64,000 nt of DNA, taken from Planctomycetota bacterium. Its GTDB lineage: Bacteria > Planctomycetota > JACOTG01 > JAJDCM01. The translations under genes were made by a program, and so were the position numbers. The notes under the pieces were generated by a model. The model did no database searches. It was not told the DNA's origin and saw only the letters and a program-made list of their open reading frames with translations. The stretch covers positions 5,215-69,214 of the forward strand of contig JAJDCM010000312.1 of assembly GCA_029260825.1 (NCBI GenBank), given 5' to 3'. Positions 1 to 64,000 of the stretch are shown here, piece after piece. Position 1 is the stretch's first letter, and every line of letters starts with the position of its first letter.

Positions 1-2
1 TG

Positions 3-929
3 TTCCAGCTCCTGTTTCCCATCTCTCTTTCGGCCGACTATTCATTTCGAGCCATCGAGCCCTTCAGCAACCTCTTTTCCCCCGCACCCCTGCTTGGCCT
101 GATGGCTACTGTGGGATGCCTGGTTGTCATCCTCAGGAACCGAAAATCAAAACCTGCCTGTCTCACCGCGGCGTTCTTTTTCATCCCGTACGGCATCGTT
201 TCGAACGTCGTGTTCCTGATCGGCACCATCTACGGGGAGCGACTTCTCTATGTGCCATCGGTCGGAAGCGCCCTTGCCCTTTCTCTTCTGGTTTCCCGGT
301 ACATGCCCCTCACCGGACGAAGAAAGGCTGCCTTCTCGGTTGGTTTGGTCTCGGTTCTCTGTCTCTTTGCCTTCAGGACGACCCTCCGCAACGAGGTGTG
401 GATGGACGAGGTCACCCTCTTTGCCGACACGATCAAGAGGCGCCCAAAAAGTGTCAAGGCCCACTTCCTTCTGGGCCAGGCCTACCTACGACACAGCCAG
501 GTGGAGGAGGCTCGGAGGGCTTTTTCAACAACCATCGTTCTTGATCCAACCTACGAGCACGGCTACCTGGCCCTCGGCCGGATCGAACTCGAAAAGAAGA
601 ACCTCGATTCCGCGAAAGAGCATTTCAAACTGGCGTGGGATCATGCGGATACCCCCGACATGGCCGCCCGAGCCGCCTGGAGATTGGGAGCCACTTTCGT
701 TCTTCAAAGAAACCTGGAAATGGGAGAGGTGTGGTGCCGCCGGGGCCTGCAAAAGGTGCCCGACCATGCCTTCCTCCACGAAGATCTCGCTGCCATCCTC
801 GCCCGTGGAAATCGATACTCGGAAGCGGCAAGCCACCTTCGATCAGCCCTTCGAAAGGACCCGGATAACCCCCACCTGAAGAAGAAGCTGGAGAAGATCT
901 ATCAACAGGCTCAGCGGGCGAGAGAATAG
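3..929 (+). CDS. C-terminal part of a TMTC/DUF1736-like membrane protein with TPR repeats (5' end lies outside the window)
   Basis: Frame 3 is open from base 3 (FQLLFPISLSADYSFRAIEPF...). Hydrophobic segments are followed by TPR-like repeats (KAHFLLGQAYLRHSQVEEARRAF, YLALGRIELEKKNLDSAKEHF, DLAAILARGNRYSEAASHLRSAL). TAG stop at 927-929. Confidence 0.7.
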   Translation, partial: FQLLFPISLSADYSFRAIEPFSNLFSPAPLLGLMATVGCLVVILRNRKSKPACLTAAFFFIPYGIVSNVVFLIGTIYGERLLYVPSVGSALALSLLVSRYMPLTGRRKAAFSVGLVSVLCLFAFRTTLRNEVWMDEVTLFADTIKRRPKSVKAHFLLGQAYLRHSQVEEARRAFSTTIVLDPTYEHGYLALGRIELEKKNLDSAKEHFKLAWDHADTPDMAARAAWRLGATFVLQRNLEMGEVWCRRGLQKVPDHAFLHEDLAAILARGNRYSEAASHLRSALRKDPDNPHLKKKLEKIYQQAQRARE

Positions 930-987
930 AAGGCCCCTCCCATCCGGCCCGCAGGGGAGCACACGCAATCGGGGAAGCAAAAGTAGT

Positions 988-1387
988 GGCCAAAGACGGT
1001 GAGCCGTAAGCCGAGTTCTGTCCCTCCTCCTGCGAGGAGGTGTGACCATTTATCTAGGATCGCCGTTGCCGACGACCTCAAACGACCTACCCGGAAGTAG
1101 TCCCGGCGAACCAGGACAAAGAGACGGGCCGCCTCATCCTTCCCTATTTGGTCTTTCTCCGAGTGGGGTTTACCGAGCCAGGAGAGTCACCTCCCCTGCT
1201 GGTGAGCTCTTACCTCACCGTTTCACCCTTACTGAACCGAGTCAGGCCCGGACCAGCGGTCTACTTTCTGTTGCACTTTCCCTACCCTTACGGGCGGTGG
1301 GCGTTACCCACCACTCTGCCCTGTGGAGCTCGGACTTTCCTCAGGATGACAGGCACCCCGCGGCCACACCGTCACCGTCTTTGGCCG
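988..1387 (-). ncRNA. rnpB: RNase P RNA, bacterial type A
   Basis: The reverse complement contains the universal blocks GAGGAAAGTCCGAGCTCCACAGGGCAG, AGGGTGAAACGGTGAGGTAAGAGCTCACC, GGTAAACCCCACTCGGAGAAAGACCAAATAGG, CTAGATAAATGGTCAC and ACAGAACTCGGCTTACGG. The P1 helix forms between GGCCAAAGACGGTGA (5' end, about 1372-1386) and TCACCGTCTTTGGCC (3' end, about 988-1003). Confidence 0.93.
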
Positions 1388-1502
1388 GGCGTAGGGTAGC
1401 ACGCAAAAGAGAATTGAGACACGGAAGGGCTTCGGGGAAGGGAAGAGGCTCGAAAAAGGCACCGGCACTGGAGACGAGGGAGCAGTCTTGCTCCGGGGCC
1501 CT

Positions 1503-2225
1503 TCAGACAGAAATGTCTTCTGGTAGGTACAAGATTCTATTGCAGAACTTGCACTGGATGAGGGAGTCGCTTTTCTTGACCAGGGTCAGTTCATGCATGG
1601 TGATTTCCATGAAACAGCCCTGACATGTCTGATCAATGACCGACGAGATGCCCGAGCCACTCCTGGCTCCCAGAATCTTGTTGTAGAGATGCAGGGCTTC
1701 CGGCGGGATTTCCTCCGCCTTGTGGTCCCGAAGGCTCCGGTGATTCTGAACCTTCTTTTGCATCTCGGCAAACGTGGTCTGGGCCTCGGCTTTTCCCTCG
1801 TCGTACTCTTTTTTGGCCGCAGCGAGGGTTTCTTTTTCGGGCCCCATCCCTCTCCGAGTCTCCTCGACTTCGGTCATCAGGGCCAGAACTTCGTCTTCCA
1901 CCAGAGAGTTGTCGGCACGCAACCCCTCGATCTGATGCTTGAAGGTGTCGAAGTCGCGGTTGGTTTTGACCGCATTGAGCTGAACCTCGATCTTTGCCAT
2001 CTGCTCTTCACGAGAGGCAATGTCGAGTTCCTTTTGCTTGATGAGAAGCTCTTTTTCGCGGATCTTTGCTTCGATCTGCTCGACAACAGCCTTGGCTTCA
2101 AGGTAGTTGCGTTCGCGGGCAGCCATCCAACCCGGCTGTGCCTTCGCTTCAGCCTCGAGCTTGACGAGCTCCTTATCCAGAGACTGGAGCGAAACGAGCT
2201 TTGCTAAAGTATCTGGCACCAACAA
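1503..2225 (-). CDS. Coiled-coil protein with a C-terminal C4 zinc ribbon (COG1579/DUF164-like)
   Basis: Long heptad-rich coiled coil, then CQGCFMEI...CKFCNRILY. The ORF is open to 2375. However, GGGAGGA followed by TTG at 2225 would give the usual ~240 aa, so the start is uncertain (alternatives: ATG at 2297 or 2375). Confidence 0.7.
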   Translation of the reverse strand: MLVPDTLAKLVSLQSLDKELVKLEAEAKAQPGWMAARERNYLEAKAVVEQIEAKIREKELLIKQKELDIASREEQMAKIEVQLNAVKTNRDFDTFKHQIEGLRADNSLVEDEVLALMTEVEETRRGMGPEKETLAAAKKEYDEGKAEAQTTFAEMQKKVQNHRSLRDHKAEEIPPEALHLYNKILGARSGSGISSVIDQTCQGCFMEITMHELTLVKKSDSLIQCKFCNRILYLPEDISV

Positions 2226-2388
2226 GTGATGTCCTCCCGGACGTTGCGCGATCTCTGTCTTGAGCCCTTCGGTGAAAAGCTCACAACCGACTGTCATCCC
2301 CCTGGAAGAGGGACGCGTATCGTACAATCTACACGAACCCGGATGAAGAAAGAACCATCCGGGTTCGCGGAGCATACTCTATCCGAGA

Positions 2389-4056
2389 TCAGGGACTCAC
2401 ATAGTTGTCCAAAAAGCCCTCGAGCTTCCGGCTTCTCACCGGGTGCTGCAGCTTTCGAACGGCCTTCGCTTCGATCTGGCGAACGCGCTCACGAGTCACC
2501 TTGAAAATCCGACCAACTTCTTCCAGTGTATATGTGTAGCCATCGCCAATCCCATAGCGAAGCTTGATGATCTCACGCTCCCTGAAGGTCAGAGTGCGCA
2601 GGATATGCTCGATCTTGTCCTTCAGCATCTCGTGGGTGGCCGCCTTGACCGGCGATTCCACCGTATTGTCCTCGATGAAATCTCCAAAGTAGCTGTCATC
2701 GGACTCGCCGATGGGTCGATCGAGGGAGATGGGGTGCTTGGAAATCTTCAGGACCCGCTTTGCCTCTTCCACCGAGATGCACGTGGCCTGGGCGATTTCT
2801 TCAATCGTTGGCTCACGACCCTTTTTCTGGGTTAACTTCTTGGTGACGTTGCGCAATTTCGTCATCGTTTCGATCATGTGCACCGGAATTCGAATGGTGC
2901 GGGCCTGATCGGCGATGGAGCGAGTGATGGCCTGTCGAATCCACCAGGTTGCGTAGGTCGAGAACTTGTAGCCTCGACGATACTCATACTTCTCAACGGC
3001 CTTCATGAGACCGGTATTCCCTTCCTGAATCAGATCCAGGAACGACAATCCTCGGTTGCGATACTTCTTGGCAATGCTGACCACCAACCGGAGATTTCCG
3101 GAGGAGAGCTTCCTCTTGGCAATCTCATACTCTTCATAATGGTTGTCAATCACCTCGAGACGGCATCTCAGCTTGTGGACTGACTCGAGCGCGAGAAGCT
3201 GAAGAGCATCCAGCTTCTTCTGGAGATCCTTGGCTTCGGTGATCGTCCTTTCGGACTTGCGCGCCTTGACGAGAGCAACCTCGGTCCCTACCATCTCGTT
3301 GAAGAACTGCTTCAAGCCGAGAATCATGGGGCGAATCTTCTTGATCTGAACCGGAACCTCTTCAAGAAGAATCACGGCTTTTCGCCGTCTAGCAAGAAAC
3401 CGCTTGATCAGAAACTGCTTTTTCTTGTTCGAGATTTTCTTCCGCGACAAAGCAATGAAGTCTTCTCGCAAGGACTGAAGGAGCTTCTGGAGGGTGGAGA
3501 TGTTCTCGGGAAGGCGATCTGCCATCTCGATCTTTCCCACGTCTCCACTGGTACTCACCTTCAGGGTTCGATCGAAAGCGAGCTCCCCATTTTGAACCTT
3601 GATGAGGATGTCGAGAGCCTCTTCGAAGGCCACTCCCGACTGAAGAAGCTTCTTGCGGAATGCGTTTCGCGATTCCTCGATCGTACGGGCGAGGGAGATC
3701 TCTTCCGCACGGGAAAGCAGAGGGATCTCACCCATTTGAGTGAGATACATCCGGACAGGATCGTCGATCTTCTCGCTCGACCCCGTACCATCCGGACTCT
3801 TCGTGGTGGTTGATGTGGACCCGGCGGGAGCAGCGGCCTGCTCAGCCTCTCTCTCGGGTAGCTCCGATTCTTCGATGACGTCAACGCCACCCTGATCGAG
3901 CAACGCAAGAACTTCATCGATCCGATCCGGAGAAACGACATCCTCCGGAAGAACATCATTGAGTTCTTCGTAGGTTACGTAGCCTTTTTTCTTCCCCACT
4001 CGAACAAGCGTGCGAATCTCGTCGTCAAGTCTGTCCCCCTTCAGTGCCTTGTTCAT
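2389..4056 (-). CDS. rpoD: RNA polymerase primary sigma factor (sigma-70)
   Basis: Region 2 to 4 signatures are present: [73 protein letters not shown] and [27 protein letters not shown]. An acidic N-terminal region 1 is also present. Confidence 0.97.
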
Positions 4057-5848
4057 TTACGACTCCTTCTCTACCACACCTTCTTCTATCAACTTCTGCC
4101 CGAAGCCGGTCCAGGTAGTCACCCAGGACCCCGTCCCTTTTTCCTTCATCCCCATCTTCATTCAGGACCCGGTTCAATTCTGTCCGGCTTCTGGCAAGGT
4201 CATTTTCAGCTCGTTGGCGTCGAAAATATTCGATGCTAGCAGTCACCCGTTCGCGAGACTCATCATCACTTACCGGCTCATCGGCCAATAGCAAGTGCGC
4301 AAGCGTACGCGCTTCGGGATCCTCGATCATCAGGGTGACGTCATCTCCTTTTCGACTCCCACCCTGTTCGAGATTTGTTCTTACTGCTTCGAATATCAGC
4401 CGTTGGGCTCGAGTCGGAAGTTCAGTGCTTTGGAGGGAATCCACAATTGTGATGGCTTGTTGAGTGAAATTCAGGGCTTCTCGTAGCAGGGCTAACCCGG
4501 CCAGCTCTTGGGGAGACTGTCTTTTGACAACTTCTCCTTGGGCTGCCTGCTTGCGGCGCTCGGCCATCCCATCTTTTCTCTGAATCAACCATCCTCTTAC
4601 AGCACTTTCCGACAGGCTCAACTCATCCGCTACACGCCGTGTGAGAGCGTCCCGAACGAGAAGATCCTCAACGCAACGAACCTTATCCAGACACTTCGCC
4701 GCGAGCGTGGCGCGTTCCCTTTCGGAAAGGCGATCGGCTCCGTCGAAGAGATCATCAAAATAGTCTCGGGCTCCCTCAACCCGCCGGCGAAATCCTTCTT
4801 CGCCTTCGCTTCGAATCACGTCGCAGGGATCTTGGCCTTGAGGCAACCAGGCGACTCGCACTTCCAAACCCACGGCGAGACAAACTTCCGCTGCGCCATC
4901 GACTGCCTTTTTGCCCGACTCGTCCCCATCGTAGAGAAGAACGACCTGGGTCGAATATCGACGCAGGAGTCGTGCTTGGCCTTCGGTCAGCGCGGTGCCA
5001 AGACCGGCCACCACACCGCAAAAACCGGCCTGGTGAGCCATCAATACATCTGTATATCCTTCGACCACGACAAGAGGCTGTCCATCCGCCGTGGCTTTCT
5101 TTGCCTGCTCCAGAGCGAAAAGGTTTCTTCGCTTCTGAAAAACCGACGTTTCGGGTGAGTTCCGATACTTCGGTTTCGAGTCGTCCAGAACCCGGCCACC
5201 AAACCCAATGACTCGACCCAAAACATCGTGGATCGGAAACATCACTCGATTTCTGAAAGGCTCATAAAGACTACCCCGCTCTGACTTCTGAAGCAAACCG
5301 GCCTTCAGTAAAAGCTCTTCGGGGACCGAATTTCTTCTGGCCATGTCCCTCAAAAACTCGAACCCCTCAGGACAAAACCCCAGTCGAAAAGACTCGATGA
5401 TTTTCGGGGAGAAACCTCGGTTTTCAAAATACTCGCTCGCGCCCTTGCCAAGGGGAGACGCGAGAACCTTTGAGAAAAGATCCCGGGACCAGGTGAGGAC
5501 CGCCAGGACGTGTTTTTTGTCGCCGGAAGAGAGATGATTGCCGGAATCGGGCGCAGCTGGTTGAAACTGAATTCCGGCACGCTCTGCCAGAAGCTCCGCC
5601 GCCTCCATGAACGAAATCTTTTCCTGTTCGATCAGGAACTGAAAAACGTCTCCGTGCTGACCACACGACCAGCAGCGATAGCGCTGACGCTCGGGATCGA
5701 CATCGAAAGAGGGATTGCTGTCATCGTGGAACGGGCAGAGGGAGAGGAAGCTCTTCCCCTTTTTTTGAAGCTGGAGGTATGAAGAGATCAGATCGACAAT
5801 GTCAGTTGCCGCCTTAATCTCTGCCAGAGTCCCTTCGGCTACCCGCAT
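4025..5848 (-). CDS. dnaG: DNA primase
   Basis: CHC2 zinc finger ([34 protein letters not shown]) and Toprim region ([16 protein letters not shown]...[13 protein letters not shown]). The 3' end overlaps the rpoD start by 32 nt, the classic dnaG-rpoD linkage. Confidence 0.95.
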
Positions 5849-6078
5849 CCCGGCTTTGTTCTAACCTCTGGATGACACGACGATGAAAATTGATGAACCG
5901 TGTGTTCGTGGGGGGAGATTCGGCTAAAAAGACAGGTTTTCGAGTTCCTTCCACCAGACCTTCTTCGCCAAAGAACTCTTGAATTGCGCGTCTTGATCAC
6001 CCAGAAGAAGTGCAATTCTACCCAAGCCACGGGAGACTAAGAAAAAGCACCTAACTATACCACCCCCTTTTCCAAGGG

Positions 6079-6975
6079 TCAAGGGAGAAAGGGAGTTAGA
6101 GCGACAAACAGGCTCGACAATTCCGGAGGCGTCAGCTCTTCCGGGCGGCGGGAAATAACCGGCCCCGCAATTTCCTCCACATTGACCCCACGCCCCAGAA
6201 AGGACCGGCCCGTCAGAATCGCCCGGAGGGTCTTCCGGCGCTGGGTAAAGATCTGACAGAGAAACCCATCGAGACGAGCGAGGCTCGAAAGGTCAAAAAG
6301 AGGCACCTCTCTCCTTTTGATCTCGAGAATCACGGAGTGGACCTTGGGTCTTGGAGTGAACACGTGAGGCGGTACGGGCCGCACCGCTCGGGCCGTGGCC
6401 ACGAGATCGAGAATGATCCGAGCCGGGCCATAATCCTTCGTGCCCACCGCTGAAAGAAGCCGGTCGCCCAGCTCCCGCTGGGTCATCACCAGAAGCGACT
6501 CGACCTCGGGAAGCGTCTTCAAAACCGTGAGAATGATCGGCGTCGCGATCGAGTACGGGAGGTTCGCGACCATCTTCCCCCGGAGCCCCTCCTGCCCGCA
6601 GAGAGCCCGGCGAAACTTCTCGACCACAACCGGAGAAAGCTGCCTCTTGCCGCGAAGGATGTCATCACCGACCAGCTCCAGGCCGGGATGCCCCTCCAGG
6701 CGTCCTCTGGCGAAACGGAGCATTTCTCTGTCGGTTTCCACGGAAATAACACGGTGGGCCCTTTCGGCAAGGAGACGGGTCAACAGTCCGGGCCCCGTCC
6801 CGACCTCGAGCACAACGTCCCTTGAAGTGAGTCCCGCGTCCTTGACCATGGCAAGGAGAAGATTCGAATCCAGGAGGAAGTTCTGACCGAGGCTCTTTCG
6901 AAGCCTCTTTCGCTCCTGACGGAGAAACGTCAGGAGCACCTCGATCTCGCCCCTGAGCTTCTCCTTTTCAGTCAA
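6079..6975 (-). CDS. rsmA: 16S rRNA (adenine1518/1519-N6)-dimethyltransferase
   Basis: LGQNFLLDSNLL and the SAM motif VLEVGTGPGLLT, plus MVANLPYSIATP. Overlaps the upstream gene by 4 nt. Confidence 0.93.
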   Translation of the reverse strand: MTEKEKLRGEIEVLLTFLRQERKRLRKSLGQNFLLDSNLLLAMVKDAGLTSRDVVLEVGTGPGLLTRLLAERAHRVISVETDREMLRFARGRLEGHPGLELVGDDILRGKRQLSPVVVEKFRRALCGQEGLRGKMVANLPYSIATPIILTVLKTLPEVESLLVMTQRELGDRLLSAVGTKDYGPARIILDLVATARAVRPVPPHVFTPRPKVHSVILEIKRREVPLFDLSSLARLDGFLCQIFTQRRKTLRAILTGRSFLGRGVNVEEIAGPVISRRPEELTPPELSSLFVALTPFLP

Positions 6976-8207
6976 ATCCCTTCCTCGGATTCGGTCGGGA
7001 TGACTTCTCCTTCGAGGGGAATGAGGAGATCGGGATCAATCAGATGCCCTCCCATGTCAGGATCACCGTCAAGATTCAGGTCGGCTTGCTCCCCGGCCTG
7101 ATCCTGCTCTTCGATCTGCAACAGGCCTGGAAAACGATCGGTCTCGATTCCAGAGATGGTCATTTGCCTGGTCACGAGGAGCCGGGCGTTTTCCTCCTGA
7201 CAAACTCGAATCAACCCCTCATACGCTGCCGCCACGACCTGGGGGCTTGGATCTTTCAAGGTCTCGACGAGCTTTCGGGATGAAACGTCGGCCGGGAGCC
7301 CGGAAAGGAGCTCGGCCGCAAAAACTCGTGTCGCAACCGTGTCCTCTTCGATCATGGTGAGGATCCGGGCAACCACGTCGGCGTCCACATTCTTGGCGCA
7401 TCGAAACCCGAGCCATCCGTTGAAGTTCGCATCCTCCTCGAGGGAGAAATTCTGACTGACCGCGTTGTCCCGAAGGGTATTGTAGCCGCCGCCCTTGATC
7501 ACCCGCCCCCGAACCGCCCAACCCCGCAGCGCCCCATCATCCCGAAGGGGGTAGTCGAGAAAGTCAGAAGCTGTCCACTCCCAAACGTTGCCACAAAGAT
7601 CGTAGCAACCATCCTGGGAGCGCCCACTTTCAAACGTGCCGACCCGGGTGGTGTGCCTCACGCCAAGCTCAAGTGTGTTGCAGCGATTCCGATGAAAAGA
7701 ATATCCCCATGGATAGCGCACCCGGCGACTCCCGGCCGCCGCCCACTCCCACTCAACTTCGGTGGGCAGTCGCTTGTTAGCCCACAAAGCGTAGGCCTCC
7801 GCATCCGGGAATGACACATAGACCATGGGATGGGTGGCGTGAAGATCGTGCAGGAAGAGCTCGTGCCAGAGAATCTGAGCTTGAGGGTGAGCGGCGGTGT
7901 GACCCGTCTCCCGGACAAATCGCCGAAACTCGCCCACGGTGACTTCAAACCGATCCAGGAGGAAGGCGGGAATTGAGGATCGCTCTCCCGTACCGGACCC
8001 GCGGGCAGTGACTCCGGCGGGGATCAGTGCCATGGAGGCAAAATCCACCGCCGGTGATTCCGGCTCGGTGTGGGGTTCAACCTTGGGAGGAGGACTGCAG
8101 CCGGGACAAATCACCCCTGCCATCGAAAGCAAGAGGATCCCCAGGAGAGCGGACGCGTTGAGCCGCTTGACCATCCATCGTGATGACTGGTGGTTTTTCC
8201 CCGGCAT
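6972..8207 (-). CDS. Formylglycine-generating-enzyme (SUMF1/FGE-sulfatase) domain protein with a C-terminal HEAT-like region; probable lipoprotein
   Basis: FEVTVGEFRRFV, YVSFPDAEAYALWANKRLPTEVEWEWAA, GNVWEWT, KGGGY and GFRCA motifs. N-terminal signal sequence with a Cys (GVICPGCS). An alternative start at 8174 is possible. Confidence 0.8.
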   Translation of the reverse strand: MPGKNHQSSRWMVKRLNASALLGILLLSMAGVICPGCSPPPKVEPHTEPESPAVDFASMALIPAGVTARGSGTGERSSIPAFLLDRFEVTVGEFRRFVRETGHTAAHPQAQILWHELFLHDLHATHPMVYVSFPDAEAYALWANKRLPTEVEWEWAAAGSRRVRYPWGYSFHRNRCNTLELGVRHTTRVGTFESGRSQDGCYDLCGNVWEWTASDFLDYPLRDDGALRGWAVRGRVIKGGGYNTLRDNAVSQNFSLEEDANFNGWLGFRCAKNVDADVVARILTMIEEDTVATRVFAAELLSGLPADVSSRKLVETLKDPSPQVVAAAYEGLIRVCQEENARLLVTRQMTISGIETDRFPGLLQIEEQDQAGEQADLNLDGDPDMGGHLIDPDLLIPLEGEVIPTESEEGI

Positions 8208-8229
8208 TCAGTTGACTACTTCCGAAAGG

Positions 8230-8955
8230 TCAGGGTTGGTCGATGACCAGAATATCGACCCGGCGATTCTTCTTTCGGCCCCCTGGTGAGTCATTGTCCG
8301 CAACCGGTCGATATTCACCATAACCGGCGTAAGAAATCCGGGACGAGTCCAACCCGTTCTTGATCATGAAGTCGGCGACAACAAGGGCTCGATTACCGGA
8401 CAGCTCAAGGTTACCACGGGGATACTTCTTGAGTGTAGCTTCCTGAACAACCGGGACGTTGTCCGAATGCCCTTCCACACGAATCGAGTTCTGGCGTCCG
8501 CCAAACCTTGAGATGAGCTGCTTCAAGGTGTCTTGACCATTTTTCTTGATGGTGCTCTTTCCCGTGTCAAAAAGAACCGTACTGGCAACGCTGTACTTGG
8601 TTCCTTCCGACGTTCGGGTGATGGAGACCCCAGGAATGCTCGTATCTTCGATCGGAGCTGGAATCGACTCGAGAGCATTGAGCTGATTTTCGAGCCGGGA
8701 CACCGCGCCCTTGTGCAGGTCACGATCCTTACGAGCCTTGTCGGCGTCTGCGGAGGAAAGGGCCATATTCCGGGCCAGATTCTGATTCTCGGACGAAAGT
8801 ACCAGGTTCTCTTCCTGCAGGCTGCGAATGACCGCGTCTTGATTTTCGATCATTCCCGCAGCCTTATCGTAGGTCTGACGAGCTACACAGCTCACGAACA
8901 GCATGGGAATCACCGCCAAAGACAAAGCGCACCTGATTCGAGGAGCTATTTGCAT
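8230..8955 (-). CDS. OmpA/MotB-domain lipoprotein with a coiled-coil segment
   Basis: C-terminal peptidoglycan-binding OmpA motifs (RVEGHSDNVPV, NRALVVADFM, GYGEYRPVADNDSPGGRKKNRRVDILV). The likely start is ATG 8955 (MQIAPRIRCALSLAVIPMLFVSC, lipobox). The ORF is open to 9033. Confidence 0.8.
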   Translation of the reverse strand: MQIAPRIRCALSLAVIPMLFVSCVARQTYDKAAGMIENQDAVIRSLQEENLVLSSENQNLARNMALSSADADKARKDRDLHKGAVSRLENQLNALESIPAPIEDTSIPGVSITRTSEGTKYSVASTVLFDTGKSTIKKNGQDTLKQLISRFGGRQNSIRVEGHSDNVPVVQEATLKKYPRGNLELSGNRALVVADFMIKNGLDSSRISYAGYGEYRPVADNDSPGGRKKNRRVDILVIDQP

Positions 8956-9218
8956 CACGTCATCCGTCCTTTCCAGGGCGCTCGCACGGACCCGCCCCCC
9001 CAATTGATAAAAACCCAAATACGCAATCAACATATGCGATCAATACGCAGAAGCTCATGGATCGGAGATCGTATGAAAGGCATTAGGAACTCAGAATCTG
9101 AGCTCGAATCCTCGCAAGAAGATTGCCGACCGCCCGACAGCTTTAGCGAGGCAGTGCAGCGGCTCCTTTTTCAGGCGCCGCTGCACCCCATCGATATATT
9201 TTGCACTACTGCTCGACT

Positions 9219-9824
9219 TTATTCGCCGAAAATTCCGTTAAAGAACTCAGCAACACCCTCGGTCACGCCGTTCGTTTGATCCGAGAACAAGCTGATGGCA
9301 ACAAAGACTCCATAAAAGAGAATCAAGGAGCTCATCACCATGATCGCGACGAAGAAGGGATTCCCAGCCTTGGCTTCTTCAGCCCTGGCTCGAATCTGAG
9401 TTCCACGACCCGTGGTTCTGCGAACTGCAGGCCCACCCGTCGCAAACTCATCGCTGCCCATATCGGCAGTGCCCAGATCATCGTCGAGAGTGTCTTCCGA
9501 GATTTGTGCCGTGGCCATGCCGATTTCATCGTCATCGCCAAGGTCCAGATCATCGTCTTCGTCAAACACCAGATCCTCAGCCAAAGTGTCGGCACTGGCG
9601 TCATCTGAGTCGAGATCGAAGTCAAGCGCTCCGGTATCTCCGCCGTCACCTTCCTTTTTCATGAGGCGTTCCACGTCCTCGCGACGAAACTTCATCTTGT
9701 CTTCGTCACGAAAAGCGCGAATGTCTCCTTCGGAGACCAGTCTCTTGAGTTCGTCCTCGCGGAGCTTCAGCTCAGCAAGGGCCTTCTCAAACGAATAGAA
9801 ATCGTCGTCCTTCTTCTTATCCAA
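9219..9824 (-). CDS. Hypothetical protein: N-terminal excisionase-like HTH, very acidic linker, C-terminal transmembrane helix
   Basis: LAELKLREDELKRLVSEGDIRAFRDEDKMKFRREDVERL resembles HTH_17-type domains. This is followed by D/E-rich low complexity and a hydrophobic helix (FFVAIMVMSSLILFYGVFVAISLF). Confidence 0.6.
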   Translation of the reverse strand: MDKKKDDDFYSFEKALAELKLREDELKRLVSEGDIRAFRDEDKMKFRREDVERLMKKEGDGGDTGALDFDLDSDDASADTLAEDLVFDEDDDLDLGDDDEIGMATAQISEDTLDDDLGTADMGSDEFATGGPAVRRTTGRGTQIRARAEEAKAGNPFFVAIMVMSSLILFYGVFVAISLFSDQTNGVTEGVAEFFNGIFGE

Positions 9825-10091
9825 GGAACGTCCTCCTTTTCCCAGAAGCGTTCTATTTGGCAGGGATTACTGCCTGGTTTTTGTTGCGGAGCACCCGTAG
9901 ACCGGGCCAAATCGGCCCGAATCTAGCACAGCTGCCGGGCTTGGAGCAACTTCTTTCCATTGTTTTTCCCCCCTTCCTTGATCGGAAGCCAAACCCGATC
10001 TGAAGTCGCTCTCGAGCAGGCCCTGGAACCGGGAGTCGATCTGAATTCAAATACGCCTCAAATCGTGAATTGAGCCACTTCTGGAGCATCT

Positions 10092-11723
10092 TCACGAGAT
10101 CTTGGGATTCGCAGGCAGATCCGAGCCCGATCCGGTCTGGGCTGGGGCCAGGGGAAAAGTCAGGGTAATCCGGGTTCCCTTCCCGACCTTTGAATCGATA
10201 TCGATGGATCCGCCGTGGTTTTCAACCACGATGTGATAAACGATCGAAAGGCCAAGCCCGGTGCCCTCTCCCCCCTCTTTTGTCGTGTAAAAGAGATCAA
10301 AGACCCGCTCGAGCTGGGTCTCAGACATGCCGCACCCGTTGTCCTGGATCGCCACGTGGGTCCCCCGCTCGTCTTGAGAAAGGGAGAGTTCTATCTTGCC
10401 GCCCTGTTCTTTCCCTTTCAGGGCGTCAACTCCCCCCTTCGGGGCGTCAACTCCCCCCTTCAGGGCGTCAACTCCGTTGATCAGGAGGTTCAAGACCGCT
10501 TGCTGGAGCTCTCCTGGGTCACCAAAGACGGGCTCAAGATTCTGGGCCTTCTGCGCCAGGACGAGCTCAATCCCCTCCCGGGTGAGCCGGTGTTGAACAA
10601 GAGCCACGGTCTGTTCCAGAACGGGATAGACATCAACCGTCTGAGCCCGGATTTCCCGGGGCGAAAAAGTGAGCACTCTTCGGACAATCTCCTGGATTCG
10701 GGTGAGACCGATCAGGATGAACTCGAGATATTGCTTCTTCTTTTCGGGTGGCTGCTCCCGATGAAGGAGGCTTCGAGTCATGTTCATCATGCCCGCCAGT
10801 GGATTGTTGATCTCATGGGCGATGCCCGCGGCAAGCTTTCCCGTTGCCGCCAGTCTCTGGGCGATGACGAGCCCTTCCTGGGTCTTCTTGACTTTCTCGG
10901 TCGCCTCCTCAATCCGCTCTTCCAGATGCAGGTGAAAATCTTTGACGTCCTTGGCCATTGTATTGAAGGAGAGGACGAGGCGTGCCATTTCCGGCCCCAA
11001 CTGTTCGGTGGGGATCTTCACATCAAAATCCCCATGGGCGATCCTTTCCGATGCAGATTGAAGGATGCCAACCGGACGCAGGACAAGCCTTGAGATCAAC
11101 ACGTACGTGACAAAAATCAGGAGCGCGGTTCCGAATCCGGAGATCACGACAATGGTCAATACCGAGGCAAGAAGAGGCGGATTGTCGAATCTCATCTCGG
11201 AGGGCTTGAAATACACGCCGCCCCATTTGATGACGCTTCCATCCAAAGCCGACCGATAGGTAAGCGGAATGGCAATCCACTCCCCGTCTTCATACTCCCG
11301 CTTCAACTCGTGGGCTTGTTCGATGGAGTTCCTCACCCTCTCTTCATCAAGAGGGAGGGGACGATGCTTCCCCCCGAGCGGGCTCACGAAGAAATCGTGA
11401 TCGACCTCGGTGCTGAGGATGACCGCATCGTCCACGTCCTCCCAGATCGGCCAGTCAAGAAGGGTTGAAACGAGCAGGTCCTCGTCGATCCGGCTGTTGA
11501 CCACGTCCCCGACGACCCGAGACATCCGGGTACGGCTGGCGGTAAAAAGATTCTCGCGAAGACTGCTTGCTACTTTTTCTCGATTTCGCGCGTCCAGGGT
11601 CACAAAGACGACCAGAACACCGACAATTCCCACGTTCGTGAGAACGATGCCGATCAGAATGCGGTAGCGGAGCGAAACCTGGCCCACTCCTCTCTGAATC
11701 GGTCGTTCCCCCTGTTTGTTCAC
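10092..11723 (-). CDS. Sensor histidine kinase (two TM segments, HAMP, HisKA, HATPase_c)
   Basis: H-box AAGIAHEINNPLAGM, N-box LLNLLINGVDAL, G-boxes DNGCGM and GTGLGLSIV. The GTG start forms a GTGA overlap with the pilC stop. Confidence 0.9.
   Translation of the reverse strand: MNKQGERPIQRGVGQVSLRYRILIGIVLTNVGIVGVLVVFVTLDARNREKVASSLRENLFTASRTRMSRVVGDVVNSRIDEDLLVSTLLDWPIWEDVDDAVILSTEVDHDFFVSPLGGKHRPLPLDEERVRNSIEQAHELKREYEDGEWIAIPLTYRSALDGSVIKWGGVYFKPSEMRFDNPPLLASVLTIVVISGFGTALLIFVTYVLISRLVLRPVGILQSASERIAHGDFDVKIPTEQLGPEMARLVLSFNTMAKDVKDFHLHLEERIEEATEKVKKTQEGLVIAQRLAATGKLAAGIAHEINNPLAGMMNMTRSLLHREQPPEKKKQYLEFILIGLTRIQEIVRRVLTFSPREIRAQTVDVYPVLEQTVALVQHRLTREGIELVLAQKAQNLEPVFGDPGELQQAVLNLLINGVDALKGGVDAPKGGVDALKGKEQGGKIELSLSQDERGTHVAIQDNGCGMSETQLERVFDLFYTTKEGGEGTGLGLSIVYHIVVENHGGSIDIDSKVGKGTRITLTFPLAPAQTGSGSDLPANPKIS
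10417..10475 (-). repeat. In-frame 21-bp tandem repeat (about 2.8 copies) inside the kinase ATP-binding domain
   Basis: ttcagggcgtcaactcccccc / ttcggggcgtcaactcccccc / ttcagggcgtcaactcc on the plus strand. It encodes GVDALKG-GVDAPKG-GVDALKG directly after the N-box. Confidence 0.9.
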
Positions 11724-12877
11724 GACGTTCCTAGCTTGTCCATGAGTTTGACCAGCGGAAGGAAGAGAGACAGGATAACCACGAATACCACACCACCGAT
11801 GACGATGATCAGCATCGGCTCAAGAAGGGAGCTCAGTGACTTCACCAGGATATCCACGTCATTTTCGTAGTTTTCAGCGATGCGCCCGAGCATCCGGTCG
11901 AGTTCACCTGTCTTTTCCCCGACATCGACCATGTTGACGAGCATGTCGTCAAATTGACCGCTTTCGCCAAGAGGCCGGGCCATCCCCTCTCCCTCCCGGA
12001 TACTGATGGCTACATCTTCCACCGCATCGGCAAGAACCAGGTTTCCAATGGAAGCTTTCACGATGGAAAGGGATTCAAGAATGGGCACGCCGCTTTCCAG
12101 GAGAGTGCTCAAAGTTCGGGTGAACCGGGCAACGCTGGTCTTCTTGGTGATGACACCCAGGACCGGCGCTTTGAGACGCAACCGATCAAAGAAATATGCC
12201 CCTCCCTCGGTCCTACCGATCAGCTTCAAGATCCCGTAGATCACTCCGGGAATGAAGATCAAGACGTACCAGTAGGCCTTGGCAAATTCGCCCACATCGA
12301 GAACGATCTGGGTCAGCGGGGGAAGATCTTCGCCCATTCCGGCAAAGAACTCCTTGAACTTGGGAACGACCATGGTCATGACGAGAAACAACACCCCCAT
12401 CGCCACGAACAAGACAAAAGCAGGATAAATCGAAGCGGACTTCAACTGCTTCTGAAGCTTGAGGTCCTTCTCTTTGAAACCGGAGAGGCGGTCGAGAATG
12501 ACATCCAAAACACCGCCTGCCTCGCCAGCTTTGACCATGCTGACATAGAGGTTGTCGAAGATTGAAGAATGCTTGCGCATCGCCTCGGAAAGAGAGCTTC
12601 CCCCCTCGACATCTTCATAGACCCGGGCCACCGTCGTCTTCAAATGTCCCGGCCGCATCTGCCCGGAGAGAATCCGCAAGCTTCGCACCACCGGAAGTCC
12701 GGCATTCTGAAGCGTTGCAAACTGAGAAGTGAACTGGGTGAGGGCGGCAATGCTTACATGGCGACTGGCAAAGAGGGGCTTCTTCTCCCCGGTGTCTCGG
12801 TCGCGAGGATCATGTTGCGGGCGGGAAGCTGCTTTGCGTCCACCTTTTCGGCCCAGACTCTTGGAATCAACTGGCAA
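11720..12877 (-). CDS. pilC: Type II secretion system F family / type IV pilus platform protein
   Basis: Duplicated GspF domain architecture with three hydrophobic segments. Motifs: LSEAMRKHSSIFDNLYVSMVKAGEAGG and LADAVEDVAISIREGEGMARPL...FDDMLVNMVDVGEKTGELD. Confidence 0.9.
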   Translation of the reverse strand: MPVDSKSLGRKGGRKAASRPQHDPRDRDTGEKKPLFASRHVSIAALTQFTSQFATLQNAGLPVVRSLRILSGQMRPGHLKTTVARVYEDVEGGSSLSEAMRKHSSIFDNLYVSMVKAGEAGGVLDVILDRLSGFKEKDLKLQKQLKSASIYPAFVLFVAMGVLFLVMTMVVPKFKEFFAGMGEDLPPLTQIVLDVGEFAKAYWYVLIFIPGVIYGILKLIGRTEGGAYFFDRLRLKAPVLGVITKKTSVARFTRTLSTLLESGVPILESLSIVKASIGNLVLADAVEDVAISIREGEGMARPLGESGQFDDMLVNMVDVGEKTGELDRMLGRIAENYENDVDILVKSLSSLLEPMLIIVIGGVVFVVILSLFLPLVKLMDKLGTS

Positions 12878-12910
12878 AGCTAAAACTCCTCTTTCTCATC
12901 TCTTCCGCAA

Positions 12911-14614
12911 TTACCGGATAAGCATCGTCTCGCGGAGAACTTCTTCGACTGAAGTCTTCCCGTCAAAAATGGCAAGAAGGCCACTTTCCCGCAGGGTGCG
13001 CATTCCCTCCTGGCGCCCCGCCTCCCGCAGATCATCCATCGACTTTCCTTCAATGATCATATTCCGGATTCTCTCCGAAATCAGCATGATCTCGAAAACA
13101 GCCATCCTTCCCCGATATCCGGAGAAGTGACATTCTTCGCAACCTTTGCCGTGGGCAAATTTGACGCCTTGTACGTCAGTAGCTTCCAGCTCAAGCTCTT
13201 TGAGGACCGCTTCGGTGGGTTCGTAGTCCACCCGACATTCGTTGCAGATCTTTCGCACCAGACGCTGGGCCACGATGGCCTCCAGGGTCGCCGAGAGAAG
13301 AAACGGTTCGCAACCGATGTCGATCATCCGGGTCACCGCGGACGGCGCGTCGTTCGTATGCAAGGTCGAAAACACAACGTGACCGGTGAGGGAAGCTTCC
13401 ACGGCTATTTGCGCCGTCTCATGGTCTCGAATTTCTCCCACCAGAATCATGTCTGGATCCTGGCGCAAGATCGACCGAAGACACGAAGCGTAGGTCACCC
13501 CGATCTCATCATTGATTTGGACCTGGATGATCCCCTCAAGATCGTACTCGACCGGATCCTCGGTGGTGATGATCTTCCTTCCCACATCGTTGGCCTCGTT
13601 CAAGGCCGAATAGAGCGTGGTGGTTTTGCCGGATCCGGTCGGACCCGTAACCAGGACAATTCCGTGGGGTTTCTTCAGCATTTCCCGAAGAGATGCCAGC
13701 TCGTTTTCTCTCATCCCCAGCTGCACGAGGTCGAGAGAAACCACGGATCGATCCAGAACTCTCATCACGCAACTCTCACCGAACATCGTGGGAAGAGTGG
13801 AGACACGAATGTCCACCGGGCGCCCGGCGACGGAAAGCTCGATGCGCCCATCCTGCGGAATTCGGGTTTCCGCAATATCCAGATGGGACATGACCTTGAC
13901 CCGGGAGATCAGAGCTTCCGCAAGATGACGCGGTGGAGACTCAAGCTCAAAGAGAGCTCCGTCGACTCGATACCGGATCTTGAAATCTCGCTCAAACGGT
14001 TCGAGATGAATGTCACTTGCCTTGTCCCGAATTGCCTGAAGCAAGATGTAGTTCAGAAGTTTGACCACCGGGGCCGACTGGGCAAGCGCTTCCGGGTCGG
14101 AAAGATCGACAGCCCCACCATCACCAAGTGACGTACTCCGGAGCTCCTTCTCTGCCTCGGCAAACATATCCTTCGCCGAGGTCTTTTCTTCCACTCCGTA
14201 GACCCGGTCGATCGCGGCTTTGACCGCTTCTTCCGAGGCGATGGCTCCCTTGATCTCCCGGTTCAATGTGAAGGTAAGGTCCTCGAGAACAGCCGCATTC
14301 ATCGGGTCGCTCATGGCAACGATCAACGATTCGCCATCGAGGCGAACCGGACAGATGCGAAAAAGACGAACCGTGGCCGCGTCGACGAGATCGACCGCAC
14401 CTTGCTCGATTTCGATGGTGTCAAGATCGATCGACTCCATGCCGGCTTGACGGCCAAGAGCCTCGGTGAGCTGCTCGTCGGTGATGTGCCCCAGCGCAAC
14501 CAGAGTCTTCCCGATGGCGGTCCCTGTGCTTCGCTGGTGGCTGACTGCCTCCTGCACATGGCCTTCGTGAATGACCTTCATTTCCTTCAGTATTTGACCG
14601 AGTAACTTTCTCAC
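12911..14614 (-). CDS. pilB: GspE/PilB-family secretion ATPase (paralog 1)
   Basis: N-terminal MshEN-like domain, Walker A GPTGSGKTT, Asp/His boxes, and a C-terminal tetracysteine (CNECR...CEECHFSGYRGR). The likely GTG start at 14614 (VRKLLGQILKE) parallels paralog 2's MARKLIGQILKE. The ORF is open to 14644. Confidence 0.9.
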   Translation of the reverse strand: MRKLLGQILKEMKVIHEGHVQEAVSHQRSTGTAIGKTLVALGHITDEQLTEALGRQAGMESIDLDTIEIEQGAVDLVDAATVRLFRICPVRLDGESLIVAMSDPMNAAVLEDLTFTLNREIKGAIASEEAVKAAIDRVYGVEEKTSAKDMFAEAEKELRSTSLGDGGAVDLSDPEALAQSAPVVKLLNYILLQAIRDKASDIHLEPFERDFKIRYRVDGALFELESPPRHLAEALISRVKVMSHLDIAETRIPQDGRIELSVAGRPVDIRVSTLPTMFGESCVMRVLDRSVVSLDLVQLGMRENELASLREMLKKPHGIVLVTGPTGSGKTTTLYSALNEANDVGRKIITTEDPVEYDLEGIIQVQINDEIGVTYASCLRSILRQDPDMILVGEIRDHETAQIAVEASLTGHVVFSTLHTNDAPSAVTRMIDIGCEPFLLSATLEAIVAQRLVRKICNECRVDYEPTEAVLKELELEATDVQGVKFAHGKGCEECHFSGYRGRMAVFEIMLISERIRNMIIEGKSMDDLREAGRQEGMRTLRESGLLAIFDGKTSVEEVLRETMLIR

Positions 14615-14615
14615 T

Positions 14616-15701
14616 TCACCAGGCCTTCCCCTCCGCATCGCCAAGATCCGAGAGACGCTCCTCGAGTTCCTTGGGATTCTGAGCGTGATTCATCATCTCC
14701 TGAACCGATATCCGACCGGCCTGAAAATGATCGTAGAGTTGATCGTCCAGGAGGACCATTCCGAGCTTCTTGGAGACCTGAATGGCCGAATGGATCTTGA
14801 ACGTCTCGTTCTTTCTGACGTGATTCTCGATGGCCGGAGTCATGAACATGATCTCGAAGGCGGCCACCCGCCCTTCCTTGTCCTGGCGAGGCAAAAGGAC
14901 CTGGGAGACGACCGCGATCACGGAAACCGCAAGCTGGGCTCGAATCTGCGCCTGCTGGTCGGCGGGGAAGGCGTCGATGATTCGGTCCATGGTGCGTGTC
15001 GCCCCGGTGGTGTGCAGGGTCCCGAACACCAGGTGTCCGGTTTCCGCCGCGGTCACCGCAGCCTGAATGGTTTCAAGGTCGCGCATTTCTCCCAGCAGGA
15101 TCACATCAGGATCCTGGCGAAGAGCACGGCGAAGAGCTTCTTCAAATGTCGGAACATCGTCCCCGACCTCTCGCTGGGTAATCACCGATTTCTTGTGGGA
15201 ATGGTAGTACTCGACCGGGTCCTCGGCGGTGATGATGTGACGATCAAAGTTCTCGTTGATGTAGTCGATCATGGTGGCGAGGGTGGTGGTTTTTCCCGAA
15301 CCAGTAGGTCCGGTTACAAGAATCAGGCCCCGGGTCAATTCAAGAAGGGCCCTCACCTGAGCTGGGAGTCCAATCTGGTCAAATGTCATGAGTTCGGAAG
15401 GGACGATACGCAAGGCCATCTGGGCCATGCCACGCTGACGAAACGCGCTCACTCGAAAACGGTTTCCATCCTTGAACGCGAACGCGTAGTCCGTGGAGCC
15501 GACCTCTTCGTACTCCCGCATGCATTTTTCAGGAGTGATGGCCTTCAAGAGTTCAAGAGCGCTATCAGGATCAAGAGGTGGAATCGCCATGTCCACGAGC
15601 TTTCCATGCAGTCTCATGACGGGAGGCCTCCCCACGGTCAAGTGAAGATCCGATCCCCCGTGGTTGATCAGCGTCTGCAACATTCCATCAATTTCCATCA
15701 A
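14616..15701 (-). CDS. pilT: Twitching-motility / pilus retraction ATPase
   Basis: GGSDLHLTVGRPPVMRLHGKL, Walker A GPTGSGKTTTLA, HIITAEDPVEY, ILLGEMRDLETI and GHLVFGTLHT. About 360 aa with no N-terminal GspE domain. Confidence 0.9.
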   Translation of the reverse strand: MMEIDGMLQTLINHGGSDLHLTVGRPPVMRLHGKLVDMAIPPLDPDSALELLKAITPEKCMREYEEVGSTDYAFAFKDGNRFRVSAFRQRGMAQMALRIVPSELMTFDQIGLPAQVRALLELTRGLILVTGPTGSGKTTTLATMIDYINENFDRHIITAEDPVEYYHSHKKSVITQREVGDDVPTFEEALRRALRQDPDVILLGEMRDLETIQAAVTAAETGHLVFGTLHTTGATRTMDRIIDAFPADQQAQIRAQLAVSVIAVVSQVLLPRQDKEGRVAAFEIMFMTPAIENHVRKNETFKIHSAIQVSKKLGMVLLDDQLYDHFQAGRISVQEMMNHAQNPKELEERLSDLGDAEGKAW

Positions 15702-15737
15702 CTTCAGCTCCCTCCTCGTCGTCGTATCCCTTGGCCC

Positions 15738-17420
15738 TTATTCGCCCCGCACTCCACTCTGAGAAATACGGTAAACTTCATCCACGCTTGTCAGACCAGT
15801 AAGGACCTTTCGCACAGCATCCTCCTTCAGGGTCTTCATCCCGCCGGAAAGACAGGCCTGCTCGCGAAGCTTCACGGTGGAGGCCTTCTTGAAGACCAGA
15901 TCGCGAATCAACGCGTCCACTTCCATCAGCTCAAAGACCCCGATCCGTCCCTTGTAGCCGGAGAACCCGCATTGATCACAGCCCTCCGGCTGATAGATCG
16001 TGACCCCTTGCACCTGGCTCCGCTGAAGCCCCAGGCCCTGGAGAGTGATGTCCGTGATCTCCATGGGTATCTTGCAGCGCCCACATAGCTTCCGGATGAG
16101 TCGCTGGGCCAGGATTGCCTGGATCGACGACGCCACCAGAAACGGTTTCACCCCCATGTCAATCAAGCGGGTCAAAGCGGACGGAGCGTCATTCGTGTGC
16201 AAAGTTGAAAACACAAGGTGACCGGTGAGAGCGGCTTGAATGGCGATGTTGGCCGTCTCCGGATCCCGGATTTCACCCACAAGAATGATGTTGGGCGCCT
16301 GGCGCAGCATGGAGCGGAGGATGCGAGCAAAGTCGAGACCGATCTTGTGTCGGACCTCACATTGATTCACCCCTGCCAGGTGATACTCCACCGGATTCTC
16401 GGCGGTGATGATCTTCAGGTCAGGACGGTTGAGCTCCTGGAGAGCTGCATAGAGCGAGGTTGTTTTTCCACTACCTGTGGGTCCGGTCACCAGCAGAATG
16501 CCATTCGGACGCTTGATGATGTTCTGAAATCGCTCGTGGTCCTCTCCGGCAAAGCCCAGATCGGGAAGAGCAACCAGACCCGACTCTTTGTCGAGAATAC
16601 GCATGACGATGCTCTCGCCATGGGTCGCCGGGAGGGCAGAAACACGAACATCGATCTCACGGCCCTGAACCGTGGCACTGATGCGACCATCCTGGGGTTT
16701 TCTACGCTCGGCGATGTCCATTCCCGCCATGATCTTGATTCTGGAGAGGAATGACCCCTGAAGATGTTTGGGGTGAGAGATCTCTTCCCGACAAACTCCG
16801 TCGACCCGGAACCGGACCCGCACGCGATTGGCAAAGGGTTCGATGTGGATATCGCTCGCCCTCGCTGCAAGAGCGTCTTCCAGGGTCTTGTGAACGAGGC
16901 GAATGATGGGAGCGTCTTCATCTTCTTCATCATCGACTTCGGCACCCTGGCCTCCCGGCTCCCCTTTTTTGGGTTCGTCGGCAACCTCAAGATCAATGTC
17001 GTAGTAACGCTGGAGGGCGGCCCGGAACGAGTCGGGGGTACTGAGCGCTCCCTTCAGCTCATAGGGCAGAAGAAACCTCAAGTTGTCCAGGTTGAAGAGA
17101 TGGAGAGGGTCGCCAAAGGCAAGCACGAGAGTTTTGCCTGCTACCTTGACCGGCAATGCCTGATGTTCTCGAACCACATCGGCACTGAGGGTTCGGATCG
17201 CATCGGCGGCAATCACACCTTTTTGCAAGTTGACGAACGGAACGCCGGCTTGTTTGGCAAGAGCGCGCCCGAGGGTCTCATCATCGATCAACCCCAGAGC
17301 CGTCGCACATTCACCAAATTTTCCGGCGTGCTGGTACTGGCGTTTCAGAACCTGGTCAACCTGCTCGTCAGTGAGATCACCCCGCTCTTTCAGGATCTGT
17401 CCGATGAGCTTACGAGCCAC
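15738..17420 (-). CDS. pilB: GspE/PilB-family secretion ATPase (paralog 2)
   Basis: MshEN-like N-terminus, Walker A GPTGSGKTTS, and a tetracysteine (CGRCK...CDQCGFSGYKGR). Full-length similarity to 12911..14614. Confidence 0.9.
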   Translation of the reverse strand: MARKLIGQILKERGDLTDEQVDQVLKRQYQHAGKFGECATALGLIDDETLGRALAKQAGVPFVNLQKGVIAADAIRTLSADVVREHQALPVKVAGKTLVLAFGDPLHLFNLDNLRFLLPYELKGALSTPDSFRAALQRYYDIDLEVADEPKKGEPGGQGAEVDDEEDEDAPIIRLVHKTLEDALAARASDIHIEPFANRVRVRFRVDGVCREEISHPKHLQGSFLSRIKIMAGMDIAERRKPQDGRISATVQGREIDVRVSALPATHGESIVMRILDKESGLVALPDLGFAGEDHERFQNIIKRPNGILLVTGPTGSGKTTSLYAALQELNRPDLKIITAENPVEYHLAGVNQCEVRHKIGLDFARILRSMLRQAPNIILVGEIRDPETANIAIQAALTGHLVFSTLHTNDAPSALTRLIDMGVKPFLVASSIQAILAQRLIRKLCGRCKIPMEITDITLQGLGLQRSQVQGVTIYQPEGCDQCGFSGYKGRIGVFELMEVDALIRDLVFKKASTVKLREQACLSGGMKTLKEDAVRKVLTGLTSVDEVYRISQSGVRGE

Positions 17421-17682
17421 GGGGATTCCCTTCCTTCGGTTTTCTTCTCAACCCGAGTCATGAGGAGGGAACCTTCTGACTCCCACTCCACACCATTCAA
17501 TAGAATAGAAAATCCGCAGACCGCTGGGAAATGCAAAAAGAACCGAGCGTATTTATCACAGGGGCAATCTTCTTTGCGGCGGGCCTGCGCTGACCAGAAA
17601 AGGAGCGCCACCCGGAGGACTGGACAATTCAGCAATGCATGTGTTTACCTGATGCCGGTGAGAGACCTTTACCCCGAGGTCC

Positions 17683-18372
17683 ATGAGGAACACGAAGGAA
17701 AAAGGAGGCGGTAACTTGGGACAACGCCCAAAAGACACGAACAAAGACCTATCACCCAAAGCACACATACCCCATTTTCTCCTGGCCCCCCTACTATTTA
17801 TTCTCCTTTCCGGCTGCGCATCCCTTTTCTACACCCCACCTGAACCCGTCGAAGATTTCAGTCTGGCAACCCCGGAAGAGGCCTACGAATCCTTCAAAAA
17901 AGCGGTGTCCGCCGAGAACGATGTCTTGATCTGGCGCACCATCTCGGACAAACGACGCCAGGAGGATGGGATCACCTGGAGCGACTACTGGACGTTCAAG
18001 GATCTGGTGAAGGTCAAGTTTGGAGACGCGTTTGATCTCCTCGCGGAATCGGAGCTAAAAGAGGTGATTCAGAGGGGAAACCAGGCTCAGCTTCACCTGG
18101 TTGCGGAGAAGAATGAAGCTTATGTGGTTCTCGTCCGGGAATCGTACTACGAGTTCATCATCGACCGTCCGGGGTATCCGATTCGCCGGCATTACGACTT
18201 CCTCGATCATGGCGCCCCCCCCTTCATCGCCAGATCTCAGGACGGGATTCAGGTCAACCTTCCCCTCTCACCCGACGAGCCTCTTCCCGAGGGTGACGTG
18301 GTGGATTTTCGCATTCTGGACGAATGGCGCTTCTACAGCGTTACCGAGCCCAGCCCGATTCCTGATCCGTAG
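17683..18372 (+). CDS. Hypothetical lipoprotein
   Basis: Basic N-terminus, hydrophobic stretch and lipobox (LLFILLSGC). No recognisable domain. Confidence 0.55.
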   Translation: MRNTKEKGGGNLGQRPKDTNKDLSPKAHIPHFLLAPLLFILLSGCASLFYTPPEPVEDFSLATPEEAYESFKKAVSAENDVLIWRTISDKRRQEDGITWSDYWTFKDLVKVKFGDAFDLLAESELKEVIQRGNQAQLHLVAEKNEAYVVLVRESYYEFIIDRPGYPIRRHYDFLDHGAPPFIARSQDGIQVNLPLSPDEPLPEGDVVDFRILDEWRFYSVTEPSPIPDP

Positions 18373-18454
18373 GCCTAGAAGCGGTCTGTAGCGGTGTTAG
18401 ACTCCTCCAGTTTCCCCCTTTTATTTGGATGATTCTTGGAGGTTTTCGATCATC

Positions 18455-21076
18455 ATGCCCGAGCACGTGTTTTTCTTCGGTGGAGGCGAGGCGGAGGGTA
18501 CTGCGAAGGCCCGAGAAAACCTTGGCGGTAAGGGTGCCAATCTTGCCGAAATGACAAACCTCGGAATTCCCGTTCCGCCCGGTTTCACCATTTCAACCCC
18601 GGTTTGCAAGTACTTCACCGATCATGAGGGATCCTATCCCGACGGACTCGAAGCCGAGGTCGAGGCCACCATCAAGCGACTTGAAGGCGTGATGGGAGCC
18701 AAGTTCGGCGACAACGAGAATCCCCTGCTGGTTTCGGTTCGAAGCGGAGCCGCCGTTTCGATGCCCGGAATGATGGATACGGTCCTGAATCTTGGTCTGA
18801 ATGATGAGAGCGTTCAAGGACTCATCCGCAAGAGCGGCCAGGAGCGTTTCGCGTGGGACTCCTACCGGCGATTCGTCAATATGTTCGGTGACGTGGTCAT
18901 GGACGTCGATCACGAGCATTTTGAAACCATCCTGACCGGCCTCAAAAACGAGGTGGGAGCCACCCAGGACACCGAACTCGACACTCCCCATCTCCAGGAA
19001 CTCGTGAAGAGGTACAAATCCCTCTACAAGGAGAAGACGGGAGAGGAATTCCCCACCAATCCGATCGATCAGCTCTGGCGAGCCGTGGGTGCGGTATTCA
19101 AATCCTGGAATATCCCGCGGGCTATCAAATATCGCCAGCTCAACTCCATCACCGGCCTTCTCGGCACCGCCGTTAACGTCCAGGTGATGGTGTTTGGGAA
19201 CATGGGTAACACATCTGGAACCGGGGTTGCCTTCACTCGTAACCCCTCGGACGGCACCCAGGAGTTCTACGGCGAGTACCTGATGAACGCTCAGGGCGAA
19301 GACGTGGTGGCGGGAATCCGGACTCCCCGTCCCATCAAAGATCTCGCTGATGGCATGCCCAAGGTGTACGACGAGCTCATCGGCATCAAGAACCGACTCG
19401 AAAAACATTACCGGGACGTCCAGGACGTGGAGTTCACCATCCAGGAGGGAAAACTCTACATGCTTCAAACCAGGTCGGGGAAACGAACCGCGCAGGCCGC
19501 GGTGAAGATCGCCGTCGACATGGTGAAAGAAGGTTTGATCGACAAGAACACGGCCCTTCTTCGGGTTGACGCCGGGCTGCTGGACACCTTGCTCCACCCG
19601 GGTTTCGATCCGAAGGCGGAAAAAGAACTCCTCGCATCGGGTCTTCCCGCATCCCCGGGTGCGGCGACAGGAAAGATCGTCTTCAACGCCGATGACGCGG
19701 AACGTCTTGGAAACGAAGGCGAGGCCGTTCTGCTCGTTCGGAATGAAACCTCACCGGAAGACATCGGCGGCATGCATGCAGCCCGGGGCATTCTGACCGC
19801 AACAGGTGGAATGACGAGCCACGCGGCCGTGGTTGCACGAGGCATGGGGACTTGCTGCGTCGCTGGCTGCGGAAGCCTCCGGATCGACTACAAGAAGAAA
19901 ACCCTGATCGTCGGCGATCGCACGTTTAAAGAAGGTGATTTTCTATCCCTTGATGGATCTGCGGGTGAGGTCTATGTCGGGCAAGTTCCGACCGTCCCCC
20001 CGGCGCTCTCCGAGGACTTTGGCGAACTCATGGGCTGGGCCGATGATGCCCGGCGCCTCCGGGTGCGCGCCAATGCGGACACTCCTGAGGACGCTCGAAA
20101 AGCCCGAGAAAACGGAGCCGAGGGAATCGGTCTATGTCGCACCGAGCACATGTTCTTCGATGCGGATCGTATCGTCGCCATGCGGGAGATGATTCTTGCG
20201 AACAACCTGAAGGAGCGAGAAGCTGCCCTTGGCAAGCTCCTCCCCATGCAGGTGGAGGACTTCGCTGCCATCTTCGAAGCAATGGAAGGACTCCCGGTCA
20301 CCATCCGCCTCCTCGACCCGCCCCTTCACGAGTTCCTTCCTCATGAGGACTCATCTCAGCAAGAGATGGCAGACTCGATGGGCGTGAGCCTGCAGGTCGT
20401 CCAGGACAAGGTGCGTTCTCTTCATGAGTCGAACCCGATGCTTGGTCATCGTGGTTGCCGGCTGGGGGTTACCTATCCGGAAATCTACGAGATGCAGGCC
20501 AAGGCCATCATCGAAGCCGCTTGCCGGGTCCAGGAAAAGGGGATCAAGATCTTCCCGGAGATCATGATCCCGCTCATCGGCACCTCCCAGGAGTTCAACA
20601 TTCTTGCCACCCAGATCCGCAACGTGGCCGAGGCCATGTTGAAGGAGAAGGGAATCAAGCTCGACTATCTGGTTGGAACCATGATCGAGATTCCTCGAGC
20701 TGCCCTCACTGCAGCCGAGATCGCCGAGAATGCCGAGTTCTTCTCCTTTGGCACCAACGACCTGACTCAGCTCACCTATGGCTATAGCCGAGACGACATC
20801 AACCGGTTCCTTCCCGATTACCTCGACCAGAAGATCCTTCCTGAAGATCCGTTCCAGGTCATGGATCAAGCCGGGGTGGGAAAGCTGGTTTCGATCGCCG
20901 TAAAAGACGGGCGCTCCGGTCGACCCAACCTGAAAATCGGGATCTGCGGAGAGCACGGAGGAGATCCCAAGTCGGTGACCTTCTGTCACCACGAAGGACT
21001 CGACTACGTGAGTTGCTCCCCCTTCCGGGTTCCCATCGCAAGGCTGGCTGCCGCCCAGGCTCAGATCCAGTCCTAG
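18455..21076 (+). CDS. ppdK: Pyruvate, phosphate dikinase
   Basis: Full-length PPDK: GGKGANLAEM, the phospho-His region GGMTSHAAVVARGMG, and the PEP-utilizers C-terminal domain GLCRTEHMF and FFSFGTNDLTQ. The likely start is MPEHVFFFGGG at 18455. The ORF is open from 18425. Confidence 0.95.
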   Translation: MPEHVFFFGGGEAEGTAKARENLGGKGANLAEMTNLGIPVPPGFTISTPVCKYFTDHEGSYPDGLEAEVEATIKRLEGVMGAKFGDNENPLLVSVRSGAAVSMPGMMDTVLNLGLNDESVQGLIRKSGQERFAWDSYRRFVNMFGDVVMDVDHEHFETILTGLKNEVGATQDTELDTPHLQELVKRYKSLYKEKTGEEFPTNPIDQLWRAVGAVFKSWNIPRAIKYRQLNSITGLLGTAVNVQVMVFGNMGNTSGTGVAFTRNPSDGTQEFYGEYLMNAQGEDVVAGIRTPRPIKDLADGMPKVYDELIGIKNRLEKHYRDVQDVEFTIQEGKLYMLQTRSGKRTAQAAVKIAVDMVKEGLIDKNTALLRVDAGLLDTLLHPGFDPKAEKELLASGLPASPGAATGKIVFNADDAERLGNEGEAVLLVRNETSPEDIGGMHAARGILTATGGMTSHAAVVARGMGTCCVAGCGSLRIDYKKKTLIVGDRTFKEGDFLSLDGSAGEVYVGQVPTVPPALSEDFGELMGWADDARRLRVRANADTPEDARKARENGAEGIGLCRTEHMFFDADRIVAMREMILANNLKEREAALGKLLPMQVEDFAAIFEAMEGLPVTIRLLDPPLHEFLPHEDSSQQEMADSMGVSLQVVQDKVRSLHESNPMLGHRGCRLGVTYPEIYEMQAKAIIEAACRVQEKGIKIFPEIMIPLIGTSQEFNILATQIRNVAEAMLKEKGIKLDYLVGTMIEIPRAALTAAEIAENAEFFSFGTNDLTQLTYGYSRDDINRFLPDYLDQKILPEDPFQVMDQAGVGKLVSIAVKDGRSGRPNLKIGICGEHGGDPKSVTFCHHEGLDYVSCSPFRVPIARLAAAQAQIQS

Positions 21077-21130
21077 GGCTTGGGGCGCTTTTCGCTCCGA
21101 GGGTTCGAGCGCCGCCACTCCAGTTCAGCC

Positions 21131-21167
21131 AAAAAACGGGCCGGTCATCGAAAGATGATCGGCCCGT
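21131..21167 (-). terminator. Intrinsic terminator downstream of yebC (possibly bidirectional with ppdK)
   Basis: 14-bp stem acgggccggtcatc / gatgatcggcccgt with a GAAA loop. It is flanked by aaaaaa on the plus strand, which reads as a U-tract for the minus-strand transcript. Confidence 0.7.
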
Positions 21168-21201
21168 CTTGCTTACTTGATCTCTCTTCTCCGCGCTGCT
21201 C

Positions 21202-21960
21202 CTACTCCTCCTCTTCGAGGGCCTTCAGCACGTCCTCTGCGAGTTCAAAGTTTGCATAGACGTTTTGAACGTCATCGTGATCTTCAAAGATCTCGAGCAG
21301 AGTGATCATCTTCTTCCCTTGCTCCACCTGATCGATCGTAATGGTGGTGGTGGGATCCATCATCAGCTCGCTGGTCTCGATGGGGACCTTTTTTTCATCC
21401 AGGCCCTTCAAGATGGCGTCAAACATGTCGGGAGGAGCCGTCACTTCAAAGAAGTCGCCCCGCTCTTCCAGGTTGTCAGCTCCGAGCTCAAGAGCGATCT
21501 CGAGAAGACCATCTTCATCCTGCCCTTCCCGGGGAATATTGAAGAAGGCCTTCTTCTCGAAGAGATAACTCACGCAACCGGAATCACCCATGTTCCCGCC
21601 GCGCTTATCAAAGATGTTTCGGAGCTCGCCAACGGTGCGATTCTTGTTGTCGGTGAGGACCTCGAGCAGGATGGCGACTCCCCCTGGCCCGTAACCCTCA
21701 TAGACCACCTCGGCAAAATTACCGGCTCCGAGTTCGCCGGTTCCCCGCTTCACCGCCCGATCAATGTTGTCGTTGGGCATGTTCGCGGCTTTGGCCTTGT
21801 CGATGGCGTACTTCAGCTTGAGGTTCATCTCCAGGTCAGCGCCACCGTTTCGCGCCGCCGTAATGATGTGCTTTGCAAGCTTGGAGAAAAGCTTGCCGCG
21901 CTTCTGATCGATGAGCGCCTTCTTGTGCTTGATGCCAGCCCAGTGTGAATGTCCAGCCAC
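21202..21960 (-). CDS. yebC: YebC/PmpR family DNA-binding transcriptional regulator
   Basis: (V)AGHSHWAGIKHKKA...AARNGGADLEMNLKL...VYEGYGPGGVA. The canonical N-terminus begins at GTG 21960. The ORF is open to 22059. Confidence 0.9.
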   Translation of the reverse strand: MAGHSHWAGIKHKKALIDQKRGKLFSKLAKHIITAARNGGADLEMNLKLKYAIDKAKAANMPNDNIDRAVKRGTGELGAGNFAEVVYEGYGPGGVAILLEVLTDNKNRTVGELRNIFDKRGGNMGDSGCVSYLFEKKAFFNIPREGQDEDGLLEIALELGADNLEERGDFFEVTAPPDMFDAILKGLDEKKVPIETSELMMDPTTTITIDQVEQGKKMITLLEIFEDHDDVQNVYANFELAEDVLKALEEEE

Positions 21961-22867
21961 GGAATCCGACTCCCTTATATCTATGAAGGTGGATCGATTG
22001 AAAAATTGGTTGTCCCGAGGGCCTCGAAAGCCTGAGGAAGACCTGCCACGAGAATTCAAAAAACACTATCTTTCGTCCAGCCAAGAGAGTCAAGGCCCTG
22101 GCTGTTCGAACAGCAAGCAGCACCCGCTGAGCACAAAACCGTCTCACCCTCTCGTATCTCTTCTTTCGTCCTGTTTGCACAGACTGTTAAGAGCACTTTC
22201 ACCTGTAAACCGGAGCGCCAAAATACATCCCCATAACACACTGCCACAAAACATCTTACAACCTCACATCACGAGCAGGCAATTCCAGCCCAAGAGTGCA
22301 ATCCAAACTTGACAGGTCGACAGCACAGAAGCAAGAGACGATAAGCAACTGGCACATAATCGGTTAAAGAAAAAAAGAGCTTCTTCTAAAGAATTGGTAC
22401 GGATCCTGCGTTTGTTTCCCTCATCAAGTCGCTTCGAGTTTTAACCAGAAGCGGCAAAGAGAGATCCCCGGTGGGATGAACGAGAAAGTCGTTCTACACC
22501 CAGGTGTCCTATACAAGGGAGATGACAACGACAACGAAGGCAAAAAATTAGACTGAAAGCGGGTTGAAAAAGAATATTGGCCTAGAATCTTTATTCGCTA
22601 TTCCATCGATCCAGACAAAAAAGTTGGGACACCGGTAAGTAGATTTACTCGAAAACCCATCGGGGTCGCTCTCCCTTAACCCGCAAGCCTTCTACAAGAA
22701 CAAACAATTTGAAACTTCATGAATGTGAATCAGTGTCGGATGCTACGGAATAACTTGGTTTATCGTGGATATCTTTGGAGCAAACCCGACTGATCTGCCC
22801 TAGGGAAATGGCTGAGTAGAGCAGAAGACACTGTTAACAGCCGACTCTCGAGTCGGTATAAGAGGAA

Positions 22868-22903
22868 GCGAGATGGAGCCCCCATCTCGCTTTCTTTTTT
22901 TTT
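22868..22903 (+). terminator. Strong plus-strand intrinsic terminator with no upstream ORF
   Basis: gcgagatgg-agccc-ccatctcgc (9-bp stem) followed by tttcttttttttt. Confidence 0.75.
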
Positions 22904-22936
22904 CGTCTTCGCTTCGCCTTCGGCGAAGCGAAGACG
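22904..22936. repeat. Perfect 15-bp-arm palindrome (hairpin element, copy 1)
   Basis: cgtcttcgcttcgcc-ttc-ggcgaagcgaagacg. It shares the 17-mer ggcgaagcgaagacgga with 23052-23068. Confidence 0.9.
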
Positions 22937-22941
22937 GAACG

Positions 22942-22980
22942 AAAAAAAAGAGGGCAAGCCTGGGCCCACCCTCTTTTCTT
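22942..22980 (-). terminator. Candidate terminator for the minus-strand rplM-rpsI unit (bidirectional shape)
   Basis: An aaaaaaaa tract, then a GC-rich stem (gaggg...ccctc with inner gggc/gccc pairing), then ttttctt. On the minus strand the stem is followed by a U-tract. Confidence 0.5.
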
Positions 22981-23033
22981 AATTGTATCTCGCAGTATTT
23001 CGGACGAAGTCTCGCGGTTTTCGGGACGAAGTC

Positions 23034-23066
23034 CGTCGTAGCTTCGCCCTCGGCGAAGCGAAGACG
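23034..23066. repeat. Degenerate second copy of the palindromic element, immediately after the rpsI stop
   Basis: cgtc-gta-gcttcgcc-ctc-ggcgaagc-gaa-gacg. It has the same core as 22904-22936. Confidence 0.8.
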
Positions 23067-23068
23067 GA

Positions 23069-23617
23069 TCATCTCTTCGAGAACTGGAAGCTTCGACGAG
23101 CTCCTCTTCTTCCGTACTTCTTTCGTTCCACCATCCGAGCGTCTCGAGTCATGAAGCCTTCTTTACGAAGACCCGCCTCCAGAGCCGGTTCGGCTTTGAT
23201 CAAGGCCCGCGCCGTGCCCATGAGGATCGCGCCGGACTGACCGGTCATGCCCCCACCGGCAACCCGGACGAAGAGATCGTAGTCGGTCTCTCGCTGGCTG
23301 CTCTTCAAAGCCGACATGGCGTGACTGCGATCCTTCTCGTTCCGGAAGTAATCGGTGAAATCACGACCGTTGACCACATACCGTCCCTCGCCTTTGCGAA
23401 GGCGTACTCGAGCAACCGCCGACTTTCTTCGCCCGACACCGAGGAAGGCACCGTCAGATGCACGGGGCTTGGGAGGCTCGACCTCCTGGATGGCAACCGG
23501 AGTTGCGGCGTCCACGGATGAAGTCTCCGCAACGGGTGGTGCCGCTGGAGTCTCCGGAGCTTCAGGCGCCTTGATCTCTTCCGGGGCGTTTTCCGGGCTA
23601 GCTGCTTCGTCAGTCAC
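23069..23617 (-). CDS. rpsI: 30S ribosomal protein S9 with an N-terminal Pro/Ala/Glu-rich extension of about 55 aa
   Basis: GVGRRKSAVARVRLRKGEG...KKYGRRGARRSFQFSKR. The GTG start at 23617 is preceded by GAGGA, 15 nt after the rplM stop. Confidence 0.93.
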   Translation of the reverse strand: MTDEAASPENAPEEIKAPEAPETPAAPPVAETSSVDAATPVAIQEVEPPKPRASDGAFLGVGRRKSAVARVRLRKGEGRYVVNGRDFTDYFRNEKDRSHAMSALKSSQRETDYDLFVRVAGGGMTGQSGAILMGTARALIKAEPALEAGLRKEGFMTRDARMVERKKYGRRGARRSFQFSKR

Positions 23618-23632
23618 CGAGTCGTCCTCTAC

Positions 23633-24085
23633 TTAGAGTTGGTTTTTAATGTCTAGTACCTGGGGCATCTGCGCGTCGTGAGGATGTTCCGCACCACGGT
23701 AGACCTTGAGCTTCTTGATCATCTTCCTCCCCATCTTGGTCTTGGGGAGCATTCGCTTGATGGCAAGCCGAATCACCTCGGAGGGATCGCTGACGATCAG
23801 GTCTTCAAGGGATCGCTCTTTGAGCCCGCCCGGATATCCGGAATGGTGGTAGTAGGTCTTGCTCGCCAACTTCTTACCCGTCACTTTGATTTTGGCGGCA
23901 TTGATGACCACGACGAAATCGCCGGTATCCACGTGCGGCGTATAGCTGGTCTTGGACTTTCCCTGGAGGATGCGGGCGCTCCTCGCAGCGAGGCGCCCAA
24001 GTACAACGCCAGTCGCATCGACAATGTGCCAAGCTCGCTCAACTTCAGCTGGCTTGGCCGCCTTCGTCACACCTATGCTACTCAT
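23633..24085 (-). CDS. rplM: 50S ribosomal protein L13
   Basis: [25 protein letters not shown]...[16 protein letters not shown]...[12 protein letters not shown]. The start is ATG 24085. The longer ORF to 24181 would overlap the upstream gene. Confidence 0.93.
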
Positions 24086-24104
24086 GATTTCTGATTCCCG
24101 TTGT

Positions 24105-24692
24105 TTATCGAACGGCTTTGGGGGCCGAAAGGTCCACCCAGCCTTCTTTCTTGAGCTTGATCTTGTCTCGGTCCGCACCAAATTGATCTCCCGGACGGGA
24201 GAAGATATAGCGCATCGCCTTCTTCACAAAGAAGTCTTTACCGCTCTTCGTCACAATTGTGTCGCGAAGACCGGTGACATCGATCCAGATTTCGTCCGCA
24301 TGAGGATCGAGCGGGCCAAAAATAGCCACGCACTCGACAGACTCACCGGCACCAATGGTCTTGGGCCGTTCACTCCGCGAGAGCATCTTCTTTCCGGTCC
24401 GGGCCTCCAGAGCCTTGTCGACCTTGGAAGAGCCGATGTCTCGTCCCTTCTTCTTCGTATCCGTCATGACCCGGAAGTTCACGTTGAACGGTGCTTCGTC
24501 CCCCGTGGGGTTCGTGACGGTGTACTTCATATAATAGTTGGCGACGGACTTGCCGAGGCTGTCCTTCACCGTGATTCGCTTGAGGCCGCCTTGCTTGATC
24601 GAAAGCCGAAAGCCCGGGGCCGCCGCAGCCGACGTGACCAGACTCAGGACGAGAAGACCGCAAAGAGCGGCGGTAGCTCGCAAAGAAAGCAT
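24105..24692 (-). CDS. Hypothetical secreted protein
   Basis: Signal peptide [26 protein letters not shown] followed by a beta-rich sequence. No recognised domain. Confidence 0.55.
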
Positions 24693-24808
24693 GTAGATTT
24701 TCCTTTCTGCTTGTCAGATAGGCAGATGAGAAAAGCCCGGAGTCTAGCTTCGCCCCAATGAGGTGTCAAGCCAATATCAACCGGGAACAACCCCCAACTT
24801 GGCCCTGT

Positions 24809-25429
24809 CTAGTCGATGGTGAGAACCTGCAGGATTTCGGACTCGCTGTCCTCACCCACTTCAAGTGTGTTCGGATCCATCTCAAAGTCATCACGAATGT
24901 TATAGCCCTTGAACGAGAGATCTGCATAAAGCACGTTCATGGTGTTGGGGTGATTGGGGCCGAATTCCCAATCGTCGGAAACAATGGCCTGGGATCCTAG
25001 CTTGGTCGATTTGAGCGGATAATTGCGCACATCCCGACCTGCATAGCTCGTCACCGTGGAATCCACCGAGTCGATATCCTCCAGGAGGAACTCCTTGGTG
25101 TCCGGATCAACGACATACGAGTTCTGATCCCCCGGGCAAAGATAGATCTTTGCATAACGCTCATTGTGCTCGATCTCGTGCTTGGCCCAGGGCTCCAGGA
25201 AAAAACGAATCCCGGAAGTTCGAGGGAACCTGTTGTCATGGCTACCTTTATACAGCTGTATCGAGGCACCGATCTCCTTCAGATTCTTCTGGCAGGCAAC
25301 CACATGGGCTCGATCCTGACCCCGAAAAAGGGTCGGACTCACGAGACCGATGATGAGAGCCATGATGGCAATGACCACCAGGATCTCGATCAGAGTAAAG
25401 CCGGATTGATTTAAGTCTTTATTTTTCAA
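24809..25429 (-). CDS. Prepilin-type N-terminal cleavage/methylation domain protein (GspG-like pseudopilin)
   Basis: Class III signal: MKNKDLNQSG|FTLIEILVVIAIMALIIGLV. Confidence 0.85.
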   Translation of the reverse strand: MKNKDLNQSGFTLIEILVVIAIMALIIGLVSPTLFRGQDRAHVVACQKNLKEIGASIQLYKGSHDNRFPRTSGIRFFLEPWAKHEIEHNERYAKIYLCPGDQNSYVVDPDTKEFLLEDIDSVDSTVTSYAGRDVRNYPLKSTKLGSQAIVSDDWEFGPNHPNTMNVLYADLSFKGYNIRDDFEMDPNTLEVGEDSESEILQVLTID

Positions 25430-25557
25430 TGCTTTTCTCCCGCACGGTGGCTTCGGATGTGCGCCGGAATACGACCTTTTTTCTGGCGTTCATCATACTC
25501 CAAGGCGAGGGATCGGATCAAGACCCGTCAATCTGGTGGACTTTCGAAGCAGGCAAC

Positions 25558-26730
25558 TCACGAGAGACCAGCGTCCTTGCGAAGCTGGTCCGCAACGTCG
25601 GTTTGCTCCCATTTGAACTGGGGAAGCTCCCGGCCAAAATGGCCATGCCTTGCGGTCTCAAAATAGATCGGTCGTCGAAGCTCAAGCTTCTCGATGATCG
25701 CCCGGGGCGTCAGATCGAAGTGACGGTCAATCAGCTCGTTGATCTTGTCCTCGGGGATCTTGTTCGTGCCAAACGTGTCGACGAGGACACTAACCGGCTT
25801 TGCCACCCCGATTGCGTAGGCAACCTGGATCTCGCATCGATCGGCAAGCCCGGCTTTCACCACGTTCTTGGCAACCCATCTTGCGGCGTAGGCTGCACTT
25901 CGATCGACTTTGGTGGGGTCTTTTCCGGAGAATGCTCCTCCGCCATGGCGGGCCATTCCCCCGTAGGTATCCACGATAATCTTTCGTCCCGTGAGTCCGC
26001 AGTCTCCCGCCGGGCCTCCGACCACAAACCGGCCGGTAGGATTGATGTGATAAATCGTGTCGGCGTCGACGAGGTTGGCCGGTATGACGGCCAAAATGAC
26101 CTTCTCGAGAATATCCTTCGTCAAGGTTTCTTGGTCCACATCCTCGCTATGCTGGGTGGAAATAACCACCGTATGCACTCGTTTGGGGCGACCGTCGACA
26201 TACTCAACGGTAACCTGGGACTTGCCGTCAGGTCGAAGATAGGGAAGCTCACCCGTTTGCCGACAGACAGCCAGCCGCTCCACGAGGGAGTGAGAAAGAG
26301 AAATCGCAAGAGGCATGAGAGTCGGGGTTTCGTCACAAGCATAGCCGAACATCAGGCCCTGATCTCCGGCCCCCTGTTCCTTGTGCAAGCCCTCTCCCTC
26401 GGTCACTCCCTGAGAGATATCCGCCGACTGCTTGTCGATGGTGGAAATGACGGCGCAACTTTCATAGTCGAACCCCATGCCACCGCCGACGTAGCCGATT
26501 TTCTTCACCGTGGATCGAACCACCTCGGGGATGTCAATGTAGGCCGAGGTTGAGATTTCACCCGAGACAACCACCATCCCGGTCGTAACCAGAGTCTCGC
26601 AGGCGACGCGAGCGTGAGGATCCTCGGTAAAGATTGCATCGAGAACAGCGTCCGAAATCTGGTCAGCAACCTTGTCCGGATGTCCCATGGAGACGGACTC
26701 AGATGTGAACAACATCCGCTTCTGGCTCAT
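25558..26730 (-). CDS. metK: S-adenosylmethionine synthase
   Basis: [37 protein letters not shown] and [23 protein letters not shown]. Confidence 0.97.
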
Positions 26731-28088
26731 TCAGCTCGCTCCTTATCTTTGATTCGCGCCGACGTTTCTTGACTTGGTGGATAACAGGAAATGATTCGAG
26801 AGCCGATAATATCGAGATTCCGGAGACTGGCTCCTTTGTTTTGCTCGATGGTGGCTCTCGCGCGGCGCCCCATTGCCTCTCGGTCGTTGTCATTGGATAA
26901 CAGGTCGCCCACCGCAAGGGTGAGCTCATCCACACCACTCACGACTCGCACCGCATTTTCCTGGACGAGGACATCGACTGAATCCTGGAAATTGAAGGTG
27001 TGCGGCCCAAAAACCACCGCTTTTCCGAGTCCTGCGGGCTCCATCATGTTCTGCCCGCCGTGAGGAATGAGGCTGCCTCCGACAAATACGACGTCCGCAA
27101 GGCCGTAGAGTTTACCGAGTTCGCCTATCGTGTCAATGAGAATCACCGGGGCGTCACCACTCTCATTTCCGAGGTTCTTTCCGTCCTCAAGAGCGGTTCT
27201 TCGAACCACCGTGGCCCCTGCGTCTTGGAGGCTCATTTCGACTTCCGAAAGCCGCTCTGGATGCCTGGGCGCGACCAAGAGACGCAGACGTGGGTGCTGC
27301 TCTTTGAGCTTCTTGTAACTCTTGAAGAGAATCATCTCCTCCGGTGGATGTGTGCTTCCCCCGATCAAGACCACGTCACCGGGCCGAATCCCGATGTCCT
27401 TTGCCAGGAGATCACGATGGGCCTCATCCTGCTCCGTTTCCACGTTGTCGAACTTCATGGTTCCGGTCACGTGGATCCGATCCGCCGGCACTCCCAGGTC
27501 AATCAGACGCTGGGCGTATTGCTCGTTCTGAACGCAGGAGGCGACGACCCGATTCCACGGCTGGGGAAGAAAACGCTTCCAGAGCCGGTAGCCCTTGAAG
27601 GATCGCTCGGAAATTCGTCCGTTGATGAGGCCCACCGGGATGCCGTGGCGACGGGTCACCAGGAGGAAGTTGGGCCAGATCTCGAGTTCGATCAGGATCA
27701 CTGCGGTCGGTTTGATCCGGCGGAGCACCCGACGAATCGCAAAACTCAAATCGACCGGATAGTAGAAGACGTGCTTTCCCGGGTACCGCTCGGTTGCCAC
27801 CCCATGACCGGTCTGAGTCGTGGTCGAAAGGGCAACATCCCACTCCGGATACCGACGCGAGAATGCCTCGATGAAGCGATTCGCTCCGAGGATCTCCCCC
27901 ACGGAAACCCCGTGAATCCAGAGACAGGGAGCGCTCGACTCGCGGATGGGAACAAACCCGAAGCGTTGCCAGAGGCCGGCTCGAAATCGGGGCTCCGAAA
28001 CCATGCGATAAACAACAAGTGGAAGCAAGACGACGATCGCAATCAGGTACATCAGGTCATAGAAGGAATGAACGATCATGTTGATCAT
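26727..28088 (-). CDS. waaA: 3-deoxy-D-manno-octulosonic acid (Kdo) transferase
   Basis: N-terminal membrane anchor, WIHGVSVGE, and a C-terminal GT domain ([31 protein letters not shown]). The ORF is open to 28400 but that part overlaps the secA 3' end. Candidate starts are 28118, 28088 and 28079. Confidence 0.85.
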
Positions 28089-28122
28089 CGATTCCCACCG
28101 ACCGAGCGGAGGAAGCATCGAG

Positions 28123-28509
28123 TCAGCTAGCGATCTTGCCGTGACACTTCTTGTACTTCTTGCCGCTTCCGCAGGGGCAAACATCGTTTCGGCCGACCTT
28201 GGGCTCACTCTTGCGGATCGGTTGAGCCTTTGCCTGCTCTCCTCCTCGCTGTGAGCCGGCGATGGCAGCCTCTTTTTGTTTTGCCGACCTTTCAAACGCC
28301 ATTTCCTGCTGATGAACAAATTGTGACGGATTCCACAGCCTCTCCGGAGGCGGCGTTGCACGCCTTCCACCACCACCCGGTGCTTCTGGCTGTTCTTCAA
28401 TTCGAAGACGGAAGATGAGGTTCGTCACCTCGTCCCGCAAAACGTCGACCATTTCCTCAAAGAGCTGGTATCCCTCGGCCTTGTAGGCAAGCTTGGGATC
28501 CTTCTGAGC
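28123..28509 (-). CDS. secA: SecA C-terminal continuation (in frame with 28510..30759, downstream of an internal TAG)
   Basis: [28 protein letters not shown]... ending in the zinc-binding SEC-C motif [15 protein letters not shown]. It is in the same frame as the upstream secA segment. Confidence 0.85.
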
Positions 28510-30759
28510 CTAGGCTCTCATTCCGATGCCGCTCTTGAGATGATCCATCGTATACAGATGATCTTTCCACTTTCCATCCAGGACACGTAAAAGCAAGTAG
28601 CTCTCGACCCGGCGCATGTCTTCGTCGCCAACGATCTTTTCTCGTTCATCGTAAGCGGCGTTGATTCTCTCCATGACGAGACCATGAAGATCGTCCTGGT
28701 TCTTGCCGGTTAGCTCCTCCTCGGTCATGGTGAGCTGGAATCGATGGCGAATGGTCTCGACAAGGCCTGGAACATCCGTTTCCTTCGTGACCGGATCCGG
28801 CGTCAGGTACCGATCCAGGAGCGAGGCAACCACCGATTCAATCATGTCGAAGATCATCTCCCGGAGGTTCTTGCCATCGAGGATGTCCTGCCTCTGGCCG
28901 TAGATGATCTTTCGCTGTTCGTTGTTGACCGCGTCGTATTCGAGAAGACGCTTTCGAATCTCGAAGTTGTGCTCTTCGACCTTCTTCTGCGCCCTTTGCA
29001 CCGCCTTTGTGACCATGGGCGACTGGATGTCCTGGCCTTCCTGGAGACCAAGCCGCTTCAGGATACCCGCGACCATGTCGTTGGCGAAGACCCGCATCAG
29101 GTCGTCTTCGAGGGAAAGAAAGAAACGAGTCGAACCCGGATCTCCCTGACGCCCGGCACGCCCCTTCAACTGGTTGTCGATCCGGCGCGCCTCATGACGC
29201 TCCGTCCCGATGATATGAAGCCCGCCCTTTGCAGGGACACCTTTCCCAAGAACGATGTCGGTTCCACGACCGGCCATATTCGTCGCAATGGTCACCGAAC
29301 TCGGTTGTCCCGCGTTCGCAATGATCGATGCTTCTCGCTCGTGATGCTTGGCGTTCAGCACCTCGTGCTTGATCCCTCGGACATTCAAGAGCTTGGAAAT
29401 CAGTTCGGAGTTTTCAATCGAGGTTGTTCCGACCAGGATCGGACGGCCCTGATTCTGGATGTCCTCCACTTCGATGCAGAGTGCGTCCCATTTCTCCTTC
29501 GAGGAACCGTAAATGACATCGTTGTGATCAAGACGGGTCAGAGGTCGGTTCGTCGGAACCTGAACGACTTCAAGCTTGTAGATCCGATAGAATTCGGATG
29601 CCTCGGTGATGGCGGTTCCGGTCATACCTCCGAGCTTGTCGAACAGTCGGAAGTAGTTCTGGAACGTGATCGTGGCGAGAGTCTGGTTCTCCTCTTTGAT
29701 CTTGAGCTTTTCCTTGGCCTCGATCGCTTGATGCAGGCCATCGCTCCAGCGCCTTCCATCCATGAGACGCCCGGTGAACTCGTCAACAATGACGATTTCG
29801 CCATCCTTGACCACGTACTCCTTGTCTTTCTTGAAGAGACCGTGAGCCCGGAGAGACTGCTCGATACAGTGGGGCCAATCCATGTTCTCGCCGGTGTAGA
29901 AGTCCTCCACCCCTGCCAGCTCCTGGGCTCGCTCGATGCCATTCTCGGTGAGCATCGCCGAGGATTCTTTTTCCTTGATCTCGTAGTCATCACCCTTGAC
30001 CAGCTTTCGGGCCACTCGATCCGCTTCGTAATACTTGCTGGTCGACTCCTCGGCAGGACCGGAGATGATGAGGGGGGTTCGAGCCTCGTCGATCAAGATC
30101 GAGTCGACCTCATCGATGATCGCGTAATAAAGTCGTTTTTGGCACTGATCTTCTGCCCGGGACTTCATGTTGTCCCGCAGGTAGTCAAAACCAAACTCGT
30201 TGTTCGTCCCGTAGGTGATGTCGCTCTGGTAGTGCGTCAAACGCTCTTGCGGACCCATCTGACTCTGGATCGCCCCCACCGACATTCCCAGGGCCTCATA
30301 AACCGGAGCCATCCACTGACAGTCACGGCGAGCGAGATAATCGTTCACCGTAACCACGAAGACACCCCGGGAAAGGAGAGCATTCAGATAGGCGGCCAGG
30401 GTTGCCACGAGAGTCTTTCCCTCGCCGGTCACCATCTCGGCGATCTTCCCCTGATGCAAGACGATGCCGCCCAGGATCTGAACGTCAAAATGACGCATCT
30501 TCAGCACCCGGCGGGATGCCTCCCGCACACAGGCAAAGGCCTCAGGGAGCAACCCATCAAGAGTCTCGCCGTTGCCGAGACGGCGACGAAACTCCGCCGT
30601 TTTGTCCCGAAGTTGCTCATCCGACAGATCGAACATCTGGTCTTCCAGCGCATTCGTCTGGTCAACCAGGGGGTACAGTTCCTTCAGAACTCGATCGTTA
30701 CGAGATCCAAAGACTTTGACAAACCCACGTCCGAAGTTCTCACTCAGCTTGGTAAGCAT
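28510..30759 (-). CDS. secA: Preprotein translocase ATPase SecA, N-terminal about 749 codons ending at an in-frame TAG (28510-28512)
   Basis: VFGSRNDRVLKEL, Walker A MVTGEGKTLVATL, DEVDSILIDEARTPLIISG, TNMAGRGTDI and LKGRAGRQGDPGSTRFFLSLEDDL. The likely start is MLTKL at 30759. The ORF is open to 30798. Confidence 0.93.
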   Translation of the reverse strand: MLTKLSENFGRGFVKVFGSRNDRVLKELYPLVDQTNALEDQMFDLSDEQLRDKTAEFRRRLGNGETLDGLLPEAFACVREASRRVLKMRHFDVQILGGIVLHQGKIAEMVTGEGKTLVATLAAYLNALLSRGVFVVTVNDYLARRDCQWMAPVYEALGMSVGAIQSQMGPQERLTHYQSDITYGTNNEFGFDYLRDNMKSRAEDQCQKRLYYAIIDEVDSILIDEARTPLIISGPAEESTSKYYEADRVARKLVKGDDYEIKEKESSAMLTENGIERAQELAGVEDFYTGENMDWPHCIEQSLRAHGLFKKDKEYVVKDGEIVIVDEFTGRLMDGRRWSDGLHQAIEAKEKLKIKEENQTLATITFQNYFRLFDKLGGMTGTAITEASEFYRIYKLEVVQVPTNRPLTRLDHNDVIYGSSKEKWDALCIEVEDIQNQGRPILVGTTSIENSELISKLLNVRGIKHEVLNAKHHEREASIIANAGQPSSVTIATNMAGRGTDIVLGKGVPAKGGLHIIGTERHEARRIDNQLKGRAGRQGDPGSTRFFLSLEDDLMRVFANDMVAGILKRLGLQEGQDIQSPMVTKAVQRAQKKVEEHNFEIRKRLLEYDAVNNEQRKIIYGQRQDILDGKNLREMIFDMIESVVASLLDRYLTPDPVTKETDVPGLVETIRHRFQLTMTEEELTGKNQDDLHGLVMERINAAYDEREKIVGDEDMRRVESYLLLRVLDGKWKDHLYTMDHLKSGIGMRA

Positions 30760-31016
30760 TGCCTTTATCCTTGTCGCTAGCGCGCATGATGAATCCACTT
30801 CACCCCGACAAATCCCAGGTTAGCGAGGGCGATGAGGGCATGTCAGCCAAGGCCCGGGAGGGCCTCTGGAAGACTTATTTATATATGTTGTCTTTCGGCC
30901 GGAAGAGAAAAAAACCTTCCTTCCCTACTACAAACCCGGTTCGAACTACAGGTGGCAACTGAGATCCGGGCCAGTCTCGACCCCATTACTCCAATCGTCT
31001 CCATGAGGCGAGAGCT

Positions 31017-31841
31017 TTAACCAGAACCGTCAACCAAGTGGGACACCAACTTAAAGAGGACTTCAGTTCTATATGGCTTCACAAGAAAGCCGTCGGCAAG
31101 CTCGGCCCGATCCAGGCTCACCGAGCCCGCCGTGGAAAGAAGCACCCGGACGTTCTTGAACTTCTCATTGCTCTTGATTCTGGCCGTGACCTCACATCCG
31201 TCGATCTTGGGCATCTCGTAGTCCAGCAAGACAAGGTCAGGCTCGAACTTGGCGATCATCTCGAGCCCTTCGGCCCCGTCATAGGCCTTCTTCACTTCAT
31301 AGCCCCTGCGCTCGAGCAGGGCCCCGATCGTATCTGCAATGGGTCGTTCATCATCGACAATGAGGATCAGGCCCTGCCTGGACTGAGGTTCCGCCTTCGG
31401 GAGATCTCTCACCGTATCCATGAGATCCCGGAGGGTGGGGATCCCCGCCTTGTACCAGGTTCGTTCGATCCGGTCCTTGAGCTTGAAGTTCATTCGCTTC
31501 AGCTCCACCCAGGCGTCGTAGTCCGCCATATCTGGCTCGATGGACATCTGGTCGTGGGTATCGACCTGAAAGAAGAACTCGTCCTCGAACAAATACTCCT
31601 GGAGAACGAACTTCATGAAAGGATAGATGCCACTCCCGAGACGAAGAATGTAGCGGTGAGCCGAAAGGTGGTCTCCCTCATGGCTCTCGTCCTCGAACCC
31701 AGCGAGGCTCTCTTCAACCGTGGAATCGGGTGCCAGCTGGAGGGGGATCGTCTGCTTCTCGGGTGCGTCTTCGAACGCAATTTCGAGATAGAGACGTAGG
31801 GCCGCCTCAAGCTGAGCCAAACTGATCCGGTTAAGCTTCAT
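31017..31841 (-). CDS. Response regulator with a C-terminal receiver domain and an uncharacterised N-terminal domain of about 150 aa
   Basis: LILIVDDERPIADTIGALLERRGYEVKKAYDGAEGLEMI...PDLVLLDYEMPKIDG...STAGS...KP. No recognisable output domain. Confidence 0.8.
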   Translation of the reverse strand: MKLNRISLAQLEAALRLYLEIAFEDAPEKQTIPLQLAPDSTVEESLAGFEDESHEGDHLSAHRYILRLGSGIYPFMKFVLQEYLFEDEFFFQVDTHDQMSIEPDMADYDAWVELKRMNFKLKDRIERTWYKAGIPTLRDLMDTVRDLPKAEPQSRQGLILIVDDERPIADTIGALLERRGYEVKKAYDGAEGLEMIAKFEPDLVLLDYEMPKIDGCEVTARIKSNEKFKNVRVLLSTAGSVSLDRAELADGFLVKPYRTEVLFKLVSHLVDGSG

Positions 31842-31871
31842 GCAGGATCACAGGTGCACCGGATAACAGCC

Positions 31872-32840
31872 TCATCCCCAGGGCGTTGGCTCCGGCATGA
31901 CCAAGGTTCCAATGAGCGACCGGATCTGCTCGATCCCCTCATGCTCAAGGAGTCGCTCCAGTTCCGTAAGGATCCGAATCATTGCCTGCGGGTCAAGGAA
32001 GTTCGCCGTCCCCACCTGAACCGCACTCGCTCCGGCGACCAGGAACTCGAGCACGTCTTCAGCGCACGAAATGCCCCCTACCCCGATGATCGGGACCCTG
32101 CAATGGGTGCTGACAAGGGATACGAGTCGCAGAGCGACCGGCTTGATCACGGGCCCGGATAACCCTCCGTAGCCCGATCCAAGGATGGGTCTTCGCTTCT
32201 TCCAATCAACGGCAAGACCAGGGATGGTGTTGATGAGGGTGATCCCGTCGGCCCCCGCCTCTTCCGCCGCCGACGCAATTGCGACCACGTCGTTTGCTTC
32301 CGGAGTGAGCTTTGCCCAGACGGGAAAGGGTGAGACCTTTTTTACGGCGCGAACGATGTCCCCGACGATGTCCGGGCGTTTGGCATAGTCCATTCCGGTT
32401 CGCGAGACATTGGGGCACGAGAGATTGAGCTCAAAAGCGGATATCCCCACGACTCCCGAAAGACCTTCGGCGAGCCTCGCGAATTCGTCCGGACGGGCCC
32501 CGGCAATGCTTGCGACCACGCAGGTGTCGCTCTCACGGTAGGCATCTGCATACTTGGCACAAAAACCGACCATCCCCGGATTCTGCAGGCCGATTGAGTT
32601 CAAGAGTCCGGATTGAACCTCGACCGTCCGGGGAGGTGGATTGCCTTTTCGAGGGGTTGGGGTGACCGTCTTCAGGACGATGCCACCAAGATCCGACCGG
32701 GAGAAGAACGGGTCCCCCACGTCTCCCATCCCGAAAGTACCCGAGGCAGCCAACACCGGATTCTTGAGAGAAAGAGGTCCGACCTGAACCTCAAGGTTCG
32801 GTTTCCGAACTTCTCTTTGCAGGTCCTCGGTCGGTGTCAT
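31872..32840 (-). CDS. pyrD: Dihydroorotate dehydrogenase (class 1 catalytic subunit)
   Basis: LKNPVLAASGTFG, GLQNPG, ELNLSCPN, GLSGPVIKPVALR and IIGVGGI. ATG 32840 lies just after the upstream gene's TAG. The ORF is open to 32897. Confidence 0.92.
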   Translation of the reverse strand: MTPTEDLQREVRKPNLEVQVGPLSLKNPVLAASGTFGMGDVGDPFFSRSDLGGIVLKTVTPTPRKGNPPPRTVEVQSGLLNSIGLQNPGMVGFCAKYADAYRESDTCVVASIAGARPDEFARLAEGLSGVVGISAFELNLSCPNVSRTGMDYAKRPDIVGDIVRAVKKVSPFPVWAKLTPEANDVVAIASAAEEAGADGITLINTIPGLAVDWKKRRPILGSGYGGLSGPVIKPVALRLVSLVSTHCRVPIIGVGGISCAEDVLEFLVAGASAVQVGTANFLDPQAMIRILTELERLLEHEGIEQIRSLIGTLVMPEPTPWG

Positions 32841-32841
32841 G

Positions 32842-33204
32842 CTAGGCCTCGAGGCCCTCCTCCTCGATCCGTTTGCACTCGATGCAAAGTCTGGCATGGG
32901 GAATGGCCTGGAGACGGGGTTTTGCGATCGCCGATTTGCAGCCCTCGCAGGTGCCGAACTGGCCTTCTCGAATCCGATCCAGGGCCTCCATGATCTCGCG
33001 CACTTCTTCGTGCTCGCTTTCGATCAACCCGAGGGTGAAGTCCTGCTCGTAGCTATCAGACCCGGCGTCCGCCATGTGATCGACGGAGAAATCTTGCTTC
33101 CCGTCACGAAGGGCTTCGCTCTCCATCTGACTGGCAAGGCCAAGGAGAGTCCTCCGCCGCTCCTGCAGGAGCTTCTCGTATTTTTTCAGTTCCGATGCTT
33201 TCAT
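32842..33204 (-). CDS. DksA/TraR family C4-type zinc-finger protein
   Basis: Coiled-coil N-terminus and CEGCKSAIAKPRLQAIPHARLCIECK. Confidence 0.85.
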   Translation of the reverse strand: MKASELKKYEKLLQERRRTLLGLASQMESEALRDGKQDFSVDHMADAGSDSYEQDFTLGLIESEHEEVREIMEALDRIREGQFGTCEGCKSAIAKPRLQAIPHARLCIECKRIEEEGLEA

Positions 33205-33447
33205 CTAGAGCTGAATCCTTCGCATGAGAAAGGCTCGAGCTTGAACTCGATTCCTCGAGTCTTGAACCCGATCCTCTGTTGAAACGGAATCAAAATAGGC
33301 GAGAATCAGCCGCTTGGAGGATCCCGTTCACCTCCTCCATCAGGGCGCGGGCGAAGGAGTATAGCCCGGGTTCTTTTGGCTGTCAACCTCACCGGCTCGA
33401 GGGGCATATCGGGCTGGCAAAACCCTCCTCAGCAGAGACCGGGTCGG

Positions 33448-34485
33448 CTAGAACTGGGCCGGTTGCGTTCCGAGGTGGTGAAGGAGGCTGGCGGTTCCAA
33501 GGCCCTTGGTGCCACCACCAAAGCTCTTCACGATCATCCCCAGAATCGGAGGGTCATTCACCCGGTTTCCGGACCCGCTGAAGAATCCTTCGGCGCCGTC
33601 GACCGTCATCCAACCCGTCTGGACCGAAGGCGGTCCAAACTCGTGCCTGTCTCCGCCGAGGTTCTTCACCACGTTTGAGATCTGGTCCAGAGTCCCGGAC
33701 CACCAGCAATTGAAAACGAAGTCACGAGAGAACTTTTCTTCCCGGTTGTTGAAGATCAGGAACTCAGGATTCACCGTCAGGGTCGGGTTGCCTGGCGAGA
33801 ACAAGACCAGAGTATCCGTGGTCTTGGGGCCCTGCTGGAAGAAGCTCGAAACGATCAGTCGATCGGGGAAGGCTGCGTACTCGGAGCCGTCAAAGTCCAT
33901 CAGCCCATTCGCAGTTCCACCGTTGGCCACGGAATCGGTGAGGCAATGCCCTCCTCCCGTCTGATCGGGACAGGGAACCAGCGGGTCTTGCCCCGGCAGT
34001 GCCTGGAAGGCAATCGCCGGTACCTGCCACACGAAGCCGAGCTTTGAATCAAAGACGACCTCATCACCGATCAGGTAGTCATAATCGATCCGCTCCTCGG
34101 TTTCCGGGTCCTCGGCCACCACGTACACATACCCAAACGAACCTTCGGGATTGTGCTGAGAAGCAAGAACGGTGTGGGTGTCTCCCGGGGTGAGGAACTG
34201 AGTGCGGTTGAACTCGAGGCAGTCGACACCATCAATATAGTAGTAGTGAATCTGAACGTCGCCCTGCCGGAAACTATTGGGAGAAACCCGACGTGAGGTG
34301 TTGACATTGGTGACGGTCAGGATGGAGAGCTTTCCCGGGCGCGCATCAAAGAACGGAAAGATGAGCACGCTACCGGGCTCATATTCCCGAGGTTGTGCTT
34401 GCACACTCATCGCCGGAACCAGGTATGTACCTAGCATGAGGACAAGAGCAGCAAACAGCTTCGCAACTTTGAAACGCGGATTCAC
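33448..34485 (-). CDS. Secreted protein, unrecognised family, paralog A (the divergent member)
   Basis: GTG start with GGAGA upstream. Signal peptide ...VPAMSVQA|QP. Shares GSVLIFPFFD, LTVTNVN, FRQGDVQIHYYY, LTPGDT, DYLIGD, MDFDGSEYAAFPDRL, FNNREEKFSRDFVFNC and a terminal Phe with the three genes at 35097-38541. Confidence 0.8.
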   Translation of the reverse strand: MNPRFKVAKLFAALVLMLGTYLVPAMSVQAQPREYEPGSVLIFPFFDARPGKLSILTVTNVNTSRRVSPNSFRQGDVQIHYYYIDGVDCLEFNRTQFLTPGDTHTVLASQHNPEGSFGYVYVVAEDPETEERIDYDYLIGDEVVFDSKLGFVWQVPAIAFQALPGQDPLVPCPDQTGGGHCLTDSVANGGTANGLMDFDGSEYAAFPDRLIVSSFFQQGPKTTDTLVLFSPGNPTLTVNPEFLIFNNREEKFSRDFVFNCWWSGTLDQISNVVKNLGGDRHEFGPPSVQTGWMTVDGAEGFFSGSGNRVNDPPILGMIVKSFGGGTKGLGTASLLHHLGTQPAQF

Positions 34486-35029
34486 CTTGGCGGATCTCCA
34501 TGGGCTCCCGTGAATGGGTTTCTTGGACCCAGCTCACCAGAACCGTTTTCACTTCGAAAACCAAACGGACGAAGTAATGAGTGGAGAGGAGTACAAAAGG
34601 CTCAGAAAATCGGCCATCTCCTGACCAATCGTTACACGATCGGGAGATCGACCTTCCGCGAGGACATGGGTTTGAAACACCCTACGACACCCAACAAACA
34701 TCCTCGAACTGAAGGCCGAGGCACTGCGGGTACGTCACACTTCTTTTACTCGTCCACGGTGAAGAGACCTTGGTGGACACCCCTGGATTAGCAAAGGGTG
34801 TACCCGGTGCTCCAGAGTTGCCGAGATTGTGTTCATCTCCGTGCCAACCCGGGAAGAAATCGAAGGTTAGCTCTTCATTTCTTTTCGACCTCCGAGGAAG
34901 GAGACGTGATTCGACTCGAGGCGCCGTGGAATTTCGTGAACAGCAATGACACGGACTTGCGCAAAAGCCCCCTGGCAGTGGTTCCTTAGCCGCCGGTGCA
35001 ATTTGGCAACATCACGAGTGGACGTTCAT

Positions 35030-35063
35030 AAAAAAAAGCGGAGGCCCAAAAAGGACCTCCGCT
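35030..35063 (-). terminator. Intrinsic terminator after paralog B
   Basis: On the minus strand: agcggagg-(11-nt loop)-cctccgct followed by tttttttt. It sits 34 nt downstream of the stop at 35097. Confidence 0.8.
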
Positions 35064-35096
35064 TGAAGCTAGTCAGTGAACTAGCAATCTCGCGAC

Positions 35097-36089
35097 TTAG
35101 AAGAGGCGCGGGATCGAAGCAGTCTTGGTTCCGCTGTACTGAAGCTCACGACCGGCGACAAAGCTGTCTGCGCCGATGGCTGCGGTGTGAGAGAACACAC
35201 CGAGGATGCCGTGATTTGCTTGCGAGCGAAGTCGGAGCCAACCATAGTTGATGCCGAGAAGCTCAGCCGTGTCTGCATCCGTGGCCAAGTTGGCCTGGGT
35301 GACAGCCTGGGTGATCTCGCCGAGGGTTCCCATGAAGTAGCAGTCGAACGGGAAGGTTCGGGAGAAGCGTCGCTCGTTGTTGTTCCAGCCCAAAACGGAC
35401 AGGTTGGTGTCTTCTGGCTGAGTACTCATGAGGAAGATCATGTTGCCAAAAGTGACGCCAGGACGATCATCGTCGGTGCCTTCACCGAAGAAATGGTCGA
35501 GATACAGGGTCTCAGGGAATTCGTTGTATTCCATGCCATCGAAATCGATCTGGCCGTTGTCCATATCGAGAATCGGGCGACCACAATCGTCATTCATGGT
35601 CGATTGAGTGGTGTCGGTGAAGAGCGCCTCGAATGCATAAGGCGTGTAGGCCCACTGGAAGTCAAACTCGGAGTTGACAACAATGGCGCTACCGATCAGG
35701 AAATCGAACTGGGTCGGGACGAGTTGCTCAGGATCGCGAGCCTCGACAACCAGGTATCCCTTCTCAAAGTTGGGATTGTGGCCACGGGCCAAGACGGTGA
35801 TGGTATCGGCAGGGGTAAGATCTTCCTGCGTATCCGTTTCTGCGCAAGTCTCACTGAAATAGATGTAGTGGACCTGAATGTCACCTTGGCGGAAACCGTT
35901 GTCACACGAGTTCTCATCTTCGTTCGTGTTGGTGACGGTGAGCAAGGTGTTGTTGCCTGCCGTCGAGTTGTAAAGCGGGAAGATGAGAAGGCTAGCCGGC
36001 TGCGAATGTAGCGGCTGAGCCATTGCGGGCGCACTTAGAACGCCCAGAGCCAGCACACAGGCCAGCACTCCAACATACTTCTTGGACAT
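35097..36089 (-). CDS. Secreted protein, unrecognised family, paralog B
   Basis: ATG 36089 is preceded by AGGAGG. Signal peptide MSKKYVGVLACVLALGVLSAPAMA|QP. Conserved blocks are listed in the finding. Ends ...IPRLF. The ORF is open to 36137. Confidence 0.8.
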   Translation of the reverse strand: MSKKYVGVLACVLALGVLSAPAMAQPLHSQPASLLIFPLYNSTAGNNTLLTVTNTNEDENSCDNGFRQGDIQVHYIYFSETCAETDTQEDLTPADTITVLARGHNPNFEKGYLVVEARDPEQLVPTQFDFLIGSAIVVNSEFDFQWAYTPYAFEALFTDTTQSTMNDDCGRPILDMDNGQIDFDGMEYNEFPETLYLDHFFGEGTDDDRPGVTFGNMIFLMSTQPEDTNLSVLGWNNNERRFSRTFPFDCYFMGTLGEITQAVTQANLATDADTAELLGINYGWLRLRSQANHGILGVFSHTAAIGADSFVAGRELQYSGTKTASIPRLF

Positions 36090-36370
36090 GAAAAATACCC
36101 TCCTTCGAAAGGATTCCATCGAAACTCTTCTTAGCAACTGGGGTGAAGTATCCCCGATACATGTAAATCAAATGCAGTAGGTAGAGAGGTCCACCACATG
36201 GCGAATGTGGGGGATCTTGGGAGGGAGGCCTAAGTGATTTAGCACCGCCTGAAAACTCGAAGCTCCAGATGACATCCGAGTCTAGACCCCTACTGAGGAA
36301 GCGTCATTCTACTCTTCCTCGCTCTTCCTGTAAAGTCAAAAAATCATACAATCTCAAAAACCACCTATCT

Positions 36371-37372
36371 TTAGAAGCGCGGCAGGCAAACAACTCGTCG
36401 CCCTGAGAACTGAAGCTCGCGTCCCGCAGTGAAGGGAACGCCATTAATCATGGTGGTCTCCTTGAAGACCCCGAGCATGCCCTCGGTAGGAACGGCGAAA
36501 TCAAGCCTGAACCAACCCGTCTCAATTCCCCCGAGCTCCCCGTCGTCACTGTTCGTTCCAAGTGACGTCTGGGTCGCGGCCCCGGTGAGATCCTGCAGGG
36601 AACCAACCCGGTGGCACCCGACGTGGAAATCTCGAGAGAATCTCCTCTCATTATTGTTGTATCCGGTCATGAAGACGTTTCGGATCAACGGATCGGTGGT
36701 CGAATCCGTCGACATCAGATACAAGACGTTGTCAAAACTCACGTTCCCGGCGTCTCCCGATCCAAAGAACTTATCGAGATAAAGACGATCAGGAAAAGCG
36801 GAGTACTCGGCACCATCGAAATCGATCTTGTCGAAATCAGCCAGGTTAGCCGGGGTGTCCGTGAAGATTCGCAAGCAGTCGTCGGCGTCACCTGCCGTAA
36901 CCAGGGCTTCGAAGCCATAGGGCGTGTAGGCCCACTGGAAGTCGAATTCACTGTTGACAACAATGGCGCTACCGATCAAGAAATCGAAATCGATCGGGAA
37001 GTTGGTCTCCGGATCTCGAGCCTCGGCTACAAGATATCCAACTTCGAAGTTGGGATTGTGGCCTCGAGCCAGAACCGACTCGGTGTCGGCAGGAGTGAGG
37101 TCTTCGTCCGTATCGGAGGCCTGACAGGTCTCACCGTCGGTGTAGACATAATGAACCTGAACATCGCCATTACGAAAACCGTTCCCGCAGGTTTGCTCAT
37201 CAGCGTTGACGTTGGTCACGGTGATGATGGTGTTATTTCCCGCCGATGAATCGAAAAGCGGGAAGATAAGGATGCTCGCTGGCTTTGCGTGCACAGGCTG
37301 AGCCTGTGCCGGGGCATTGATCAAGCCCACGGTCAACACAGCGGCGACCCCTAGAATTCCAATTACCCTCAT
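36371..37372 (-). CDS. Secreted protein, unrecognised family, paralog C
   Basis: ATG 37372 is preceded by GAGGGGAG. Signal peptide MRVIGILGVAAVLTVGLINAPAQA|QP. Ends ...LPRF. The ORF is open to 37465. Confidence 0.8.
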   Translation of the reverse strand: MRVIGILGVAAVLTVGLINAPAQAQPVHAKPASILIFPLFDSSAGNNTIITVTNVNADEQTCGNGFRNGDVQVHYVYTDGETCQASDTDEDLTPADTESVLARGHNPNFEVGYLVAEARDPETNFPIDFDFLIGSAIVVNSEFDFQWAYTPYGFEALVTAGDADDCLRIFTDTPANLADFDKIDFDGAEYSAFPDRLYLDKFFGSGDAGNVSFDNVLYLMSTDSTTDPLIRNVFMTGYNNNERRFSRDFHVGCHRVGSLQDLTGAATQTSLGTNSDDGELGGIETGWFRLDFAVPTEGMLGVFKETTMINGVPFTAGRELQFSGRRVVCLPRF

Positions 37373-37425
37373 TCTTCTACTCCCCTCGCAGAGATAAAAC
37401 CTCGTGAATGAACTTAGAAGTCCAA

Positions 37426-37456
37426 GGAGGAAGGTCGAGAGGCTCGGCCTTCCTCC
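37426..37456. other. GC-rich hairpin in the spacer between paralogs D and C
   Basis: ggaggaagg-t-cgag / ctcg-g-ccttcctcc. There is no clear U-tract, so this may be an intercistronic stabiliser or a weak terminator. Confidence 0.35.
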
Positions 37457-37527
37457 TCGGGACAAAAGCTTTTCTTCAAGAGGGCGATACTGCGTGCCCT
37501 TTGGGAGATCTCTCCCGGCGACTCACC

Positions 37528-38541
37528 TTAGAAAGGGAACCGCGGAAGAGTGGTTACTCGGGAGCCTTCATATTGAAGCTCGCGCCCGGCAGTGTGAACT
37601 TCAGCACCAATCGAACTCTGTTGGACGAAGACACCGAGAACGCCGGTGCTCGCACCGAGAGCCTCGAGTTGGAGCCAACCGGTGTTGACACCGTTCAGCT
37701 CGCTATCGTCACCGTCCACATCAAGATTGGCTTGGGTGACAGCCTGGGTCAACTGGCCAAGGGAAGCCTCGGTCCAGCAGTTAAAGCTAAAGGTTCGCGA
37801 GAAGCGACGCTCATTGTTGTTCCAGCCAAGGAGACGCATGTTGGTCACACTCGGGGAGGTCGCCATCAGGTAAATACTATTACTGAAAGTGACACCAGGA
37901 GCGGCGGCCGGAGTGCCTTCGCCGAAGAACTGGTCGAGGTAGAGCAGGTCTGGAAACGTGCTGTACTCGAAACCGTCAAAATCGACGGTGGACGGGGTGA
38001 AGGCGTCGGTATCGGTGAAGAAACGTCCGCAATCGTCCATGCCTCGACCGGAGTCGGCCGCGGCAGGATTCCCCTCGAAAGAGTAGGGCGTGTAGGCCCA
38101 CTCGAAATCGAATTCGGAATTGACGATGTGAGCACTTCCGATCATCTCATCGTAATCGATGGGAAAACCACTCTCGGGATCGCGAGCCTCGACCGTGAGG
38201 AATCCTTCCTCTTGGTTCGGGTTGTGACCGCGAGCCAATACGACGATTTGATCTGCAGGGGTGAGATCTTCATCGAGGTTGGACTCGGCCCAGGTGGTAC
38301 CGTCGGTGTAGACGAAGTGCAATCGGACATCGCCCTGGCGAAAACCGTTTCCGCAAGAGCCTTCGTCTTGGTTGGTATTGGTGACGCAAATAACCGTATT
38401 GTTGCCACTCGTTGAATTGAACAGGGGGTAAATCAGAAAACTACCCGGTTGGGAGTGAGTCGGCTGAGCCATTACCGGTGCCGGCAACATGGCCGCAACC
38501 GCGAGGACGGCAACCATCCCCGGCAACACAAATTTCGTCAT
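37528..38541 (-). CDS. Secreted protein, unrecognised family, paralog D
   Basis: ATG 38541 is preceded by AAGGAGGAG. Signal peptide MTKFVLPGMVAVLAVAAMLPAPVMA|QP. Ends ...LPRFPF. The ORF is open to 38667. Confidence 0.8.
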   Translation of the reverse strand: MTKFVLPGMVAVLAVAAMLPAPVMAQPTHSQPGSFLIYPLFNSTSGNNTVICVTNTNQDEGSCGNGFRQGDVRLHFVYTDGTTWAESNLDEDLTPADQIVVLARGHNPNQEEGFLTVEARDPESGFPIDYDEMIGSAHIVNSEFDFEWAYTPYSFEGNPAAADSGRGMDDCGRFFTDTDAFTPSTVDFDGFEYSTFPDLLYLDQFFGEGTPAAAPGVTFSNSIYLMATSPSVTNMRLLGWNNNERRFSRTFSFNCWTEASLGQLTQAVTQANLDVDGDDSELNGVNTGWLQLEALGASTGVLGVFVQQSSIGAEVHTAGRELQYEGSRVTTLPRFPF

Positions 38542-38715
38542 TGAATCTCCTCCTTGACGTCTTGAGTCGGATCCGAGATCTCGGTCATCGAGACCCCAGC
38601 CGAAAAATTTCACTGTCATACGTTTGTTCGGTCCCATTCTTTTGCGTTCCGCCAGCGGCGGCCCCACCTCCTTCCGTAGCTCCTTATTCCTCCTGTGACC
38701 GGGATGCTCCCGGCC

Positions 38716-39324
38716 TTACTTCTTGTTCTGTGAGCCCCCGATCAGAGGCTTCTTGATCAGATCAGGAACAGGAGGCGTCGGGCGGCGCCCCGGTGCTCCC
38801 CCCCCCATCGCTTTTTTCATATCGAACTTCTTGTACCAGACTCCGTCGACTCGCATCCATTCGGCGTCGGTGATCTCGGACGTCGTCAGGGTGGACTCGG
38901 AAGTCAGTCCCGCCGGTGGGGTCTTGATGCGCCAATCGTAGATGATGTGGGCAACACCCACGTCACCATCGACGGTCACGTCCACGAGCTGGAATTTCTC
39001 GTAAATAGCTGACCCTTTAGAGGCTTGGTATGCAGTCAATCGCATTTGCTTCTTGAATTCCGGATCCCAGAAATCGAATTGGCGGGCAAGAATCGCGTTG
39101 TACGCCCCTTCGTCTTCATACAGATGGTGCATCTCGAGTCGAGTATCCCAGAATGCTTGGACTCGGTTTTTCAGGTCTTGAACCGGATCATCGGAAGTCG
39201 AAATCGCTGCGTCTGCGCCCCCTGAACAGGACACAATGAATCCTGACATGCCGATAAGACATGTACCCAGGACCAGTTTGATTCCAACTGTCCTCATCCA
39301 GCTCCAAGTGCGATCGTAATTCAC
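38716..39324 (-). CDS. Hypothetical lipoprotein, possibly NTF2/SnoaL-like fold
   Basis: Lipobox GFIVSC. The C-terminal pattern AEWMRVDGVWYKK is typical of NTF2-like proteins, but this is weak evidence. An alternative start is ATG 39297. Confidence 0.5.
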   Translation of the reverse strand: MNYDRTWSWMRTVGIKLVLGTCLIGMSGFIVSCSGGADAAISTSDDPVQDLKNRVQAFWDTRLEMHHLYEDEGAYNAILARQFDFWDPEFKKQMRLTAYQASKGSAIYEKFQLVDVTVDGDVGVAHIIYDWRIKTPPAGLTSESTLTTSEITDAEWMRVDGVWYKKFDMKKAMGGGAPGRRPTPPVPDLIKKPLIGGSQNKK

Positions 39325-39589
39325 TGGAATACACTCCTAAGCGTAGAGTTCCGGGAACAGCCGAACACAAAGGGGTTCGACATCTAACTCGGTCTCTAAC
39401 CAAAGATCGGTGGCCCAAATGATTCGGCACCGCCGAGAAGAGTGTGTGCTATCCCCTACGTTGTCAAAGCAGGCAATCCCCTGCCCACTGTGGGCCAAAT
39501 TATACGAACGGTATTGTTCGTGTAAAGGACAAAGTCTGCTTTGTTTGGGGCACACTCCAGGGCAAAACCCGCGGTTTTGCCCGTTCACC

Positions 39590-39730
39590 CTAAAGCTTGA
39601 TTGTTTGCTCCGTTTTCAAGAAGACGATCCGACCCTTTTCCATGGAAACGACGATCTTTCCAAAGAACTCCTGGTTGATCAGCTTTTCGATTTCTTGCAG
39701 GTACTTCTTGTTCTGCTCGGCCTTATCCAT
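39590..39730 (-). CDS. YezD/DUF2292-like small protein (46 aa), below the ORF-track length cutoff
   Basis: MDKAEQNKKYLQEIEKLINQEFFGKIVVSMEKGRIVFLKTEQTIKL. The F-G-x-I-x-I...G-R-I-V...E pattern matches the YezD family. AAGGAT lies upstream. A 9-bp hairpin (gggcaaaac/gttttgccc) lies just downstream. Confidence 0.6.
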   Translation of the reverse strand: MDKAEQNKKYLQEIEKLINQEFFGKIVVSMEKGRIVFLKTEQTIKL

Positions 39731-40333
39731 AGCACCGGCATCCTTTTCCGCAAACGATCAAGTTCAAGGCTTCCATCGGAGGCCATCTGATTCTTGACCT
39801 AGAAACAACTTCTAAGTCGTTTTCTAACAACAACCAAGACCTAGCTTCAAGTTCAGCCTGATCTTGCACATAAACCGATGAGCAAGATGCAAACTCCGTT
39901 CCCTCCATGGCGAATGGCCTTGCGGCAATGCAATATTCAGGAACGTCAAAGGACACACGAGTTTACACTGAATCCAATCCGCAGTGCACCCCCCATCGAA
40001 GAAAACCGATGAAGAAAACCCTCCTCTTCCTTGCTACGTCTGGCCCGCAGATTCGCCTCAAAACAACCATAAACAGCTAATTTAGCTGCTTTTATGCACA
40101 AACGCAACGAAATGAACATTCTGTGGTTGATGGACAACTCACCCCCTGCTCAGGACCCAACCACCCCAAGGTAGGCAGACTGTCCATTCAAGTCAATCAG
40201 GAATACAAGTGCAAACGGGACCGAATGCGCCCCCAAAAAAATGGCCCAACTCCCTTAGTACGTCTCCCAATCTGAGAATGTATTCTCAATTCTGATATCC
40301 GAATCGAAAATCGCCCCTGATCGGTGAGCCCAA

Positions 40334-41287
40334 GTGGATGAACCCCCTCTCTCTGAGTTTCTGGCGTACCTCGACTCGGAGGCGGGTTTGGCCAGGAACA
40401 CGATCCTGGCATATCGAACGGATCTGACTCATTTCGTACACCATTTGTCCGGGCTTGAGCTAACCCCATCGGAAATCAGGGGACCAGCTCCCATCCTTTC
40501 CTTCCTCGCGGCAGAACGGAATCGAGGCCAGAACCCGAGCTCGATTGCCCGGGCACTCAGTGCCATCCGGATGTTTCTGCGCTTTCTCCTGGCAGAAGGG
40601 CTCCAGCCGTCTGATCCGACCGCTGACCTACCCACACCCAAGAAATGGCAACGTCTTCCGGGCACTCTCGGGCCCGAGGTCGTCGAAAAGCTGCTCTCTG
40701 CCCCGAACAAGACGACTCTTTTAGGATGCCGAGACATTGCCCTCCTGGAAACATTATATGCTTCGGGCCTCCGGGTCTCGGAATGCATTCATCTTCGGCC
40801 CGGTGACATTCACCCAGACCTCGGAATCCTCAGATGCCTGGGAAAAGGAAGTAAAGAGAGGATCGTCCCTGTGGGCGCTCGAGCTCTGGGAGCCCTGGAT
40901 CGATACTCGAAAAAGGCCAGGCCACGGCTTCTGGGGAAAAAGACCTCCCCCTGGCTCTTTCTGTCCCGAACCGGTCGGCTACTCACCCGAGACATGGTCT
41001 GGAGGATCGTGCGCAAGTACGCTCAAATCATCCAGTTGCTCCCTCTTCCTTCGCCCCACACCCTTCGGCATGCCTTTGCCACCCATCTACTTTCAAACGG
41101 GGCGGATCTCCGGTCGGTGCAGGAAATGCTCGGCCACGCCGACGTCTCGACGACCCAGATCTACACTCACGTTGATGCGAACCGACTCAAGTCGTTTCAC
41201 CGTCAATTTCACCCCCGCGCATCGGGTCTTCCTGACCCGCCAGGCGAGCCAGCTCCGAAAGAATCTCCCGAGCCCCTCGAAGACTGA
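40334..41287 (+). CDS. xerD: Site-specific tyrosine recombinase XerD/XerC type
   Basis: EFLAYLDSEAGLARNTILAYRTDL, ETLYASGLRVSE, PHTLRHAFATHLL and LGHADVSTTQIYTHV. GTG start. Confidence 0.88.
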   Translation: MDEPPLSEFLAYLDSEAGLARNTILAYRTDLTHFVHHLSGLELTPSEIRGPAPILSFLAAERNRGQNPSSIARALSAIRMFLRFLLAEGLQPSDPTADLPTPKKWQRLPGTLGPEVVEKLLSAPNKTTLLGCRDIALLETLYASGLRVSECIHLRPGDIHPDLGILRCLGKGSKERIVPVGARALGALDRYSKKARPRLLGKKTSPWLFLSRTGRLLTRDMVWRIVRKYAQIIQLLPLPSPHTLRHAFATHLLSNGADLRSVQEMLGHADVSTTQIYTHVDANRLKSFHRQFHPRASGLPDPPGEPAPKESPEPLED

Positions 41288-43091
41288 TTCCCGGAACTCG
41301 AGACAGGTCCTCGGCGGTGGCCTGCCGAATCGCAGCCAGTGAGCCGAACTCGACGAGCAATTGCCGCTTTCTTTCCGGTCCGATGCCCCGGATCGAATCC
41401 AGGTCACTCCTCACCACTCGCCGGGATCGAAGGCTCCGGTGATAGGTGATGGCAAATCGATGCGCTTCATCTCGAATTCTGACCAGAAGAAAATTCTCCT
41501 GACTCTCCTGATCAAGCGTGATCGGCAAGGTGCGTCCCGGGAGAAAGACTCGCTCATCACTGCGGCTTGGCTCGCTACCACCACGAAGCGTTCGAGCCTT
41601 GGCAAGTCCCACGATGGGCAGGGTCTGATCAATTCCAAGATCGACCAGAGACTCAAGGGCCGCCGAAAGCTGCCCCTTTCCTCCATCGATCACCACGAGA
41701 TCGGGTAGCTTTCCGCCTTCATCAAGGAGTCGGGCATATCGACGCCGAACGACCTCTGTCATCGAGGCAAAATCATCCTGGCCGGATGACTCGCTGATTT
41801 GAAAACGGCGATATTCCGACGGCTCGGGTCGACCGGAAACAAAGACGACCATCGACGCCACGGTCTCTTTTCCCATCAGGGTCGAGATGTCAAAACATTC
41901 GATTCGACGCGGAATGCGCGGGAGCTCAAAAGTCTTCGCAAGATTCGCGAGCGTCTCGGCCATTTCATTTTCCAGCCGAGCTCGGGTGCGGTACGAAGCT
42001 TGCGCGTTGACCTCGGCAAGGCCAAGAAGTCGCTTCTTTTCCCCTCTTTTTGCCACAACAACCGGGATTCTTTTTCCGCGCCTCTCACCGAGCAAACTTT
42101 CCAGCATGTCGGTATCTGGAACCTCAATGGGAATCACAACAGACTCCGGAACCGGGTTGCCCTGGGCATAGTACTGGGAAAGAAACGACGCCAGTACTTC
42201 AGCGTCCCCGAGCTTTGTCTGGAACGAGTGAGTGAGGGAGCTCACGAGACTCCGCTTTCGAATGAACAACATGGCGATTTCGACCCGGTTCTTCTCCCGG
42301 TGAAATCCGACCACATCAATATCATCGGATACGGTTCGGGTGACGATCTGCCCCTCGATCGTCTTTCGGATCGCGGTCACCTGATCTCGAAGGGAGGCCG
42401 CCCTTTCAAACTCAAGCTCCACCGCAGCCTTTCTCATGCGCCGATCCAGGTCTCGCACGAGCTCCTTGCTTTTCCCCTGAAGGAACATGGAAACCTGATC
42501 CGCAAGGCGACGATGTTCGGGAAGGCTGATCAGCCCGCAGCAGGGAGCCCGGCAGCGACCGATCTGATACTTGAGACAGGGTCTCCTGGAATGGGCCTTG
42601 AAGAACCCATCGGAGCACGGCCGGATTCCAAAGTGCTTGCCAATGAACTTGACCGTGGCCCGAACCGCAGATGCCGAAGAAAACGGGCCAAAGTAGAGAG
42701 CTCCATCGTCCCGAACCTTGCGCACCACCGAGAGCCGAGGAATTTCCGCATCCGGATCCAGCCGGAGTGAAACAAAAGACTTATCGTCCCGAAGATTGAT
42801 GTTGAAAGACGGTCGGTCTCTCTTGATCAACGTGTTCTCCAGAAGGAGAGCCTCTTTTTCCGTCGCGGTGACGATGAACTCGACCGAATGAATTTCCTTC
42901 TGGAGCTGGTGGATCAGAAACCGTCCGTCTCCCCCGACCCGAAAGTACGAGCGGACCCGATTTCGAAGGGACTTTGCCTTTCCGATGTACAGGACCCGGC
43001 CATCTCGATCCCGAAAACGATAGATTCCAGGGTCCTTCGGGGCCGTCTCCACCTGGGCCTTGAGCTCGGGATTAAGACAGGGCTCGTTCAT
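41187..43091 (-). CDS. uvrC: Excinuclease ABC subunit C
   Basis: GIY-YIG (PGIYRFRDRDGRVLYIGKAKSLRNRVRSY), a UVR domain, the endonuclease domain and a C-terminal (HhH)2 (IRGIGPERKRQLLVEFGSL). Confidence 0.95.
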   Translation of the reverse strand: MNEPCLNPELKAQVETAPKDPGIYRFRDRDGRVLYIGKAKSLRNRVRSYFRVGGDGRFLIHQLQKEIHSVEFIVTATEKEALLLENTLIKRDRPSFNINLRDDKSFVSLRLDPDAEIPRLSVVRKVRDDGALYFGPFSSASAVRATVKFIGKHFGIRPCSDGFFKAHSRRPCLKYQIGRCRAPCCGLISLPEHRRLADQVSMFLQGKSKELVRDLDRRMRKAAVELEFERAASLRDQVTAIRKTIEGQIVTRTVSDDIDVVGFHREKNRVEIAMLFIRKRSLVSSLTHSFQTKLGDAEVLASFLSQYYAQGNPVPESVVIPIEVPDTDMLESLLGERRGKRIPVVVAKRGEKKRLLGLAEVNAQASYRTRARLENEMAETLANLAKTFELPRIPRRIECFDISTLMGKETVASMVVFVSGRPEPSEYRRFQISESSGQDDFASMTEVVRRRYARLLDEGGKLPDLVVIDGGKGQLSAALESLVDLGIDQTLPIVGLAKARTLRGGSEPSRSDERVFLPGRTLPITLDQESQENFLLVRIRDEAHRFAITYHRSLRSRRVVRSDLDSIRGIGPERKRQLLVEFGSLAAIRQATAEDLSRVPGISLRGAREILSELARLAGQEDPMRGGEIDGETT

Positions 43092-43094
43092 CGA

Positions 43095-45140
<2,046 letters not shown>

Positions 45141-45206
45141 GTTCGCGAGCTTAGCATAAGCAGTTTCCCACCCCAAGCGACCCGGTTGGGCTATAATGTC
45201 AGGAGC

Positions 45207-46151
45207 ATGAAAATCTACTATGACGATCTCTTTCTGCAGCACGAAACAGGCGAGCATCCGGAATGTCCCGATCGTCTCCGGTCCATCGTGTCTCACCTTC
45301 GAAGCGGGAAATTTGCCCCTCTCCTTTCTGTTCCCGCTGATCGATCGGCCTCCGACGAAGACCTCCTCCTGGTCCACACGGAGAGCCATGTCAAGAAGGT
45401 CCAGGAAGCATGCCGACGGGGAGGAGGCCAGCTGGACCCGGATACCCGGGCAAGCGCCCATTCAGACCACATTGCGTGCCGTGCCATTGGAACTCTGATG
45501 GAGGCTGCCGAGGAGGCGGTGACCGACACGGGGGAGCATCAATCCCTTGTCCTCACACGGCCTCCCGGCCATCACGCAACTCGGAACCAGCCGATGGGCT
45601 TCTGTCTCTTCAACCACATCGCCGTGGTTGCCCGTCACTTGCAAAGAACCCAAGGGCTCGAAAACGTCGCGATCCTCGATTTCGATGCTCACCACGGAAA
45701 CGGAACCCAGGACATCTTCTTTGCCGATCCGACGGTTTCCTATCTGTCGATTCACCGCGCCCCACCCTTTTATCCGGGAACCGGAGCGATCCGGGAAAAA
45801 GGAGACGGAAGAGGCGTCGGAACCACGTTGAACTTCCCCATCGAAGGACCTCCTTTCCCGGTCGATGCGGGAAAGCTCTTCACCGAGGAAGCCACCCGCT
45901 GGATCGAAGAGTTCCGTCCGGACATCGTCCTCGTTTCCGCGGGCTTTGATGGCTATTTCGCCGATCCGCTGGCGGGGCTCGAAATGAACGTTGAAGACTT
46001 CGAGTTCATCGGCCGAGGCTTGCGAGAAGTTACCGAGAAAGTCTGCGGTGGCCGACTCGTGTCCGTCCTCGAAGGAGGCTATGATCTGTCCGGCCTTCCC
46101 CTGTGCGTGGAGGCCTACATCAAAGGAATACTGGGAAAAGAAGGCGCGTGA
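45207..46151 (+). CDS. Histone deacetylase-family protein (AcuC / acetylpolyamine amidohydrolase-like)
   Basis: [26 protein letters not shown] and EGGY. ATG 45207 is preceded by AGGAG, with TATAAT at 45192-45197. Confidence 0.88.
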
Positions 46152-46201
46152 GCCCCTGTTCTTATTCACGCGACGCTCGATCTTGAGGAGAAAACCCGAC
46201 C

Positions 46202-46984
46202 ATGGCAAGACAACCGCTAAAAGGTGGACGACGCCCGTCCAGCAGCAAGAGAACCGGTAGCCCAAGCTCCCGCAATCCGCGAGATTCCTCGCGAACCAGA
46301 CAACGGCGCTACGAGAGCAAACGAGAGAGCCGGAACAACCCGACTCTTCCCCTCTTGATCGGAGGTGCCGGGATTCTCGTCACCGGGATCGTCATCTTCA
46401 TGTTCATGCAGGCAACTTCCAATGTGTCCGATTCCCAGAAAGGGAAGATCGGGCAAGGAGTTCTCGGCGACATCAAGGAGACCGTGGTAGCCCATGAGAT
46501 TCCGGCCGAAGCTGCTTCCCCTGAAGAAGCGGAAGAGGACGAAAAGGATGCGGACGTCCTTGAAGTGAAGAAGAAAAAGAGGGTTCGCCTGACGCCCCAG
46601 GAGCTCCCTCATCCGGAAAGCCTCTCGAACAACCAAAAAGAGAGGCTCGACGCTCTGATCACATCCATTCTTGACCTGAACAATCCCTCGTCGGCGGACG
46701 AATCTCGTAGAGCGGTCAAGACCATGGGAATTGAAGCCCTCCCCGCAATGCTTACAAGCTGGTACAAGCTGGACATGACCGACCAGGATCAAGTGATCCA
46801 GGCCAACATCATGGTTGCCACCATGCTTGACATCGCCGGCCTGCAAGATCGTGACTACTACCGGTTCCCCGTCCAGGGAATGGAGCCGGATGACATTGAA
46901 TTCAGGGAGACGGTGCGCTCTCGATGGTATCGATGGTGGGGAGAGAATCGAGACGACTTGCTTCCGGCTCCCACGGAAGACTAG
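46202..46984 (+). CDS. Hypothetical membrane-anchored protein
   Basis: Arg/Ser-rich N-terminus and one TM helix (LPLLIGGAGILVTGIVIFMF). AGGAG lies upstream. No recognised domain. Confidence 0.55.
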   Translation: MARQPLKGGRRPSSSKRTGSPSSRNPRDSSRTRQRRYESKRESRNNPTLPLLIGGAGILVTGIVIFMFMQATSNVSDSQKGKIGQGVLGDIKETVVAHEIPAEAASPEEAEEDEKDADVLEVKKKKRVRLTPQELPHPESLSNNQKERLDALITSILDLNNPSSADESRRAVKTMGIEALPAMLTSWYKLDMTDQDQVIQANIMVATMLDIAGLQDRDYYRFPVQGMEPDDIEFRETVRSRWYRWWGENRDDLLPAPTED

Positions 46985-47103
46985 GAATAACCGTCCGATC
47001 AATCCATCACTAGTTTTCGAAATCGTGTCGAACCTAGAGTCAGAGCCTCCCATTCCCAATAGAGTCTCAATTAGAAGGTCGTTCTACGGATTAGAGGATC
47101 GAC

Positions 47104-47376
47104 ATGAAGAGGCACGCAAACTCGAAGCCTGACAAAGAAGGCCTGCAGCACCTGAGACACGTCGCGAACGAGGCGTTCCCAAGGCTCACGGTACAGTTTT
47201 GCAGCCACGGCGACCTCGGAGGACATCGTGCTCCGAGAGATCACACGCTTGCGTTCCGCCTCATCGACGCCCGGGGCAAGTTCCGCTCCAACGTGATCTG
47301 GGTTATGCCTCGGACCCTCACGAATTGGACGGCAGAAGATGTTCGCCAAGCCGTCGAGAGGAGCAACGGCAAATGA
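47104..47376 (+). CDS. Hypothetical small protein (90 aa)
   Basis: GAGGA lies 5 nt upstream of the ATG. The composition is protein-like. No recognised domain. Confidence 0.4.
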   Translation: MKRHANSKPDKEGLQHLRHVANEAFPRLTVQFCSHGDLGGHRAPRDHTLAFRLIDARGKFRSNVIWVMPRTLTNWTAEDVRQAVERSNGK

Positions 47377-47414
47377 TTTGCGAACGTGTACCTGGGATCC
47401 ATTGAGAAAATCGA

Positions 47415-47975
47415 CTAGGGAATCGGATCCATCACCAACACCGCAGCCGCAAGCACCGTCGTCCAGAGGCCATTCTTGGAACCGGTTGCGGTCTGGGTGA
47501 TGTTCGTCGTCTTGTAAATTTCACCGCTGATCTTCCACTGGTCTTTCTTCTCATCCCAGGAAGCATCGGGATCGAAATCTACACCCAATGTTGTGGCGAG
47601 CATTTCGGCCGCCAGATCCTCGGCGTAATCTGCGGCGGTGCCTCCTGTCACACCGTATCCATGATACTCGGATAAGTATCCATATCGACTGGGATCCTTG
47701 GGGATCGAGACGCCGACGGACGAGGCCACGAGACGACGATACTCGTTGGTTTCAGACCTGGCATAGACACAGAAAACCACCTGGCCAGGCTTCAGCGCTC
47801 GGAGCCCTCTCTCCTTCGAGACGATCTTGCAGTCGGGAGGAAAGATGCTGGAGACACTCACCAGGTTCAAATGAGCCATGCCTGCTTTTCGGAGCGCAAG
47901 CTCAAAGCTCGCCAACTTCTCCTTGTGGACACCCACGCCCTTGGTCAAGAAGATCGAATGAGGAATCAGATTCAA
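47415..47975 (-). CDS. pdaD: Pyruvoyl-dependent arginine decarboxylase
   Basis: FLTKGVGVHKEKLASFELALRKAGMAHLNLVSVSSIFPP includes the self-cleaving Ser-Ser site. The probable start is TTG at 47975 (GGAGA 6 nt upstream), giving about 186 aa. The ORF is open to ATG 48095 but that would overlap the upstream gene. Confidence 0.8.
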   Translation of the reverse strand: MNLIPHSIFLTKGVGVHKEKLASFELALRKAGMAHLNLVSVSSIFPPDCKIVSKERGLRALKPGQVVFCVYARSETNEYRRLVASSVGVSIPKDPSRYGYLSEYHGYGVTGGTAADYAEDLAAEMLATTLGVDFDPDASWDEKKDQWKISGEIYKTTNITQTATGSKNGLWTTVLAAAVLVMDPIP

Positions 47976-48069
47976 TGGCTGTCTCCATGAAGGTTCATTG
48001 AGCCGGATGCGCGGGCTTTGAAGGCCAAGCCTCGGGACACCGACTGTTCTTAAGGCTGGATCGGGGTAT

Positions 48070-48348
48070 TTAGTTTTCTGCGCTCTCTGGGTCAAGGGAA
48101 TCGGGGAGATCGTCTCCCGAGAGGTCCACGTTCACGCCGAGCTCCCGAAAGTACTCAACAAGGCGCTCGATCTCAACGGCGCCTCCCTCAAGATCAAGGG
48201 CCATCATCCCCTTGGAGTCGGAAATACTCGCTCCCCGAATGTTGTAGACGACCTTGAATTTCTGGGGGATCGACCAAAAGATGGGCACGGACAGTACCTT
48301 CTTTGGAAAGGTCAAGATCACTCGCTGACTCACCTTTTCCTCGCTCAT
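48070..48348 (-). CDS. NIL-domain small protein
   Basis: RVILTFPKKVLSVPIFWSIPQKFKVVYNIRGASISDSKGMMALDLEGGAVEIERLVEYFRELGVNV matches the NIL (MetN C-terminal-like) domain pattern. Confidence 0.65.
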   Translation of the reverse strand: MSEEKVSQRVILTFPKKVLSVPIFWSIPQKFKVVYNIRGASISDSKGMMALDLEGGAVEIERLVEYFRELGVNVDLSGDDLPDSLDPESAEN

Positions 48349-48396
48349 CCTGTGTCGCTCCTTTCAAAGTCGAAATATCTCTTCGCGGCCCCCATT

Positions 48397-49131
48397 TTAG
48401 GGAGATGAGGTCGAAGATAAAGCTCTTCTTTTCCACTGCCGGACAATGACCCGGGGTAGCCCACCCAGGACGGCCACCCCAGTGTAAATAAGGCTCGCCA
48501 TTCTCCAGTCCGGGTACCGAAAGAAATAGAGCGATCCGATGGACGATCTTGCATAGCTTTCGTTCCCCCGAAGCCAGTCGTAGCCCAGTAAATCCGATGC
48601 GGGTCCAAAAGGACTGAGGATCAACGTAAGGCGGATGAGTCCGGATCGCAGCCCCTCGGTGGAAGCAGCTTCGATCCAATCACTCAGGAGATAGGGCCCC
48701 CACAACCCCAAAGCCCCCAAGAGAGTAAGCAAGGCTTGCCCCAGCAACGGAGACCCTCCGGGAAGTTGGAACGATCGGGTCAGTGAGTAAAGTGCAAGAG
48801 CATAGGAGCCAGAAAGGACCGCCATTCCCCCGACCTCTTGGATCCCTCCTCCCGATCCCATGACCACGGGGAAAACCGACGAGAGGATGATTGGAGGAAG
48901 CAGACCGACATGGCCGGGAATCCGGGAAACACCCGAGGAGAAGGTCGCGGCAAAGGGAGCGACGAAAACAACGACGCTCAGCCCGAGCAACCCGGAAATC
49001 CCCCCCACCGAACCCCGGTCCGGAAGAATCAGGAACAATCCGGCGAAGATCGTCCCGAGAAGGGAGACCAGGCACACTCGAAGAATGGTTCGTGGGCTCT
49101 TGACCCCGCCGGAGTCGGTCTCTTCAGCCAT
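48397..49131 (-). CDS. Hypothetical polytopic membrane protein
   Basis: Five to six hydrophobic segments. ATG 49131 lies 12 nt after the upstream stop. The ORF is open to 49224. Confidence 0.6.
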   Translation of the reverse strand: MAEETDSGGVKSPRTILRVCLVSLLGTIFAGLFLILPDRGSVGGISGLLGLSVVVFVAPFAATFSSGVSRIPGHVGLLPPIILSSVFPVVMGSGGGIQEVGGMAVLSGSYALALYSLTRSFQLPGGSPLLGQALLTLLGALGLWGPYLLSDWIEAASTEGLRSGLIRLTLILSPFGPASDLLGYDWLRGNESYARSSIGSLYFFRYPDWRMASLIYTGVAVLGGLPRVIVRQWKRRALSSTSSP

Positions 49132-49145
49132 GGATGCCCAGATCC

Positions 49146-50405
49146 CTATTCGAGTCCCTCGTAGCACACGTTCAACGCCAGAACGGCATAGGACGTGGCG
49201 AGCACCGGGAGCCCCTCCCACCACCTTGTGTTTTGATTGACCCAGCTCCCATCTTCCGCCTGAAGAGACATCAGATGTTCACTCAGCTCTTCACGCCACG
49301 GATGCTTCTTGCCCTCCGCATCCACCACATATTCCTCCCCGTAGACCTCAAGAGCTCTGGCCATGTTCAGGTAGTAATAGTAGAGACCCTGCTGCCCCTC
49401 GTCCGAGGTCTGGAATCCTGGATTGAGATCGAGGGTGTAGTGGTTGGCGATCCAGGTGACGAGAGACTTGACCCGAGGATCATCCTTGGGAAGACCGGTG
49501 ATGAGATAGCATTTCAAAAGAGCATAGGTCATCGAGCCATAGGAGCGCGGGATCCGTTTGCCGTCCTCCGCCTCGTCCTCTCCGGCCGGGCTGTTGCCAG
49601 GAGAATACATCGCTCCCCCGTCATCTCCGGCAATGAAGACCTTGCCGCTCCGGGGATCTTTCCATTCTTCCGAATTCGACTCGCTTCTGTTTTGACAGCG
49701 ATTCAGAAAGACCAGGGCCTTCTTGTAAGCCTCGTCACCCGAAGGCGCCCCAGTTGCCTTCATGGCGTCAAACCACAAGCTTGCATTCGAGAGGTCGGGC
49801 CGTTCGTCCCCCCCGTAGCCGGTCCCGCCAAAATACTTGTCCGATTCCGAATATCCCTCGCCCCCGTCCGCCTGGAGCACGCGAAGAAAGCTCTGAGCCG
49901 AATCAACCACCGGTTTGAACCGCTCCTCGCCCGAGTCGATCAGGGCCATCACCGACACGCACGTCACGTAGTTGGCGAGCCCCCGGTCGTAGATCCCGCC
50001 ATCCTCCTTGGCCATGGACGCAACGTATTCGAGGGGCTTGCGAATAAACGGGCCATCTTCGCTCGTGTACTTCCGGGGGCTGGAAAGAAACGCCGATAGA
50101 GCAATCGAGGTCACGCCCGGGTCGGACTTCCCCTGGATTTGCCAGGTGCCATCGGCAGCCTGGGCGTCTCGGAGCGAGCTCAGGCCCCGATCGATCGAAC
50201 GCTTGGTCCGGGAGCGGATCGAGGTCTCCCCGGGAATACCGGAGGCCGCCACGTCCTCCTTCTCTTTGACCTGACTCGAAGAAATCTCTGGCGCACCGTC
50301 AGCCGCAGGATTTTCTGGAGCTGACTCTGCGCAACTCAAGAGGGAAAAAAGGCCCAGGAAGGAAAGGGCAGCCAGGACAGGATAGACAGAAACACATCGC
50401 TTCAT
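49146..50405 (-). CDS. Prenyltransferase/squalene-oxidase-repeat (terpenoid cyclase-like alpha/alpha toroid) lipoprotein
   Basis: Signal plus lipobox (LFSLLSC). Repeated QxxDGxW-type motifs are present (AQAADGTWQIQG, KEDGGIYD, LQADGGEGY, LQAEDGSWVNQ). Confidence 0.7.
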   Translation of the reverse strand: MKRCVSVYPVLAALSFLGLFSLLSCAESAPENPAADGAPEISSSQVKEKEDVAASGIPGETSIRSRTKRSIDRGLSSLRDAQAADGTWQIQGKSDPGVTSIALSAFLSSPRKYTSEDGPFIRKPLEYVASMAKEDGGIYDRGLANYVTCVSVMALIDSGEERFKPVVDSAQSFLRVLQADGGEGYSESDKYFGGTGYGGDERPDLSNASLWFDAMKATGAPSGDEAYKKALVFLNRCQNRSESNSEEWKDPRSGKVFIAGDDGGAMYSPGNSPAGEDEAEDGKRIPRSYGSMTYALLKCYLITGLPKDDPRVKSLVTWIANHYTLDLNPGFQTSDEGQQGLYYYYLNMARALEVYGEEYVVDAEGKKHPWREELSEHLMSLQAEDGSWVNQNTRWWEGLPVLATSYAVLALNVCYEGLE

Positions 50406-50477
50406 GAGATATCACCTGAGAATACGGGGGCGAACCGGTTGAACACTCTTGGCTGAACGATCGGCCTCAGCGACGGT

Positions 50478-51758
50478 TCAGGACATACGGCGAATTCCCT
50501 TGTCCGCGATATCCGTTCGGAAGTGTTTTCCCTCGAATTCGATGAGATCCGCGGCCTCATAGGCTCGTTTCTTCGCCGCTTCCAGGGTATCACCTAGAGC
50601 AGTGACCGAGAGGACTCGCCCGCCTGCGGTTACGATCTTTTTCCTCGAAACGCTTGTCCCCGCATGAAAAACCTGAAGATCATCGTCTTGCGGGACCTGA
50701 TCAAGCCCCTTGATCTCCACACCCTGGGTATAGGGGCCAGGATAGCCTTCCGAGGCAAGCACGACACAGACCGCCGGACGCGGGTCCCAGTCGAGAGTCA
50801 GATCCGCCAATCGACCGTCCACCACCGCGTCCATCACATCCACGATGTCGGTTTTCAATCGAAGGAGCAGAGGCTGAGCTTCCGGATCCCCGAACCTCGC
50901 GTTGCACTCAAGGACCTTACAACCGGTGTTGGCAATCATCAGGCCAACATAAAGGACGCCGACATAGCGGCGATTCTCCCGGTTCAATCCATGAACGAGT
51001 GGAACCAGGATCTGCTCTTCCACGTCGGAAAGAACCGATAGGTTGACGACCGGCGCCGGAGTGTAGGCTCCCATACCACCGGTATTTGGCCCCTGATCCT
51101 GATCAAAGGCGGCCTTGTGGTCCTGGGAGGACTCCATGATCGCGATGGTCCGACCGTCGGTGAAGGCAAGAATGGACGCTTCTTCACCACTCAGAAATTC
51201 CTCGATCAGGATCCTCTTTCCTGCCTCACCAAACTTCTCCTGCTGGAGACAGTCCCCGATCGCAACCTCCGCCTCCTCATAGTTCGCGCAGATCATGACC
51301 CCTTTTCCCGCGGCCAATCCACTCGCCTTCACGACCACCGGGAATTCGTCCCGGACGAGAACGTACTGGAGCGCTTCTTCGGCGCTTGTGAAGGAACGGC
51401 TGCCAGCGGTGGGAATGAGGTGGCGCACCAGGAGCTCTTTGCAAAAGACCTTGTTTCCCTCGAGCTCGGCGGCCCGCTTGCTTGGCCCGAAGATCCGAAG
51501 ACCGTGCTCCTGGAACTCATCCACGATTCCATCGCAAAGAGGAGCTTCGGGACCCACAACGGTCAGATCAATTTTTTTGTCTTTGGCGAACTTCAGGAGA
51601 CTCGGGATATCGGCCTGTCCAAGGTCAACGCACTCGGCAAGTTCGGCGATTCCGGCGTTTCCCGGGGCACAGAATATCTGGGTGACGCGAGGAGATTGGG
51701 CGATTTTGTACACGAGGGCATGTTCACGCCCTCCGCCTCCGATGACGAATACCCTCAT
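50478..51758 (-). CDS. purD: Phosphoribosylamine--glycine ligase
   Basis: MRVFVIGGGGREHALVYKI, an ATP-grasp core and GPNTGGMGAY. Confidence 0.96.
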   Translation of the reverse strand: MRVFVIGGGGREHALVYKIAQSPRVTQIFCAPGNAGIAELAECVDLGQADIPSLLKFAKDKKIDLTVVGPEAPLCDGIVDEFQEHGLRIFGPSKRAAELEGNKVFCKELLVRHLIPTAGSRSFTSAEEALQYVLVRDEFPVVVKASGLAAGKGVMICANYEEAEVAIGDCLQQEKFGEAGKRILIEEFLSGEEASILAFTDGRTIAIMESSQDHKAAFDQDQGPNTGGMGAYTPAPVVNLSVLSDVEEQILVPLVHGLNRENRRYVGVLYVGLMIANTGCKVLECNARFGDPEAQPLLLRLKTDIVDVMDAVVDGRLADLTLDWDPRPAVCVVLASEGYPGPYTQGVEIKGLDQVPQDDDLQVFHAGTSVSRKKIVTAGGRVLSVTALGDTLEAAKKRAYEAADLIEFEGKHFRTDIADKGIRRMS

Positions 51759-51899
51759 TGAACCCTCCCCGCTGTGGAATGACCTGATCGTCGAAAGACC
51801 GGTAAAGTTTCATCATCCAAGCCATTTCTCGGCCAGAGAAGTGAGCGTGGCTCGAGAGAAATCAATGAACTCAAAACCGATTGATGAAGAAGGAAGTGA

Positions 51900-51974
51900 T
51901 CGGGGCGGCCGGATTCGAACCGGCGACCTCCTGGTCCCAAACCAGGTGCGCTAACCAGACTGTGCTACGCCCCG
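51900..51974 (-). tRNA. tRNA-Pro (anticodon UGG)
   Basis: Reverse complement: CGGGGCG-TA-GCAC-AGTCTGGTTA-GCGC-A-CCTGG-TTTGGGA-CCAGG-AGGTC-GCCGG-TTCGAAT-CCGGC-CGCCCCG-A. It folds as a cloverleaf with one A-C mismatch in the D stem. CCA is not encoded. Confidence 0.92.
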
Positions 51975-52136
51975 TGCGTTCTTCTTAACATCCCACGAGC
52001 CAGGGCAAAGCCCATTCCCAAAACAGGGCACAGATTTCCCTGGCGCGTAGCGGATTAAACTATCGATTCCTCGGCAAAAGGGCTAGTGCGCTCCTGGAGA
52101 AACTGGTGTTCTCCCGAATAGGCCCATCCACACGAG

Positions 52137-52781
52137 CTAGTTTGCCTTCCTCATCAAAAGCGACATGACCTCGGATCGGGCGGCCGCGTCGGTGCGAAAA
52201 ATTCCCCGCATCGCCGAGGTCATGACCATGGTGCCGGGCTTTCGAACTCCCCGGATTGTCATGCAAGTATGGGTCGCCTCAAGGACGACCGCCACTGCCT
52301 GGGGCTCGATGACCTTCACGATGGCGTCGGCAATCTGGGTCGTCATCCTCTCCTGAACCTGGGGGCGACGCGCAAATGCGTCCACGACACGAGCCAGCTT
52401 GCTAATTCCGGTGATTCGACCCACGGGTATGTAGGCAGTGTGAGCCCTTCCGACGAAGGGGAGGAGATGGTGCTCACACATGCTGTTGAACGGAATGTCC
52501 TTCACCACCACGATCTCGTCGTATTTTTCGGTGAAAAAGGTATCGAGCTGAGCAAGCGGGTCCGACCGCAGCCCCCCGAAAACCTCCTCATACATCTTGG
52601 CTACCCGAAGAGGCGTTTTCTTCAGGCCTTCGCGATCGGGATCCTCCCCGACTGCCTCGAGAATCATTCGAACGGCTTTCTCGATCTTTGCCGTATCCAC
52701 GCCACCCTCTCGGGATTCGATGAGCTCTTTCCCCATGACTCCGACCTCGTTTGTTACTTCTCGCATCAAATCCGCCAACAC
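52137..52781 (-). CDS. folE: GTP cyclohydrolase I
   Basis: [48 protein letters not shown] and [11 protein letters not shown]. Confidence 0.95.
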
Positions 52782-52877
52782 GAAACGTTCGAAAGAAAAC
52801 CCCGCAACGAATCAGGATTCTACCCGGATGAATCAGGAGTTCGAGAGGAAATCGGACCCGGCTCGTCAAGGAAACAA

Positions 52878-53384
52878 CTATTCCGGCCCGGTCTCCTCGC
52901 CTCCATCTTCTGAGGGGTCGTCAGAGGGGTCAGGATCTCGAAGCTGATGGAGCATTTCCTCCGTCTCCTCCCCTCCCGGGATGCAGAGAGTCAAGTCATC
53001 CTCGGAGTCGCCGTGGATCGCTTTGGCGTACGACTTACAGTCTTCATAACCGCAGGAAGTACAATCCGTTTGGCCAAGGGAGGCGTAGACGGTCGAGAGT
53101 TCATCAAGGCCCTTGGCAAGATCCATCCGCTCTTCAATTGGCATCATCGGATCGTGCCAGGCGGGGAATTCCTCATCATCCGAAGAGACGCTCCCGGCGT
53201 CGTTTACTCCCAAGATGGCGAGAGAATCGACGGAAGGTGGAGGTGGATCCTGATGACCGGAAGTCCCCGAGCCTTCCTTTTTCTTTGGTGCCTCTTTATC
53301 CGTTGAGGGGTTCTCAGCTTCTTCGGGCTTCGGATCTGGTTGTGAGTCGTTCAGGGCATCTATCCTCAGACTTTGGCTGCACAA
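52878..53384 (-). CDS. Acidic protein with an RnfB-N-terminal-type putative Fe-S cluster domain (PF04060-like)
   Basis: GQTDCTSCGYEDCKSYAKAIHGDSEDDLTLCIPGG matches the CxxCGxxxC...C-P-x-G pattern of the RnfB / CODH-ACS gamma N-terminus. The rest is low-complexity acidic or Pro-rich. The start is uncertain. Confidence 0.55.
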   Translation of the reverse strand: MCSQSLRIDALNDSQPDPKPEEAENPSTDKEAPKKKEGSGTSGHQDPPPPSVDSLAILGVNDAGSVSSDDEEFPAWHDPMMPIEERMDLAKGLDELSTVYASLGQTDCTSCGYEDCKSYAKAIHGDSEDDLTLCIPGGEETEEMLHQLRDPDPSDDPSEDGGEETGPE

Positions 53385-53422
53385 GGGTCATCGGCGACGT
53401 CGTCGACCCAAGAGCAGTCCGC

Positions 53423-53905
53423 TCAAGCTTCCGCGACCGGGGGAGCCGGCGAGGGGCTCTTCGGGAGAAGCCCTAACACTCTAGCATGTTGGGCCTTGCG
53501 GGTGGCGGACATGGCCATCAACCCGGTGACGAAGTCATTTCGCAGTCCGGCGAAAAGGTTGGCCACTTCATCCAGGCCCCGAGCAACCTCGAGTAGGCCA
53601 GCGGCGAGTAAGGACAGGTTCGAGTCGACAGTCGTGTAGTTATGTCGGAGGAAACCAAGACGATAGGAGCCTGCATCGGCCTCTCCTCCCGCGTCCTGAA
53701 TCCAGCCAGACAAACGATCAACATGACTCCGGGTCGAGGCTTGCACCTCAAGAAACGCCTCGGATGCCGGAGCCGTACTTTGATCCAGCAGCAAATCCGC
53801 TTCCTCACTCAAGTAGGCGACAAGAGACCGCCCCTCAACGACAAGCGCCCGGGAAAGCACGGCGATCACTTCTTGCTTCTCCATCTCGATCGGTACCTCA
53901 GTCAA
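53423..53905 (-). CDS. Hypothetical helical protein (160 aa)
   Basis: Predicted all-alpha with a Pro-rich C-terminus and no recognised motif. It lies directly downstream of nuoN on the same strand. Confidence 0.5.
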   Translation of the reverse strand: MTEVPIEMEKQEVIAVLSRALVVEGRSLVAYLSEEADLLLDQSTAPASEAFLEVQASTRSHVDRLSGWIQDAGGEADAGSYRLGFLRHNYTTVDSNLSLLAAGLLEVARGLDEVANLFAGLRNDFVTGLMAMSATRKAQHARVLGLLPKSPSPAPPVAEA

Positions 53906-53959
53906 CGGGGTAAGTCTATTCGTTCTCTCGTGTCGCGACTCCCCTGGGCGGCCGGATGC

Positions 53960-55486
53960 TTAGCCCAGGAGGGAAAGATTCTTCGTCCAGCCGGCTGCCG
54001 CGCCGAGAAAGAAGAGAAGAAGGACTGGCAGAGCCAAACCAACGGTCAAAACCTTGCCAAGGAGACAAGGGGCCGGATAAGGAGTCTTCTCGGCACTATC
54101 TTCCAGGTACATGAACTTCAAGATTCTCATGTAGTAATAAACAGAAACCGCGGTGTTGATCCCGCCCATGATGGCAAGCCAGTAGAGTCCCTTATCGATC
54201 GCGGCCCGAAAGAGAAGGAATTTCCCGGTAAAGCCTGCAGTCGGTGGCATGCCAATCAAAGAGAAGAGGAAGATGGTCAGCAATAACGCCGGGAGCCACA
54301 TCCTGGTGCCAAGCCCCTTGTAGGCTTCGATCTCTTCCGACTTCACCTGGTTGGAGACAACGATGACAACAGCAAATGCCCCAAGATTGGTGAACAGGTA
54401 AACCAGAAGATAGAACGCAACGGCCTTGAATCCTGCATAGTCAGAAACCTCAAGGGCAGCAACACCCATGAGTATGTAGCCCGCATGAGCGATGCTCGAA
54501 TAGCCAAGCATCCGCTTGATATTGGTTTGGAAGAGTGCAGCAAGATTCCCGAGCGTCATGGTTACCGCTGCCGCCACCGCCAGGATCGACGTCCAGTCGA
54601 GGAAAAGCCCCCCGTCCGCCATCTTGATCCCCGTGGCTGAGCCCGGATCAAGAGAAGCCATGAACCGGAGCAAGATCGCAAATGCAGCCGTCTTCGAGGC
54701 CACCGAAAGAAACGCGGTGACCGCAGTCGGAGCTCCCTGGTAAACATCCGGCACCCAGAAGTGCATGGGGAAAGCAGCCATCTTGTAGGCAAGCCCGGCA
54801 AGAACCAGACCGACGGCGATCCCGAATCCGACGTCCGTCGCCATGCGAATGCCAAGATCGGCAAGACCCATCACCGAGAGAGAACCGGTCATTCCAAAGA
54901 GAAGTGAAATCCCATAGAGCATCAGAGCCGATGCCACGGAACCATAGATCGCATACTTCAGAGAAGCTTCGCTCCCGATCCGGCTCTGACGCCGGTGGGC
55001 AACGATCACGTAGGATGAAAGGCTCGCAAGCTCGACCGCGAGGTAAATCATGATCATGTTCGTTGACGAAGCCATGAGCATCATGCCCAGGACGGCCGCC
55101 AATAAAATGCCGTAATATTCTCCCAGACGAGCTCCGATGTTCTCTTTGTCGAGCTGGGTGAGCGCCACCGTGACCAGTGTCCCGATGAGGATGACCGCCT
55201 TGAAGAAGGTCGAGAACGAATCCAGAGCCAGCATTCCACTGAAGAGCGAACGAGGTTCTGATGGAAGCATGAACACGAGAGCCAGAGACAGGAGCGTTCC
55301 ACCGAAGGCCATGTAGGCCGTATTCTTGGAGCGTTCTCGCGATAGAACGAGATCGTAAAGAAGCACGGCGCAAAGAGTGATTCCCAGCACGATCTCCGGC
55401 CAGAAGCCGGCGACCGAATCACCGACCCCCGAGACGAACTCGGCAAACGCCTTCGTATCGAGTTGTTTTGTAGCGGCCAGCATCAA
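53960..55486 (-). CDS. nuoN: NADH-quinone oxidoreductase subunit N
   Basis: Polytopic antiporter-like subunit (about 14 TM segments) in the last position of the nuo operon. Motif: KMAAFPMHFWVPDVYQGAPTAVTAFL. Confidence 0.9.
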   Translation of the reverse strand: MMLAATKQLDTKAFAEFVSGVGDSVAGFWPEIVLGITLCAVLLYDLVLSRERSKNTAYMAFGGTLLSLALVFMLPSEPRSLFSGMLALDSFSTFFKAVILIGTLVTVALTQLDKENIGARLGEYYGILLAAVLGMMLMASSTNMIMIYLAVELASLSSYVIVAHRRQSRIGSEASLKYAIYGSVASALMLYGISLLFGMTGSLSVMGLADLGIRMATDVGFGIAVGLVLAGLAYKMAAFPMHFWVPDVYQGAPTAVTAFLSVASKTAAFAILLRFMASLDPGSATGIKMADGGLFLDWTSILAVAAAVTMTLGNLAALFQTNIKRMLGYSSIAHAGYILMGVAALEVSDYAGFKAVAFYLLVYLFTNLGAFAVVIVVSNQVKSEEIEAYKGLGTRMWLPALLLTIFLFSLIGMPPTAGFTGKFLLFRAAIDKGLYWLAIMGGINTAVSVYYYMRILKFMYLEDSAEKTPYPAPCLLGKVLTVGLALPVLLLFFLGAAAGWTKNLSLLG

Positions 55487-55557
55487 CGTCCTACCTTATT
55501 TAGCGAAACCGTTCATTCCCGATCGACTTGAACACACGGAGAACTTCTGGGTCCGAA

Positions 55558-57264
55558 TCAACCTCCAGCCGCCATTCGAATCGAATCCGGCATCATCTGG
55601 AGGAATATCTCGATCGACCCGCCAAGCATGTCCAAGATGAACTTGGGCCAGACGCCGTAAACGATACACATGATTCCTAGCGGAACGAGAACCAGAACTT
55701 CCCGAAGATTGAGGTCGGGGAAGCTCCGGTATTTCTCATTGAGAGATCCGAAGAACACCCGCTGGATGGTCCAGAGGATGTAACCGGCAGTGAGCACGAT
55801 TCCCGAAGCGGAAATGTAGACAAGAACCTTGGGGAAGAGCTCGGTCTCGTAGGCTCCCAGGAACACCAAGGCTTCACTGATGAAACCGTTCAAAGCGGGC
55901 AAGCCAAGAGAGGCGAAGAAACCGACGGTCGCAAGACCGGTGTAGTACGGCATCTGCAAACCCAAGCCACCGAAGCGATTGAGGTCTCGATGATGAGCGC
56001 GATCGTAAACAACACCGACGAGAAGGAACATCATGGCGGACGAGATGCCGTGATTGAACATCTGAAGCACGGCGCCGTTCACCCCGCCTGATGTCATGGC
56101 CGCCATTCCAAGAAGCACGTACCCCATGTGACTGATGGAAGAATAGGCGACCAGCCTCTTGAAGTCTTTCTGCGCAAGGGCACACAAGGCGCCATACACG
56201 ATATTGATGACTCCAAGAATCGCAATAAACATGATGCAGACCTTGGTCGTTCCCGCTTCCGGAGCCAGGGGATACATGAACCGGAAGAAACCGTAGCCCC
56301 CCATCTTCAAAAGCACGCCGGCAAGGACAACACTGGCGGCGGTTGGTGCTTCAACGTGAGCATCGGGAAGCCAGGTGTGGAACGGGAAGACCGGAACCTT
56401 GATGGCAAAGCCGATGAACAGAGCAAAGAAGATGTACATCTGGAACGTGAGCTCAAACCCGGGAGCCACTTCCATCAAGGTGAGTAAGTTAAACGAGTAG
56501 GGGTCGGTATTGAAGTAAAGGGCAAGCATGGCCAACAGCATGAGGACCGAACCGACCAGCGTGTAGATGAAGAACTTCAACGCCGCGTAGATGCGCCTTG
56601 GGCCTCCCCAGATTCCGATGAGGAAATACATGGGAAGAAGCACGATCTCCCAGAAGACATAGAACAGGAAGAAGTCGAGTGCGGCAAAGACCCCATTCAA
56701 TCCCGTAATGAGCATCAAGAAGAGAGTAAAATATCCCTTCGTAGCCTTTTCAATATTCCAGGAGTAGATGAGGCAGAGGACACCCAGGAGAGACGTCAAC
56801 CAGATGAGGGGAATGGAAAGCCCATCGACCCCGACAAAGTAGTTGATGCGGAACGCGGAGATCCAGGGAGCATACTCGATGTACTCGAGCCCTTTCGCCA
56901 GAGCCACCCCCTGGGCGAGCTTGAAGTCGCGAATGTCTCGAGCATGCTCGAAGACACCCTTGCTCTTGAGGTCGAGCTCCTCTTGTGGAGAGATCCAGGA
57001 TGATCCCCCGTCACGATCGGAGATGGACGTGACAAGAGCCCGGTGCTCTGCCGGAACCTCGTCCATACGCTCTTTTGCCAGCGCCGCCATCTTGTCAGCA
57101 GCGTTCCCATTCCCCTCCTCTCCGTAGCCCAACCAAAGGGCCGAAGAAAGGGCAAATGTGACAATCGCTCCCAGCAGACACACGCCCTTCATCAGGGTCT
57201 TCCCTGGAATGAGGAGTGCCAAACAAGCGGTCAAAACCGGAATGAAGATGATCAGCGTAACCAT
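55558..57264 (-). CDS. nuoM: NADH-quinone oxidoreductase subunit M
   Basis: FALFIGFAIKVPVFPFHTWLPDAHVEAPTAASVVLAGVLLKMGGYG. It contains a hydrophilic insertion between the second and third TM helices that is far longer than the equivalent E. coli loop (roughly 65 aa longer by eye). Confidence 0.9.
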   Translation of the reverse strand: MVTLIIFIPVLTACLALLIPGKTLMKGVCLLGAIVTFALSSALWLGYGEEGNGNAADKMAALAKERMDEVPAEHRALVTSISDRDGGSSWISPQEELDLKSKGVFEHARDIRDFKLAQGVALAKGLEYIEYAPWISAFRINYFVGVDGLSIPLIWLTSLLGVLCLIYSWNIEKATKGYFTLFLMLITGLNGVFAALDFFLFYVFWEIVLLPMYFLIGIWGGPRRIYAALKFFIYTLVGSVLMLLAMLALYFNTDPYSFNLLTLMEVAPGFELTFQMYIFFALFIGFAIKVPVFPFHTWLPDAHVEAPTAASVVLAGVLLKMGGYGFFRFMYPLAPEAGTTKVCIMFIAILGVINIVYGALCALAQKDFKRLVAYSSISHMGYVLLGMAAMTSGGVNGAVLQMFNHGISSAMMFLLVGVVYDRAHHRDLNRFGGLGLQMPYYTGLATVGFFASLGLPALNGFISEALVFLGAYETELFPKVLVYISASGIVLTAGYILWTIQRVFFGSLNEKYRSFPDLNLREVLVLVPLGIMCIVYGVWPKFILDMLGGSIEIFLQMMPDSIRMAAGG

Positions 57265-57379
57265 GGGCTAACGCGTGCCTCGCATTCGAGGGTGGGCCGA
57301 ATTTCTCCGGTCGCACCTCAATTATTCTTCAACTAAAAACCTGATCCACAAACCTCTCACCGTCTTCAAATGAATGGGT

Positions 57380-59530
57380 TCAAAGGAAAAACAAGAACCC
57401 GACAAAGAGGACGGCAAGGAGGACAACTGACGCAAACAAATAGTCGGGAAGACGACCGGTCTGAATCTGCCGGAGGGATTTTCCCCAGTAAAGGAAGATC
57501 GCTCCGGTTCCTCGAACCGTTCCGTCGACACCTTGATGATCAATCACTCCGACAACCCGGCCCAAAGACTTACCGAGCCAGCCAAAGAAATTCACGATGC
57601 CGTCGACAACATACTTGTCAAACATGGAGCACACGATACGCAGTGCCATGATCGACCCGACGAACACCTTGCTATAGAAATGGTCAACGTAGTAGAGGTT
57701 CACCAGGACCTTCTGGTACCTGGCGAGAATCCCCTTTACCTGATAGTTCCTGAAAGGACCGTTCGATCCAAAGAACATCCAGGAAAGTCCCATCCCGGAG
57801 AAAGCAATCAGGATGGAAATGATCATGGTCGGGGTATGAGCCGCATGATGAGCGTGCTCGAAGTCCGCGGCAACACTTCCACTCGAAGCATGCTCTCCCG
57901 AAAACGACACCGGGGCCAAAGACGCGACCCGAAGAGGATCCTCGGGTTCGGCCAAAGAAGCCGCGGTGTAACCGTAAGGCTCAAAAATAGTCTCGGTTCG
58001 ATCTTCAAACCACTTGTGGCTGCCCATCAGGAAGCTGAAGCCACCGGAGACGACCGAAACCACGGCAAGCAACATGAGAGGTGCCGACATGGTCAGGGGA
58101 GACTCGTGAGCGTGTGAATGCTTCTCTTCGTTCCTGGGCTTTCCAAGGAACGTCATGAAGACGATCCGGAACATGTAGAAAGCGGTGATCCCGGCAGCCA
58201 GAGCGGCAAAGACAAAAGGAAGGTACGCAAGGAAGCCTCCCTTGTAGTTTGCAAAGGCAAGAGCCTGGGTCAGAACCGCCTCTTTGGAATAAAAGCCGGA
58301 GAAGAGGAACGGGAACCCGGAGATTGCCAGGGTTCCGATCAAGAAGGTCACAAAGGTGATCGGCATCTTCTTGCGAAGTCCACCCATCTCTTTCATGTCG
58401 TTGGTGTGAACCGCATGAATGACGCTTCCCGAACCAAGGAACAGAAGAGCCTTGAAGAATGCGTGGGTGAAGAGATGGAAGAGACCGGCGGTCCAGGCTC
58501 CACATCCAATGGCAAGGACCATGAAGCCGAGCTGGCTGATCGTTGAATAGGCCAGGACCTTTTTGATGTCGTCCTGGGCAACGGCAATGGTCGCGGCAAA
58601 GAGAGCCGTAAACCCTCCAACCAAGGCGACAACCATCAGAGGAACACTGTGGAAGAAGTCTCCTTCCCAGAAGCCGGGGCCGGCAAAGAAGGGGAACATC
58701 CTGGCGACCAGGTAGACCCCCGCCGCCACCATGGTTGCGGCATGGATAAGAGCCGAGACAGGGGTTGGGCCTTCCATTGCGTCGGGAAGCCAAACATGCA
58801 ACGGGAACTGAGCCGACTTACCGATGGGTCCAAAGAAGAGACAGATCCCGGCGGCGGTCAGGAGGCCAGAGGTCCAGACTCCCGCTTGAACGCTCTCAAA
58901 GACATCCGCGATGGCGAGCGATCCCACCACCTTGAGGATGATCATGAGGGCGATGAAGAAACCGAGGTCGCCGACTCGGTTGGTGATGAAGGCCTTCTTG
59001 GATGCGTTGGCCGCCGAGTCTTTCTGGAAGTAGAACCCGATCAAGAAGTAGGAGCAAACTCCCACCAGTTCCCAGAAAATGAACATGAAGAGGAGGTTGT
59101 TGCAGAGGATCAAGCCCAGCATCGAGAAGCTGAAGAGAGCCAGGAAAGCAAAGAATCGGTTGTACCGATCCTCTCCCTGCATGTACCCGGTGGAATAGAC
59201 GTGAACGAGGAAACTCACCCCGGTAACGACCAGCAACATGATGACCGTGAGGTTGTCGACCGCAATGCCGAAGGTCACAAACCACGAGCCCTCGGCCCCG
59301 GGTGTCCCCATCGTCATCCATTCGACTTCCCAGCTACTCGCTTCGAGGCCACCACCGATCAGGAGGTCGACGAAGAAGAGTTTCAGCGCGAGGAGGAATG
59401 CAACCCCCATGGCGCCCGTGGGAACAAAGTCACCCTGTCTCGGGAGAAACCGCCCGAAGAAGATCTGAACGATAAACGCCGAGATCGGAAGACACAGGAT
59501 GATTGCGGCAAGTATTACTGGTTGGGTCAT
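57380..59530 (-). CDS. nuoL: NADH-quinone oxidoreductase subunit L
   Basis: GKSAQFPLHVWLPDAMEGPTPVSALIHAATMVAAGVYL and a long C-terminal lateral-helix region. 716 aa. Confidence 0.92.
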   Translation of the reverse strand: MTQPVILAAIILCLPISAFIVQIFFGRFLPRQGDFVPTGAMGVAFLLALKLFFVDLLIGGGLEASSWEVEWMTMGTPGAEGSWFVTFGIAVDNLTVIMLLVVTGVSFLVHVYSTGYMQGEDRYNRFFAFLALFSFSMLGLILCNNLLFMFIFWELVGVCSYFLIGFYFQKDSAANASKKAFITNRVGDLGFFIALMIILKVVGSLAIADVFESVQAGVWTSGLLTAAGICLFFGPIGKSAQFPLHVWLPDAMEGPTPVSALIHAATMVAAGVYLVARMFPFFAGPGFWEGDFFHSVPLMVVALVGGFTALFAATIAVAQDDIKKVLAYSTISQLGFMVLAIGCGAWTAGLFHLFTHAFFKALLFLGSGSVIHAVHTNDMKEMGGLRKKMPITFVTFLIGTLAISGFPFLFSGFYSKEAVLTQALAFANYKGGFLAYLPFVFAALAAGITAFYMFRIVFMTFLGKPRNEEKHSHAHESPLTMSAPLMLLAVVSVVSGGFSFLMGSHKWFEDRTETIFEPYGYTAASLAEPEDPLRVASLAPVSFSGEHASSGSVAADFEHAHHAAHTPTMIISILIAFSGMGLSWMFFGSNGPFRNYQVKGILARYQKVLVNLYYVDHFYSKVFVGSIMALRIVCSMFDKYVVDGIVNFFGWLGKSLGRVVGVIDHQGVDGTVRGTGAIFLYWGKSLRQIQTGRLPDYLFASVVLLAVLFVGFLFFL

Positions 59531-59847
59531 TGGCTTAGGAGGTCGGCCTCGTCCACATTGACGGAATGATTGTGAGAGAAAATGTTGAGGATGATGGCCA
59601 GAATAATCGTCGCCTCGGCCGCCGCCACAACAATGATGAAGATCGCTGCGAGATGGCCGTTCAGATCATGGGACACATAGCGGGAAAACGCGACGAAATT
59701 AAGAGCCGCCGAGTTCAAAAGAAGCTCGATGCCCATCAACACCGCCACCGCGTTTCGCCTCATGACGACGATCATCATGCCCAAGGTGAACATGAGCGCG
59801 CTCACCACAAGGAAATGATTGAGGCCAATCTCAGTCAAAAAGCTCAT
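59527..59847 (-). CDS. nuoK: NADH-quinone oxidoreductase subunit K
   Basis: About 100 aa with three TM helices. Motif: LMGIELLLNSAALNFVAFS...AAAEATIILAI. Confidence 0.92.
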   Translation of the reverse strand: MSFLTEIGLNHFLVVSALMFTLGMMIVVMRRNAVAVLMGIELLLNSAALNFVAFSRYVSHDLNGHLAAIFIIVVAAAEATIILAIILNIFSHNHSVNVDEADLLSQ

Positions 59848-60353
59848 GCCTCACGCTCCTTTCTCCGAGCGATGTAGACCCCACCAACAAGTCCCACCAG
59901 GAGGACGATGGAAGCAATCTCAAAGGGCAACAGGTAGTCGCTCATGAGTAGGTAGCCAATATCCGCTGACGTGGGTTCCATCTCCTCCGAGGCGGTGGGC
60001 TTCCACGTCGTTTTGTTGATCACGTACAATAACGCCGTCAAGATGATTCCACCGGTGATCACCGCTGGAACGAGCAAGCGTTTCTGGGCAAGCTGACTGA
60101 GACTGATCTTCTGCTTATGAGTCACCATCAGCCCGAAAATGATCAAGATCATGATGCCACCGATGTAAATCATGACCTGGGTGAACCCGAGAAAGTCGGC
60201 CCCAAGATAGAGATACAGCCCGGCGACACCAGCCAGAGAGGCCAGCAGCCAAAAGGCGGCATGCACGATGTCCCGGGAGAACAAGATCATGACCCCCGGC
60301 AACACGGCCGTTGCCGCTAGCAGATAAAACAGTAAACCCTCGTAGAAGCTCAT
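59844..60353 (-). CDS. nuoJ: NADH-quinone oxidoreductase subunit J
   Basis: About 170 aa with five TM helices (ILFSRDIVHAAFWLLASL...GADFLGFTQVMIYIGGIMIL). Position between nuoI and nuoK. Confidence 0.88.
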   Translation of the reverse strand: MSFYEGLLFYLLAATAVLPGVMILFSRDIVHAAFWLLASLAGVAGLYLYLGADFLGFTQVMIYIGGIMILIIFGLMVTHKQKISLSQLAQKRLLVPAVITGGIILTALLYVINKTTWKPTASEEMEPTSADIGYLLMSDYLLPFEIASIVLLVGLVGGVYIARRKEREA

Positions 60354-60385
60354 CGTCTCTTTCTTCCCGAGCGAACGCCCGATGC

Positions 60386-61366
60386 TTAGCTCTTCTTCTC
60401 TTCCTCGGAAGGACCAGAAGAAGAACCCTTATCATCTTCCTTCTTTTTATCATCACCCGGCTTGGCCGACTCTTTCGACTCGGTCACGGGTTTATCAGCT
60501 TCTTTCTTTTCTTCCGGTGCCGGCTTTGCGGGCGGTGCCTTTGGCGCCGCCGGTTTCGCACCCTCCTCAGCCTTCACATCCGGCTTAGGGGCTGGGTCAG
60601 CCTTGGGCTTTGCTGGAGCAGGTTTCGCCGCTCCCTCAGCCTTGGGGGCTGAGTCCGTCTTTGGCTTGGCCGCAGGTTTCGCCTCTGCCGCAGGTTTCGC
60701 TGGTGCCGCAGGCTTTTCGGCTTTGGCAGCCGGCTTGGCTGCTCCGGCTTCCTTCGCCTCTGGCTTGTCTCCGGCAGCTGCCTCTTCCGCGGCCTTCTTG
60801 GCGGCGGCAGCCTTCTTGGCGGCAGCAGCGGCCTTGGCCTTTTCTGCCTTGATTCTCTTCTTCTCTTCGGCGAGGTGATCGATCTCGGCCCGTTTTCCAA
60901 CCACGAACTTGTGATCAGCCTCGTTATAAACCTTGTCGGTGAGTAGATTGTTCATCATTTCATCACGACGGGTCGAAACGAGGTTGAACTGCTGTCCCAT
61001 GTGAATGCATTCGGTCGGACAGGGTTCGCAGCAAAGGTTGCAATAAATGCAAAGACCGTAATCAATCGAAAAACGGGTAAGACTCGCGCCTTTACCTTGG
61101 TGAGAACCGCTGACCGTTCCGTCTCGGCTCCCCTCGATATAGATGCAATCAACCGGACAGGCGTTCGAGCACTGGTAGCAAAGGATGCACTTCTCGGTCT
61201 CGAGGAAGTGAGTTCCTCGGTGCCGGGACGGTATCTTCGCTTTCTCGTGGGGATACTGGATCGTGACGATTCGCTTCTTTGCATTCACGAAGTAGCGCCA
61301 CGTGATCCCCATACCGGTCACGATCGATTTCGAAACTTTATAAATCTCGCGGAAGTAAGTTCCCAC
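60386..61366 (-). CDS. nuoI: NADH-quinone oxidoreductase subunit I (2x[4Fe-4S]) with a C-terminal Ala/Lys/Pro/Glu-rich extension of roughly 180-190 aa
   Basis: CILCYQCSNACP and CIYCNLCCEPCP ferredoxin motifs lie in the first ~135 aa. The remainder is low complexity (KAAAAAKKAAAAKKAAEEAAAGDKPEAKEAGAAKPAAKAEKPAAPAKPAAEAKPAAKPK...). Confidence 0.9.
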   Translation of the reverse strand: MGTYFREIYKVSKSIVTGMGITWRYFVNAKKRIVTIQYPHEKAKIPSRHRGTHFLETEKCILCYQCSNACPVDCIYIEGSRDGTVSGSHQGKGASLTRFSIDYGLCIYCNLCCEPCPTECIHMGQQFNLVSTRRDEMMNNLLTDKVYNEADHKFVVGKRAEIDHLAEEKKRIKAEKAKAAAAAKKAAAAKKAAEEAAAGDKPEAKEAGAAKPAAKAEKPAAPAKPAAEAKPAAKPKTDSAPKAEGAAKPAPAKPKADPAPKPDVKAEEGAKPAAPKAPPAKPAPEEKKEADKPVTESKESAKPGDDKKKEDDKGSSSGPSEEEKKS

Positions 61367-61387
61367 AGCTGAATAATCCCGATCGAG

Positions 61388-62518
61388 TTACTTACCAAGC
61401 CCAGGGGCCCACCCCAGACTCATGAACCCGTCGCCAGGCAAAACCATCTGCCAAAAAGCAGTGATGATCATGGCAACGAAACCAAACGGTACAAGGACTT
61501 TGTAGCAGAGGTAAAACATCTGGTCGAGGCGGATTCGCGGTAGCGTCCAGCGAATCCACATCTGCAAGAAGAGAAAAGCAAAGGCCTTCCCGAAGAGAGC
61601 TCCCACCCGAATGAGAATTCCAAGAATTCCATCGATGTTGTCCAGGAACGGAATCCCTGTGTAGTAGCCCCCAAGGAAAAGAATGGCAATCAGCGCCGAA
61701 GCAACAAACATGGCGCCGTATTCAGCAATGAAGAAGATGGAAAAGCGCATCCCGCTATATTCGGTGTGAAAACCGCTCACCAGCTCCGACTCCGCTTCAG
61801 GAAGATCAAAAGGAGCGCGTTTCAGCTCGGCAAGGCTGGCAATGATAAAGGCGATGAATACAACCCACATCACCGGATTGCGGAAAATGAACCAGTTAAG
61901 AAAGAGACCCTTTTGCTCCTCGACGATATCGACCATGGAGAAGCTTCCGGAAACAATCACCACCGTGACAAGGCAGATGCCCACCGGAATTTCATAGGCA
62001 ACAACCTGAGCGGCTTCCCGCATCGCCCCAAGAAGCGACCATTTATTGTTGGAAGCCCAGCCCGCCATGATGATTCCCACAACTTCGATGGATGCAACGG
62101 CGGCCAGGTAGAAGATCCCGACATTCAGGTCGACGACGATGATGTCCCGATCAAACGGGATGGCGATGAAGAGGAGAAAGACTCCCACGAACGCCGCAAT
62201 CGGCGCCAAGATGAAGAGCGGTTTGTCCGCTTCTCGGGGAATGATGTCTTCCTTCCCCATCAGCTTGATGCCGTCTGCCAAGGTCTGGAGAGTTCCCCAG
62301 GGACCATACTCCATGGGACCGAGGCGAATCTGCATGAAAGCAGAAACCTTGCGCTCCATGTAGACCCCAACGAGCCCAACCAGACTGATCACCGTGACCG
62401 GGATCAAACCAGTGACGAACATCAACATGGGAATATGAAGGAACTCAGGCAATTCCTTGAGAAACGGCAAGAGCTCCAAGATCTGGTAGATCAAAGCTCC
62501 GGTCGTGGTCTCGGGCAT
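61388..62518 (-). CDS. nuoH: NADH-quinone oxidoreductase subunit H
   Basis: ERKVSAFMQIRLGPM, LADGIKLMGKEDIIP, APFDLPEAESELVSGFHTEYSGMRF. Confidence 0.95.
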   Translation of the reverse strand: MPETTTGALIYQILELLPFLKELPEFLHIPMLMFVTGLIPVTVISLVGLVGVYMERKVSAFMQIRLGPMEYGPWGTLQTLADGIKLMGKEDIIPREADKPLFILAPIAAFVGVFLLFIAIPFDRDIIVVDLNVGIFYLAAVASIEVVGIIMAGWASNNKWSLLGAMREAAQVVAYEIPVGICLVTVVIVSGSFSMVDIVEEQKGLFLNWFIFRNPVMWVVFIAFIIASLAELKRAPFDLPEAESELVSGFHTEYSGMRFSIFFIAEYGAMFVASALIAILFLGGYYTGIPFLDNIDGILGILIRVGALFGKAFAFLFLQMWIRWTLPRIRLDQMFYLCYKVLVPFGFVAMIITAFWQMVLPGDGFMSLGWAPGLGK

Positions 62519-62606
62519 TTCTTCTTCGCTTTCGCTGAACGACGTTCTTACGTTTCAGAACTTGATGGCTCCCAAAGAGCCAACGTCTATTTCTTCTAAC
62601 TAGTAG

Positions 62607-63809
62607 CTAACGATCAATTTCGCCAAGCACGATGTCTAGACTTCCTAGAATGATCACCAGGTCGGCTAGCATCGTTCCATTGGCAAGGGCCGGCAGAACC
62701 GACACATTGTGAAAACTTGGTGCCCGGCACTTCACCCGCCAGGGTTCATCCGTCCCGTCGCTGGCGATGTAGAACCCGAGCTCACCTTTTGAGTTTTCGA
62801 CCGCGGTGTAAGCAGCTCCCTTGGGCGGCCGGAACTTTCGGGCCGTCGCCTTGGCCAGATGCTCTCCTTCGGTCGGCATCGCATTCAGCACTTGCCGAAG
62901 GATCTTGATGCTCTCAATGATTTCCTGGGTTCGAACGATGTGTCGATTCCAGCAATCTCCAATGGTGCCGTACTCTCCGGTACCGGTGCAGATGTTGAAC
63001 TCGAAACGATCGTAGATGCTGTAGGGCCTCAGTTTTCGGAGATCTCGTTTGACTCCGGTGCTTCTCAGGTTCGGCCCGGTGACTCCGTACTTGATCGCAA
63101 CTTCCGGAGTCATGACTCCCACGTTTGCCGTTCGATGGATGAAGATACCGTTATAGGTGAGGAGATTGTTGATTTCCTCGAGACTCTTCTCCATGTGATC
63201 GATGAACGTCGAGATCTTGTCGAGAATTCCTTCCGGGAGATCGTAAGCAACCCCTCCCGGACGGATGTAGTTATAGTTCAGGCGCTGGCCGCAAATCTCT
63301 TCCAGAATATCGAGAACCATCTCCCGATCCCGGAAAGCATAGAAGAACGGTGTGATGGCGCCGGTATCGAGACCAAAGGTGCCAACCGCAATAAGATGGC
63401 TTCCGATTCGGTTGAGTTCGGTCACGAGCACCCGAATGTAGTCGGCATACTCGGGAATCTCGACCTTCATCAGCGCTTCCACCGCCAGGCAATAACCAAG
63501 ATTATTACCCATGGCCATGAGGTAGTCCAGTCGATCCGTATAGGGAACTGCCTGGACGTAGGAACCGCTCTCTGCACATTTCTCGAAGCAACGATGGAGA
63601 TAGCCCACCACCGGTTCGCATTCGAGAACCAGCTCACCATCCGTCTTTGCCACCACCTTGAGCACCCCGTGGGTACTCGGATGCTGAGGCCCCATGTTGA
63701 GGAGTAGCTCTTCGGTCCTTACATCCGGCGGCTCGTGGACGTTCGTATTCATGTTAGCGGTGTCGGCCATTTTCGTCTTGGACCCCTTGACGTCGCGGGA
63801 AGGGCTCAT
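62607..63809 (-). CDS. nuoD: NADH-quinone oxidoreductase subunit D
   Basis: LNMGPQHPSTHGVLK, YTDRLDY, RPGGVA, and the C-terminal LGSLDIVLGEIDR. An alternative start is ATG 63770. Confidence 0.95.
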   Translation of the reverse strand: MSPSRDVKGSKTKMADTANMNTNVHEPPDVRTEELLLNMGPQHPSTHGVLKVVAKTDGELVLECEPVVGYLHRCFEKCAESGSYVQAVPYTDRLDYLMAMGNNLGYCLAVEALMKVEIPEYADYIRVLVTELNRIGSHLIAVGTFGLDTGAITPFFYAFRDREMVLDILEEICGQRLNYNYIRPGGVAYDLPEGILDKISTFIDHMEKSLEEINNLLTYNGIFIHRTANVGVMTPEVAIKYGVTGPNLRSTGVKRDLRKLRPYSIYDRFEFNICTGTGEYGTIGDCWNRHIVRTQEIIESIKILRQVLNAMPTEGEHLAKATARKFRPPKGAAYTAVENSKGELGFYIASDGTDEPWRVKCRAPSFHNVSVLPALANGTMLADLVIILGSLDIVLGEIDR

Positions 63810-63857
63810 CGCTCACAAGAAACGAGCACCCGAGATCGAATCAACTTCAGGCTGGGA

Positions 63858-64000
63858 TTAGCCGGGGTGTCCTCCCCACGTCCCATCTTCGTTCCCCTCG
63901 AACTCACAGACAATCCCGTGGTATTCGGTGGGGAACTCATAGTCTTTCCGTAACGGATACCCGATCCAGTCATCCGCGCAAAGAATCCGTACGAGGTTTG
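63858..64000 (-). CDS. nuoC: NADH-quinone oxidoreductase subunit C, C-terminal fragment (5' end lies outside the window)
   Basis: The minus-strand frame gives ...RILCADDWIGYPLRKDYEFPTEYHGIVCEFEGNEDGTWGGHPG*, the conserved NuoC DDW-G-PLRKDY motif. TAA stop at 63858-63860. Confidence 0.8.
   Translation of the reverse strand, partial: NLVRILCADDWIGYPLRKDYEFPTEYHGIVCEFEGNEDGTWGGHPG

What the first reader, a model, noticed from the sequence alone, without database searches (positions are those of the whole stretch)
28123..30759. secA is one continuous reading frame interrupted by a single in-frame TAG at a conserved tyrosine codon
The minus-strand sequence reads ...[47 protein letters not shown]... 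The TAG is at 28510-28512.

This aligns residue for residue with the conserved SecA segment [30 protein letters not shown] of E. coli. The stop therefore sits exactly where the conserved Tyr belongs, and TAY to TAG is a single-base change.

The downstream 128 codons stay in frame. They keep full SecA character, including the terminal zinc-binding [15 protein letters not shown].

SecA is essential, and truncation here would remove part of the helical scaffold domain.

TAG is used as an ordinary terminator elsewhere in this window (927-929, ppdK at 21074-21076, the DksA/TraR gene at 32842-32844, and the YezD-like ORF). Genome-wide TAG reassignment is therefore unlikely.

The remaining explanations are:
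- a sequencing or assembly error;
- a very recent nonsense allele in a population or MAG consensus;
- a split but functional SecA;
- site-specific readthrough or suppression.
Basis: partly seen in the sequence, partly recalled or inferred. Interest (0 to 1): 0.7.

Follow-up and report, generated by a model that had tools for sequence, protein, structure and literature searches.

The report
Lone premature stop in secA
An otherwise normal copy of the essential protein-export motor gene secA carries one premature stop codon where a key tyrosine belongs; it is most likely a single-base sequencing or assembly error (or a very recent mutation), not a new way of reading the genetic code.

Summary
On the minus strand, secA runs from 30759 to 28123 as one frame, broken by a single TAG at 28512-28510 (codon 750). 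The stop aligns with E. coli SecA Tyr794, the tip of the two-helix finger. That position is Tyr in 110 of 119 homologous proteins, and 87 of 92 related loci have TAT or TAC there. None has a stop. The nearest relative (73% identity, same gene order) has TAT.

The 128 codons after the stop have not decayed. dN/dS against that relative is 0.13 downstream and 0.115 upstream, and the SEC-C zinc motif is intact. Pfam's SecA_SW profile lacks only position 164.

TAG is a true terminator of uvrB, ppdK, yebC, dksA and the arginine decarboxylase gene. No other gene in the 64 kb looks broken. There is no suppressor tRNA, no RNA structure, and no restart signal. The same species occurs nowhere else in the collections searched, and no reads are available.

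The G of the TAG completes a perfect 12-bp palindrome, GAGCCTAGGCTC. This is a roughly 1% coincidence and fits a templated single-base change.

Verdict: an ordinary secA with an isolated single-base nonsense change. It is most likely an artefact or a non-representative allele. Interest is low.

The parts
28513..30759 (-). secA, N-terminal 749 codons (NBD1/DEAD motor, preprotein cross-linking domain, NBD2, wing/scaffold up to the first helix of the two-helix finger)
   Evidence: PF07517 at residues 15-390, PF01043 at 239-347, PF21090, and PF07516 profile positions 2-163 ending at residue 749. The database holds this 749-aa product as P0001.
28510..28512 (-). In-frame TAG at codon 750, equivalent to E. 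coli SecA Tyr794 (tip of the two-helix finger)
   Evidence: The nearest relative has TAT. Among 92 related loci the codon is TAT in 50, TAC in 37 and Leu in 5, with no stop.
28126..28509 (-). secA, C-terminal 128 codons in the same frame (second helix of the two-helix finger, end of the scaffold, linker, zinc-binding tail)
   Evidence: PF07516 profile positions 165-199 at residues 1-35; dN/dS is 0.13 against L001, compared with 0.115 upstream.
28135..28191 (-). SEC-C zinc-binding motif [19 protein letters not shown]
   Evidence: PF02810, profile positions 1-19 of 19, E = 8.6e-11. 87% identical to the relative over the last 23 aligned codons.
28123..28125 (-). Natural secA terminator, TGA
   Evidence: Homologues end within a few residues of this point.
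28506..28517 (.). Perfect 12-bp palindrome GAGCCTAGGCTC, completed by the G of the TAG. With the ancestral TAT or TAC it would be a quasi-palindrome with one mismatch.
   Evidence: one of 26 perfect palindromes of 12 bp or more in the window. Only 3 of 394 other Tyr codons would produce one after a TAY-to-TAG change; the relative has GGGCC TA TGCCC, with the same single mismatch.
28450..28452 (-). First in-frame start codon after the TAG (ATG, 20 codons downstream), the only candidate restart for a separate C-terminal piece
   Evidence: ORF 28452-28123, 109 aa. GAGGAA directly abuts the ATG, and there is no promoter-like site on this strand.

Best explanation
This is the organism's ordinary, single, orthologous secA, from a Planctomycetota bacterium of the class Brocadiia. 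In the deposited sequence one base of the Tyr codon at the two-helix-finger tip (TAT or TAC) reads G, giving TAG. Most likely this change does not represent the functional gene. It would be a substitution introduced during amplification, sequencing or consensus building, or at most a very recent nonsense allele caught in the assembly. It may have arisen as a templated, quasi-palindrome-correcting change, because it turns GAGCC-TA-(T/C)GCTC into the perfect palindrome GAGCCTAGGCTC. In the living cell SecA would be made as one protein of about 877 residues, with Tyr at this position. Shown: the stop, its position, the intact tail, the absence of other damage, and normal use of TAG as a stop. Inferred: that the base is wrong or non-representative, and how the change arose.
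For: - **Single difference.** One base separates TAG from the Tyr codon of the nearest relative, which has TAT. None of 92 related loci has a stop there.
- **Intact tail.** The 128 downstream codons have no further stop or frameshift. dN/dS is 0.13 downstream and 0.115 upstream. The SEC-C motif is complete.
- **Main copy of the gene.** The gene sits in the same order as in the relative: dksA, DHODH, response regulator, secA, kdtA, metK.
- **TAG is a normal stop here.** It terminates uvrB, ppdK, yebC, the arginine decarboxylase gene and dksA at their natural ends. It ends 15 of 59 greedily chosen ORFs.
- **No other damage.** About 45 Pfam-annotated genes in the 64 kb have full-length domain matches. 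This is one isolated substitution, not a decaying or error-ridden region.
- **No recoding or restart signals.** The RNA fold z-score is -0.38. The only tRNA in the window is tRNA-Pro. There is no promoter or terminator near the stop on the coding strand.
- **Palindrome.** The new base completes a 12-bp palindrome. About 1% of Tyr codons would do so. It also creates CTAG, a tetranucleotide about 6-fold under-represented in the window (42 observed, 243 expected). Quasi-palindrome template switching is a documented mutational mechanism (PMC7202029, listed).
Against: - No reads, coverage or quality values are available, so the error itself is not demonstrated.
- Clean 64-kb assemblies rarely carry substitution errors.
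- The palindrome argument is post hoc, and the stem is short: 5 bp around a 2-nt centre, or 4 bp around a 4-nt loop.
- The rest of the genome could not be examined. A suppressor tRNA or a second secA cannot be excluded.
- Position 794 tolerates other residues. Homologues carry F, M, I or L there. Y794C keeps activity (PMC3518217). A leaky stop here would therefore be less harmful than at most sites.
Confidence: 0.7

Rival explanations
1. The TAG is a genuine allele in living cells. It is tolerated because enough full-length SecA is still made, through leaky near-cognate readthrough of UAG or a suppressor tRNA encoded elsewhere, or because a second SecA encoded elsewhere in the genome covers the function.
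For: - The surrounding assembly is otherwise clean.
- The tail is intact, as expected if it is still translated or if the mutation is very young.
- The position tolerates F, M, I or L in nature and Cys in vitro, so almost any inserted residue could work.
- Quasi-palindrome template switching also operates in vivo.
Against: - There is no tRNA with a CUA anticodon in the window.
- TAG ends about a quarter of the ORFs, including uvrB directly upstream of uvrC in the same frame. Efficient suppression would be costly.
- No relative shows a stop at this site.
- This secA is the syntenic main copy.
- E. coli secA amber alleles need a suppressor to be viable (my recollection of Oliver and Beckwith 1982, not checked here).
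- A mostly truncated essential protein should not become the majority allele.
Confidence: 0.2
2. The stop is programmed recoding at the fingertip codon. This could be insertion of pyrrolysine or another residue at UAG. It could also be a 'stop-hop', in which peptidyl-tRNA-Ala leaves GCC and re-pairs on the GCU beyond the UAG, giving SecA without the Tyr and without one Ala.
For: - Matched Ala codons, GCC and GCU, flank the stop. This is the arrangement that produces stop-hops in synthetic E. coli constructs (PMC5009743).
- The stop falls on a functionally special residue.
Against: - The flanking Ala codons follow simply from the conserved A-Y-A peptide.
- No natural stop-hop is known.
- There is no RNA structure downstream of the stop.
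- The window holds no pylT-like tRNA and no other in-frame TAG.
- TAG is not avoided as a terminator.
- All 92 related loci encode Tyr or Leu at this position.
- A paper search for pyrrolysine together with Planctomycetes listed nothing whose title or abstract makes that link.
Confidence: 0.04
3. SecA is naturally split at the finger tip into a 749-residue motor and a separately translated C-terminal piece, and the two pieces reassemble.
For: The break lies in a loop between two helices, where split proteins can sometimes reassemble. Both pieces are intact.
Against: - The first in-frame start after the stop is 20 codons downstream. A separate piece would therefore lose the invariant [10 protein letters not shown] segment of the second finger helix.
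- There is no usable ribosome-binding spacing and no promoter.
- No relative is split at this point.
- Every truncated SecA in the structure list (765 residues or more) extends beyond the aligned stop position, about residue 744 in the 841-residue B. subtilis chain. This is my inference from those lengths.
Confidence: 0.02

Closest known systems
Bacterial SecA (E. coli SecA, 901 aa; B. subtilis SecA in PDB 1tf2, 1m6n and 3iqy)
   Same: It has all the SecA domains in the canonical order: PF07517, PF01043, PF21090, PF07516 and PF02810. It is 52% identical to E. coli SecA across the window protein. It matches the solved SecA structures at E = 1e-40 to 1e-45 over the C-terminal third. It sits in the same gene order as its nearest relative.
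   Different: The deposited sequence has TAG where E. coli has Tyr794. As annotated, the product stops at residue 749, and the finger's second helix and the zinc tail are left untranslated.
Amber (UAG) nonsense alleles of essential genes, and 'internal stop' pseudogene calls in metagenome-assembled genomes
   Same: A single-base change turns a sense codon into TAG, and everything else in the gene is intact.
   Different: Whether the change is present in the cells or only in the record cannot be decided without reads.
Quasi-palindrome-associated template-switch mutations (E. coli and yeast; PMC7202029, PMC3820800)
   Same: The change makes an imperfect inverted repeat perfect, turning 5 of 6 pairs into a 12-bp palindrome.
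   Different: The documented hotspots that I recall (not checked here) have longer arms. Here the arms are only 5 bp, so the link is suggestive only, at about a 1% coincidence.
Synthetic 'stop-hops' in E. coli (matched codons flanking a stop; reviewed in PMC5009743)
   Same: GCC-UAG-GCU has matched Ala codons on both sides of the stop.
   Different: There is no evidence of selection for it. The flanking codons are explained by the conserved A-Y-A peptide. No natural case is known.

Membership tests
SecA preprotein translocase ATPase | DEAD-like motor domain NBD1 and second P-loop domain NBD2 | tested here: met
   PF07517 with E = 2e-126 at residues 15-390; PF21090 with E = 4.5e-76.
SecA preprotein translocase ATPase | Preprotein cross-linking domain inserted in NBD1 | tested here: met
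   PF01043, profile positions 2-110 of 110, at residues 239-347.
SecA preprotein translocase ATPase | Helical scaffold/wing domain with the two-helix finger and a bulky hydrophobic residue at its tip (E. coli Tyr794) | tested here: inconclusive
   PF07516 is covered at profile positions 2-163 and 165-199 across the stop. The tip codon itself is TAG in the record.
SecA preprotein translocase ATPase | C-terminal zinc-binding SEC-C motif (present in many SecA proteins, not all) | tested here: met
   PF02810, profile positions 1-19 of 19, in the downstream segment and in frame.
SecA preprotein translocase ATPase | One uninterrupted reading frame giving a protein of about 850-950 residues | tested here: not met
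   As deposited, the frame has one TAG at codon 750. All the other 119 top homologues are 828-963 residues long.
Genome-wide reassignment of TAG to a sense codon | TAG is absent or rare as a terminator, and in-frame TAGs occur in many conserved genes | tested here: not met
   15 of 59 ORFs end in TAG. uvrB, ppdK, yebC, the arginine decarboxylase gene and dksA end in TAG at their natural ends. secA is the only gene with an internal TAG.
Pyrrolysine decoding | pylT (tRNA-CUA) together with pylS and pylBCD in the genome | not testable with these tools
   None is present in the 64-kb window: the only tRNA is tRNA-Pro, and no Pfam annotation suggests any of these genes. The rest of the genome is not available.
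Pyrrolysine decoding | The UAG is conserved at the same site in homologues, sometimes with a downstream stem-loop | tested here: not met
   No stop at this site in 92 related loci. Fold z-score -0.38.
Programmed stop-codon bypass (stop-hop) | Matched take-off and landing codons flank the stop | tested here: met
   GCC TAG GCT. The match is expected anyway from the conserved A-Y-A peptide.
Programmed stop-codon bypass (stop-hop) | Conservation of the arrangement in relatives, or stimulatory signals | tested here: not met
   All relatives have a sense codon at the site. No structure was found.

The most novel reading that the evidence does not exclude
The TAG is genuine and is decoded at the tip of the SecA two-helix finger of an essential, single-copy secA. 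Decoding would be by amber suppression or near-cognate readthrough, or by a natural GCC-UAG-GCU stop-hop. The stop-hop would be the first natural example, and would yield a finger tip two residues shorter.
Probability: 0.05. Interest if true: 0.65.

Novelty: already known. Interest (0 to 1): 0.18.

Why it matters
If the call is an error or a stray allele, it matters only for annotation. The gene should be annotated as an intact secA or flagged as 'internal stop, low-quality position'. It should not be counted as a missing essential gene or as evidence for an alternative genetic code.

If the stop were real and decoded, an essential housekeeping gene would depend on readthrough or bypass at the residue proposed to contact the translocating polypeptide. 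That would bear on both recoding biology and the SecA mechanism. Nothing found here points that way.

Tried and rejected
- **Source contig.** I looked up the 749-aa product to find its contig and sample. It is not on record.
- **Metagenome contigs.** I scanned for the peptide context with TAN at the site. All 12 hits come from unrelated lineages and carry TAC or TAT. The same species was not found.
- **GTDB genomes.** I scanned with the N-terminal fragment. The best hit is 63% identical, and the window's genome is absent. A second secA, a tRNA-CUA and pyl genes in the same genome therefore could not be searched for.
- **Genome-wide TAG reassignment.** Rejected, because uvrB, ppdK, yebC, dksA and the arginine decarboxylase gene all end in TAG.
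- **Second in-frame TAG.** The junction at 43097-43095 looked like a second case. It is the true uvrB stop, followed in the same frame by the uvrC start.
- **Readthrough or PYLIS-like structure.** None; the fold is no better than shuffled sequence.
- **Internal promoter or terminator for a split gene.** None on the coding strand.
- **Error-prone assembly.** No frameshifted or truncated gene turned up among the Pfam-annotated ORFs.
- **Illumina GGC/GGT-type systematic error.** I recalled this motif and compared it by eye. The local context does not match, so I make no claim.
- **Literature.** A search for pyrrolysine together with Planctomycetes listed 8 of 14 papers, and none links the two in its title or abstract.
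- **C-terminal fragment search.** I ran no further search on the C-terminal fragment alone, because fragments would be buried among full-length SecA hits.
Full report
**1. The observation**

The minus strand of the window carries a secA gene from ATG at 30759 to TGA at 28125-28123. Its sequence reads ...ATG AGA GCC TAG GCT CAG AAG GAT CCC..., with the TAG at 28512-28510. Translation gives 749 residues, one stop, and 128 more codons in the same frame. These end in ...[22 protein letters not shown]. The mechanical ORF list shows the two pieces as 28510-30798 and 28123-28452.

In an alignment with the 119 best database homologues, the column under the stop is Tyr in 110, Phe in 5, Met in 3 and Ile in 1. 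It lies inside the near-invariant LRxYAQxDPKxxYK block. A pairwise alignment with E. coli K-12 SecA places the stop on Tyr794, in the segment RQGIHLRGY794A795QKDPK. The literature describes this residue as the conserved tyrosine at the tip of the two-helix finger. That finger inserts into SecY and contacts the translocating chain (PMC3518217; PMC3101351).

Pfam shows how clean the break is. The SecA_SW profile is matched at positions 2-163 by the upstream piece and at 165-199 by the downstream piece, so only position 164 is missing. The SEC-C zinc motif is complete.

**2. Which gene and which organism**

The database holds the window's own 749-residue product as a singleton: one member, on one contig of 75,285 bp. 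The next best hit, P0002, is only 73% identical and is a full-length protein of 877 residues. All other top hits are SecA proteins of 828-963 residues from Planctomycetota, many labelled Brocadiia or Brocadiales.

The P0002 contig has the same gene order as the window: dksA/traR, dihydroorotate dehydrogenase, response regulator, secA, kdtA, metK, and a prepilin-type N-methyl protein. The window's gene is therefore the orthologous main secA of its lineage, not a spare paralogue.

No sequence of the same species exists in any collection I could search:
- The exact-product look-up found nothing.
- A degenerate DNA pattern across the site hit 12 metagenome contigs. All are from unrelated lineages and all carry TAC or TAT.
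- The GTDB scan gave at best 63% identity.

**3. Is the tail still a gene?**

I made a codon alignment with the nearest relative. Upstream of the stop (749 codons) dN/dS is 0.115 and amino-acid identity is 75%. Downstream (123 aligned codons) dN/dS is 0.130 and identity is 65%, rising to 87% over the last 23 aligned codons, which hold the zinc motif. There is no second stop and no frameshift. The tail has been under the same purifying selection as the rest of the gene for essentially all of the divergence time. Whatever produced the TAG is either very recent or not in the cell at all.

**4. Is TAG read differently in this genome?**

No. I re-scanned the window with only TAA and TGA counted as stops. 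This produced just two junctions where long coding segments meet across a TAG.
- One is secA.
- The other, at 43097-43095, is the end of uvrB, whose UVR motif lies at residues 733-765 of 788. One codon later, in the same frame, comes the ATG of uvrC, with its GIY-YIG domain at residues 22-96. These are two genuine genes.

TAG also ends other genes at their natural ends:
- ppdK, with a profile match to 292/293 at residue 880 of 883;
- yebC;
- the pyruvoyl arginine decarboxylase gene, with a profile match to 161/161 at residue 221 of 226;
- dksA/traR.

TAG ends 15 of 59 greedily chosen ORFs. The only tRNA in the window is tRNA-Pro(TGG).

**5. Signals for readthrough, bypass or a split gene**

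The 141 nt around and after the stop fold no better than shuffled sequence (z = -0.38). There is no promoter-like or terminator-like site on the coding strand near the stop.

The first in-frame start codon after the TAG is the ATG 20 codons downstream. A separately made C-terminal piece would therefore lack [19 protein letters not shown], the conserved second helix of the finger.

The stop is flanked by GCC and GCU. This is formally the 'matched codons flank a stop' arrangement that gives stop-hops in synthetic constructs, but no natural case is known (PMC5009743). The flanking alanines are explained by the conserved A-Y-A peptide. None of the 92 related loci has a stop at this site: 50 have TAT, 37 have TAC and 5 have Leu codons. 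Nothing supports a programmed event.

**6. Quality of the surrounding sequence**

I ran Pfam over most ORFs in the window. The annotated genes include rpoD, dnaG, ksgA, a type IV pilus/T2SS cluster, ppdK, yebC, rpsI, rplM, metK, kdtA, pyrD, uvrB, uvrC, purD, folE and the nuo operon. The conserved genes among them have end-to-end domain matches, and none looks frameshifted or truncated. The window has no N. The secA TAG is therefore an isolated substitution in an otherwise clean 64 kb.

**7. A detail that may explain the change**

The G of the TAG completes a perfect 12-bp palindrome, GAGCCTAGGCTC, at 28506-28517. With TAT or TAC the same stretch would be a quasi-palindrome with one mismatch. 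The nearest relative shows exactly that arrangement: GGGCC TA TGCCC.

Only 3 of 394 other Tyr codons in the long genes of the window would yield a palindrome of 12 bp or more after a TAY-to-TAG change. Only 0.5% of window bases lie in such palindromes. Changes that perfect an imperfect inverted repeat are the signature of template switching by a polymerase, which is documented in vivo (PMC7202029, PMC3820800). I infer that the same could happen during in-vitro amplification.

The change also creates CTAG, a tetranucleotide about six-fold under-represented in the window (42 observed against 243 expected). That fits a new or artificial base better than a long-standing one. This argument is post hoc and the arms are short, so I give it modest weight.

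**8. Interpretation**

SecA is essential. My recollection, not tested here, is that E. coli secA amber alleles are viable only with a suppressor. A product ending at residue 749 lacks the second finger helix, the end of the scaffold and the zinc tail. By my count from the alignment, the stop corresponds to about residue 744 of the 841-residue B. subtilis chain. Every truncated SecA in that structure list is 765 residues or longer and so extends beyond it. A majority allele that truncates the only syntenic secA is therefore hard to reconcile with a living population.

- **Best explanation (about 0.7).** The record carries a wrong or non-representative base, and the cell makes a normal SecA of about 877 residues with Tyr at the finger tip.
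- **Main rival (about 0.2).** The allele is real and is rescued by leaky readthrough, a suppressor tRNA or a second SecA elsewhere. The position tolerates F, M, I and L in nature and Cys in vitro, which makes this less absurd than at most sites.
- **Programmed recoding or stop-hop (about 0.04) and a split SecA (about 0.02).** These have no positive support.

**9. Comparison with known systems, and novelty**

The gene meets the SecA family criteria, except that the deposited frame is interrupted. The phenomenon, an isolated internal stop in an essential gene of a metagenome-derived contig, is a known kind of event. It is not a new system.

**10. Verdict**

Interest is low (0.18). The deciding experiment is to inspect the reads at 28510. 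I could not do this here.

Noticed in passing
window 43089-43097 (-): The uvrB stop (TAG at 43097-43095) is followed by one codon and then the uvrC ATG (43091-43089), in the same frame. With TAG left open the two would read as a single ORF of 1,424 codons. Both are complete, separate genes by Pfam.
   Followed up: yes
window 33448-38667 (-): Four tandem paralogous genes of 345, 346, 364 and 379 aa. They are 35-56% identical to one another and have no Pfam match. The one read in full (33448-34485) has a hydrophobic, signal-peptide-like N-terminus. The relative's contig has genes of similar size without Pfam hits (335 and 333 aa in L001). Function unknown.
   Followed up: partly
whole window: The tetranucleotide CTAG is strongly under-represented: 42 observed against about 243 expected from base composition. 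Perfect palindromes of 12 bp or more are somewhat more frequent than random expectation (26 against about 16).
   Followed up: partly
window 991-1379 (-): A bacterial class A RNase P RNA (306 bits, full-length model match). It is overlapped by spurious mechanical ORFs such as 1042-1623 and 1148-1399 on the + strand.
   Followed up: no
window 26727-28400 (-): The 557-aa mechanical ORF that overlaps the secA tail in another frame is an over-extended kdtA/waaA ORF. Translated from 28085 (452 aa), it matches the Kdo-transferase domain from residue 38. The relative's kdtA is 474 aa and starts at the secA stop.
   Followed up: partly
window 28744-30780 (+): A 678-aa antisense 'shadow' ORF lies opposite secA. 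It was not scanned against any protein family, and I treated it as a by-product of the secA codon pattern.
   Followed up: no
window 10092-17420 (-): A cluster of three T2SSE-family ATPase genes (560 aa, 361 aa PilT-like, and 577 aa), a T2SSF/PilC-like gene and a HAMP histidine kinase gene. It is probably a type IV pilus module. A prepilin-type N-methyl protein gene lies at 24809-25429.
   Followed up: no
window 53960-63809 (-): A respiratory complex I (nuo) operon, with Pfam matches typical of NuoD, NuoH, a 326-aa ferredoxin-type (NuoI-like) protein, NuoJ, NuoK, NuoL (716 aa), NuoM and NuoN. All appear full length. tRNA-Pro(TGG) lies at 51900-51974.
   Followed up: no
window 32842-32897 (-): The end of dksA/traR (stop TAG at 32844-32842) overlaps the longest pyrD ORF (31872-32897). 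The relative has a 4-nt overlap and a 313-aa PyrD, so the real pyrD start is probably downstream of 32897.
   Followed up: partly
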